NCBI GenBank assembly: GCA_027004185.1
Contig: JALTIG010000286.1
Location: forward strand, 1-45,398
From: a bacterium
Lineage (GTDB): Bacteria > Desulfobacterota > S145-22
Reading direction: 5' to 3'
Length of the DNA stretch: 45,398 nucleotides
Shown: positions 1 to 45,398 of the stretch, in pieces
How positions within the stretch are numbered: position 1 is the stretch's first letter
Layout: each line of letters begins with the position of its first letter
The notes under the pieces: model-generated
Seen by the model: the letters and a program-made list of their open reading frames with translations, nothing else
Databases searched by the model: none
What the model was told of the DNA's origin: nothing
Made by a program: the position numbers and the translations under genes

Positions 1-2727
1 TCATTTCTTTTTAGCCATCCGCTGTAAGATCTCTTTGAGCTTATTCAACTGCTGACCATATTTGGCCCAGTCCCCCTCTTTCAGGTATTCCAAGGCCTTA
101 TTATAATGGGCCAAGGCCTCCCGGGCCGATTGTGACAAGGGTTTTGTTGTTGGTGCTCCGGCAAGAGCTTTCTGCACCTGTGAGGAAGGAATAGCTTCCA
201 ACGAAAAGATGGCTCGTAATGTATTATCCAGACTGTTACGCATCTGCAACTGATCACCAAGGGCTACGATCACGCGTTTAAGCTCCGGCATCTGGCTTTG
301 CTCAGATTGAAGATAGACTGGTTCCACGTATAAAAAGGCGTGTTCAATCGGGATAACTAACAAGTTACCCCGAATAACATTCGATCCCATTTGACCCCAA
401 AGGGTCAACTTAGAAGAGATATCTGGTTTTTGATTTATCCGTGCATCAATTTGCAATGGCCCGTAAATCAGTTTTTCCTTGGAGAGCCTGTATTCTAGCA
501 ATTGACCATAATTTTTTCCATCACAACGGGCACATAACCAAGCCACCATATTGTTTTTGTTCGATGGTGTAAAGGGAAGCATCAAGATAAACTCTTCCGA
601 TTTAGCACCTGGCAACCTCATAATGATATAATACGGAAGCATCCCTTGCTCACTCTTGTTATAGATCTCCGTAGGCAGGCTCCACAGATCTTCCTGATTA
701 TAGAAAACCTGAGGGTTTGTCATGTGAAAGGTTTTATACACCTCCGCTTGGATCAGGAATAGATCCATGGGATAACGGATGTGCTTTCTCAGAAACTCAG
801 GCATCTTGCTGATAGGCTTAAAAAGGGTAGGAAAAATCTTTTCATAGGTTCGAATCACAGGATCCGAAGGGTCGATAACGTAATAAGCGACATCTCCATT
901 GTAGGCATCGATTACAACCTTCACGGAATTACGGATATAGTTGATTTCAGCGTTTCCCGACAACAACGACAGGGGTTGCGAATAAGGAAACATATTTGAC
1001 GTGGTATAAGCATCCTGGATCCAGTATAGCTTACCATCCGTGCCTACAACCAGGTAGGGATCGGAATCATATTTTAAAAATGGTGCGATGGTCTTATCGC
1101 GATCCGTGATAATCCGGTGAAACATAATGCGACTGTCTTTTGTAAGGTAACGCGTCAACAGAATCTTTATGTCGGATAGATCCCACGTGTAAACCAGTCT
1201 ACGGAAAAGATTCGAAAGCCGGACTCCTCCCCTTCCCTTGTAGGAGGTATAAACATTCCGATTACCCTTAGGGTAATCAAATTCCTTGGTTTTTGTATTC
1301 ACGAGGACATACTGGCTCGTCTGCTCTCCATAATAGATTTCAGGGCGGGCAACGGAAAGGAAACGCGAATAAGGTGGGATATCTTTCACGATCAAATGCG
1401 GCAAACCATCGACCGTTACCTCATTAACTGGGCTCATAACCAATCCGTACCCATGGGTGTACTTCATATGAATGTTAAGCCAGGTATCTGCGCGGGTCGG
1501 AAGCTGCGAAATTGATAACTCCCTTGCTGCAAGGGCCACTTCCATGTAGTTCTTTTTGAAGTGATACCGATCAATATCGACATTCAAAAAGTTGTAATAG
1601 AGCCGGATTTCCTGTAATTGCCTGTAGGTCTCAATCAACGGGCGTGTATCCCAAAGTCTGATGTTGTGAATTGTGGCCCGGTTTTCTTTGATGTCTTTGT
1701 AGGTTATGCCTTCCCGTACAGAAAAAGGCTTTACATTGATTTTATTTAATCCAAACGCCAGACGCGTCAAGTTTATGTTATGGAGGATATACGGGGTTTC
1801 TTTTTTCAATTCGGTGGGTTTTACCACATATTGTTCTATCAAGGCAGGATAAATCCATGAAAAACCGATCAGGACTACAAAAAAGCCCACAATGGAAATG
1901 GCAAGAAATTTCCATTTTTTAAGCAGTGGCATGATAAAAAAGAGAACCGCCACAATAAAAGACAAAATCAGAAGCGTCCAGAAGGCTGGGATCTTGGCGT
2001 GGACATCAACGTAAGATGCCCCATAGGCGGCCCCAGAAGTTGAATACATCAATCCATAAAGTTTTAACCGGTATGTCCATGACACCCCTAAAAGAAACAA
2101 TCCCACTAATACAGATAAATGAGATTTAGCCTTTTGGTTGATGTAAAAGCGGTTTTCAACAACACCCATGGCATGATCTGTTAAATAGGAAACAGCCACC
2201 CCAATAAAAACCATGACAACACATAATAAATACCATCCCTGCAAAAGCTCATAGAATGGCAGTCTAAAAACATAGAAACCTACATCTTTTGAAAAGATCG
2301 GATCGGTAATCCCAAATCTGGAAGCATGCAAAAACTTCAAAAATGTTTCCCACGAATCCGAAGCTTGTACCCCAATAATAATCGAAAACATCAGGATAAT
2401 CCCTGTCCATGAATACCTCGCATATTTTTCGCTAAAAAGGATATCTACTAACGATATACGCTGTTCGGGTGTAAACACCTTTAACAATCGTGTCGAGGCC
2501 CCCCGTTTCCTTGCAACAAAGATGTTTACCCAAGCAAAAATAAAGACTATAAGAAAAACTACAAAAAAAGACAGGAGCTTTGCCCACAGGACTGTAATGA
2601 ATACAGCGCCGAAATTCAGGTTTCGAAACCACATCCAGTTGCCATAGTACTGAATAAATAACGCAAATCCGATCAAGAGCAGTGCTAATAGAAGCCCGAC
2701 TTTGAAAAAAAGTGTTTTAGATCTCAT
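1..2727 (-). CDS. UPF0182 family membrane protein (COG1615), 908 aa
   Basis: N-terminal multi-TM region, then family motifs DPIFSKDVGFYVFRLPF, NIRLWD, QLQEIRLYY, YTHGYG, RPEIYYGE, NYIRNSVKVVIDAYNG and VIRGNLLVIP; stop TGA at 1-3; AAGGAG RBS upstream. Confidence 0.92.
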   Translation of the reverse strand: MRSKTLFFKVGLLLALLLIGFALFIQYYGNWMWFRNLNFGAVFITVLWAKLLSFFVVFLIVFIFAWVNIFVARKRGASTRLLKVFTPEQRISLVDILFSEKYARYSWTGIILMFSIIIGVQASDSWETFLKFLHASRFGITDPIFSKDVGFYVFRLPFYELLQGWYLLCVVMVFIGVAVSYLTDHAMGVVENRFYINQKAKSHLSVLVGLFLLGVSWTYRLKLYGLMYSTSGAAYGASYVDVHAKIPAFWTLLILSFIVAVLFFIMPLLKKWKFLAISIVGFFVVLIGFSWIYPALIEQYVVKPTELKKETPYILHNINLTRLAFGLNKINVKPFSVREGITYKDIKENRATIHNIRLWDTRPLIETYRQLQEIRLYYNFLNVDIDRYHFKKNYMEVALAARELSISQLPTRADTWLNIHMKYTHGYGLVMSPVNEVTVDGLPHLIVKDIPPYSRFLSVARPEIYYGEQTSQYVLVNTKTKEFDYPKGNRNVYTSYKGRGGVRLSNLFRRLVYTWDLSDIKILLTRYLTKDSRIMFHRIITDRDKTIAPFLKYDSDPYLVVGTDGKLYWIQDAYTTSNMFPYSQPLSLLSGNAEINYIRNSVKVVIDAYNGDVAYYVIDPSDPVIRTYEKIFPTLFKPISKMPEFLRKHIRYPMDLFLIQAEVYKTFHMTNPQVFYNQEDLWSLPTEIYNKSEQGMLPYYIIMRLPGAKSEEFILMLPFTPSNKNNMVAWLCARCDGKNYGQLLEYRLSKEKLIYGPLQIDARINQKPDISSKLTLWGQMGSNVIRGNLLVIPIEHAFLYVEPVYLQSEQSQMPELKRVIVALGDQLQMRNSLDNTLRAIFSLEAIPSSQVQKALAGAPTTKPLSQSAREALAHYNKALEYLKEGDWAKYGQQLNKLKEILQRMAKKK

Positions 2728-2863
2728 CCCAAATCTCCTTATGTTGCGTGAAATAAAAAGGAATTTCCATCATTTCTACAATATATAACCACGCCAGAAA
2801 AAAGCAACCCATTGTAGCGATTTCACCTGATGTTGCGAAACTCGTTCTTGAATAGCCCACAAA

Positions 2864-3664
2864 TCATTGGTTTCCACTAAAAATATTCCCTCTTATCACG
2901 CTACGCACTTTCTGAAGGTCCTGTGGTGAATCCACACCAATCCCTTCGTAATCAACCACTACAGTAAGAATAGGAATTCCATTCTCAAGTGCGCGAAGCT
3001 GCTCCAGTTTTTCAAGCTTCTCAAGGGAGGAAGGAGGGATACTGCAAAAGCGTAACAAGGCTTCACGCCGGTAACCGTAAAGCCCGATATGGCGAAATAA
3101 CGGCAAGTTTGTGATGGGCCTCTCATCTTGCTTGACCGCTTTGTTCGTAACTGGAAAACCGGTAAAAAACTCATGTCCACGAATAAAAGGGACAGGAGCA
3201 CGGGAAAAGTAGAGGGCTAACCCTTTTTTATCTCTTACCACCTTGACCACGGATGGGTCAAACAACTCTTTTGCTGATTTAATCGGTGTGATGGGAGTGA
3301 CTATCCCAATATCTCCATTATCTATAAGTGCGTCAACCACTGCATCAATCACCTTTGGATCCATCAAAGGTTCATCTCCCTGTACATTGATGATAATTTC
3401 AGCTTCGACCTTAGAGGCAACTTCTGCTATACGGTCTGTTCCGGACGGATGATCCCTTTTGGTCTTCATCACCTTTCCACCCCATCCCCTTACATCTTTT
3501 TCAATCCTTTCATCGTCCGTAGCTACCCATACAGCATCGATAAGTCTGGCCTTCATCGATCGGTGATAGACATGCCAGATCATGGACTTCCCATTAATGA
3601 GGGCCAACGGTTTGCCTGGAAAGCGGCTAGAGTCGTAACGCGCTGGGATAATGACAATTTTCAT
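2864..3664 (-). CDS. kdsB: 3-deoxy-manno-octulosonate cytidylyltransferase (CMP-KDO synthetase)
   Basis: IIPARYDSSRFPGKPL, SGTDRIAE, INVQGDEP, ALYFSRAPVP, HIGLYGYR, EKLEQLRALENG. ATG at 3664 preferred over the TTG at 3670. Confidence 0.95.
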   Translation of the reverse strand: MKIVIIPARYDSSRFPGKPLALINGKSMIWHVYHRSMKARLIDAVWVATDDERIEKDVRGWGGKVMKTKRDHPSGTDRIAEVASKVEAEIIINVQGDEPLMDPKVIDAVVDALIDNGDIGIVTPITPIKSAKELFDPSVVKVVRDKKGLALYFSRAPVPFIRGHEFFTGFPVTNKAVKQDERPITNLPLFRHIGLYGYRREALLRFCSIPPSSLEKLEKLEQLRALENGIPILTVVVDYEGIGVDSPQDLQKVRSVIRGNIFSGNQ

Positions 3665-3696
3665 TATCAATTAACCCCTTTCTGCACCTTCACTTC

Positions 3697-3725
3697 TTGA
3701 CAATGTTCGCTTGAATTGTTAACCT
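3697..3725 (+). promoter_or_regulatory. sigma70-type promoter for the cooC-plsC-rnj-ftsK-lolA run
   Basis: TTGACA (3697-3702), 17 bp spacer, TAACCT (3720-3725), with an extended -10 TG at 3717-3718. Confidence 0.6.
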
Positions 3726-3802
3726 CCAAGCAATTACAATATCACTATATTTTGGCAAAATAGCACTAAATATGGGTGTAATCAACAAGAGGAGAGTTAA
3801 AT

Positions 3803-4582
3803 TTGAAAATCGCTATATCAGGAAAGGGTGGAGTGGGTAAAACGACCTTAGCTGGGGTACTGGCCCGAATGCTTTCGGCACAAAACGAAACAGTTCTTGC
3901 CATCGACGCGGATCCTGATTCCAACCTCGCTTCCGCTTTAGGCATTCCCACAGCGCGATTGGTAAATGTCACCCCTTTAGCAGAAATGACACATTTCATT
4001 GAGGAAAGAACAGAGACAAAAAAGGGTGGATACGGCTCTATATTCAAACTTAATCCGAAAGTCGATGATATCCCTGAAAAATTCAGTATCGATTTTGAAG
4101 GGGTTAAACTCTTAATTCTTGGAAGTGTTCCGGAAGGAGGAGGGGGATGCTTTTGCCCTGAAAATGTCTTGCTAAAAAATCTGCTCAGCCATCTTTTTAT
4201 CCAACGCAACGAAACCGTTATTGTTGACATGGAGGCTGGACTTGAACACTTGGGACGGGGTTCCACAAGTTACGTGGATGCCTTTATCGTTGTGGTCGAA
4301 CCTGGGATGCGGAGCATTCAAACTGCGTTACAGATCAGAAAATTGGCCTCTGATTTGGGAATAAAACGGGTATTTGTGGTGGGGAATAAGGTCCAGTCTG
4401 ATGAGGATTATCAGGTGATATCTGAGAACCTCGCCGATTTTCCCATCCTTGGGCTCATGAAATACAACCCCAAGATCCTCGAAGCGGACCGAAAGGGGAT
4501 TTCACCTTACGATATTGACGATCAAATAAAAAAAGAGGTGAGAGAGATCCTTGAAAATCTGAGGAATCAGTTTGTCTCTTGA
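3803..4582 (+). CDS. cooC: CooC/AcsF-type nickel-insertion ATPase (CO dehydrogenase / acetyl-CoA synthase maturation factor)
   Basis: MKIAISGKGGVGKTT deviant P-loop, DADPDSNL, GGGGCFCP metal-binding CxC, VDMEAGLEHLGRG. TTG start after AGGAG RBS. Confidence 0.9.
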   Translation: MKIAISGKGGVGKTTLAGVLARMLSAQNETVLAIDADPDSNLASALGIPTARLVNVTPLAEMTHFIEERTETKKGGYGSIFKLNPKVDDIPEKFSIDFEGVKLLILGSVPEGGGGCFCPENVLLKNLLSHLFIQRNETVIVDMEAGLEHLGRGSTSYVDAFIVVVEPGMRSIQTALQIRKLASDLGIKRVFVVGNKVQSDEDYQVISENLADFPILGLMKYNPKILEADRKGISPYDIDDQIKKEVREILENLRNQFVS

Positions 4583-4591
4583 TGGTAGATT

Positions 4592-5365
4592 GTGATGTGG
4601 ATTGTATCGACCATTGGTTATTGGGTTGCGCTAGTCATCTTCACTATACTTTTTTCCGTTATCGCCCTATTTGCCTCTTACCTAGATTCAAACGGTGATT
4701 CCGCTCATCAGGTAGCACGACTCTGGGGGAAGACAATCCTTTTCTTTTCTGGTGTTAAAGTTAAATTGAGTAGCGAAGTTAAGTCGTTATCTTTCGGCAG
4801 ATCTTACATCTTTATGGCCAATCACCAGAGTGCTTTCGACATATTTACGTTGCTTGCTGGCCTCTCCATACCCTTTCGCTGGCTGGCAAAGGAAGAGCTG
4901 TTTAGGATCCCCATATTTGGCCCTTCCATGCGTCGGGCTGGGTATATCCCTATCAATCGCGATAGCCCAAGGGACGCGATCGGGAGCCTCAACAAGGCTG
5001 CGCAAATAATCCGTAAAGGTGTCTCTGTAGTTGTATTTCCGGAAGGAACCCGCTCAGAAGATGGCAAACTTCTACCGTTTAAAAACGGCGGTTTTGTCTT
5101 GGCCATCAAATCTAAGTCGCCCATCGTGCCCACAGCGATCATAGGAACCTTTCAAGTAAAACCGAGGGGACGATTCTCTGTACATCCGAGAACAGTCTAT
5201 ATCCATCTTGGTATCCCTATTGAAACCGAAGGGTATACTACAAGGGATAAGGATGAACTAAAGGAAAAGGTTTCTCATGCCTTGTCTACATTGCTTTCTG
5301 GAAATTATTCGGATTCAATCACTCGAAATAATGACTATACAGGAAAGGAACAAATGATCTTATGA
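4592..5365 (+). CDS. plsC: 1-acyl-sn-glycerol-3-phosphate acyltransferase
   Basis: NHQSAFD (HxxxxD) and FPEGTRS motifs; N-terminal TM segment. Confidence 0.9.
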   Translation: MMWIVSTIGYWVALVIFTILFSVIALFASYLDSNGDSAHQVARLWGKTILFFSGVKVKLSSEVKSLSFGRSYIFMANHQSAFDIFTLLAGLSIPFRWLAKEELFRIPIFGPSMRRAGYIPINRDSPRDAIGSLNKAAQIIRKGVSVVVFPEGTRSEDGKLLPFKNGGFVLAIKSKSPIVPTAIIGTFQVKPRGRFSVHPRTVYIHLGIPIETEGYTTRDKDELKEKVSHALSTLLSGNYSDSITRNNDYTGKEQMIL

Positions 5366-7032
5366 AAAAAAAGGCCTCCCCCCCCGTTCGCCTTGTCCCT
5401 CTGGGTGGATTGGGTGAAATAGGATGTAATATGATGGTACTGGAGATTGGAGATGATATCTTCATCATCGATGCTGGACTTATGTTCCCGGAAGAATACA
5501 TGCTGGGTATCGATTTTGTCATCCCAGACTTCAGCTATTTGAAGGAGAGAAAGGAAAAGGTACGAGCCATTCTTCTGACCCACGGGCATGAAGATCATAT
5601 TGGTGCTCTCCCTTTCCTCCTGAAAGATATCAATGCACCGATTTATGGAACCCCTTTTACATTAGCACTGGTGGAAAGAAAACTCCAGGAATATGAACTC
5701 AGCTCACCTGCACGATTAAGAAAAATCAACCCTCGCGATATATTAACCTTCGGGGATGTAAAATTCGAGTTTATCAGCGTAAACCACAGCATTGCGCAGG
5801 GGATAGGAATTGCCATTCAAACCCCCGTTGGAACAATCCTACACACAGGAGATTTCAAGATTGATCAGACCCCTCTTGGAGACAGCATGATCGACCTTAA
5901 CCGTTTTGCCTACTATGGTGATAAAGGCGTCCTATTGTTGCTGTCTGATAGCACCAATGCTGACTATGAAGGATTTAGTCTCTCTGAGCAAACAGTTAAA
6001 AAACAGCTTAAAAAGATCCTTGCCGATAGTACAGGTAGGGTCATTATCACGGTTTTTGCCTCCAACATCCGAAGAATGCAGGGTGTTCTGGAAGCGTGTG
6101 AGAAGCTGGGAAGAAAGGTTGTCCTTATCGGCCGAAGTATCATAGACAATATCGATAGTGCCAGTAGCTTAGGAATCCTCCATGTCCCCGAAGGTCTCCT
6201 GGTCGATATCAAGGATATCAAAAACCTCGATCCATCAAAAGTAACACTCCTTACGACAGGAAGCCAGGGAGAACCCTATTCCGCTCTTTCCCTCATGGCA
6301 ACCAATTCACATAAACATGTTCAGATACAACCAGGAGACACAGTTATCTTTTCCTCCCGGTTTATCCCTGGGAATGAGCGAGCCATCACCAGAATAATCA
6401 ATCAACTCTACCGGAAAGGGGCTGAAGTGATCTATGAACAGGTAAAAAACGTCCACACCTCCGGTCACGCCTACCAAGAAGAGTTGAAAATGATGCTAAG
6501 TCTTGTTAAGCCAGCATACTTTATGCCGGTTCATGGCGAAATACGCCTCCTGGCTAAACATATCAACCTGGCCAAATCGATGGGGCTATCTAACGATCGC
6601 CTCCTTCTCGCCGAAGATGGCGATATTATCCGGGTCACTCCTTCCGGAATCACCAAAGAAGGTCGGGCGCCCGCGGGTAAGATCTTTATTGACGGGAAAG
6701 GTGTCGGAGATGTCGGAACCTTGGTACTGAGGGACCGAAAGCATCTTTCTGAAGATGGGTTGGTAGTTATTTTGAGCGTCCTGAATGGGGAAAACGGCGA
6801 GATGGTTGGCGAGCCCAATATCATTAGCCGGGGATTTATTTTTGAAGAATTTCACAAGGAAATGCTTCAGGAGGCCAGAACACTGGTTAAAGATACCATC
6901 CTTAACGCCGATTCTGAGCAAAAGAAAGATCCAGGAGAACTCCAAGGAGAAATCAGCAAGGCCTTGAAACGATTCTTTAACTCGCGGCTCAAAAGGCGCC
7001 CTATGATTCTCCCGATTGTTCTCGAAACGTAG
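5362..7032 (+). CDS. rnj: Ribonuclease J
   Basis: PLGGLGEIG, THGHEDHIG, HTGDFK, DSTNA, TTGSQGEP, HTSGH, PVHGE, RRPMILP. Confidence 0.95.
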   Translation: MKKKASPPVRLVPLGGLGEIGCNMMVLEIGDDIFIIDAGLMFPEEYMLGIDFVIPDFSYLKERKEKVRAILLTHGHEDHIGALPFLLKDINAPIYGTPFTLALVERKLQEYELSSPARLRKINPRDILTFGDVKFEFISVNHSIAQGIGIAIQTPVGTILHTGDFKIDQTPLGDSMIDLNRFAYYGDKGVLLLLSDSTNADYEGFSLSEQTVKKQLKKILADSTGRVIITVFASNIRRMQGVLEACEKLGRKVVLIGRSIIDNIDSASSLGILHVPEGLLVDIKDIKNLDPSKVTLLTTGSQGEPYSALSLMATNSHKHVQIQPGDTVIFSSRFIPGNERAITRIINQLYRKGAEVIYEQVKNVHTSGHAYQEELKMMLSLVKPAYFMPVHGEIRLLAKHINLAKSMGLSNDRLLLAEDGDIIRVTPSGITKEGRAPAGKIFIDGKGVGDVGTLVLRDRKHLSEDGLVVILSVLNGENGEMVGEPNIISRGFIFEEFHKEMLQEARTLVKDTILNADSEQKKDPGELQGEISKALKRFFNSRLKRRPMILPIVLET

Positions 7033-7048
7033 ACGCAGGTAAATTACT

Positions 7049-9241
7049 ATGGGCAAGAAAACTGTAATTAGGGAAATCCTTGGGATTTTTTTTCTCGCAA
7101 TGGCGGTTTTTGTTGGGATCAGTTTGATTTCCTATTCACCTACGGATCCCTCTTTAAACGTAGTCTCTCCAGTTGGGCACCCTATCCACAATCTTATGGG
7201 ATACAGTGGAGCTGTCATAGCCGATCTCGTACTCCAGTTTATGGGCATATCTGGATTCGTTCTTCCTCTTCTTTTTCTGCTTGATGCCGTCTCCTGTTTT
7301 TCCTTCTTTTCTCTCTCGAAAATCATTGTAAAAAACATTTCACTTCTACTCGTAGGCTCTTGCATCGGCCTTCTTTTCAACGTGTTCAGTCCACAGGTTT
7401 CTTTTATAGGCCATCCTATTCCCTCCGCAGGTGTCATAGGAACTTTAATTAATCGTTTCAGTACTCGATACTTAGGTAAATTCGGTGCGTTTCTCATTTA
7501 TATTTCCACAGCATGGGCTGCCCTGACACTTCTCATAAACCGTTCTATCGTAGGGATTTTAAAACCCTTTTTCACACTTCCAATAAAGATACTTATAAAA
7601 TTCAAAAACAGAGCAGCTATCCAAAAGGAAAGATCCAAACGTCAACGAATTGTGGAAGAAAAAGAAAAAAAACTAAAATGGGAAGAAACCATTCCGGAAA
7701 TATCACTTGCTCCCCAGGCAGAGAAAAAACATCCCCCAAAGCAGGAACAGTTCGTCTTCATGGAACAACCCGTTGGTGCTAAGACCTTTGTTTGTCCTCC
7801 CCTCTCCCTGCTCAAACCCCAGCCCCGAACTGGCGTGAAAATTGATGAAGATATACTCAAATTTAACTCAAAAATCCTCATCAACAAACTTAATGACTAT
7901 GGAATCCAAGGAAAGGTCGTTCGGGTAAATCCGGGGCCGATCATCACGGTGTACGAGTTTGAACCCGCCCCTGGCATAAAACTCAGTCGCATCGTTAACC
8001 TCACGGATGATTTAGCCATGGCCCTAAGTGCCATAAGCATTCGGATTGTAGCCCCCATCCCAGGTAAATCCGTTGTAGGTGTTGAAATTCCAAACCGGGA
8101 AAGAGAAACAGTGCTTCTGCGCCCCATCTTAGAAGACGAAAGTTTCACGGCGTTAAAACTCAAACTTCCTTTGGCGCTGGGAAAGGATATCTCCGGCGCT
8201 CCTTACATTACTGATTTATCACAAATGCCCCATCTTTTGGTGGCTGGATCCACAGGTTCTGGAAAAAGCGTCGCCCTTAACTGCATGATCCTGAGTCTCC
8301 TTTTCCGCCTTACGCCACAGGAGGTGAGGTTTCTCATGATAGACCCAAAGATGCTTGAGCTCTCCCTCTATGACGATATCCCTCATCTCGTTATGCCAGT
8401 GATAACTGATCCCAAAACCGCCTCAAAATCACTGCAATGGCTCGTTGGAGAGATGGAAAGACGTTACACACATCTGGCAGAGTTTGGAGTTCGGAATATT
8501 CTACAGTATCATGATTTGGTAAAGAAGAAAAAAACGCGTAAGCTCCCCCAGGTTTCAGAAGAAAGTGATAAAGAGGAGTTAGATCCCCTTCCTTACATTG
8601 TCGTGGTTATCGATGAGCTAGCTGATCTGATGATGACGGCTTCAAAGGATGTGGAAGGTGCAATCACCCGGCTGGCGCAAATGGCACGAGCGGTTGGAAT
8701 TCACCTGATTTTGGCTACTCAACGACCCTCCGTGGACGTTCTGACGGGTATTATCAAAGCTAACTTCCCTGCACGGATATCCTTTCGTGTTGCTTCAAAA
8801 ACGGATTCAAGAACCATTCTCGATTCTATGGGAGCAGAAAGCCTCTTGGGCCAAGGTGATATGCTCTTCCTGCCACCAGGTACCTCACAGATGTTACGGC
8901 TTCATGGTGCCTATGTGTCCGGAGATGAGATTGGCAAAGTTGTACAGTTTCTCAAAAAGCAACAGGGCCCCGAATACGTTGGTTTTTCAAGGATTGAAGA
9001 AGTCACCAACATCTCTGATCTACCCCCTTTAGCCGATGGTGAATACGATGAAAAATATGATGAGGCTGTAGCTTTTGTAACAGAGGTAGGGCACGCTTCC
9101 ATTTCCATGGTTCAGCGACGATTCCATATCGGATATAATCGCGCTGCAAGAATTGTGGAAAAGATGGAGGAAGAAGGGATTGTTGCTCCATCCGACGGCG
9201 TAAAACCTCGGAAGGTTCTGGTCCCAAAAATCTATAAGTAG
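7049..9241 (+). CDS. ftsK: DNA translocase FtsK
   Basis: N-terminal TMs, PHLLVAGSTGSGKS, IDPKMLEL, VIDELADLMM, ATQRPSVDV, and gamma domain ASISMVQRRFHIGYNRAAR. Confidence 0.97.
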   Translation: MGKKTVIREILGIFFLAMAVFVGISLISYSPTDPSLNVVSPVGHPIHNLMGYSGAVIADLVLQFMGISGFVLPLLFLLDAVSCFSFFSLSKIIVKNISLLLVGSCIGLLFNVFSPQVSFIGHPIPSAGVIGTLINRFSTRYLGKFGAFLIYISTAWAALTLLINRSIVGILKPFFTLPIKILIKFKNRAAIQKERSKRQRIVEEKEKKLKWEETIPEISLAPQAEKKHPPKQEQFVFMEQPVGAKTFVCPPLSLLKPQPRTGVKIDEDILKFNSKILINKLNDYGIQGKVVRVNPGPIITVYEFEPAPGIKLSRIVNLTDDLAMALSAISIRIVAPIPGKSVVGVEIPNRERETVLLRPILEDESFTALKLKLPLALGKDISGAPYITDLSQMPHLLVAGSTGSGKSVALNCMILSLLFRLTPQEVRFLMIDPKMLELSLYDDIPHLVMPVITDPKTASKSLQWLVGEMERRYTHLAEFGVRNILQYHDLVKKKKTRKLPQVSEESDKEELDPLPYIVVVIDELADLMMTASKDVEGAITRLAQMARAVGIHLILATQRPSVDVLTGIIKANFPARISFRVASKTDSRTILDSMGAESLLGQGDMLFLPPGTSQMLRLHGAYVSGDEIGKVVQFLKKQQGPEYVGFSRIEEVTNISDLPPLADGEYDEKYDEAVAFVTEVGHASISMVQRRFHIGYNRAARIVEKMEEEGIVAPSDGVKPRKVLVPKIYK

Positions 9242-9251
9242 AAGGAATAAG

Positions 9252-9935
9252 GTGAAACCACAAATGACCTTTTTTCGAACCAGAGAATATATGTTTCTAT
9301 TTTTTATTGGCTGCCTCCTTTTACCGCCCCCCTTGTCTGCCCAATCCAATCAAAAAGGTATGGCTTACCTGAAAAAGATAGAAACAAGGTATAAAAACGT
9401 CCAATGTTTCAGAGCCAGGTTTCATCAACTCTCCAAGGCACCGGGTGTTGTCACGAATGAGAAGGCAGGTGGTGTCGTCTATCTAAAGCGGGGGGGCAAG
9501 TTCAGGTGGGATTATGATCAACCGGATATTGTACTGATCATCTGCGATGGAGAAACCCTTTGGATCTACCAGCCTGAAGACAGGCAGGTGATGGTAGACA
9601 AAAGCTTCAGGAAAAGATTGAAGCGGTTTCCCTACACCTTTTTGAGTGGCATTGGTCATTTTGACAGGAACTTTGTCTCCAGGGTGTCAAGCCAAAGGGA
9701 TAGAACTATTACCCTTGAACTTACCCCTAAAAAACCTTTGAAAGAAATCAAAAAAATGCAGATAATCTTTTCTCCACACACCCTCATCATTCGGGGAATT
9801 TCATGGACATCCCACCAAGGCGTTCAGACTATCATCACCTTCGATGATATCGATGTATCCTCAATGATCCCGGACAGTGTTTTCCGTTTTGTTCCGCCAC
9901 CAGGGGTAGATATCGTAAATGCGAACGCCCCTTAG
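9252..9935 (+). CDS. lolA: Outer-membrane lipoprotein carrier LolA
   Basis: Signal peptide, GKFRWDY..P, DGETLWIY, C-terminal FRFVPPPGVDIV; canonical position after ftsK. Exact start uncertain. Confidence 0.85.
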   Translation: MKPQMTFFRTREYMFLFFIGCLLLPPPLSAQSNQKGMAYLKKIETRYKNVQCFRARFHQLSKAPGVVTNEKAGGVVYLKRGGKFRWDYDQPDIVLIICDGETLWIYQPEDRQVMVDKSFRKRLKRFPYTFLSGIGHFDRNFVSRVSSQRDRTITLELTPKKPLKEIKKMQIIFSPHTLIIRGISWTSHQGVQTIITFDDIDVSSMIPDSVFRFVPPPGVDIVNANAP

Positions 9936-10168
9936 AACAAAAATGACTCAATCAAAAACCCCATGTAAGGTGCCATATAATGTTGAGCATTATGAGTTTC
10001 TCACCCTCCTCTGCGTTGGTGTGGATGACTGTTTCCAGTCCTACACCCATGCCTCAGGTCTTCTTGTAGGAATCGCCTCGATGAACACCATAACTATTAC
10101 CACCTCCATAGGAAGGTTGGCGCTCACTTTCTCCCTCAAAACCCTTCGCTTGTTTCCCAATTGGCTTC

Positions 10169-10915
10169 ATGATGGAAGGACTGGTTCTCCAACTTATTGA
10201 TTACGGCGAATCCGATCAGATCGTCCGTCTCTTTCTTAGAGAAGCGGGGACCCTTTCGGCTATCGCGAAAGGGATCAAAAAAAGTAAGCACCGGTTCCCC
10301 CATCATCTCGAGCCATTCAGAATCTATACATTCAAACTCGATAAAAAACCCACACACGACCTCTACTGGATTATGTCAGCAGATCAGGTTAAGGCATTCG
10401 ATGGAATCATGCGCGATATTCGGAAGATTGCATTAGGCAATGTCATCATGGAGTTTATCCTTAAAGGAATCCGAGAGGAACAACCTCACGTTGAACTTTA
10501 TGGGCTCGTAACTTCCGTTTTCAAGGAACTCGAAGGCTCAGACAATATCTCTACCCTTTGGTTCTATTCGGAGATACATATTATGAAAATGCTGGGTTTT
10601 TTGCCCAACTTTGTCACATGTCTGCAGTGCAAACGTCCCCTCCCAAGGAACGGCCTTAACCGCTTCGATCCGATAAGAGGGGGATTCATTTGTCCAGCTT
10701 GCCAGGTCAGCCCTCTTGGAAAAGGGATTGATATTGGCCCGGAAGCGTTTGCTGCCCTACAATTTATGAAAAAATCTCCCCCTCAAGCGGCATCCCGGTT
10801 GCACCTAACTGGACCTACTCGTGAGGTAATTGCATCATTTCTCGAAAGATTTACCGAATACTACTTAGAACGTTCTATCAAGTCACGCGCTTTCTTGAAA
10901 GAGGTCATAAAATAG
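10169..10915 (+). CDS. recO: DNA repair protein RecO
   Basis: EGLVLQLIDYGESDQIVRLF..AIAKGIKKSK OB fold; zinc site CLQC...CPAC. Confidence 0.9.
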   Translation: MMEGLVLQLIDYGESDQIVRLFLREAGTLSAIAKGIKKSKHRFPHHLEPFRIYTFKLDKKPTHDLYWIMSADQVKAFDGIMRDIRKIALGNVIMEFILKGIREEQPHVELYGLVTSVFKELEGSDNISTLWFYSEIHIMKMLGFLPNFVTCLQCKRPLPRNGLNRFDPIRGGFICPACQVSPLGKGIDIGPEAFAALQFMKKSPPQAASRLHLTGPTREVIASFLERFTEYYLERSIKSRAFLKEVIK

Positions 10916-12275
10916 GAGGCAAAGATTCCAGCGCCTGGCACATTATTTCGTATAGTTGATCAACCCACGTCAAATGTTCCGGTTTCATTAGGCATGACCT
11001 CAAACAGGTTATTGTTTCGGCATCCCTCTCTATCCCCTCGAGAGAGGGTTCAAAAAAGGAAACAGGAAGTTTTGCTAATGCCAGGTGAAGGTTGAATACA
11101 GCGGATTTTTCGAAAAATGCCCTAGAAAATGTGGACATCTCGGAAACGAGGCTGGCCTTTGGGGCGAATATAACGATGTCAAGTTCAGGGCGAAATGCAT
11201 GAATAAATCGTGAATCTAAGTTTAATCTGTCGTAGAGGGAAAGAGCGGCTGCCCGGCACTTCTCTAAAATTTTTGCGAACTCTCCGCCCCTTTCCATAGG
11301 TAATAGGCGTTGCGTCGCCCACAGGGCTGCGGCTGAAGCGCCAGCCCTAGAACACTCTAAGCTGATTTCCCCTAGATGCATTTCATTGGAGCTGAAATAG
11401 GTGTAGGGGGAATCATGTTTGTACAATTTTCCTACCGAGGGATCCTTAAAAATAATGCAGCCGCACCCATAAGGCTGAAGCCCATGTTTATGTGGATCGA
11501 TTGCGATAGAATCAACCTCATGCAGAGAGTTGAATGCCTGGGTAGTTTTTTCATCCAGGTTGCCCACAAGCGTGAAGTATCCCCCGTATGCTGCATCGGC
11601 ATGGATCCTGAAGCCGTACCTCTCTCGGAGCTGTAGGATTTCTCCGAGGGGATCTACGGATCCCGTTGCTGTGGTGCCCATCGTTGCGACCACGGTTCCC
11701 ACTGGCTTCTTCTTCAAAACATCCTCAAGAACGTTCATATCCATATGGCCCTTAGAATCCACAGCAATAGCCTGATAAGGGATCTTAAGAACATGAGTCA
11801 GGCGCTCATGTGTGTAATGTGCCTGCTGGGATGCCACGATAAGCTTTCCTGGTCTCAGAGAGCCTGACACCCACAAAGCCTCCATGTTTGCTATGGTCCC
11901 ACCACCAGTCAGGTGTCCCAGATGGGTTTCCCACCCAAACATCCTGGCGATTTCAGCCACGGCCTCCTTTTCCATATGGGAGCTGGCCCGCCCCCCATCC
12001 AAGGCATGGTTATTGGGATTGATATAGAGCGCAAGCATGTAGGCAAGGCGGGCAACAGGATGTGGTGGTTTAAGCATTTGTCCGGCATAGAGTGGGTGAA
12101 AATAAGGGTAATTATCCCGCATTTTTTCAGCAACTTCCCGGAGTATAGATCTGATGCGCCCTTGATCTGTTTTTGACTCAAATGGAGGAAGGTTTGAGAA
12201 CCCATCCTCTAAGATGGAAAGGGCTTCTTCCAAGAGATAAAGATCCTTATCATTCAAAATCATATCTTTCTCCAT
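10905..12275 (-). CDS. Group II PLP-dependent amino-acid decarboxylase (GadB/MfnA/PanP-like), substrate unknown
   Basis: GHLTGGGTIAN, AHYTH, TMGTTATGSVD, HADAAYGG, and IDPHKHG carrying the PLP lysine. Confidence 0.85.
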   Translation of the reverse strand: MEKDMILNDKDLYLLEEALSILEDGFSNLPPFESKTDQGRIRSILREVAEKMRDNYPYFHPLYAGQMLKPPHPVARLAYMLALYINPNNHALDGGRASSHMEKEAVAEIARMFGWETHLGHLTGGGTIANMEALWVSGSLRPGKLIVASQQAHYTHERLTHVLKIPYQAIAVDSKGHMDMNVLEDVLKKKPVGTVVATMGTTATGSVDPLGEILQLRERYGFRIHADAAYGGYFTLVGNLDEKTTQAFNSLHEVDSIAIDPHKHGLQPYGCGCIIFKDPSVGKLYKHDSPYTYFSSNEMHLGEISLECSRAGASAAALWATQRLLPMERGGEFAKILEKCRAAALSLYDRLNLDSRFIHAFRPELDIVIFAPKASLVSEMSTFSRAFFEKSAVFNLHLALAKLPVSFFEPSLEGIERDAETITCLRSCLMKPEHLTWVDQLYEIMCQALESLPPIL

Positions 12276-13036
12276 TCAATGTATTAGGTCTCAATGGTCA
12301 GTTGCCCTGACATCCGCTCTGTGCTTTATCCCTCTCCATAAACTCATGCGCTCTTTTCACCTACGAGCCTGCCAATATAAACCTCTGCCTCTCCTAATTG
12401 TATACTCCTTATCATGGGGAACCTGTATATCTTTCTCTTGCGCCGATGTGTCCACCTTGATCTGCTGATAGACCTTGACACGTTCACTATTTTATAGTTT
12501 TTGAATAATTAAAGGATACTCTCCACCCTGATATTGATCCCAGGCTTGCCTCTGTCGAGAACATACATGACCTTAAAGACTCCGACAATCGTTCCAGACT
12601 GCCCCTTGGAATAGCTTAACAGAGAAATGTCTCTTGACCCTGACCTCCTTGATAACCTCTTAAAATGGCACCCTTTTATATTCCATTTTATCTCTTTTTT
12701 TGCAAGGCCATACACCTTTTTATCTCCTTCCCTTTTTTAACCATCTATTTGTTAAACTTGTTTGCTATTTGTGCTTCGAATGGAACCAATCAAAATGTAA
12801 TATTTCAAAAAAGGAAGACAATCTTTCGTTTATTACCAACTTTTGGGCCTAATATGTTAACAACAAATGCTCACACATTTTCCCAAAGCCAGTAGATTAT
12901 AATGAATAGAAAGGCAATTTCTTTTTTGTAAACAGGGTGTTCTTAACGTTTTATGTTGACAAACAACCTATCGTGAGATAAGAAAGACTTTATATGCAAT
13001 AAAATTATTCAATTAGTCTACGTGGAGGTAGCTTTA

Positions 13037-13213
13037 ATGGGTTTTCTTTCGAAAATTATGGGCATAACGCAAGCACCAAAAGAAATCCCCAAATTAGGCA
13101 GAAATGATCCCTGCTGGTGCGGAAGTGGCAAAAAATATAAAAAATGCCACATGGAATCCGATATGCGAAGGCTCTCAAAGATTCGAGCTTCCCGTTGCAC
13201 AATCAGCTCGTGA
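13037..13213 (+). CDS. Small SEC-C motif (zinc-binding) protein, 58 aa
   Basis: [22 protein letters not shown] motif; GGAGG RBS at 13024-13028 favours ATG 13037; ends in TGA (see finding). Confidence 0.85.
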
Positions 13214-13456
13214 AGCAGATAGGACGGGAACCGTGAGTTACCCAAGGATGTCTACCAATACATCTGTCCATAAATAACGCCTTCTGGTATAAAAGCTTGA
13301 AGTCGAAACTTGGAACCAATACATATCAAGCTATCCTACCTTCATCAATTAAATCCTATCCCTATGCAAAGTGAAACTTAAAAGGTATATCTGATTTGCT
13401 TTCTATAAAGAAATTCGGTATAAAGTTAAAACTTAACCGAAACAGCGAGGGAGCTT

Positions 13457-14653
13457 ATGTTTGATTTAATAGAAGCCAAGAGTATTCTGAAAGAAGAGGT
13501 AGCAAAATTTGTACAAGAAATTGTCGTGGATAAGGTCAAGGAAATAGAGGAAACAGATGAATTCCCATGGTATATGGCGGAACATTTCTTTAAACGGGGG
13601 TACCTTACACTCCTTATCCCAAAAAAATATGGTGGATTTGGCGGATCCATCATGGATTTCTGCACAGTGGTGGAGGAGATATCTAAGTATTCCGCTTCCC
13701 TTGGTCTTCTCATAATCGTCCATACGACCGGGATCCTTCCCATCATCCTATTTGGAAACGAAAAGCAGAAAAGGCTTTTCTTGGGAGACATCTGTAACAA
13801 CCACCACTTGATAGGGTTTGCCATCACGGAGCCGAAAGCAGGTTCAGACGTTGGTTCTATCCAAATGATAGCAAAAAGTAAGGGGAAGAACTACATTCTA
13901 AATGGAAAAAAATCTTTTGTAACAAACGGGGGAGTTTCTCACCTTTACAGCACATTTGCCAAAACAAATCCTAGGAGAGGCAAACGCGGGTTAACAACAT
14001 TTGTTGTCCCCGCTGACGCTGATGGCATTGTAGTTGGCAAGAAGGACGACAAAATTGGCATGCGCGGGATCCCTTCCACTTCCCTCTCTTTTAAGGATGT
14101 GGAAGTACCAAATACCAATATTATCGGCAGGAAAGGACAGGGGTTTCTTGTTGCCATGGAAACCCTTAATCGTTCTCGACCTGCTATTGGTGCACAGTCA
14201 GTAGGAATTGCAGAGGCAGCCCTTGAACTTGCTGTTCTTTTTGCCATGAAGCGACGGCAGTTTGGAAAACCAATCGCAAAATTAGAAGGTATGCAGTTCA
14301 TTCTCGCTGATATGGCTGCATCTGTTGATGCAGCTCGCAGCCTGGTGTATAAGGCAGCATATTATCTTGATCATAATCACCCCAATGCAACAAAGTTATC
14401 GGCTATGAGCAAATTTTTCTGCTCTGACATGGCTATGAAGGTTACTGTTGATGCGGTCCAGGTTTTTGGAGGGTACGGATGCCTGAAAAGCCGTCCCCTG
14501 GAGCGTTTGATGCGGGATGCCAAGATTACACAGATCTACGAGGGAACCAACCAGATTCAAAGATTTGTGACGGCTGAGCAAATCATCAAGGAACACTTAA
14601 AAACCTATGACCGTTATTTTCGCAAAGAGTTAGAAGAAATGGAATGGGAATAA
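13457..14653 (+). CDS. Acyl-CoA dehydrogenase
   Basis: FAITEPKAGSD, LNGKKSFVTNG, KIGMRG, RRQFGKPI, QVFGGYG, RDAKITQIYEGTNQIQR (catalytic Glu). Confidence 0.93.
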   Translation: MFDLIEAKSILKEEVAKFVQEIVVDKVKEIEETDEFPWYMAEHFFKRGYLTLLIPKKYGGFGGSIMDFCTVVEEISKYSASLGLLIIVHTTGILPIILFGNEKQKRLFLGDICNNHHLIGFAITEPKAGSDVGSIQMIAKSKGKNYILNGKKSFVTNGGVSHLYSTFAKTNPRRGKRGLTTFVVPADADGIVVGKKDDKIGMRGIPSTSLSFKDVEVPNTNIIGRKGQGFLVAMETLNRSRPAIGAQSVGIAEAALELAVLFAMKRRQFGKPIAKLEGMQFILADMAASVDAARSLVYKAAYYLDHNHPNATKLSAMSKFFCSDMAMKVTVDAVQVFGGYGCLKSRPLERLMRDAKITQIYEGTNQIQRFVTAEQIIKEHLKTYDRYFRKELEEMEWE

Positions 14654-14657
14654 CCTT

Positions 14658-16193
14658 CTAGATCGTCAACGGTCTGTCTAGAGAACGGTACTGAATGGCT
14701 TCTGCGATATGAAATGATTGAATATCTTTTGCGCCGTCCAGATCAGCAATGGTACGAGCAACCTTCAAAATTCGGTGATACGCCCGTGCGCTGAACCCAA
14801 GCTGAGAAATTGCGGTCTTTAATAATTCTTCCCCTGCCCCATCCAATCTACAAAAATTTCTGATATCGCGTGTGCGCATCTGAGCATTGGTAAATACTCT
14901 TCGATGGCGGTAAAAGCGTTTTGCCTGGACTTCCCGAGCCCTTTCCACCCTTTCCCGGATGTCAGAGGAAGACTCTGCACCTCCCTTTCCCCGTAACGCC
15001 TCGTAAGGGACGGTCGGAACCTCAATCTGAATATCTATACGATCGAGAAGAGGACCTGAAACCTTCCCTCGGTACCTCCTGATCTGAAGAGGTGTACAGG
15101 TACATACATGATTTGGACTCGCAAAATACCCACAGGGACAGGGATTCATTGCGGCTACTAACATGAATCTCGCTGGGTAGGTCAGAGAAATTGCCGCCCG
15201 CGAGATGGTTACCTTTCCATCCTCGAGAGGCTGGCGCAAAACCTCCAGGACGTTTTTCCTGAATTCAGGCAGTTCATCCAAAAAAAGGACACCATTATGT
15301 GCCAGGCTTACCTCGCCGGGTCGTGGGATCGTACCACCTCCAATGAGCCCCGCGTCAGATATGGTATGATGAGGGGCCCGGAAGGGACGGGTGCGTATCA
15401 AGGGGACCTTCTCATCTGTCAATCCTGCAACACTGTGAATCTTGGTGGTTTCTATCCCCTCTTCAAAGGTCATGGGAGGAAGAATCGTAGGGATTCGGCG
15501 GGCAAGCATGGTTTTCCCTGATCCTGGAGGTCCCACCATCAGTAGATTGTGACCCCCGGCCGTCGCCACTTCGATGGCCCTCTTGGCATGTTCCTGCCCC
15601 CTGACATCCGAAAAATCAACCGTGTCCTCAATCTCTGACAAGTCTTCGGAAGTTAAAGGAGGTTCTATAGGAAGAAGGGGAATCGCATGATTTAAAAACT
15701 CAACAACCTCATGCAAGGCTCTGACACCGTAGACCGGTAAATCTTCCACAACCGCGGCTTCTTTTGCGCTTTCCATGGGTATGATTAATCCAGCCATTCT
15801 CTCCTCACGCGCCCTAATTGCCAAGGGAAGGGCTCCGCGTATTCGCTTGATTCCTCCATCCAGTGAAAGCTCTCCTGCCATCATAAACCGTTTCTCCTGC
15901 TCTGCCTTGATGATCCCCGATGCAGATAAGATCCCGATGGCAATGGGGAGATCAAATAATGTTCCCTCCTTTTTAACATCTGCTGGTGAAAGGTTAATCG
16001 TAATCCTCCTGGATGGAACCTGATACCCAGAGTTTTTCATGGCGCTTCGCACACGATCCTTACTTTCTTTAACGGCTCCGTCTGGCAACCCAACAATAGA
16101 AACATTGGGTAACCCCAGCGCCATATCTACCTCTACATCAACAGATATCGCATCAATCCCAATCACAACTCCACTTTGTACCTTTGCTAACAT
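14658..16193 (-). CDS. comM: YifB/ComM Mg-chelatase-like AAA+ ATPase
   Basis: [82 protein letters not shown]. Confidence 0.93.
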
Positions 16194-16271
16194 AGCCCCT
16201 TCCTTGAAAATATACCTTTATTGTGAGAATATACCTCAAAGAACGTAAAATCAAGAAAATGAAAGGGCTAT

Positions 16272-17189
16272 ATGTTGGATTTTCGACAACTCGAAACCTT
16301 CATAAAAGTCGCTGAACTCAAAAGCTTCAGCAAGGCTGCACAAGAAAGTTTCATTACCCAGCCAACGGTCAGCGAACACATTCGTCAACTCGAGAGCGAG
16401 CTGAACACCAAGCTTTTCCTTCGAACAAAACGGGAAGCTTTACTAACTCCTGCTGGCAGAGCTTTTCTTAAACATGCCAAGAAAATCCTCGCTTTACGGC
16501 GCCAAGTTTTACTTGAAATGGGACAGTTTTCAACGACCGTCGAGGGAGAGATTACCCTCGGAGCAAGTTCTATTCCCGGAGAATATATCCTACCCCAAAT
16601 GATAGGAAGCTTCCACAAGAACTATCCTAAGGTCAAGGCAGAACTTCTGATCTCTGATTCCAAAGAGGCGATAGAGTGGGTACTGGAACGAAAGTGCGAA
16701 ATAGGTTTCGTAGGATTTCACCCCAACCATAAACTCCTCGAGGTGTCCCCCTTTTCATCAGACACCATCGCGCCTGTTATCCGTCGATCCCATCCGTTAG
16801 CCACACAATCCGTTTTAACAGTCAGAGACCTTCAAACCATTCCTCTCGTGCTTCGCGAACCTGGATCTGGGACAAGAAGAGCCGTAGAACGCGTCCTAAG
16901 CGAGAGAGGGCTTTCCTGGAAATCATTTAATGTCGCACTCGTTGCAGGAAGCGCTACGGCTGCCATCAATGCCGTCTCGACGGGATCTTTTTTCTCTTTC
17001 CTATCATTAAAATCCATAGAAAATGGCTCCCTTGAAAGAGATCTAAAAGTCTTGGAGGTCTCTGACTTCCCGGCTCTTCACAGAGACTTCTTCATGATCA
17101 GGGGGAAAAAAGACCTTTTGTCCCCCGTTGCCCAGCATTTCATAGACCATCTCATCCAAAACACTGGTGCCTCATCCTCTCCGTTGTGA
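16272..17189 (+). CDS. LysR-family regulator (CysL-like / selenium-metabolism-associated subfamily)
   Basis: LysR HTH SFSKAAQESFITQPTVSEHIRQLE; GASSIPGEYILP and REPGSGTR are typical of the CysL-like group. Subfamily call is from recollection. Confidence 0.85.
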   Translation: MLDFRQLETFIKVAELKSFSKAAQESFITQPTVSEHIRQLESELNTKLFLRTKREALLTPAGRAFLKHAKKILALRRQVLLEMGQFSTTVEGEITLGASSIPGEYILPQMIGSFHKNYPKVKAELLISDSKEAIEWVLERKCEIGFVGFHPNHKLLEVSPFSSDTIAPVIRRSHPLATQSVLTVRDLQTIPLVLREPGSGTRRAVERVLSERGLSWKSFNVALVAGSATAAINAVSTGSFFSFLSLKSIENGSLERDLKVLEVSDFPALHRDFFMIRGKKDLLSPVAQHFIDHLIQNTGASSSPL

Positions 17190-17941
17190 TCGGCGAAGGC
17201 ATAGAAAGGTTCCATTCTCTTATGCGAAAGGAAATGACACCTTGGCTAATCCTTTCCCTTATAATTCACATCGCGACGCTGACAGCCATCGATGTTGTAG
17301 GTCGAAAATATTTCATTAAGGTTTCTGCCCCTGGACCTTTTCGGGTCACTCTGATCGAACCAAGGCATCGACAAACTATTACTAAGAGGCAAACAAAGCC
17401 CAAGAAACATCCCACGAAGGTTTACAAGATCCAGAAACAGCGTATCATAAGATCCATCCCATATACCAAGGTAGTGGTTCGGAAACAACGAATTGTCCGA
17501 CGGATCAAAAATGGCGTCATCCCTACACGGAATCCAAGAGAAGAACGCCTTCAAAAAACCATTGAACGTCTCAGAAAAGAGATTCGGCAACGTAAACCAC
17601 CTCCGGAAAAACCTTTGCTATCTCCAGGTGGCGGTGGAGCACTGGGGGAAAAGAACATCTATTTTTCCGTCATCCGGAACAAGATTATGGAGGAATGGAT
17701 CATTCCTGAAAACCTGATAGAAAACATCTACCACTTAAAGGCCATCGTCAATTTTACCATCCACGCCGATGGTCATATTTCTAACATTTACTTAGAGGAA
17801 AGTTCTGGAAACAAGACTTTTGATGAATCCGCTCTTCGGGCCGTTAAACAGGCCGCCCCTTTCCCCCCTCTTCCTACAAGCATCGGGAAGAAATCGATGG
17901 AAATCGGTATTCGCTTTCTTCCCGAAGAAAAGGAGGGATAG
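17186..17941 (+). CDS. TolA/TonB C-terminal-domain protein
   Basis: TM segment with SLIIH (SHLS-like motif), basic/Pro-rich linker, C-terminal ESSGNKTFDESALRAVKQAAPFPPLP. Confidence 0.8.
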   Translation: MIGEGIERFHSLMRKEMTPWLILSLIIHIATLTAIDVVGRKYFIKVSAPGPFRVTLIEPRHRQTITKRQTKPKKHPTKVYKIQKQRIIRSIPYTKVVVRKQRIVRRIKNGVIPTRNPREERLQKTIERLRKEIRQRKPPPEKPLLSPGGGGALGEKNIYFSVIRNKIMEEWIIPENLIENIYHLKAIVNFTIHADGHISNIYLEESSGNKTFDESALRAVKQAAPFPPLPTSIGKKSMEIGIRFLPEEKEG

Positions 17942-17960
17942 CGGGTCCTCAGGTGCAGGT

Positions 17961-19268
17961 CTACCTCACCAGGGGAAGCTCCTCCCATCGGGTGGTATAC
18001 CGGGGAGAACGAAAAGAGGGAAAACTCCCCCATTTCCGCGTGAGGCCCGAGGAAGCAAAACGAAGCATCTCACCGCCATAACGTGCATTCACGACATCCA
18101 CCGCCCTCATCAATCGGTCTTGCCGGGCCAATTCTTCCCGGCCTTTCGACCAAAAAAGCGACCCCTGCCGCACACTTGACCGGCTCATCTCCATCAGTGC
18201 AACTCCCGCCTTTTTATACTGGTATCCCGACTTGTATATCTTGTCGATACCTTGGCAGGCAGACGCGACAAACAGAGGGGTATAATCCGTCGGGTATGGC
18301 AGGTGCATCGTATAGGCGTTGGCATACTGGGGCCCCTCCCGATAAGGACTGGTACTCAAAAAAACCTGCAGGCAGGCAGCATATAAATGAGCCTTCCGAA
18401 GCTTATTGGCCGCGCGGGTGGCATAGAGTGACACAGCCTCTTTCAGATCTTCCTTACGTTCCACCCATTTTTCAAAACTCCTCGAGCTGACAATCCCCTT
18501 TTTGGATGATGCCACTTCCTCCATGGGTATACAGGAAATCCCTCGCAGTTCCCACACCGTCCGAAGCCCTGTCACGGATAGGTGCCGCCGAGCCCATTCA
18601 TCAGGCACCCATTTTAATTGGTACGCTGTACACACACCGTGACGTTTCAAGGTCTTTTCACGCTGCCGCCCAATCCCCCACACATCCCCCACCTTGATCT
18701 CCTTCAAATAGGCATCTGGGTTCGCCTCCCCCCCAAGGCTGAAAACCCCACCATATACCTCGTCCGATTTGGCTATCTTGTTAGCCACTTTTGCTAGTGT
18801 TTTGGTAGGCCCTATCCCGATAGAAACAGGAATTCCCGTCCACCTTCGCACCGTTTCCCCGATCTCCCGGGCTTTAGACATCATCTCCCTCGGGTCGCCT
18901 GCAGGCAAGGAGAGAAAGGCCTCATCGATGGAATAGATCTCCAGGTCGGGCGCAAAGAGAGACAAAACCTCCATAACACGGTGGGACATGTCACCATACA
19001 GAATGTAATTGGAGGAAAAAACCCGGATGCCATGACGTGCAATCAGCGAACGATACTTAAAAATAGGTCCCCCCATGGGTATCCCCAATGCCTTGGCCTC
19101 ATTGGATCGAGCCACCACGCAACCGTCGTTATTTGACAGAACTACCACAGGACTCCCCTCCAGGGAAGGATCAAAAACCCGTTCGCAGGAAACATAAAAA
19201 TTGTTACAATCTACCAGAAAAAAAATAGAAGCTATGCGAGGGATCTCAGATAAAGGAATGAATGACAT
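17961..19268 (-). CDS. umuC: DNA polymerase V subunit UmuC (Y family)
   Basis: [51 protein letters not shown]-terminal [14 protein letters not shown] 19268 preferred over GTG 19364 because it overlaps umuD less. Confidence 0.95.
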
Positions 19269-19668
19269 GAATAACAACTCCCCATATATGAAGGGTCGCA
19301 TCGGGAGGTACCTCGATGGGGGGATACTCTGGGTTTTCTGCCTCAAGAAGTACCTTTGTGCCACGTCGGCGCATCCGCTTGACCGTTAACTCTCCATCAA
19401 CCGCCGCTACAACCACGGCCTTATCCCACGGTTCTAAAGCGCGATCCACCACCAAGATGTCCCTGGGATAAATCCCAGCCCCCACCATGGACTCTCCCTC
19501 TACTCGGACAAAAAACGTGGCAGCAGGATGCCGGATGAGAAGGGTATTAAGATCGAGCGTGTCCTCGATAAAGTCATCCGCAGGGGATGGAAACCCTGCA
19601 GAGACACGCGCCCCATACAAGGGGAAATCCTTTAACAGGCCGGCAAACTCCTCACATTTCCAGATCAT
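19246..19668 (-). CDS. umuD: UmuD (S24 autoprotease, Pol V accessory subunit)
   Basis: [11 protein letters not shown] cleavage region, [15 protein letters not shown] (Ser) and ELTVKR (Lys). Confidence 0.95.
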
Positions 19669-19677
19669 ACTTATCCC

Positions 19678-20280
19678 TCAAAGACCAAACTTAATGACAC
19701 TTTGAACCTTCCCCACAATTACGAGATCTTCCCCCTTTTCATAAATCTCTGGTGGGTACGCGAGATTCAGAGAAACCAGGATTATCCGATCTTCCACAAA
19801 AATCACCTTTTTGATCCTTGGCTCTTCCTCGCATATCACCAAAGCCATCGCATTAGTTTCCACGCGAGGCTGCTGATCTACTAAAACAAGATCTCCCTCT
19901 TGAATGGCGGGTTTCATAGAATCCCCCCGTGCCTGAACGAGGAAAGAGCGATCTGTAACCCCAAAGAGACGGGTGGACAGGGGAACCCGGTCTAGAATAT
20001 TACTGTCCGATAGAAACCCTTCCTTTCCACAGCTCGCCCAGCCATACAGGTTTACATATACAACATCCTTCACGGGATCTCGCAGCAGGGTATAATCAGA
20101 GGGATAAAGGGGATTACGCCTCAGATATCCCTTTTTCTCAAGCTGGCGAATGTGATGGGACACCGTTGCGGGGGATCGCACCCCAATCTCCTGGGCAATG
20201 TCCCGCAGAGAAAGACCCTCCACTCCGCGCTTGAGGATTCTCAAAATGGCTACCTGCCTTGGATGAAGCCCCTCTTTCAT
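19678..20280 (-). CDS. lexA: LexA-family repressor (wHTH + S24 peptidase)
   Basis: SLRDIAQEIGVRSPATVSHHIRQLEKKGYL wHTH, ASCG cleavage site, RGDSM (Ser), RIKK (Lys). ATG 20280 is the likely start, since the TTG at 20316 is the -35 box. Confidence 0.85.
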   Translation of the reverse strand: MKEGLHPRQVAILRILKRGVEGLSLRDIAQEIGVRSPATVSHHIRQLEKKGYLRRNPLYPSDYTLLRDPVKDVVYVNLYGWASCGKEGFLSDSNILDRVPLSTRLFGVTDRSFLVQARGDSMKPAIQEGDLVLVDQQPRVETNAMALVICEEEPRIKKVIFVEDRIILVSLNLAYPPEIYEKGEDLVIVGKVQSVIKFGL

Positions 20281-20287
20281 TTGGACA

Positions 20288-20316
20288 AAAATATCAAATA
20301 TAAGTGTATATGTCAA
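20288..20316 (-). promoter_or_regulatory. sigma70-type promoter of lexA-umuDC, probably giving a leaderless mRNA
   Basis: Minus strand reads TTGACA, 17 bp, TATTTT, 7 nt, ATG; no Shine-Dalgarno sequence. Confidence 0.6.
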
Positions 20317-20412
20317 GTAAATTGTTCACAAAATCCCCATAACCACCATCTATACATAAGGCAGCGTGGATGAGAGAATTAACGATACTTGAAAAAGAAG
20401 TAAACATGGCGA

Positions 20413-20489
20413 TGGTGGCGGTGCAGGGACTTGAACCCCGGACACTACGGATATGAGCCGTATGCTCTAACCCGCTGAGCTACACCGCC
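20413..20489 (-). tRNA. tRNA-Met(CAT), elongator-like
   Basis: GGCGGTGTAGCTCAGCGGGTTAGAGCATACGG-CTCATAT-CCGTAGTGTCCGGGGTTCAAGTCCCTGCACCGCCACCA; G1-C72 paired and encoded CCA. Confidence 0.95.
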
Positions 20490-20655
20490 ACGATGTATTA
20501 TCCTTTACTTAAAACGGACATACTTGTCAAGACGTGATAGCCTTGTAAGATCCGAAATAAATAACAACCGATAAACAAGACACCGCCACATAAAAAGGAA
20601 ACTGTCGGAGTTGGTGAATCGAGCAAAGATAAACACATGTTAAATCTATAGCTGC

Positions 20656-20684
20656 TTGACAAGGAAGGAATCGCAATCTATTAT
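20656..20684 (+). promoter_or_regulatory. sigma70-type promoter for the CBS/ACT and GlcD-like pair
   Basis: TTGACA (20656-20661), 17 bp, TATTAT (20679-20684); AAGGAG RBS before ATG 20748. Confidence 0.7.
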
Positions 20685-20747
20685 TTAAACAAGTCAAATA
20701 GAATAAGAATAACTGAAAACCAATAACCCCAAAAAAGGAGAAAAGAT

Positions 20748-21395
20748 ATGTCAATGTTGGTTCAAGACTGGATGATAAGGGATGTTATCACTATTGACGC
20801 TCACGCCTCCGTCATCGATGCCGTTCATTTGTTAAAGGAAAAAAATATCGGTCGGCTTCCCGTTTTAAGGAACGGCAAGCTTGTTGGAATCGTAACCGAT
20901 AGGGACTTAAAGGATTTTACCCCCTCTAAGGCAACCACGCTTGATATCTATGAACTTCGTTATCTCCTCTCCAAGGCATCCGTAGAGGAAGCCATGACGC
21001 CTAATCCCGTAACAGTCCCTCCTGATCTTCCCATTGAAAACGTGGCTGCCATCATGCGTGATAAAAAAATAAGGGCGCTCCCTGTTGTGAACAAAGATGG
21101 AGAACTTGTTGGGATTATTACAGAAGCTGAAGTCTTTGAACTCCTGGTTTCTCTTTCAGGCGTGAGACAGGGAGGGATCAGGCTCTGCATGCCTATAGAA
21201 GATAAATCAGGAAGCGCTAAAGAAGTGGCAGACATAATGAGAAGATATGGGGCTAAGATTGAAGCCATTCTCATTAATTATAAAAACGTGGCTCCCGGTT
21301 ATCGAGATCTCATTATTCGTTTCAAGGGAGGGGATACCCAAGCCATCTTGAAGGAAGTTAAGGAAAAATACCCCAACGTACTGATTATCGAATAA
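20748..21395 (+). CDS. AcuB-like CBS-pair + ACT domain protein
   Basis: Two CBS repeats (IGRLPVL..GKLVGIVTDRDLK, PSKATTLDIYEL, LPVV..GELVGIIT) and a C-terminal ACT-like domain. Confidence 0.85.
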   Translation: MSMLVQDWMIRDVITIDAHASVIDAVHLLKEKNIGRLPVLRNGKLVGIVTDRDLKDFTPSKATTLDIYELRYLLSKASVEEAMTPNPVTVPPDLPIENVAAIMRDKKIRALPVVNKDGELVGIITEAEVFELLVSLSGVRQGGIRLCMPIEDKSGSAKEVADIMRRYGAKIEAILINYKNVAPGYRDLIIRFKGGDTQAILKEVKEKYPNVLIIE

Positions 21396-21398
21396 TTT

Positions 21399-22775
21399 AT
21401 GCCCATCCCTGACTCTTTCCTTCAGCGTTTACAAGGGGTGGTGGGTCCAAAACGATTTTCAACCGGGATCTCCAACCTCACGCTTCATTCGAAAGATGAA
21501 TCCTTTCATGCCCCTCACCTCCCTGACGCTGTGGCCTGGCCCAAAAGCACGGGAGAGGTAAGTCAGCTTGTTCGCATCTGCAATGAGGGGAAAATTCCTG
21601 TCACACCTTGGGGAGCAGGTACAAGTCTTGAGGGAAACCCTATCCCAGTCAAGGGTGGTCTAGTGATTGATCTTCAGCAGATGAACAAAATCCTGGAAAT
21701 CCGGGAAGACGATCTCCAGGTCGATGTCCAAGCGGGTGTAGTTTTTAAAGACCTTAACAAAAAGCTCAAACAGTATGGACTCTTTTTTCCACCGGACCCT
21801 GGCGCTTCTGCCACCATCGGGGGGATGGTTGCCAACAATGCCAGTGGTATCCGGGCCATCAAGTACGGTGCCACGAAAGACTTAATACAGCAATTGACTG
21901 TGGTCCTTGCAGATGGGGAAATCATCCGCCCAGGGACCCTCTCCTTCAAAACCTCGTCAGGTCTAGACCTTTGCAGGCTGTTTGCCGGATCTGAGGGGAT
22001 CCTGGGAATTATTACGGAAATCACCCTCCGACTCACAGGGATCCCCCCCGAATTCTTATCCGCGGTAGTTTCATTTGCTACAGCTAAGGAGGCTTCTTCA
22101 ACCATCTCTCAAATTATACGAAGCGGGCTTTCCCCTGCTGCACTTGAGTTTATTGGGAAAGATGCTGTGCGCCTTATCAACAAATACACAGAGGAATTTA
22201 ACTTCCCGGAAGCTCCTCTCGTTTTTGTCGAATTTCATGGCACCAACAGAGAAGGAATGGCTGCTGACCTTGAATTGGTCCGAGAGATATGTGAAGAGAA
22301 TGGGGCTTCGCGTTTCGAAGCCGGCATTGGCCGACAAGCAAGGGCCAAACTTTGGGATGCCAGATATAATCTCCATGATTTCATCTTAAGAGAATACCCG
22401 GGGTTGGAACCTATGGCTATTGACACCGCGGTCCCTATCTCCAAACTTCCAAAGATCGTAGCCTTTGCGGAAGAGTTATGTAAAGAACGAGGGATTATCG
22501 GATATATATTCGGACACGCTGGAAGCGGTAACATCCATATGCCCATGATGGGCAATCCCAACGACAAAGCTACTTGGGCCGTCCTGGAGGAAATTAATCA
22601 TAAGCTGGTTGCGTTTGCCATTTCCCTCGGAGGAACAGCAACGGGGGAGCATGGTGTAGGGATAGGCAAGATGCAATACATGGAATTAGAACATGGGAAC
22701 AGTCTGAAAGTTATGAAAAAGATTAAAAAACTTCTCGATCCCCGGGGAATCCTGAACCCAGGTAAGATGTTTTGA
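21399..22775 (+). CDS. FAD-linked oxidoreductase of the GlcD / D-lactate dehydrogenase family
   Basis: GAGTSLEG, FFPPDPGASATIGGM, GSEGILGIITE, GHAGSGNIH, TGEHGVG, DPRGILNPGK. Confidence 0.9.
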   Translation: MPIPDSFLQRLQGVVGPKRFSTGISNLTLHSKDESFHAPHLPDAVAWPKSTGEVSQLVRICNEGKIPVTPWGAGTSLEGNPIPVKGGLVIDLQQMNKILEIREDDLQVDVQAGVVFKDLNKKLKQYGLFFPPDPGASATIGGMVANNASGIRAIKYGATKDLIQQLTVVLADGEIIRPGTLSFKTSSGLDLCRLFAGSEGILGIITEITLRLTGIPPEFLSAVVSFATAKEASSTISQIIRSGLSPAALEFIGKDAVRLINKYTEEFNFPEAPLVFVEFHGTNREGMAADLELVREICEENGASRFEAGIGRQARAKLWDARYNLHDFILREYPGLEPMAIDTAVPISKLPKIVAFAEELCKERGIIGYIFGHAGSGNIHMPMMGNPNDKATWAVLEEINHKLVAFAISLGGTATGEHGVGIGKMQYMELEHGNSLKVMKKIKKLLDPRGILNPGKMF

Positions 22776-22880
22776 TTAACGTATCCCATCCCTTTTAAAC
22801 ATTTCCCAAATCCTTTATTTCTTGACAATTCACACCCGATTCGTTAGGGATGAAACACAACGATCAGGAGAGAGATAAGC

Positions 22881-24203
22881 ATGCCCGATGAATCTATTAT
22901 TAAGGAAAAGGACCGCTTTCACGAAGCGGAAGGAATTCCTTATGATTCCGCTGTATGTCCAGGATGCGGTTGCCTCTGCGAAGATATCGATTTAACCTTG
23001 AATAATGATCAAATCATCCAGACCTTCCACGTGTGTTCATGGGGCCTTTCAAAATTTCATCTCGGACATCGTTTTTTAAGGGAACCCAAACATGCCAAAC
23101 TTGTCTTTCCCACAAGAAAAGAGGCTTCGGGAAGGCCTCTTCCTATTTCCTACGAAGAAGCCTACGAAACCACCGCTTCCATTCTTCATGATGCCATGCG
23201 GGTAGTTTTCTTCGGTTTATGCCAAACCACTTTCGACGCCCAAATGGAGGCCATCACTCTAGTGAATCATTTGAACGCGGACCTTTATCCTTCTGAAGGG
23301 ATGCTACTAACCCCATATTTCAAGGCATTGAAAACTCAGACCACTGGAATGGCAACCCTTGAAGAAATCCGACAGCTTGCCACAACCCTTATATTCTGGG
23401 GGGTTAATCCTCTCCATAGCTGTCCCCGCCTGGTGGCCCGATACGCCGTATTTGTCGGGGGTATTAACGCGCCTGAACGACATATGGGCCGTAAGGTTTT
23501 CTATATTGATCCTTACGAAAACGACACAGGATCCTTTTCACAACACATTCCTGTAACTCCCGAGAATGAACTAAACATGGCCAACAAACTCACTGAGATC
23601 ATCGAAGAAGGTAGCTTTTCTATCCCAACAGAGCTGAATCTGCTCGTCCAAAGCATCGAGACAAGCCCATTCGTGGGGCTTTTTGTTGGCAGAGGGATCG
23701 CATATTCTCACACTCCGCAGGAACTTATGGAAACCCTTTTTAAGCTGAGAAACGCTATCAACAAAAAAACCCCATGCGTGCTCCTTCCCGTCATTTCTGA
23801 CTTTAACGCCTTGGGTCTCTATTTTTCAATGATCCAAAATGGAATCGATCCCTCAACCTCCCCATACATTAAGGGAGACCTTTTGTCCTACCATCCGAAA
23901 AGAGGAGATGCTATTATTTGTATAGGATCAGACCCCTTCTGGTTCCTTAAGGAAGAACAGATCACAGCCATTAAATCCCTTGATATCCCTATAGTAGCCA
24001 TTTCCTCCCTTCAGAACCAGACAACCCATGCTGCCACCATCGTTATCCCCGTAGCCCTTACAGGAGTCGAAACCGAAGGGTTAGCGTTCCGTATGGATGG
24101 AATCCCTATCTACATGAGAAAGGTTCTACCTACCGCACAACCAACTGATCTAAATGCCTTGAAAGCCATTAAGGAAAGGATTGGGGGAAAAGCAAATGGC
24201 TGA
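22881..24203 (+). CDS. Formylmethanofuran dehydrogenase subunit B (FwdB/FmdB/FhcB)-like protein, apparently lacking the W/Mo ligand
   Basis: CPGCGCLCEDI...CSWG Fe-S motif, ATLEEIR..ATTLIFWGVNPLHSCPRLVARY and IPVALTGVETEGLAFRMDGIPI are FwdB-like; AGGAG RBS. Confidence 0.8.
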   Translation: MPDESIIKEKDRFHEAEGIPYDSAVCPGCGCLCEDIDLTLNNDQIIQTFHVCSWGLSKFHLGHRFLREPKHAKLVFPTRKEASGRPLPISYEEAYETTASILHDAMRVVFFGLCQTTFDAQMEAITLVNHLNADLYPSEGMLLTPYFKALKTQTTGMATLEEIRQLATTLIFWGVNPLHSCPRLVARYAVFVGGINAPERHMGRKVFYIDPYENDTGSFSQHIPVTPENELNMANKLTEIIEEGSFSIPTELNLLVQSIETSPFVGLFVGRGIAYSHTPQELMETLFKLRNAINKKTPCVLLPVISDFNALGLYFSMIQNGIDPSTSPYIKGDLLSYHPKRGDAIICIGSDPFWFLKEEQITAIKSLDIPIVAISSLQNQTTHAATIVIPVALTGVETEGLAFRMDGIPIYMRKVLPTAQPTDLNALKAIKERIGGKANG

Positions 24204-24660
24204 GATGAAGGTTCTTGATATCTATCGCCTGCTCCCTCGCACCAATTGCAGAAAATGCGGCATGGTTTGTATGGCCTTCGCCTCGGCACTCCTGACGGGC
24301 AAGGCCAAACCTGAAGATTGCCCCCCCCTGGTTGAGGATGAAAAATATGCCGAAGCCTACCAAAAGCTTCAGGAGGCCTTCGGTAAAACAGGTGAACGAG
24401 AGGCAACTGGCCTGAGTATCGACCGGAATAAATGCGACGGGTGTGGCATTTGTGCCGCAGTCTGCGAAATCAGCCTTGAAAAGAGCCAGGAACTCACCAA
24501 TGGGAAAGGTTCCCGCCGCTTTGAATCACCCGTCATTATTATTGTGAATGGAGTTATCACTATTAAAAATCCGGACGCGTGTAGAAGAGTTGTCCCTGAT
24601 GCTCCTACCTGTAATGCTTGCGTAGACCTCTGTCCTTCAAAAGCCCTGACATTTCTCTAA
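24196..24660 (+). CDS. FwdG-like ferredoxin with an N-terminal AcsC/RnfB-type Fe-S domain
   Basis: LPRTNCRKCGMVCMAFA...DCPPL Fe-S domain, then CDGCGICAAVC...GKG...VNGV...C..CNACVDLCP (two [4Fe-4S] motifs in FwdG arrangement). Overlaps the fwdB-like stop. Confidence 0.75.
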   Translation: MAEMKVLDIYRLLPRTNCRKCGMVCMAFASALLTGKAKPEDCPPLVEDEKYAEAYQKLQEAFGKTGEREATGLSIDRNKCDGCGICAAVCEISLEKSQELTNGKGSRRFESPVIIIVNGVITIKNPDACRRVVPDAPTCNACVDLCPSKALTFL

Positions 24661-24672
24661 GGATCGATACCC

Positions 24673-26043
24673 ATGAGACTTCTCATCAAGAATGCTACGA
24701 TCTTTGACCCATTAAACGGGATACAGGGTCAACCTGGTAACCTTTATATCCGTAACGGGCGCATGTCAAAACCCTTTAAAAATCCGGATCAGGTAATCGA
24801 TGCCACCGGTCTTTGGGCACTTCCTGGAGGGATCGATGCTGGAAGCGCTTTCACCTCCTATGGCATATCTCTTTACGGTTTCCAGCAAGGGTTATCCATC
24901 TACCCGGCATCCCTTAGTGCCTCCTATGCCCTCATGGGATACACGCACCTTCATGAATCCATGATGTTTCCAACAACAGCTCTGGAGACTCACCGCTTTC
25001 TCACCGCTCTCCCCTACCAGGACGGCTCAGCATCCCTATGCCTGTCATTACGAGAATTTGGATCCCTGATAGGGTCTGATACCCCTCCTGAATGGACTGT
25101 TCTTTTCCTCGATCTATGCGCCCAGCGTTTTCACGCCCTAAACATTCACCTTTTAGAAACAAGCGTTCACTTCAGGGAAAGCGCTCTTTCCCGTTTTAAT
25201 ATCCAGGCAAGTAAGGTCCTCCGTTATATCGAGAGGTTACCCCTAAACCTTCCCTTTCTTATCGAGACAACATCGCGACTCTTGGATGAGGAACTTCCGG
25301 GAACACCAAACCTCTATTATAGCCATATCGGCCAGGCCATCGACGGTAAATACGCCTATAAGCAAATAATCACCCATATGACTTCAAAAGGGATGTCCGG
25401 TGACCTTGGCCTTATCCCACCCTTCCCACATCACCAGCTCCAGATAACGTCTGAGTTAACCGAAGGGGAGCACCTGGTAGCCCATATAGGGCTCCACGCA
25501 CCCCTGAAATACCTGAAGGTCTCACCACCCGCGTCACAAATTCCCCTTATACTAAATTTCGCCACTCACCCAGAGTTCAAAAAAAACCTGGCCTTCTCCA
25601 CACTTTGCCTTGGGTCTCAGGCAATCGACTGCTATCCAGTACTGTTTCAACAACTCTTTGAAAACGATCACTCATTTACGGTAGAAGATTTTGTTTACCA
25701 GACTCGTCTCGTGCCCGCTTCTTTATTGGGCCTAAAAGATAAGGGACATCTGGGAATTGGTGCCATCGGGGACGTGGCCCTTTACGACCCGAATAAAGGC
25801 CAATCTCCAGGAGAAGTTCTCAGTCACTGCCACACTCTGATCAAAGGAGGTACTCCTGTAATAGAAGAGGGGGTTTTCGCCCATGCCCCAGAACACCCTG
25901 AGACACAAACCTATTTCCGAAGCCATTCTCCCACTGAAAAAGGTTTCGCAATATTTACCACCTATTTCAGGGCATACCCCAGACTTGAGCATCTTCATGT
26001 GCCAGAAACGATGGGGGTTTGGAAATCCATTCCTATTGAATAG
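24673..26043 (+). CDS. Formylmethanofuran dehydrogenase subunit A (FwdA/FhcA)-like amidohydrolase-fold protein with a degenerate active site
   Basis: LLIKNATIFDPLNGIQG, IDATG..ALPGGID, YALMGYT and TRLVPASLLGLKDKGHLGIGAIGDVALYD match the FwdA ends; HxH motif absent. Confidence 0.75.
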   Translation: MRLLIKNATIFDPLNGIQGQPGNLYIRNGRMSKPFKNPDQVIDATGLWALPGGIDAGSAFTSYGISLYGFQQGLSIYPASLSASYALMGYTHLHESMMFPTTALETHRFLTALPYQDGSASLCLSLREFGSLIGSDTPPEWTVLFLDLCAQRFHALNIHLLETSVHFRESALSRFNIQASKVLRYIERLPLNLPFLIETTSRLLDEELPGTPNLYYSHIGQAIDGKYAYKQIITHMTSKGMSGDLGLIPPFPHHQLQITSELTEGEHLVAHIGLHAPLKYLKVSPPASQIPLILNFATHPEFKKNLAFSTLCLGSQAIDCYPVLFQQLFENDHSFTVEDFVYQTRLVPASLLGLKDKGHLGIGAIGDVALYDPNKGQSPGEVLSHCHTLIKGGTPVIEEGVFAHAPEHPETQTYFRSHSPTEKGFAIFTTYFRAYPRLEHLHVPETMGVWKSIPIE

Positions 26044-26104
26044 CCTACGTGCTCACCTCCCAAAAACAGGGAAACAATGAATATCTCTGTTCACAGGAGT
26101 AAAC

Positions 26105-26779
26105 TTACATTGACAAGGGCAACTCTTCATCAGCAATGACCACTTGTGCATTCCCCCTTTTTGCCCACCAGACCCCAAGATAAACAAATGGGGTATCCAA
26201 AATTGCAAAGACAAACTTGAAAAGATACTGCCCTCCAATCAAACGGAGACAGTCCGAAAAACCATATACACCGTAAAAGGCAATCATGATAAAAAGAACT
26301 GTATCTATGAGTTGCGAAGTCATGGTAGCAAGGTTGTTGCGAATCCAGAGGTAACGTGCATTTGTTACGTTTCTCCAGAAATGAAACAACGCAACATCAC
26401 ATGTCTGGCTTGCAAGATACGCGGTTAAGGAGGCAAGGATAATTCGTGTAGAGGCACTAAAAACCGTCTTAAAGGCCTGCTGGTGTCTATAAAACCGTGC
26501 GGGTGGAAGCCAAATGGCCACTTTCGTGATAAAAAGCAACAACAGCATCATGACAAGGCCAAGCCAAACCACATGCTTGGAAAACCTCTTTCCAAAGACC
26601 TCCGAAACCACGTCGGTAACCATGAAGGTAACTGGATAGACAATGATTCCGGCAGGGGCAGAAAAACCAAATAGGGTAATAATCTTTGAGGAAATTACAT
26701 TGGCTGCCGCGAGAGCAAGGACAAACATTGCCGCCAGAACAGCATATTTATCTTCCCTTGACAGATGCATCGCCATCAC
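26105..26779 (-). CDS. yhhQ: Queuosine precursor transporter (YhhQ/Vut_1 family)
   Basis: ANVISSKI, YPVTFMVTDVVSEVFG, RIILASLTAYLASQ, LWIRNNLATMTSQLIDTVLF, LDTPFVY; adjacent to queF. Confidence 0.92.
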   Translation of the reverse strand: MMAMHLSREDKYAVLAAMFVLALAAANVISSKIITLFGFSAPAGIIVYPVTFMVTDVVSEVFGKRFSKHVVWLGLVMMLLLLFITKVAIWLPPARFYRHQQAFKTVFSASTRIILASLTAYLASQTCDVALFHFWRNVTNARYLWIRNNLATMTSQLIDTVLFIMIAFYGVYGFSDCLRLIGGQYLFKFVFAILDTPFVYLGVWWAKRGNAQVVIADEELPLSM

Positions 26780-26783
26780 CCGT

Positions 26784-27212
26784 TTATGATTTCAAAGGGG
26801 AATATAAAAGCTCATCAAGCACTAATTCAGAGGCGCTTGCCTTTTCACAATAGGATTTAATGCCACCCCGCAGATGGTACTCCAGGGTAACCTTAAGGTA
26901 TCGGGGTTCAAGAAGTTCCATCAGGTCTCGGTAAATACGAATCAGGGCATTCTCCTGGTAAATCCCGACCTGGCGGAAAGAAACGATATAATATTTCAGA
27001 GACTTCAATTCCAACAGTTTTTGATTGGGAACATAGTGAATGGAAAGACGCCCATAATCTGGAAGACCGGAGAAGGGACAGACGGCAGAAAACTCATCCG
27101 TTGTATAGGTAACGAGTTGGCGCTCTCCATTGTATGGAAGCGACTCCAGCCACTCCTCCTTAATCGAACTTTCAGATTCCCAAGCAATGACACGCCCTTC
27201 TGCTTTAGGCAT
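26784..27212 (-). CDS. queF: NADPH-dependent 7-cyano-7-deazaguanine reductase (unimodular QueF)
   Basis: EFSAVCPFSGLPDYG (catalytic Cys/Asp), ELKSLKYY QueF motif, RGGI; AGGAGG RBS. Confidence 0.93.
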   Translation of the reverse strand: MPKAEGRVIAWESESSIKEEWLESLPYNGERQLVTYTTDEFSAVCPFSGLPDYGRLSIHYVPNQKLLELKSLKYYIVSFRQVGIYQENALIRIYRDLMELLEPRYLKVTLEYHLRGGIKSYCEKASASELVLDELLYSPLKS

Positions 27213-27248
27213 CTCTTTTTCCTCCTGATCGGCTCTTGATTCAGCGTT

Positions 27249-27277
27249 ACGTTACCTGACATTACCCTCTCTGTCAA
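27249..27277 (-). promoter_or_regulatory. sigma70-type promoter of queF-yhhQ
   Basis: Minus strand TTGACA (27277-27272), 17 bp, TAACGT (27254-27249). Confidence 0.6.
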
Positions 27278-27343
27278 TGTTCAAGAATCCATAATTCTAT
27301 ATGATTTGTTGACATAATCCGACATTTCAAGTAGAGAGGAAAT

Positions 27344-28909
27344 GTGACCACATCCGAGCACCGAAAGATTTTACGCGCCACGTTCGTTGTGGGAAGTGGA
27401 ACCTTCATCAGCCGCGTCTTTGGATACATCCGAGACATGGTTATGGCCTCTTTTTTCGGCACCGGTATGGCAGCGGACGCGTTTTTTGTGGCCTTTCGCC
27501 TTCCGAACCTCTTACGGCGACTGATTGGCGAAGGATCCATGACTGTCTCTTTTATCCCCGTCTTCACAGATTATGTCAAGAAGGGCAACAAAAGGGACGT
27601 AGAAGGATTCCTCACAAGCTGTTTCTCCCTTCTTATCTGCCTTCTTGCCATGCTTGCGGCGTTAGGCGTTCTCTTGGCACCTTGGCTTGTTAGGATGATT
27701 GCACCTGGGTTCATAAAATTTCCGGTAAAATTCTCCCTTACAGTTTCCTTAACTCGGATGGTTTTCCCCTATATCTTTTTCATCAGCCTGGTTGCCTTTA
27801 GCATGGGGGTCCTCAATACGTACCGTATATTCTTCCCTCCAGCCTTCTCCCCTGTGCTTCTGAACGTTTCCATGATTGGAAGCGTTCTTCTATTATATCA
27901 TTTCTTTCACCCCCCGATTAACGCCCTGGCTATTGGGGTCCTCATCGGTGGAATCCTTCAGCTTCTCTTTCAAATCCCTTTCTTGGTCAGACAGGGATTC
28001 CCCTTTCGATTTACTTGGAACCCACACCACCCGGGACTCAGAAAGGTGGTAGCCTTGATGGGACCTTCCATCCTCGGAATTGCTGTCTATCAGATTACCG
28101 TTTTCATTAACACCCTCTTGGCATCGTTCCTTCCTTCCGGAAGCGTTTCCTACCTCTATTACGCAGACAGGCTCATGCAGTTTCCTTTGGGAATCTTTGC
28201 CATCGCCATGGGAACGGCTGCGCTTCCGAGTTTCTCTTCACTTTCCGCAGAAGATACAGGACCGCTTGGTGAGGCCATCGGATTTACCCTACGAATGATC
28301 CTGATGATCTCCATCCCAGCATCTGTAGGGCTTATATCGCTCCGAGAACCAATCGTCGGCGTGCTCTTTCAACGTGGGGCATTTACCGCCCTTTCCCGCC
28401 ATGCAACGGCGCAGGCCCTTTTAGGGTATGCCGTGGGACTGTTTGCTGTTTCAGGAGTACGGATCATCGTACCAGGCTTCTACGCCTTAAAGGATGCCAA
28501 AACACCTGTGCGCGTGGCCATCATCGCCCTGGCTGCCAATGTCTTCTTCGGCATTATCCTAATGTTCCCCCTGAAACACCTGGGGTTAGCCCTGGCCACA
28601 TCACTCTCTTCGGTCCTTAACCTTTTCCTTCTGACGGCAATCCTGAGCAAGCGGCTCCATACTTTTCAATGGCGAACCTTGGCAAAAAGTCTGGCGGAAA
28701 TCCTGGTGGCATCCGGGGGCATGGGCCTCTTTCTCTTTATGTTCCAGTACTACCTGCCTGTTATGGGCACACGCGCTTTTCTCACGCGCATCACACGACT
28801 TCTCATGGCCCTCTTCTCAGGAGGCGCGCTTTATCTCTTCTTTATGCGAGCCCTAAGAAACCCTGAACTGACATATATGGTGCAGGCCGTAAAGAAAAGG
28901 AGGAAATAA
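27344..28909 (+). CDS. murJ: Lipid II flippase MurJ (MviN)
   Basis: SRVFGYIRD, ADAFFVAFRLPNLLRRLIGEG, YLYYADRLMQFPLGIF, FYALKDAKTP. Confidence 0.96.
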   Translation: MTTSEHRKILRATFVVGSGTFISRVFGYIRDMVMASFFGTGMAADAFFVAFRLPNLLRRLIGEGSMTVSFIPVFTDYVKKGNKRDVEGFLTSCFSLLICLLAMLAALGVLLAPWLVRMIAPGFIKFPVKFSLTVSLTRMVFPYIFFISLVAFSMGVLNTYRIFFPPAFSPVLLNVSMIGSVLLLYHFFHPPINALAIGVLIGGILQLLFQIPFLVRQGFPFRFTWNPHHPGLRKVVALMGPSILGIAVYQITVFINTLLASFLPSGSVSYLYYADRLMQFPLGIFAIAMGTAALPSFSSLSAEDTGPLGEAIGFTLRMILMISIPASVGLISLREPIVGVLFQRGAFTALSRHATAQALLGYAVGLFAVSGVRIIVPGFYALKDAKTPVRVAIIALAANVFFGIILMFPLKHLGLALATSLSSVLNLFLLTAILSKRLHTFQWRTLAKSLAEILVASGGMGLFLFMFQYYLPVMGTRAFLTRITRLLMALFSGGALYLFFMRALRNPELTYMVQAVKKRRK

Positions 28910-28913
28910 ACAA

Positions 28914-29798
28914 ATGAAAATGATCACCCGACATGTCGGATTCATTCCGGGCCCTGTTAATGTAGGGGTAATCCGTACGGATAAACAGGCAATCTTGGTC
29001 GATACAGGGTTGGATGATCAATCCGCAAAAAAAATCATTGCTGCCATGAACGAGGCCAAACTTGAAATCATCGGCATCCTGAATACCCATGCCCACGCCG
29101 ATCACTATGGGGGAAATGCCAGGATAAGAAACTCCTTCAAATCTATGCAATTCATTTATGCCCCAGCCATTGAAGAGGCCGTGATACGCCATCCAATTCT
29201 GGAACCGGTTTATCTCTTCGGCGCCAACCCCATCGCTCAACTAAGGGGAAAGTTCCTAATGGGGAAATCATCCCCTGCCGAACCCCTTCCATCCCCATCC
29301 CTTCCCTTTGATGATCTGTCCATTCAAGCGATTTCTCTTCCAGGGCATTCCATCAATCAGGTTGGATATGTGTGCGAAAATGTCTTTTTCTGCGCGGATG
29401 CCATCTTCCCTGAGGGGATCATTGAAAAATACGGGCTGCTATACTGTTTCGATGTGGCATCTCAGCTAAACACCCTGCGATCCCTTAAAAACCCCCTCCC
29501 TTACAAAATGATAGTCCCCAGCCATGCCCACCCGAGACAGAACATCTCTTCCCTTGTAGAAAAAAACATCTCTCACATGGAGGAGATCACATCAGCCATA
29601 CTGGATCTCATAAGTGTCCCAAAGACATCGGAAGCAATAACGAAACTCCTCTGTATCCATCAAAAGATCCCCATGAAATCGATCTGGCAATACTACTTGC
29701 ACCTCAACACGGTCAAGGCATACCTTGCAGCCCTTTTGAAAGAAGAAAAAGTCTCCGCCTTTGTAGAAAACGCATCCCTCGTTTGGGTCCGGAAATAG
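28914..29798 (+). CDS. MBL-fold metallo-hydrolase
   Basis: LVDTG, THAHADHYGG (HxHxDH), LPGHS, FCADA, VPSH. Confidence 0.88.
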   Translation: MKMITRHVGFIPGPVNVGVIRTDKQAILVDTGLDDQSAKKIIAAMNEAKLEIIGILNTHAHADHYGGNARIRNSFKSMQFIYAPAIEEAVIRHPILEPVYLFGANPIAQLRGKFLMGKSSPAEPLPSPSLPFDDLSIQAISLPGHSINQVGYVCENVFFCADAIFPEGIIEKYGLLYCFDVASQLNTLRSLKNPLPYKMIVPSHAHPRQNISSLVEKNISHMEEITSAILDLISVPKTSEAITKLLCIHQKIPMKSIWQYYLHLNTVKAYLAALLKEEKVSAFVENASLVWVRK

Positions 29799-29835
29799 GT
29801 GATTAAAAAGCGGTAAATTTGTAAAATCACCAGTC

Positions 29836-29863
29836 AAAAAGGTTCCCGCGGCATGCAAGAACC
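29836..29863 (-). terminator. Rho-independent terminator after the tRNA operon
   Basis: Minus strand GGTTCTTGC-ATGCC-GCGGGAACC-TTTTT: a 9-bp stem with two G-U pairs and a U tract, just 3' of tRNA-Ala. Confidence 0.7.
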
Positions 29864-29871
29864 CATATTTT

Positions 29872-29947
29872 TGGTGGAGCTGAGGAGATTTGAACTCCCG
29901 ACCCCTTGTCTGCCAGACAAGTGCTCTCCCAACTGAGCTACAGCCCC
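29872..29947 (-). tRNA. tRNA-Ala(GGC)
   Basis: GGGGCTGTAGCTCAGTTGGGAGAGCACTTGT-CTGGCAG-ACAAG...TTCAAAT...CAGCTCCACCA; G3-U70 identity pair. Confidence 0.96.
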
Positions 29948-29996
29948 TTTCTGTATAACCCTCGCTTCAAGATCTAAAGATTGAGGGCTTTACACT

Positions 29997-30072
29997 TGGC
30001 AGTCCCAAGGGGAATCGAACCCCTGTCTTCGCCGTGAGAGGGCGATATCCTGAACCGCTAGACGATGGGACC
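29997..30072 (-). tRNA. tRNA-Glu(CTC)
   Basis: GGTCCCATCGTCTAGCGGTTCAGGATATCGCC-CTCTCAC-GGCGA...GTTCGATTCCCCTTGGGACTGCCA. Confidence 0.96.
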
Positions 30073-30075
30073 TTC

Positions 30076-30149
30076 TGGCTGGGGGACGAGGATTCGAACC
30101 TCGGTTAACGGGGCCAGAACCCGTCGTCCTGCCACTAGACGATCCCCCA
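30076..30149 (-). tRNA. tRNA-Gln(CTG)
   Basis: TGGGGGATCGTCTAGTGGCAGGACGACGGG-TTCTGGC-CCCGT...GTTCGAATCCTCGTCCCCCAGCCA. Confidence 0.96.
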
Positions 30150-30209
30150 GCAACATTAATTATGTCATATAACTGATTTTACCACGTCCGTCAACCCCTT
30201 TCGGGCATA

Positions 30210-30908
30210 TCAAGGAGGATCATTCCCCCCCTTACGCGCAGCCACAAAGATATCCACACCACTAAAGAAAATTCCCCGTGTCACATGGATATCCACCTTC
30301 CGGAGAAATCTACCTATTATCCCCTGCATCGTCGTATCAAGGTCATCCCCTAGTTCCATTATTTCAAAACCCCTTTCAAGCACCAGTTGTTCCAAAAGCC
30401 TGAGGGGATAAAGTCTTTCATGTGTCAAATCCAACCAGAAAATGTTTGTCACAACCCTGATGTTTCGTGGGTTCAGAGTAATCAAGACAAGCACCCCCTC
30501 CGGCGTTAAGGCCTGATGGCACAAATCAAGCAGATCCATGGCTTCGCGAGAACGCATATGCTCAATTACCTGGCTGCAAAATATCCCATGATAAACCTCC
30601 GTTCTACCCTTTAAAAATTCAAAGATATCGTCATGTATAACATCCAAAGCCTTCCCCCTGCAAATTTCCACCATGTTCTCGTCAGAATCCACCCCCATGG
30701 CGGATATCTTATTCTCCCTCAATAGTTCTAAAAATTCTCCTCTCCCACAACCGATATCCAAGACACGCCGACAGGAGGTAAAGTACCTAATATACTTCTT
30801 CAATCGTGCCTTTATGTCCGCTTCGGGCCCCCTAAATTCACCATAAACGTGTGGCAGATTTTCCCTCATGGATTCGTCCTTTCCCATATCATACTCACCT
30901 CCCATCAT
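30210..30908 (-). CDS. Class I SAM-dependent methyltransferase of the type found in surface-polysaccharide loci
   Basis: FRG, VLDIGCGRGEFL (motif I), SQVIEH, FWLDLTH; coupled to the flippase by a 4-bp overlap. Confidence 0.85.
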   Translation of the reverse strand: MMGGEYDMGKDESMRENLPHVYGEFRGPEADIKARLKKYIRYFTSCRRVLDIGCGRGEFLELLRENKISAMGVDSDENMVEICRGKALDVIHDDIFEFLKGRTEVYHGIFCSQVIEHMRSREAMDLLDLCHQALTPEGVLVLITLNPRNIRVVTNIFWLDLTHERLYPLRLLEQLVLERGFEIMELGDDLDTTMQGIIGRFLRKVDIHVTRGIFFSGVDIFVAARKGGNDPP

Positions 30909-32374
30909 GAAGCCGCATCATTATTCCGACCAAATAACGCCCGCTTTAAAACCCTGATATCATCTTTCGAGATGACTCGAAATGCCAACAACAGAAATAG
31001 ATAGATAAAAATCCCTGCAATCCCTACCACAATCCAATCAAACCAGTGCATTAGAATAAGGAGAAAAAAAGCTGTAACCGTGCCGCAGCAAATAGGTTTG
31101 AGAATATTCCTTGAAACAGAAATCCTTGCAATGTGCCTTGAGATGTACCTTCCCATCAGGGCAAACCCTAGGACCTCCGTTAAAACCGTCGCTACTGAAG
31201 CACCTATAAAACTGAACCGAGGGATAAGGGCCAGGTTCAAGATAATGTTTAATCCCGCGTTTGCACCTGCAACCAGGGTAACTATCCGTTGCTTATCAAC
31301 AGCCGCAAGCAAGTTACCAAAAAGATAGGTCATGAAAATGACAGGAATGACCCAGATTAGTATCCGTAACGCATTGATGGATGGTAAATAGCTATTTCCA
31401 TAAAGGGTGACAATAATTCTATTCGCGAATAGAAACCCAAAAACAAAGATGTAGATCGCTGCCGCAAACAGGTACCTCAATGTAAATTCGTACTCCATAC
31501 TTAAAGCATCTTTCGCGGATCTAAAATGTCTTGACATAACAGGAAAGATTGACGCGGTAAACACCAGGGGAATCAACATCAAGCCAAAAATCAACCGATA
31601 AGCCGCATTATACCAACCTACGACCTCGTTTCCCTTCATAACCGATAACATCACAGAATCAATCCAAAAATAAATGGTTACAAATATAGTTGATAATCCG
31701 AAAGGTAAGGCCTCCCGTAGTATCTGTTTCCACCGCTGCCAGTTTACAGTCCGCTTCCAACGAACTACAACCTGATTTAGCCCTAAAAAATTAGATTTTA
31801 AAATAAGAATGCTTATCCCCAAAACGATCATACTGGAAAAAAGAAAAAGCGACGCGAAACCAATGAGATGAAACCTTTCGTGGATTGCCAAAACAACCCC
31901 AGAGAATATTAACATGCCTTTCAGCGTCTCAAGAAACGATACATATTCCATTCTCTCAAACGCCTGAAAAATAGCTCCAGACACACTGGTAAAGGTATCA
32001 AAAATCACTGAAATAGCTATCAGGTATACCACCCAGGCGGTTTCCATGGGATAGTTCTGAAGATGGACAATCAAGATAATCGCCCCAAAAGTTAAGGTAA
32101 CAAGTATCCCCTTTATTACAAATACATTCGAGACATAAATCCCAGACAAGGATCTGTTCCTTGCCACCTCACGGATCGTCAACTGTACAAGGCCCAAATC
32201 TGTCAAGATGCCAAGAATCCCCGTCAATGCTAGGGCAAAAGATAAAATACCAAACCCCAGCGCTCCGAGATAACGCGCGGTATACATGATGTAAAAAAAG
32301 GCCAGCAGTCTGCTTGCTAATTTAGAAAGCAGCAACACCCCGGCATTCTTTGCTATTCTTTGGACGCTATTCAT
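30905..32374 (-). CDS. wzx: Wzx-type polysaccharide flippase
   Basis: RIAKN..ARYLGALGFG, DLGL...IREVAR, FQAFERM, IDSVML...VGWYNAAYRL, LNLALIPRFSFIGASVAT; many TM segments. Confidence 0.9.
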   Translation of the reverse strand: MNSVQRIAKNAGVLLLSKLASRLLAFFYIMYTARYLGALGFGILSFALALTGILGILTDLGLVQLTIREVARNRSLSGIYVSNVFVIKGILVTLTFGAIILIVHLQNYPMETAWVVYLIAISVIFDTFTSVSGAIFQAFERMEYVSFLETLKGMLIFSGVVLAIHERFHLIGFASLFLFSSMIVLGISILILKSNFLGLNQVVVRWKRTVNWQRWKQILREALPFGLSTIFVTIYFWIDSVMLSVMKGNEVVGWYNAAYRLIFGLMLIPLVFTASIFPVMSRHFRSAKDALSMEYEFTLRYLFAAAIYIFVFGFLFANRIIVTLYGNSYLPSINALRILIWVIPVIFMTYLFGNLLAAVDKQRIVTLVAGANAGLNIILNLALIPRFSFIGASVATVLTEVLGFALMGRYISRHIARISVSRNILKPICCGTVTAFFLLILMHWFDWIVVGIAGIFIYLFLLLAFRVISKDDIRVLKRALFGRNNDAAS

Positions 32375-32640
32375 CCCTTTTAACGGGCAGGAATTAGATT
32401 CCTATGTTAAGTTTTAAATTTCGCCATTGGGTGAAAGAAATCCCCACAAGCTGTTCCAACGCGTAGTATGAAGCCAGCCACTATCCTTCTCTTACACCTA
32501 TTCCTTTAATGCATTTAACCTAAATATGTCCAATCACACGGCAAGTGGAACCTTAAAAAGGCATAAATGAATAATACATATCATTTCCGCAAACCATACA
32601 GACCTGGATAGTGGAAAAAATTAGCAGAGGAAAATGTATC

Positions 32641-33156
32641 TCAAAGGGCTGTGGTCACCATCAATCTGTTAACCTCAATTCGAAAACCCGTCAGCCCGTT
32701 GATAAGTAGGGCGACACGTTCACCATCGTTCAAGGATTCGAGAAACACCCCCTCAAATCCGGCAAAGGGCCCCTCAGATATCATTACCTTTTCCCCCTCC
32801 AGAAGTGGCCTGGAAAACATTCTAACCGTACCATCCTCACGCATTCTCTCATACAACTCCTCAATAATCGGTTCGGGAACAGGAGCGGGCCGGTTTCCAG
32901 ACTTGACAAAACTGGCTACCCCCCGGGTATACCGGAGCGTATGATAGTCCTTCTTCAACACCGCCTGAACGAAGATATAACCAGGGAAAAGGGGCCTTTT
33001 TTCTCTTTTGCGACCGAGTCGAGTTACCTTCCAGTATGTCGGAAAAAGACACGAGTAACAGGCGGTCTTCAATTGGTCAAAGACCCTTCCCTCATCTCTC
33101 GGCTTTGTCTTAAGCAGATACCAACTAAGTTGCTCATAGCGACTGAATGATTCCAT
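32641..33156 (-). CDS. RfaH/UpxY-type specialised NusG paralog (antiterminator)
   Basis: WYLLKTKPRDE, PLFPGYIFV, YTRGVASFV NGN domain; KOW motif GEKVMISEGPFAGFEGVF; upstream of wzx. Confidence 0.88.
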   Translation of the reverse strand: MESFSRYEQLSWYLLKTKPRDEGRVFDQLKTACYSCLFPTYWKVTRLGRKREKRPLFPGYIFVQAVLKKDYHTLRYTRGVASFVKSGNRPAPVPEPIIEELYERMREDGTVRMFSRPLLEGEKVMISEGPFAGFEGVFLESLNDGERVALLINGLTGFRIEVNRLMVTTAL

Positions 33157-33405
33157 CTTACACCCTCAAGCGAATTCAGGATTCACAAAAAGAGATGTAT
33201 CCCTCAAAAATGCATATCCCTCGCCGGCAAACACCTTCATTTTCCCTTCGTGGAGAATCCACACTAATCTCCCTCTAAAACCTCTCCCCCCCTTATCATG
33301 GTCCGTGTTACAAACCCTCGAAATCCCGATCTAAAACCTTTTATAGAACACCTGTAGCAGCTCAAAGATTCCTGTACGAAATCAGTCACACCCTATCTCT
33401 TCCTG

Positions 33406-33600
33406 TCAAATCTTTGCAAGGTAATATGTAAAAGAACGGTGTTTTGGCATGCACTTAATCTTATTACATCTTCTCCTGAGCAGCTGTTTTGTAAATGAAA
33501 TAACAAGATTCAAAGCCACCCCAAGCCGATGCACTATCTCTTGGGGAATGGTTAATCTGTTCTTTTTTACCAACTTAAGACTCTTCGTATACCTTTGCAT
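33406..33600 (-). CDS. Possible AbrB/MazE/SpoVT-like small DNA-binding protein or remnant
   Basis: LKLVKKNRLTIPQEIVHRLGV resembles the swapped-hairpin motif (K.gqiTIPkeiRe.LGi); TTGACA-17-TATACA promoter at 33668-33640; C-terminal half unrecognisable. Confidence 0.35.
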   Translation of the reverse strand: MQRYTKSLKLVKKNRLTIPQEIVHRLGVALNLVISFTKQLLRRRCNKIKCMPKHRSFTYYLAKI

Positions 33601-33904
33601 GTCTTCTTTTACAAACAACTTTATCTTCTTCTCATACTATGTATACAAAAAAGATGCATGCATGTCAAGATAATTTTCATATTTATACGTTTGTTAATCA
33701 ATTTGCAAAATTAAAAAACTCCATTGATAACAAGATCGTACACATATCTTAATAGGCTGTACCCCTGATCCAGATTTATCAGTTACTACAAAATGATTTA
33801 TAAAAAAATTCTATAAAAGATGTAATTTTGTACACCAGTACCCATATTTCATTATATTTATAAACACATTTTTAAAATGGGAGAAACCTTCCTTTTGATC
33901 CTGT

Positions 33905-34768
33905 CTAAACCCTGCCAAGAACCGGAAAGGGATCCACAATAACCTTCTCCAAGCCGACATCCTGCATTGTAGCGCCAAAGGCAAGTCCCATTAGCTGGCT
34001 AAAATAAAGGATTGGCATGTCGTAAAAGGTCCCAAACTTGTTTCCTATATCTTTCTGACGAAGGTCAAGGTTCGATTGGCAGAGGGGACATGCCACTGCC
34101 ACACAGTCAGCCCCGGCATCTTTTGCCCCCTCTAAAATCTTATTTGTAAGGTAAAGTGCAGCATCAGTCTCCACCAGGCTCATACTCACACCGCAACAGT
34201 CGGTCTTGAAGGACCAATCGACTGTTTCCGCTCCTACAGCACGCATCAAGTCATCCATACTGTGAGGATTTTCCACATCGTCAAATTGGGCTATATGGGG
34301 AGGGCGTGTCAAGAGACACCCGTAATAACAGGCAACTCTCAACCCCTTAAGGGGTTCAACTACTGCTTCCTTTATCTTGTCTATTCCCACGTCATTCAGA
34401 AAAACATCCAGAATATTTCTGACGCGCACACTTCCATGGTATGGCGCTTCCAAAACCTTCTCAACATCTCTCTTCAGCTCCTCATCTTTGTCCATTTCCA
34501 TACTGGCTACCTTTAAACGGGTCAAACAAGAGACACAGGGGGCGATGACCTGGTGAAGCCCCATCGCCTCTGTTTGAATCAGTGCCTTGGCAGGAAGCGC
34601 AATGGACAATAGGTGAGACGTGGCGTGTGCGGAAGACGCTCCACAACATATCCAGTCTGGAATTTCCATAAGCTCCACCCCTGTAAACTGGCAGCAGGCA
34701 CGAATAGATAGATCATATTCCTTTGCAGAAGACTCTAATGAACAACCAGGATAATAGGCGTATCTCAT
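33905..34768 (-). CDS. hdrB: Heterodisulfide reductase subunit B (copy 2)
   Basis: Two CCG domains: YPGCSL...WICCGA...PCVSC and YYGCLL...DCCG...ACPLCQ. Confidence 0.93.
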   Translation of the reverse strand: MRYAYYPGCSLESSAKEYDLSIRACCQFTGVELMEIPDWICCGASSAHATSHLLSIALPAKALIQTEAMGLHQVIAPCVSCLTRLKVASMEMDKDEELKRDVEKVLEAPYHGSVRVRNILDVFLNDVGIDKIKEAVVEPLKGLRVACYYGCLLTRPPHIAQFDDVENPHSMDDLMRAVGAETVDWSFKTDCCGVSMSLVETDAALYLTNKILEGAKDAGADCVAVACPLCQSNLDLRQKDIGNKFGTFYDMPILYFSQLMGLAFGATMQDVGLEKVIVDPFPVLGRV

Positions 34769-35328
34769 GTGCGTGACTCCTCAAGTTTCTTTACATTCTC
34801 AAAAAGTTTCTTCACGGAATTTAGATCCTTCACCCTATCAGGTAACAACTTCAATTTCCCCTTAGAAAGCATGACAGGTCCCAAGTCCGCATCTTTCAAG
34901 GGATTACTCAAGGCAAAATTCAGATCCATGGCAAAGCCAATTTCATAAAGACGCCCATAGGTTTCTACGGAACGGAGAAAAACCTCGTGAAATGCCTTAA
35001 TGGATTCAAGCGGGATATGATATCCTTCTTTGAAAGCCATTTCACGCAACGCATCCATCACCTCAACAATCTCAATCCCCTGAGGGCAACGCGTTGCACA
35101 CGTCTCACAAGAGACACACCACCACATGGTGTCCGCCGATAAAACCTCATCACGTAGCCCCAGTTGGACGGTCCGCATCATCTCACTGACTTTCATCTCC
35201 ATCCTGAAAGCCATGGGACACCCCATGGTACACTTTCTGCATTGATAACAGGTCAAGAGATCCTGCCCACACAACTCCTTGAGCTCTTTTGAAAAAGACG
35301 TCGTATCACTCTTTATCACAACTTTCAT
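34765..35328 (-). CDS. hdrC: Heterodisulfide reductase subunit C (copy 2)
   Basis: CYQCRKCTMGCP and WWCVSCETCATRCPQ; coupled to hdrB. Confidence 0.92.
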   Translation of the reverse strand: MKVVIKSDTTSFSKELKELCGQDLLTCYQCRKCTMGCPMAFRMEMKVSEMMRTVQLGLRDEVLSADTMWWCVSCETCATRCPQGIEIVEVMDALREMAFKEGYHIPLESIKAFHEVFLRSVETYGRLYEIGFAMDLNFALSNPLKDADLGPVMLSKGKLKLLPDRVKDLNSVKKLFENVKKLEESRT

Positions 35329-35361
35329 AACGTTCCATTTCCTCCCCGCTGATTCAGTAAT

Positions 35362-36855
35362 CTAATTCTCCAAGATAAAGGGAAGTTTCACAGTAAAATG
35401 CGTCCCCTGATTTTCAACACTCTTAACATCAATCGTCCCTAAATGGGCATCCACCACTTGCTTCACAATCGAAAGACCAAGCCCAGTTCCCACGATCTGG
35501 CGTGTTTTTTCTGTCTTAACCCTGTAAAACCGCTCAAAAATTCTTGGAAGATCCTTTTCTGAAATCCCGATCCCTGTATCTTCCACATCAATCCGTATAT
35601 AATCTCCTTCCTTCATTCCAGTGACCTTCACCATCCCCCCCTCTGGAGTATACTTAATAGCATTACTAATCAAATTGGTAAAGACACCTTCCATATTTGC
35701 TGCATCCGCATTAACGGACGGAAGCCCATTCTCTATTTCAAATTCCAGCGTCAGGCCCTTTTGCTCCGCCTGGGGGCGCATCAAATCCACCACTTTCGTG
35801 AGCAAACCCCCTATGTCCACAGGCTCCATATATTGCACTTGCATGCCTGCCTCTATCTTGGAAAGATCAAGCAGATCCTTCACCAAATCCAATAAGCCCT
35901 TGGCCCGTTCCTTGGCCCGCCTCAGCATGCGCGCCTGCCGCTCGTTGATCTCCCCTGCAAGTCCCTTGAGAATCACTGTTAGCTGCTGCTCGATCGCCGC
36001 TACTGGCGCCCTCAGCTCATGCGTAACCATAGCAACAAAATCCGCCTTCATTCTCTCAAGTTCCTTCAATTGGGTAATATCCTGAAGGACCATAACGCCT
36101 CCTAGCAGATCTCCCTTTTCATCTCGGACGGGAACAGCATGGCAACGAAGAAAGACCCCCTTCTCACCAGACCTTACCTGGATCTCACGGCTCACTCCAG
36201 AAAGGCTTTCTACTTCCCTTTCAAGAACATCCATGATGATTTCAGAAAGGGCTTCCACCTCAATCTCGTCCACAGGTTTCCCGATCACGTCCTCCGCGGC
36301 CACAGAAAGGAAACGTGTGGCCGCAGGGTTTAACAGGGCAACAGATCTGTCTTTATCCACCACAAGTACCCCATCCGTCATGCTGTTAATAATCGTATGG
36401 GTCTTGCTTTTCTCCTTCGCCACATCCTTCAAGCTCTTTTCGGCCTCTTCCCTTAACCGCTTGGTTTCCTCTTCAAGGGCCTTCTTCTCAAGAGCCCGAT
36501 GGACAACAATCCTAAGTTGGTCTGGGGTAAACGGCTTTGGAATAAAATCATAAGCCCCTTTTTTCATTGCCTCCACCGCTGTATCTACTGTAGCATACCC
36601 CGTCACCACGATGACGAGCAACGAAGGCGCTATCTCCCTGACATGTTCCAACACCTCCATACCGCTCATCCCCGGCATCATCAAATCAAGGAGCATCACG
36701 TCAAACGTGTTCGGTGATTCCCTGACCAGGTCAAGCCCAGTCTCCCCATTTTCCGCAGTGACAACCTCTATATCTTCCTTGGTCAGTATCCGGCTACTGC
36801 CATCACGCATAATGGCTTCATCGTCTATGACGATGATTTTTGGTTTACGATTCAC
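35362..36855 (-). CDS. Cytoplasmic hybrid sensor histidine kinase (REC-PAS-HisKA-HATPase)
   Basis: REC domain IDDE..LDLMMPG..GAYDFIPKPF, PAS INSMTDGVLVVD, H-box VTHELRAP, NLISNAIKY, DTGIG, GTGLGL; no TM segments. Confidence 0.93.
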   Translation of the reverse strand: MNRKPKIIVIDDEAIMRDGSSRILTKEDIEVVTAENGETGLDLVRESPNTFDVMLLDLMMPGMSGMEVLEHVREIAPSLLVIVVTGYATVDTAVEAMKKGAYDFIPKPFTPDQLRIVVHRALEKKALEEETKRLREEAEKSLKDVAKEKSKTHTIINSMTDGVLVVDKDRSVALLNPAATRFLSVAAEDVIGKPVDEIEVEALSEIIMDVLEREVESLSGVSREIQVRSGEKGVFLRCHAVPVRDEKGDLLGGVMVLQDITQLKELERMKADFVAMVTHELRAPVAAIEQQLTVILKGLAGEINERQARMLRRAKERAKGLLDLVKDLLDLSKIEAGMQVQYMEPVDIGGLLTKVVDLMRPQAEQKGLTLEFEIENGLPSVNADAANMEGVFTNLISNAIKYTPEGGMVKVTGMKEGDYIRIDVEDTGIGISEKDLPRIFERFYRVKTEKTRQIVGTGLGLSIVKQVVDAHLGTIDVKSVENQGTHFTVKLPFILEN

Positions 36856-36885
36856 ACTTTCTCCCAGTGTATAGAAACCATCTCC

Positions 36886-37266
36886 CTACTTTGCAAGAAG
36901 CATTTCTATCCTATTGACCAGTTCTTCAGGTTCCACAGGTTTGTCCATATAATCTTCTGCTTCGGTTTCAAGTCCCATCTGTGGGGTATATTTCGTTGAT
37001 GTAATGTGAGAAACCACAGCGGTAAGAAGTAGGATCGGGATGTTTTTGAGCTCTGAATCCGCTTTGAGTTCCTTAGCAACCGCATAGCCATCTTTATCCG
37101 GCATCATAACATCCAAAACGATTAGATCTGGATTCTCGGTTCTAGCCTTCTCCAACCCTTCAATCCCTCCATAAGCAGCCGCGACGTCATACCCCTTGCT
37201 TTCCAGGATCATCGTCACCGCTTCAACGAGATCAGGATCATCATCAACAATCAATATCTTTGCCAT
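36886..37266 (-). CDS. Single-domain response regulator (REC)
   Basis: ILIVDDDPD, LDVMMP, LLTA, KPV; AAGGAGG RBS. Confidence 0.93.
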   Translation of the reverse strand: MAKILIVDDDPDLVEAVTMILESKGYDVAAAYGGIEGLEKARTENPDLIVLDVMMPDKDGYAVAKELKADSELKNIPILLLTAVVSHITSTKYTPQMGLETEAEDYMDKPVEPEELVNRIEMLLAK

Positions 37267-37292
37267 TGGTATCCTCCTTTTAATTTCCTATT

Positions 37293-38216
37293 TTATACTT
37301 GTGGACGGGGATATAAACCAGCTCCTTTGATAATCTCAGGCACCTTTTCCTCCCATTCTATGGCCATGATGTGTACCCCCCTGACCCCTTCTATTTCTTT
37401 CAGCCTTTGTATTGTCTCAATACAAATCTTAATCCCCTCTTCAGCCCGCTTCTCTTTGGGAACTCCCTTCAGCCGGTCAATAATCTCGTCGGGGACATCC
37501 ATCCCAGGAACCATATTTTTCATATACTTGGCCATTCCCACCGATTTCATGGGGGTCACGCCCCCAAGGATATAAACCTTCTCATGAAGCCCCCGATCCC
37601 GAACCCCCTTCATCCATTCTTCAAACTTGTCCACGTTGTAGATACATTGGGTTTGAATAAAATCCACCCCCGCGTTGACTTTCTTCGCCAAACGAGGAAC
37701 CCGTATTTCAAACGGATCCGCGAAGGGATTACAGGCCGCCCCGATAAAAAGCTTCGGTACCCCTTTAATCTCTTCCCCTTCAATGAATTTTCCTTCATCC
37801 CGCATAGCCTTTACTGAATGTATCAATTGGATGGAATCCATGTCATAGACATTTTTTGCTTTTGGGTGGTCACCAAATACCTGATGATCCCCGGATAAGC
37901 AAAGGATATTGTTGATACCGAGAGCAGCTGCCCCTAAGATGTCACTTTGTATGGCAATCCGGTTCCGATCCCGCGTCACCATCTGCAAAACAGGATCGAG
38001 ACCCATCCCCTTTAGGATGAAGCAGGAAGCGGCACTCGACATCCTAACCACGGAGGTTTGATTATCCGTGACATTAACCGCATCCACTACATCCCTCAAA
38101 AGCTCACCTTTCTTTCGGATTACCTCCGCATCCGCACCTCTTGGAGGTCCACATTCCGAAGTAACCGCAAATTCACCTTTTTCAAGAACTTTCTCAAGGC
38201 GGCTGGACGATTTCAT
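37293..38216 (-). CDS. metF: Methylenetetrahydrofolate reductase catalytic subunit
   Basis: ECGPPRG, NVTDN, RDRNRIAIQSD, LSGDH, GVDFIQTQ, GVHIMA. Confidence 0.93.
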   Translation of the reverse strand: MKSSSRLEKVLEKGEFAVTSECGPPRGADAEVIRKKGELLRDVVDAVNVTDNQTSVVRMSSAASCFILKGMGLDPVLQMVTRDRNRIAIQSDILGAAALGINNILCLSGDHQVFGDHPKAKNVYDMDSIQLIHSVKAMRDEGKFIEGEEIKGVPKLFIGAACNPFADPFEIRVPRLAKKVNAGVDFIQTQCIYNVDKFEEWMKGVRDRGLHEKVYILGGVTPMKSVGMAKYMKNMVPGMDVPDEIIDRLKGVPKEKRAEEGIKICIETIQRLKEIEGVRGVHIMAIEWEEKVPEIIKGAGLYPRPQV

Positions 38217-38881
38217 AATCTTAAATCCTCCCTCACGACCTTTCTCGGTCCCCCATCACGGCTGGTGGACCAATCCTTGATGGGAATGTATTCCTCAAAC
38301 CTCTCAAGTTGCCCCAATGACTTTAGTCTATCTATGATGAGCTGCCATCCACAATCAATCTCCTTATTGACCTCACACTTTCCGTTGGACGATCCCCCGC
38401 AGGGTCCATTCAAAAGGCTCTTGGAACATCGAGTAACGGGACATATCCCACCCGTCAAATGGAGGATACAATCCCCACAGGCCTGGCAGCGCTCCGTCCA
38501 AAGTCCCTGTTCCTCTGTAACCCCGATAAACGTGGTATTAATAGCGGGAAAAACGGGAGTTTCCGGGTAAGCTTCGGCCACAAATTGAACTCCTGCTCCG
38601 CAAGCCATGGACAGAATAGCCTCATAATTGGGAACCATGGACCGAATCTGCTCAATATACTCATGATCACACTGGCGCTCCAGGGTAAACTCCAAAATAT
38701 CAATGGCACGGCCCTTTTGTTTGCGTAAGAGCCGTAGCTCCGAGGCCAAAATGCCTACCTCCTTTTCACCCCCGACAGAGCACACAGTCACACATTCCCT
38801 GCATCCCAAGACGATGATCTTTTCGAAAGGATCGATCATGGCCTCGATCTCCTCCATTGGTTTCCTCTCACCTACAATCAT
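38213..38881 (-). CDS. metV: MetV, the Fe-S/Zn partner of MetF
   Basis: GCRECVTVC, RQC, ACGAG, ERCQACGDC..TGGICPVTRCSKSLLNGPCGG..GKCEV...CGW; coupled to metF. Confidence 0.9.
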   Translation of the reverse strand: MIVGERKPMEEIEAMIDPFEKIIVLGCRECVTVCSVGGEKEVGILASELRLLRKQKGRAIDILEFTLERQCDHEYIEQIRSMVPNYEAILSMACGAGVQFVAEAYPETPVFPAINTTFIGVTEEQGLWTERCQACGDCILHLTGGICPVTRCSKSLLNGPCGGSSNGKCEVNKEIDCGWQLIIDRLKSLGQLERFEEYIPIKDWSTSRDGGPRKVVREDLRL

Positions 38882-39324
38882 GACACATCCCCATCCTTCT
38901 TTTGTTTTGGTTGCTTGAGAGGGCTTGGCCCAAGTTTCTTAATCTTTTCCACCATTTCCCTTGCCACAGCTGCAAAACGAGGTCCCATGGCCGCCGACAT
39001 ATTGTACATCTCCAACCTGTCCCCACCAAAACCGATTTCATCTAGGAGCTTTTTTGCATGCTGGACCCGTTTTTTCGCTCTGAAATTCCCGTTAATAAAA
39101 TGACAATCCCCTTCCATACACCCGGCCACATAAACCCCATCCGCACCATCCTCAAAGGCCTTAAGTAGATGCAAAACGTCCACTTTTCCCGTGCATGGAA
39201 GCCGGATAATTCGCACATTCGGTGGATACTGGAGGCGCATGGAACCCGCCAGGTCAGCAGCGGTATACGCACAGTAATGGCAACAAAATGCAACGATTTT
39301 TGGTTCAAACATCTCTTCACTCAT
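38878..39324 (-). CDS. mvhD: MvhD-type [2Fe-2S] subunit
   Basis: FEPKIVAFCCHYCAYTAADLAG, PCTGKV, GADGV, GCMEGDCHFINGN. Confidence 0.93.
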   Translation of the reverse strand: MSEEMFEPKIVAFCCHYCAYTAADLAGSMRLQYPPNVRIIRLPCTGKVDVLHLLKAFEDGADGVYVAGCMEGDCHFINGNFRAKKRVQHAKKLLDEIGFGGDRLEMYNMSAAMGPRFAAVAREMVEKIKKLGPSPLKQPKQKKDGDVS

Positions 39325-42300
39325 CAGGCTGCCACCTCACTCTTGTCATACAGGGCATCACATTTTGCAATCACCTGAACATCCCTGAAGTATTGAAGTT
39401 GAATGGCTTTACCCGGACATTCTGCTGCACAGACTCCACACCCGTGACATTTTATCGGGTCAATCTCCGCTTTCCCTCTCTCGTTTATAACCGGAACTGA
39501 ATAGGGACACGCCCGCACACAAGTGAGACAGGCCGCGCACTTATCCTCATCCACAACCGCTACCACTCCCCCAACAGAGATAAAATCCTTGGCCAGGATC
39601 GTCCCTGCCCGTGCAGCGGCCGCAGCCGCCTGAGCGATCGATTCCGAAATATTCTTTGGAGAATGTGCCGTCCCGCAAACATAAATCCCGTCCGTAGCAA
39701 AATCCACAGGACGCAATTTCATATGCGCCTCCAGGAAAAAGCCATCTGTCATCCGAGGCACCTTCAACATCAAGGCAAGTTCCTCATTCTCTCTCGGAAT
39801 TGTCGCGGAGGAAAGAACCAGTGAATCTGGATAGATGGTGATTTTACGCTTTATAATGGGCTCAAAAAACTGAACGGAGAGCCGCCCATCCTCCTCGCTG
39901 ACCTCTGGCTTGCTCTCTGGACTGTAACGGACAAAGAGAATGCCCCTTCTACGTGCTTCTCGGTAGTAGGGTTCCATCAACCCATAGGTTCGTATATCTC
40001 TGTACAGAATCACCACCTGGGCGTCCGGATTCTTATCCTTGAGTCTCAAGGCATTTTTAATGGCCGTCGAGCAACAGACCCGACTACAGTATGGGCGTTC
40101 CTCATTACGCGATCCTACGCACTGAATCATGACCACGGTATTCTGACCCAGGGCAAACTGAGGCTCCCTAACCAGGGATCTCTCAAATTCAAGTTGAGTC
40201 ATAACATGTTCATTTCTCCCATAGAGATACTCATCAGGTTTGAGTTCCTCACCACCCGTCGCGACAATAACAACCCCATGTTCCAGTTTTCGATAATACA
40301 TCCCAGGTGCCACCATGATGCCCGTACTGAAATTGCCCTGTGTCCCGGAAAAATCAACGATCAAGGCATTGGTGATCACATGAATATTCTTATCCGCCTT
40401 AACCTCTTCAATCGTTTTATAAAGGAGTGACTGAACATCTTCACCCTCAATGGTAAAATAAATATTTCTTATGTTTCCACCTAATTGCGGCTCTTTCTCA
40501 ACAAGGTATACCTCATAGCCCTGCTCAGAAAGCCTCAAGGCAGCCGTCATTCCAGCAATTCCTCCCCCAATGACCAGCCCCTTCTTAATAATGGGCAGAT
40601 TCTTCTCATGAAGGGGGATTAGCTCACGTGCACTGGCCACAGCCATTCGAACAAGATCTTTCGCCTTTTCCGTTGATTCGGAATGCATATGCATATGAAC
40701 CCAGGAGCATTGATCCCGAATGTTTGCCATCTCAAAAAGGTACTTATTCAAACCCGCCTGACGTATGGTCGCTTGGAAAAGAGGTTCATGAGTTCTGGGG
40801 GAACAGGAAGCTACTACAACTCTGTTCAAACGATGCTCCTTGATCCTTTCCTTGATGCGATCCTGCGTATCCTGAGAACAGGTAAAAAGGTTATCTTCCG
40901 CATAGGCGACATTCGGGAGGGTCTTAGCATAATCCCGAACAGCGGGCACATCTACCACCGACCCAATATTAACGCCACAGTGACAGACAAAGACCCCGAT
41001 CCTGGGCTCCTGTCCCTCAACATCGAGCTCCTCTGGAAGTTCTTCTCTTACCAGTTCTGTCCCCCTTGCATCCGCCAAAAGCCCAGCCGCATATGCCACG
41101 GCACTACTTGCTTGAGACACCGTCTCAGGGATATCTTTGGGTCCTTGAAAGGCACCACAAACAAACACCCCGGGGCGCGACGTAGAAACCGGAGTAAATG
41201 GATGGGTGCGACAAAACCCATAACTATTCATCTCGACAGATATTCTCTGAGAGAGCTTCACCGCTTCACGGGATGGCTCCAAGCCCACGGAAAGAACAAC
41301 CATATGGAAGGTTTCATTCTTTAAAGACCCATCTTCCCCCTGATAGGTCAGAACGAGATCGTGGGTAACAGGATCCTCTGTCACCCGAGAGATCATAGAA
41401 CGGATATATTTCACACCGAACTGGCTCTGAGCCCGCTCATAGTAGGCATCAAACCCCTTTCCAAAGGCTCGAATATCCATATAGAAAATGGTAGTCTCGA
41501 TACCTTGGAGGTGTTCCTTTGCAATAATTGCCTCTTTTGTGGCATACATGCAGCAAACCGAGGAACAGTACGGATGGTCTGTATCCCGGCTCCCTACACA
41601 CTGGATAAAGGCGATTTTCTGCGGGATGTCCCCATCCGAAGGCCGCATAACGGTGCTGCTATACGGCCCCGTGGCGCTAAGCATACGTTCAAACTCGATC
41701 GAGGAAACCACGTTGGGGAAACGTCCATAGCCATACTCCCCTTTCTTCATCGGATCGTATTCATCAAAACCCGGGGACAGGATCACAGCTCCCACGCGGA
41801 CATTTTCTACCTTCGGGGGGATCGTATAATCGATCGCCTCCGCTTCGCAAACATCGGCACAGATCCCGCATCCCAAGCACCGGCGACAACTTAGGCAACG
41901 CTTCGCTTCCCTGACAGCCATCTCCTCGGTGAAACCAAGTTGAACCTCATCAAAAGTTTTGATCCGTTCTTTTACCTCAATCTCCGGCATGGAAACCCTC
42001 GGTTCCTGTTCTATCCCTTCACGCACATCCTCAACAGGGAAGAAAACCTCCTCTAATTCTCGCCCCGCCTTGAGATCTTCCCCCTTCAGATAGCGTTCGA
42101 TGGAAACTGCAGCCCGTTTCCCCGCTGCCATGGCATCGATTGCCATGGCCGGTCCTGTCACCAGGTCTCCACCAGCGAATACGCCAGGAAGGTTCGTTTC
42201 GAGGGTTAAAGCGTCAACCTGTGGCAACCCCCGACGTGTGAGCTTAAACCCAAGGGATTCAAGCAACGACATATCGGTCCGCTGACCGATGGCCGGGATT

Positions 42301-43760
42301 ACCCGATCCGCCTTGAGTAAAAACTCACTCCCTTTAACGGGGATTGGGCGGCGGCGACCAGAATCATCCGGGTCGCTGAGGCGCATCTTGATCATTTTTA
42401 CCCCGACAACCTTGCCCCCTTCTCCCACGATTTCAATAGGGGAGACAAGGTATCGTATTGCGATCCCCTCCTGGAGTGCTTCTTCAATCTCCTCCTCATT
42501 CGCGGGCATCTCCTTACGTGAACGCCGATAACAGATCTCCACAGACGCAGCTCCCGCACGCAGGGCTGATCGCGCTGCATCAATAGCCACGTTCCCTCCC
42601 CCAACAACAATCACATGACCCGAGAGACTCTTTAAAGTTCCAAGATTTAGGTCTCTGAGAAAATCTACCCCTGGGATGACACCGCCAAGGTCCTCTCCCG
42701 GGATATTGAGTGTCTGATTTTTGTGCGCCCCGATCGCAAAGAAAACCGCCTTGAACCCTTCTCTTTCAAGGTCTTCAAAGGTCTTATCCTTTCCAAATGT
42801 TACCCCGGTAGCAACCTCAACTCCCAAAGCTTTGATAGCGTCAATTTCCTTGTTTAATACATTTAGGGGCAATCGATAATCAGGGATTCCAACAGCCAAC
42901 ATCCCCCCCGCCACGGGAAGCTTCTCAAAAACCTTCACCCGAAATCCCTTGAGAGCCAAGTCATTGGCGCAAGTCAACCCTGCCGGTCCCGCTCCGATAA
43001 TCGCTATCCTTTCTTCCCGCCTCTCATGCACGACCGGAACAGGAATCGGCTTTCCAGATGCCTCTTCATAATCCGCCACAAACCTTTTTAGGGAGGCGAT
43101 GGCAATAGGCTCATCCACTTTCCGTCCCCGCAGGCACATTGTTTCGCAAGGATGGCTGCAGATTCGACCACAGACGGAAGGGAAAGGAAGTTTCTTCCGG
43201 ATGATAGCCAGTGACTCCTCGTACCGTCCTTCAGCAATAAGTCCAACATATTCCCGTACATCCAGGTGGATAGGACAGGCCACCGCGCAAGGCGGATCCT
43301 CTTTGTCAATCACGTAGGTAGAAGGGACTGCTTGGGGATAATTGATATAAACAGCAGAACGTCCCGTTTCACCCTCATTGTACTCACTTAAAACCTCGAG
43401 AGGACAATTCTGGGTGCAAAGCCCGCACCCTGTACACTTTTGCGGGTCAACACGTTTTGAATGCCGAGCAATAGTTGCTGTAAAATTCCCCGGTTCCCCC
43501 TCAAGCCCCAACAGATCCGCATGTGTAATCAGCTCAATGTTCGGATTTCTGGCTACCTCGACCAGCTTGGGTGACATAATACACATACTGCAGTCATTGG
43601 TGGGAAAGGTTTTGTCCAACTGAGCCATCGTCCCACCTATGTTGGCACTTTTTTCCAGAAGATAAACCTTAAATCCTGATTCTGTCAGGTCAAGGGCTGC
43701 CTGCATTCCGCCTATTCCGCCCCCAACAACAAGTACCGCACCTGATTTCTCCTGGGTCAT
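39324..43760 (-). CDS. hdrA: Giant HdrA (HdrL-type): two HdrA modules with an inserted GltD-like NAD(P)H/FAD module, 1478 aa
   Basis: GGGIGG + KTFPTNDC; insert with CGRICSHPCE, GAGPAG and GGGNVAIDAAR..YRRS; two IQCVGSR..YCSxVCC cores; RIGVFVCHCG; GGGIAG; C-terminal 2x[4Fe-4S]. Confidence 0.92.
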   Translation of the reverse strand: MTQEKSGAVLVVGGGIGGMQAALDLTESGFKVYLLEKSANIGGTMAQLDKTFPTNDCSMCIMSPKLVEVARNPNIELITHADLLGLEGEPGNFTATIARHSKRVDPQKCTGCGLCTQNCPLEVLSEYNEGETGRSAVYINYPQAVPSTYVIDKEDPPCAVACPIHLDVREYVGLIAEGRYEESLAIIRKKLPFPSVCGRICSHPCETMCLRGRKVDEPIAIASLKRFVADYEEASGKPIPVPVVHERREERIAIIGAGPAGLTCANDLALKGFRVKVFEKLPVAGGMLAVGIPDYRLPLNVLNKEIDAIKALGVEVATGVTFGKDKTFEDLEREGFKAVFFAIGAHKNQTLNIPGEDLGGVIPGVDFLRDLNLGTLKSLSGHVIVVGGGNVAIDAARSALRAGAASVEICYRRSRKEMPANEEEIEEALQEGIAIRYLVSPIEIVGEGGKVVGVKMIKMRLSDPDDSGRRRPIPVKGSEFLLKADRVIPAIGQRTDMSLLESLGFKLTRRGLPQVDALTLETNLPGVFAGGDLVTGPAMAIDAMAAGKRAAVSIERYLKGEDLKAGRELEEVFFPVEDVREGIEQEPRVSMPEIEVKERIKTFDEVQLGFTEEMAVREAKRCLSCRRCLGCGICADVCEAEAIDYTIPPKVENVRVGAVILSPGFDEYDPMKKGEYGYGRFPNVVSSIEFERMLSATGPYSSTVMRPSDGDIPQKIAFIQCVGSRDTDHPYCSSVCCMYATKEAIIAKEHLQGIETTIFYMDIRAFGKGFDAYYERAQSQFGVKYIRSMISRVTEDPVTHDLVLTYQGEDGSLKNETFHMVVLSVGLEPSREAVKLSQRISVEMNSYGFCRTHPFTPVSTSRPGVFVCGAFQGPKDIPETVSQASSAVAYAAGLLADARGTELVREELPEELDVEGQEPRIGVFVCHCGVNIGSVVDVPAVRDYAKTLPNVAYAEDNLFTCSQDTQDRIKERIKEHRLNRVVVASCSPRTHEPLFQATIRQAGLNKYLFEMANIRDQCSWVHMHMHSESTEKAKDLVRMAVASARELIPLHEKNLPIIKKGLVIGGGIAGMTAALRLSEQGYEVYLVEKEPQLGGNIRNIYFTIEGEDVQSLLYKTIEEVKADKNIHVITNALIVDFSGTQGNFSTGIMVAPGMYYRKLEHGVVIVATGGEELKPDEYLYGRNEHVMTQLEFERSLVREPQFALGQNTVVMIQCVGSRNEERPYCSRVCCSTAIKNALRLKDKNPDAQVVILYRDIRTYGLMEPYYREARRRGILFVRYSPESKPEVSEEDGRLSVQFFEPIIKRKITIYPDSLVLSSATIPRENEELALMLKVPRMTDGFFLEAHMKLRPVDFATDGIYVCGTAHSPKNISESIAQAAAAAARAGTILAKDFISVGGVVAVVDEDKCAACLTCVRACPYSVPVINERGKAEIDPIKCHGCGVCAAECPGKAIQLQYFRDVQVIAKCDALYDKSEVAA

Positions 43761-44137
43761 GATGAACCTCCCGGTGCCGTGTAACGATAGTAAGGGATTT
43801 TCCCCTCCTCTATACGCCCCACTACCACAAGACCTCGACGTCTAAGTTCGACAATGTGCCGTAAAACAGAATCTGGCGGCATCTTTAATTCCCTCGCCAT
43901 CTCCTTCACAGACATTTCTTTGTTAGACAAAATTTCACAGATCCGACTCCTCAGTAATTCTCGGTTCATAATCTGATCCAAGGATATCTGAAACTGCCGA
44001 TTCGTGTATCTTTCACCATAAAAATTCCCTTTTTCTACCAACGCCGGCTTCTTTTCCAGCAGCGCCCGAATCTTTTTGGCGCTAAAAGGATCCCACTTTT
44101 CAACGAAAGCGATCTTCTCTTCCATGACACTCCTCAC
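43757..44137 (-). CDS. Winged-HTH protein embedded in the hdr cluster
   Basis: C-terminal SVKEMARELKMPPDSVLRHIVELRRRGLV wHTH; N-terminal EKGNFYGE; coupled to hdrA by an ATGA overlap. Confidence 0.75.
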   Translation of the reverse strand: MRSVMEEKIAFVEKWDPFSAKKIRALLEKKPALVEKGNFYGERYTNRQFQISLDQIMNRELLRSRICEILSNKEMSVKEMARELKMPPDSVLRHIVELRRRGLVVVGRIEEGKIPYYRYTAPGGSS

Positions 44138-44140
44138 GCA

Positions 44141-45019
44141 TTATATGAGACCTACCCTTTTCAAAAACACCTTCGGATCCACAAAATGCTTTTTCCATTG
44201 CCCTGCCGGCAGTTCTCGCCCCAGGGCCAGTGCCAACAACTCAGAGACATAGAAAACGGGTAATCCTGCCGAATGACTGTACTCAGGCTTCGTGCCGGAT
44301 TGCATCAGATCCAGATTCATCTGGCATAAAGTGCAAGAAGTTACAATAGCGTCCGCCTGTACAGCCTGGGCATTATCCAGAATATGGCCGCTTAAACGAC
44401 AGACAATCGCCTCTTCCGTAACGTTCAGACTTGCACCGCAACAGTCCATCTTAGACGGCCAAGGAACCGCTTCCGCTCCGATGGCCTCCATGACCCGATC
44501 CATATACACAGGGTTTTCCCGGTCATCAGAGGCTTTTGAATGGGGAACACGTGTCAAAAGGCATCCGTAATACGAAACGACCCGAATCCCCTTTAAAGGC
44601 CTTTTTACCGCCCTTTTTATCCTTTTCAGGCCCACATCTTCGACGAGAATTTCAAGAATATTCCTGACCTCTGTACTCCCCTTGTAATTTAATGGTTCAA
44701 TCAGTTCATTAACCTCCAGAAGCTTTTCCTCATCCTTCTGGAGAACGCGGTTTGCAAGGATAAATCGGTGATAACATGCAGAACAGGGTGCAAAAAGGGA
44801 CAGGCCTTCCCGCTCGGCAAGCGCAAGGTTTCTTGCCGGCAGGGCAAGGGCGAGAGATTCGTTCAGGCTGTGCGCTGCCGTAGCTCCACAGCAGTTCCAG
44901 TCAGGAACCTCCCTTAAATCCACACCGAGGGAACCAAGGGAAACCTTGATGGAATCATTATATTCCTTTGCCGAGGAATGAAGCGAACATCCGGGGAAAT
45001 ATGCGATTTGAATTCCCAT
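44141..45019 (-). CDS. hdrB: Heterodisulfide reductase subunit B (copy 1)
   Basis: YFPGCSL...WNCCGA...PCSAC and YYGCLL...DCCGA...SCTLCQ. Confidence 0.93.
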   Translation of the reverse strand: MGIQIAYFPGCSLHSSAKEYNDSIKVSLGSLGVDLREVPDWNCCGATAAHSLNESLALALPARNLALAEREGLSLFAPCSACYHRFILANRVLQKDEEKLLEVNELIEPLNYKGSTEVRNILEILVEDVGLKRIKRAVKRPLKGIRVVSYYGCLLTRVPHSKASDDRENPVYMDRVMEAIGAEAVPWPSKMDCCGASLNVTEEAIVCRLSGHILDNAQAVQADAIVTSCTLCQMNLDLMQSGTKPEYSHSAGLPVFYVSELLALALGRELPAGQWKKHFVDPKVFLKRVGLI

Positions 45020-45398
45020 TAGCCTTTCCTCTTCGATGCACGATCAAAAATCTTCTCGATCTGTTCTTTATTTTGAACCTTCTGGGGAAAGATACTCATC
45101 TTTCCCATAAAAAACATCTTCATACCCAGCTTGGCATCTTTCAAAAATCGTCCTTCCTTAAACTCATACCGTGCAAGGAGCTTCGTTTCATTGACACGGC
45201 CATACTCCTGCACAGAATCAAGAAATAATTCATGGAAATGGACGATATGTGACTTTGGCGTGGCATCTCCGCGGGACTGGTAAGACAATCTTCGCAATGT
45301 ATCCATAACATGGGCAATATCGATATCGTTGGGGCATCGCACGCTACAGGTATAGCAGGTTGCACAAATCCATATGGAATCAGCATTTAAGGCGGCAT
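45019..45398 (-). CDS. hdrC: Heterodisulfide reductase subunit C (copy 1), 5' end beyond the window edge
   Basis: Frame stays open to the edge: AALNADSIWICATCYTCSVRCPNDIDIAHVMD..FHELFL..YGRVNE; TAATG overlap with hdrB. Confidence 0.88.
   Translation of the reverse strand, partial: AALNADSIWICATCYTCSVRCPNDIDIAHVMDTLRRLSYQSRGDATPKSHIVHFHELFLDSVQEYGRVNETKLLARYEFKEGRFLKDAKLGMKMFFMGKMSIFPQKVQNKEQIEKIFDRASKRKG

Follow-up and report, generated by a model that had tools for sequence, protein, structure and literature searches.

Why would an uncultured bacterium of the sulfate-reducer type keep genes for subunits of formylmethanofuran dehydrogenase (Fwd), the enzyme that opens archaeal CO2 fixation, with the catalytic residues of that enzyme missing? 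We analysed a window of 45,398 nucleotides (contig JALTIG010000286.1) in which three adjacent genes, hereafter the trio, encode proteins resembling FwdB, FwdG and FwdA (B-like, G-like and A-like). Our preferred reading, to which we give a probability of about one half, is that the trio serves Hdr-type complexes as an Fe-S scaffold or electron wire without catalytic activity. We prefer an electron-carrying scaffold to a CO2 enzyme or to a defunct gene because the catalytic centres are gone and the Fe-S ligands have been kept under selection.

The three genes and their active sites

The trio spans positions 22881-26043 and comprises three intact, translationally coupled genes (Table 1). The start of the G-like gene overlaps the stop of the B-like gene (ATGGCTGA), and 12 nt separate the G-like and A-like genes, in agreement with the tight, uninterrupted packing that had been predicted. 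The neighbouring genes encode CBS, GlcD-like, QueT, QueF and MurJ proteins; no fwdC, fwdD or ftr adjoins the trio, again as predicted. The original prediction had also pointed to a TTGACA box and an AGGAG ribosome binding site. Both motifs are present, but the role of TTGACA as the trio promoter was unsupported by a consensus promoter scan, since it had no acceptable -10 partner and was not among the seven promoter-like sites of the region, which were themselves not enriched (7 found versus 7.9 expected in shuffles). The top promoter-like site (11/12 matches) precedes the CBS gene, at 20656, and co-transcription of the trio with the CBS and GlcD genes is therefore possible.

Table 1. Coordinates of the trio and of its putative expression signals in the window.
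Feature	Position	Strand	Basis or remark
TTGACA hexamer, possible -35 box	22822..22827	+	motif seen in sequence; promoter role unproven
AGGAG RBS of B-like gene	22866..22870	+	10 nt before ATG at 22881
FwdB-like subunit, 440 aa	22881..24203	+	profile scores, alignment, AF2 fold
FwdG-like ferredoxin, 154 aa from ATG 24196 (159 aa from TTG 24181)	24196..24660	+	profiles, 5T5I alignment
Short FwdA-like amidohydrolase-fold subunit, 456 aa	24673..26043	+	profiles, hhalign, AF2 fold

The predicted resemblance to Fwd subunits B, G and A was recovered for all three proteins. The B-like protein scored 229.8 bits against the FwdB profile TIGR03129, below the cut-off of 327.8, and aligned to FwdB over its full length (E 1.4e-40). 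Foldseek matched its AF2 model (pLDDT 82.3) best to FwdB chains (TMq 0.80-0.83) and next to the cofactor-less NuoG/75-kDa proteins of complex I. Excerpts of PMC6926001 give Cys/Sec118 of FwdB as the W/Mo ligand, and His119 and Arg288 as catalytic; in the alignment, Cys118, His119 and Arg288 correspond to Leu142, Leu143 and Ile305 of the B-like protein. Cys-His at the 118/119 positions occurs in none of the 48 B-like sequences of the family (the window plus 47 loci). The Cys residues of the N-terminal [4Fe-4S] motif (C26, C29, C33 and C52, plus C31) are retained, and conserved in 51/51 aligned sequences. Out of 28 positions that are near-invariant among the Cys-His-bearing FwdB relatives, 20 are also retained; several of these presumably lie in pterin-dinucleotide-binding motifs. 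We infer that the pterin/metal cofactor was lost from the B-like subunit, because both the W/Mo ligand and the FwdD cap are missing: no FwdD-type cap domain was found near the trio, and the PF01568 matches in the genome were confined to Fdh-like proteins, a piece of NuoG and a single small, unlinked ORF.

The A-like protein is about 110 residues shorter than FwdA (about 569 aa) and remained below the cut-offs of both TIGR03121 (FwdA; 97.2 versus 392.75 bits) and PF07969 (27.0 versus 29.7 bits). A search of Protein Atlas returned only unnamed 'amidohydrolase family' clusters. The AF2 model (pLDDT 91.8) and Foldseek assigned it a TIM-barrel amidohydrolase fold, closest to FwdA/FhcA (TMq 0.80-0.85), with dihydroorotases, hydantoinases and CRMPs at about 0.5. 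According to excerpts of PMC6926001 and PMC11656701, the binuclear metal site of FwdA is built from four His, a carboxy-Lys and an Asp. The hhalign alignment (probability 100%) placed Gly57, Ala59, His159, a gap and Leu311 at the FwdA HxH/Lys/His/Asp positions, so that only one of the six ligands, His218, is kept. The carboxy-lysine is replaced by Arg, or by His in the window. The alignments thus show that both canonical Fwd active sites are gone, as had been anticipated; judged by these residues, the trio would no longer perform either Fwd reaction.

In the G-like protein, residues 71-151 aligned to FwdG of 5T5I (5t5i_G, E 1.1e-9), and residues 7-50 matched PF04060/CFeSP-gamma, an added N-terminal Fe-S domain of CFeSP-gamma/RnfB type. 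Relatives are 154 aa long, with an ATG or GTG start. The protein has 12 Cys, conserved in 53-54 of 54 sequences and enough for three [4Fe-4S] clusters. Eight of them form the two CxxCxxCxxxC-type motifs of a FwdG-type 2x[4Fe-4S] ferredoxin, conserved in 54/54 sequences, with the first Cys of the second motif placed 9 residues further away. The expectation that the Fe-S ligands of both B and G had been kept was thus confirmed.

We also modelled the B-like and A-like subunits together as a pair. The complex reached an ipSAE of 0.92 in 3/3 runs (best of three controls, 0.00), with at least 91% contact agreement between runs and a partner pLDDT of 91; the ipSAE mark is attained by 58/80 solved complexes and 2/110 mismatched pairs. 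Because a like complex (FwdAB) is already solved, the model is taken as a likeness and not as proof of binding. The predicted interface, formed by B residues 147-166 and 294-323 with A residues 63-108 and 262-277, brings together the catalytic faces of the two subunits. Its residues were not more conserved than the rest of each protein (A-like 0.68 versus 0.72; B-like 0.78 versus 0.77).

The host lacks the methanofuran/H4MPT pathway. Its genome is a metagenome-assembled genome of 95.8% completeness and 6.65% contamination, in which we detected no FwdA or FwdB over the cut-off, no match to the profiles of FwdC, Ftr, Mch and MfnB (TIGR03122, TIGR03119, TIGR03120 and PF04476), and no homologue of FhcC or FhcD. 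The idea that the trio is the partner of a functional Fwd encoded elsewhere is not supported by these searches. An MfnA-like decarboxylase at 10905-12275 (144.4 bits versus a cut-off of 299.4) was not counted in favour of methanofuran synthesis, MfnB being absent.

Family, selection and HdrA linkage

A survey of 80 loci placed the trio in an undescribed bacterial and archaeal family of short Fwd-like modules, which spans Thermodesulfobacteriota and ANME-1-type archaea. The A-like and B-like trees were congruent: in both, the window's clade and the ligand-less BAG clade are sisters (SH-aLRT 99 and 98), with the GBA clade outside. This deeper GBA clade retains the A-site ligands. Losses of the ligands were the same in 5/5 aligned relatives of the window's clade and in the 35-member sister clade, where the original prediction had asked whether they recur in homologous trios. 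In the BAG clade, the A-like proteins carry Arg-x-Gln where FwdA has HxH. Three A-like residues, His94, Ser121 and Trp450, are invariant in both ligand-less clades and absent from the ligand-keeping clades, and could mark a new functional site.

The A-like gene was present in seven of eight other genomes of the same family, and the genome without it is 78% complete. The window and every clade relative read had intact reading frames, except for L013, in which the B-like gene is split into two overlapping frames. Under NG86, dS was saturated (undefined) for every B-like pair with the window and for 4/5 window pairs in both the G-like and A-like genes. The one pair with unsaturated dS (L013-L014) gave a dN/dS of 0.07 for the A-like and 0.02 for the G-like gene, and the B-like gene ranged from 0.09 to 0.13 in pairs with finite dS, far from the value near 1 that had been named as the sign of decay. 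The G-like protein was the most constrained of the trio (89-97% identity within the clade) and the A-like the least conserved (52-88%). Taken as comparisons of sequence, these results show that the trio genes are under purifying selection, family-wide in the lineage, and have evolved as a unit. The proposal of a repurposed, selected module rather than a pseudogene is borne out by this retention, by the low dN/dS and by the recurrent losses.

A double HdrA-like gene, about 1015 aa long, was present in 29/30 BAG loci whose downstream flank reached 5 kb or more. Over the full set of 43 BAG loci, we counted 31 with an HdrC-like gene, 18 with DUF3795 and 15 with a polyferredoxin. HdrA was also found in 5/6 GBA loci with enough upstream flank, and the GBA clade carries a gene for a CdhA-like CO dehydrogenase subunit. 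No HdrA adjoined the trio in the seven loci of the window's clade (the window and six relatives), and thus an HdrA partner of the trio is suggested from the sister clades only. The host genome itself has HdrA-like genes on at least eight contigs, including the window, where HdrA belongs to an NfnB-HdrA-MvhD-MetVF cluster; contig C89 bears a polyferredoxin-HdrA pair and C29 an HdrC-HdrA pair.

Candidate roles of the trio

If the trio is an electron-carrying scaffold, it would be a heterotrimer whose three subunits derive from FwdB, FwdG and FwdA. The B-like/A-like pair would act as a non-catalytic structural core, as in FhcB, NuoG or the archaeal Hdr-associated Molybdop, and would carry a wire of four clusters, one [4Fe-4S] in the B-like and three in the G-like subunit. 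The extra domain of the G-like subunit may serve for docking and as the entry cluster. The module would plug into one of the host's many HdrA-type flavoprotein complexes, as the sister clades may do in cis, and would pass low-potential electrons. The 16 conserved Fe-S Cys and the high identity of the G-like proteins fit such a wire. Against this reading weigh the lack of HdrA beside the trio in the window's clade, the unenriched interface conservation, the retained FwdB positions, the invariant residues shared by the ligand-less clades and the split B-like gene of L013.

A clearly less probable, though serious, competitor is a neo-functionalised enzyme, in which the wire would feed a new site in the B-like/A-like cavity whose substrate would be neither CO2 nor formyl-methanofuran; such a site could use a pterin without protein ligand, or be cluster-, thiol- or His-based. 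The wire would end at the B-like cluster beside the former W site, which would seem pointless without an acceptor, and the catalytic faces of the two subunits meet in the predicted complex. The retained FwdB positions, the three clade-specific invariant residues, the Arg (His in the window) at the carboxy-lysine, the Arg-x-Gln motif of the BAG clade and the purifying selection on the A-like gene also speak for a new site. But the three polar catalytic residues of B have become Leu, Leu and Ile, the A-like protein is the least conserved of the three, the cap is absent, with the small PF01568 frames being only the NuoG piece and the unlinked ORF, and no substrate-related gene is conserved beside the trio. 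A bolder form of this idea, which we consider slightly more doubtful still, has a new kind of redox enzyme, with the four-cluster wire leading into a remodelled cavity and a site without canonical ligand. This site might be formed by residues specific to the ligand-less clades (His92/His94/Glu95, Ser121, Arg/His159 and His218), or by a pterin without protein ligand. The wider family, with its HdrA, polyferredoxin and, in one clade, CdhA-like partners, would then be a bacterial class, so far unrecognised, of bifurcation-driven C1 or small-molecule reductases from an archaeal Hdr-Fwd supercomplex.

The trio may instead take up electrons from the neighbouring GlcD-like FAD dehydrogenase (21399-22775) as its output module, replacing a missing GlcF/HdrD-type Fe-S subunit with CBS as regulator, which we consider improbable. 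The two lie on the same strand with a gap of 105 nt, the top promoter-like site is upstream of the CBS gene, no glcE or glcF was found adjoining the GlcD gene, and GlcD occurs within about 2.6 kb upstream in the two relatives with enough upstream flank (L013 and L015). In both relatives, however, a divergent multihaem cytochrome gene lies between GlcD and the trio (together with a PilZ gene in L015), and GlcD is absent from the conserved neighbour clusters of 53 BAG and GBA loci. The unrelated queT and queF downstream are equally syntenic, and therefore synteny in the window's family says little on function. Pseudoenzymes often become regulators, and CRMPs, metal-less dihydropyrimidinase homologues, appeared among the A-like fold matches; a sensor or regulator of redox state or of a C1 metabolite is nevertheless very unlikely, as no subunit has a DNA-binding or signalling domain, and bulk electron transfer is the role suggested by the four Fe-S clusters and by the HdrA linkage of the sister clades. 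Least credible of all, and largely refuted, are the views that the genes are decaying pseudogenes or that they assist a canonical Fwd encoded elsewhere in the genome. The B-like and A-like scores below the family cut-offs, the split B-like gene of L013 and the incompleteness of the genome would agree with them, but the intact frames in the window and in all other clade relatives read, the dN/dS values, the retention of the A-like gene and the lack of canonical FwdA/B/C, Ftr, Mch and MfnB stand against both.

Whatever its role, a bacterial lineage has retained three Fwd subunits under strong selection despite the loss of both catalytic centres, and in the wider unnamed family the same module is accompanied by HdrA flavoproteins and polyferredoxins, and in some cases by a CODH subunit. 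Annotations as 'formylmethanofuran dehydrogenase subunit A/B' in bacterial metagenome-assembled genomes should therefore not be taken to indicate methanofuran-dependent C1 metabolism. The family may also show how the many Hdr-type bifurcating complexes of sulfate reducers and syntrophs are wired.

Comparison with known systems

Full-text literature searches returned no description of the trio, and to that extent its original presentation as a system not yet described stands; close analogues are nevertheless in print, namely FhcB and the Molybdop scaffold (excerpts of PMC12054007). Among the closest known systems is the W/Mo enzyme Fwd itself (FwdABCDFG of M. wolfeii, 5T5I, and relatives). The B-like protein is a full-length match to FwdB (TMq 0.83) with the N-terminal [4Fe-4S] motif, the A-like one folds like FwdA (TMq 0.85), the G-like one matches FwdG in its C-terminal half, and the predicted B/A interface resembles that of FwdAB. 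Unlike Fwd, the trio is without Cys118, His119, Arg288 and five of the six Zn ligands, its A-like subunit is shortened, FwdC, FwdD, FwdF and the methanofuran/H4MPT genes are absent, and its G-like subunit has an extra Fe-S domain.

The Fhc complex of methylotrophs (FhcABCD, 6S6Y) is also a derivative of Fwd, in which FhcB is a cofactor-less scaffold according to excerpts of PMC6926001. FhcA is active with all six ligands, whereas the A-like subunit has lost them; FhcB lost the N-terminal Fe-S domain that the B-like subunit keeps; and Fhc has C and D (Ftr) but no G, whereas the trio has G but no C or D. FhcB was absent from the PDB sequence matches of the B-like protein at E <= 0.01 and from its 50 best fold matches.

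The FdhA-like Molybdop of archaeal type II HdrA-MvhD-FdhB clusters is proposed, in excerpts of PMC12054007, as a non-catalytic scaffold that positions Fe-S clusters. As described there, it shares with the B-like subunit a MopB fold without the Cys118 equivalent; its clustering with hdrA has a counterpart in the sister clades of the trio. It belongs to another MopB lineage, near FdhG/FhcB, and is archaeal (PMC12054007, excerpts); it has, as far as those excerpts go, no FwdA-like or FwdG-like partner, and the window's own clade is without hdrA linkage.

NuoG/75-kDa of complex I likewise has a cofactor-less MopB domain with Fe-S clusters in an electron-transfer arm, and provided the next-best fold matches of the B-like protein after FwdB (TMq 0.58-0.68) and a weak NCBIfam match (TIGR01973). 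It differs in its fused ferredoxin/hydrogenase-like N-terminus and its place in complex I, and it shares no homologous context with the trio. To our knowledge, the known Fwd derivatives (Fhc and the Hdr-associated Molybdop) are each disarmed in one part only. The wider family of the trio offers a natural series, from an active A with a dead B, through both dead with hdrA in cis, to both dead with hdrA unlinked, which could reveal how catalytic subunits turn into electron-transfer scaffolds.

Layout, family assignment and selection

Three uninterrupted, tightly packed genes resembling subunits B, G and A of formylmethanofuran dehydrogenase (Fwd) had been described in the original prediction, and ORF reading confirmed them. 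The stop codon of ORF1 overlaps the start of ORF2 (ATGGCTGA) and only 12 nt separate ORF2 from ORF3, which suggests that the trio is translationally coupled. The TTGACA box and the AGGAG motif reported earlier are both present, but a promoter scan of positions 20300-26400 detected no -10 partner of acceptable quality for TTGACA. The same region contained 7 promoter-like sites, without excess over the 7.9 expected from shuffles.

Features of the window discussed in this part
Feature	Position	Strand	Description
ORF1, B-like	22881..24203	+	440 aa
ORF2, G-like	24196..24660	+	154 aa from ATG; TTG at 24181 would give 159 aa
ORF3, A-like	24673..26043	+	456 aa
TTGACA hexamer	22822	+	seen in sequence
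AGGAG	22866-22870	+	seen in sequence
Top promoter-like site	20656		11/12 matches; upstream of CBS gene
A-like residues 92-95 (His94)	24946-24957		approximate
A-like Ser121	25033-25035		approximate
A-like Trp450	26020-26022		approximate
PLP decarboxylase	10905-12275	-	best NCBIfam match MfnA
Mixed gene group	16272-20316		selenium-metabolism-associated LysR regulator (274.7 bits, over cut-off), TonB-like protein, UmuC-like polymerase with LexA/UmuD-like gene
Second HdrB-like/HdrC-like pair	33905-35328	-	directly downstream of PAS histidine kinase and response regulator (region 33905-37266)
Hdr/MetF cluster	37293-45019	-	HdrB-like, ArsR-type regulator, NfnB/GltD-like-HdrA fusion (1477 aa), MvhD, MetV-like (DUF5981), MetF

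ORF1 scored 229.8 bits on NCBIfam TIGR03129 (FwdB; cut-off 327.8), with a weak NuoG match as the sole further NCBIfam match and no match in the Pfam search. It aligned over its full length to M. wolfeii FwdB (5T5I_B, E 1.4e-40) and likewise to four other FwdB/FmdB chains, and FhcB of 6S6Y, the cofactor-less B subunit of the methylotroph complex, was absent among its PDB sequence matches at E <= 0.01. ORF3 scored 97.2 bits on TIGR03121 (FwdA; cut-off 392.75) and matched FwdA and FhcA chains with E values of about 1e-15. In ORF2, the C-terminal residues 71-151 matched FwdG (E 1.1e-9), and the N-terminal residues 7-50 matched PF04060, a [4Fe-4S] domain shared by the CFeSP gamma subunit and RnfB (E 1.4e-11). 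AlphaFold2 models were confident, with pLDDT values of 91.8 (A-like) and 82.3 (B-like); in Foldseek searches, the A-like model matched FwdA/FhcA with TMq 0.80-0.85 and other amidohydrolases, including metal-less CRMPs, with about 0.5, and the B-like model matched FwdB with TMq 0.80-0.83.

Among 5.8 billion proteins we found 19 relatives of the A-like protein (52-67% identity) and 16 of the B-like protein (57-74%). A search of B-like against 1.84 billion representative proteins returned 19 matches at E <= 1e-30, 282 at E <= 1e-10 and 655 at E <= 1e-3; judged by such searches, the Fwd-like family is small. The A-like gene was present in 7 out of the 8 other species genomes of the same GTDB family (the lone genome without it is 78% complete) and, of 32 further families sampled from the phylum, in only 1. 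Synonymous sites were saturated in most pairs, and dN/dS was taken only where dS was usable: it was 0.07 (A-like) and 0.02 (G-like) between relative loci L013 and L014, the sole clearly unsaturated pair, and 0.09-0.13 for B-like in finite-dS pairs. Values of 0.02-0.13, none near 1, and the retention across the family uphold the view that the module is not a pseudogene. Counting against an absence of decay, the B-like gene of L013 (3580-4708) is split into two overlapping frames of 181 aa and 291 aa, either by a real lesion (frameshift) or by an assembly error. Identity within the clade was graded (G-like 89-97%, B-like 61-77%, A-like 52-88%).

Active sites and Fe-S ligands

The catalytic residues of FwdB given in PMC6926001 (Cys118, His119 and Arg288) faced Leu142, Leu143 and Ile305 of the B-like protein in a HMMER alignment. 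The FwdA metal site comprises four His, one Asp and a carboxy-Lys, according to PMC6926001 and PMC11656701. We mapped it with a profile of the family (A1) aligned to a profile of 19 canonical FwdA/FhcA sequences (A3; probability 100%, 451 aligned columns): the two His of the HxH motif corresponded to Gly57 and Ala59, the carboxy-Lys to His159 and the Asp to Leu311, the beta5 His fell in a gap, and only the beta6 His was kept (His218). A-like thus retains 1 out of 6 metal ligands, and no ligands appeared at shifted positions in this alignment. Both canonical catalytic sites are eroded, as had been suspected. The Fe-S ligands of B and G were likewise found retained: the N-terminal Cys of B-like is present in 51/51 aligned sequences, and each of the 12 Cys of G-like in 53-54 out of 54. 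Because both the metal ligand and the FwdD cap are missing, we infer that B-like has lost its cofactor.

Both ligand-less clades carry an invariant His94, Ser121 and Trp450 in A-like (6/6 and 35/35), residues whose emergence accompanies the disappearance of the metal site. At these positions the ligand-keeping clades differ, with Asn, for example, at position 94 (9/9 and 20/20). The three residues adjoin the family-wide His92, Glu95 and His107, and could mark a new site.

Relatives and their gene orders

We scanned 185,579 species genomes and obtained 91 pattern-matching stretches, 82 of which encode relatives; 80 loci were kept and divided into four groups based on ORF clustering, Pfam scans and trees. 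The short FwdA-like family was monophyletic with respect to canonical FwdA/FhcA (SH-aLRT 100). Five of the six ligand columns were alignable family-wide, and the beta5 His stretch was gapped by MAFFT in all 70 members, although members of group iii carry a His at window A-like position 198.

Group i, the window's own clade (the window and 6 loci), has the order B-G-A and the ligand columns Gly / x / Arg (His in the window) / Leu. Group ii (BAG; 43 loci from Desulfobaccales, Syntrophobacterales, Desulfobacterales and other Thermodesulfobacteriota) has the order B-(cyclophilin)-A-G-HdrC-like-double HdrA-like (~1015 aa)-DUF3795-polyferredoxin, with an HdrA gene in 29 of the 30 loci having at least 5 kb downstream; its commonest ligand columns are Arg-x-Gln / Arg / Ala (18 of 35 aligned rows, the remainder being variants). 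Group iii (GBA; 10 bacterial loci: L016, L024, L027, L029, L034, L035, L039, L049, L079 and L088) has the order (polyferredoxin)-HdrA-HdrA-G-B-A, with HdrA in 5 out of 6 loci with enough upstream flank. The HxH, Lys, His and Asp ligands are retained in 7 of 9 A-like sequences and mostly so in the other 2. A CdhA-like CO dehydrogenase alpha subunit (~830 aa) and a 155-aa ORF without Pfam match trail the trio in 4 of the 8 loci with enough flank, and the GBA locus may encode an undescribed Hdr-linked C1 enzyme. Finally, group iv comprises 21 archaeal loci from ANME-1/Methanophagales and some Methanosarcinales (L018-L023, L026, L028, L030, L037, L038, L040, L050, L052, L053, L057, L061, L063, L073, L082 and L084), with a solo A-like gene, often beside a pheT-like gene, whose ligands (HxH, Lys, His, Asp) are mostly intact; BLAST (1e-5) detected no B-like or G-like neighbours.

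The Cys-His pair was found in 0/48 B-like proteins of groups i-iii, and the A-like and B-like trees agreed in placing groups i and ii as sisters (SH-aLRT 99 and 98) with group iii outside. A parsimonious history would therefore have two steps, the disarming of B prior to the bacterial diversification of the family and a single loss of the A site in the ancestor of groups i and ii. The trees were quick ones; the branch leading to the window's clade is long (1.4 substitutions per site), and a warning about potential long-branch attraction was issued by the program.

Genomic context and possible role

The window's MAG (2.32 Mb, 95.8% complete, 6.65% contamination) contained no FwdB or FwdA over cut-off, the best matches being the window's own genes, and zero matches to FwdC (TIGR03122), Ftr/FhcD (TIGR03119), Mch (TIGR03120) and MfnB (PF04476). 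FwdD-type PF01568 was limited to Fdh-like proteins, a NuoG fragment within a nuo cluster and one unlinked small ORF. The absence of the whole pathway at this completeness argues against methanofuran chemistry, though absence from a MAG is never proof, and speaks against the suggestion that the trio partners a functional Fwd elsewhere. The PLP decarboxylase of the window scored 144.4 bits on MfnA, the tyrosine decarboxylase of methanofuran synthesis (cut-off 299.4); since MfnB is absent, this enzyme probably serves a different role as an aspartate/tyrosine decarboxylase.

At least 8 contigs of this genome carry HdrA-like genes, a polyferredoxin-HdrA pair is present on contig C89, and the window's cluster with MetF looks like a Wood-Ljungdahl methylene-tetrahydrofolate reductase coupled to Hdr. 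A short contig (G000:C62:420-4363) carries an Fdh-like MopB gene that contains a TGA codon in frame, likely for selenocysteine, beside an HdrA-like and an HdrC-like gene.

Complex modelling, proposed for the trio, was realised for the B/A pair, with a confident interface (ipSAE 0.92 in 3/3 runs; best of 3 controls 0.00), at least 91% of contacts agreeing between runs and a partner pLDDT of 91. Of 80 solved complexes 58 attain this ipSAE mark, as do 2 of 110 mismatched pairs. Since FwdAB complexes are already solved, this pass shows likeness to FwdAB and may come from the model's memory.

The trio carries 16 conserved Fe-S cysteines, and we propose that it would be a scaffold holding a four-cluster electron wire, that electrons would enter it through the additional CFeSP-gamma/RnfB-type domain carried by G, and that the trio would serve an HdrA-type flavoprotein complex. 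We infer this partner from the cis-linkage in sister clades and the organism's Hdr inventory. Against it, hdrA adjoins the trio in 0/7 loci of the window's own clade and the upstream genes vary: a divergent multihaem cytochrome c (~418 aa) lies directly upstream in L011 (153-1971), L013 (1266-3158) and L015 (2989-4813), beside a PilZ-domain gene in L011 and L015 (L013 has a small ORF without Pfam match at the equivalent place), and the window lacks this pair and has CBS and GlcD genes instead. It is improbable that the trio is the output module of this adjacent GlcD-like dehydrogenase.

Further evidence weighs against this reading. Predicted interface residues were not better conserved than the remainder in the conservation comparison. 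Moreover, B-like retains 20 (GBA and BAG 23) of the 28 positions at which FwdB relatives with the Cys-His pair hardly vary, several of which we take to belong to pterin-dinucleotide-binding motifs, and this retention, like the residues specific to the ligand-less clades, would fit a new enzymatic activity. Because of these points a new activity is kept as the main rival, although we regard it as rather unlikely.

A full-text literature search, covering main texts whose supplementary tables may also be relevant, turned up neither a described bacterial Fwd-like B/G/A module nor a FwdA without its ligands, in agreement with the earlier impression that this is not a described system. We class the trio with non-catalytic, enzyme-derived Fe-S scaffolds. 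The putative scaffold has published analogues in FhcB (PMC6926001) and in the Molybdop protein without Cys118 that was proposed to act as a scaffold in archaeal type II HdrA complexes (PMC12054007). The cofactor-less NuoG/75-kDa subunits of complex I were the second-best Foldseek matches of B-like after FwdB, with formate dehydrogenases third.
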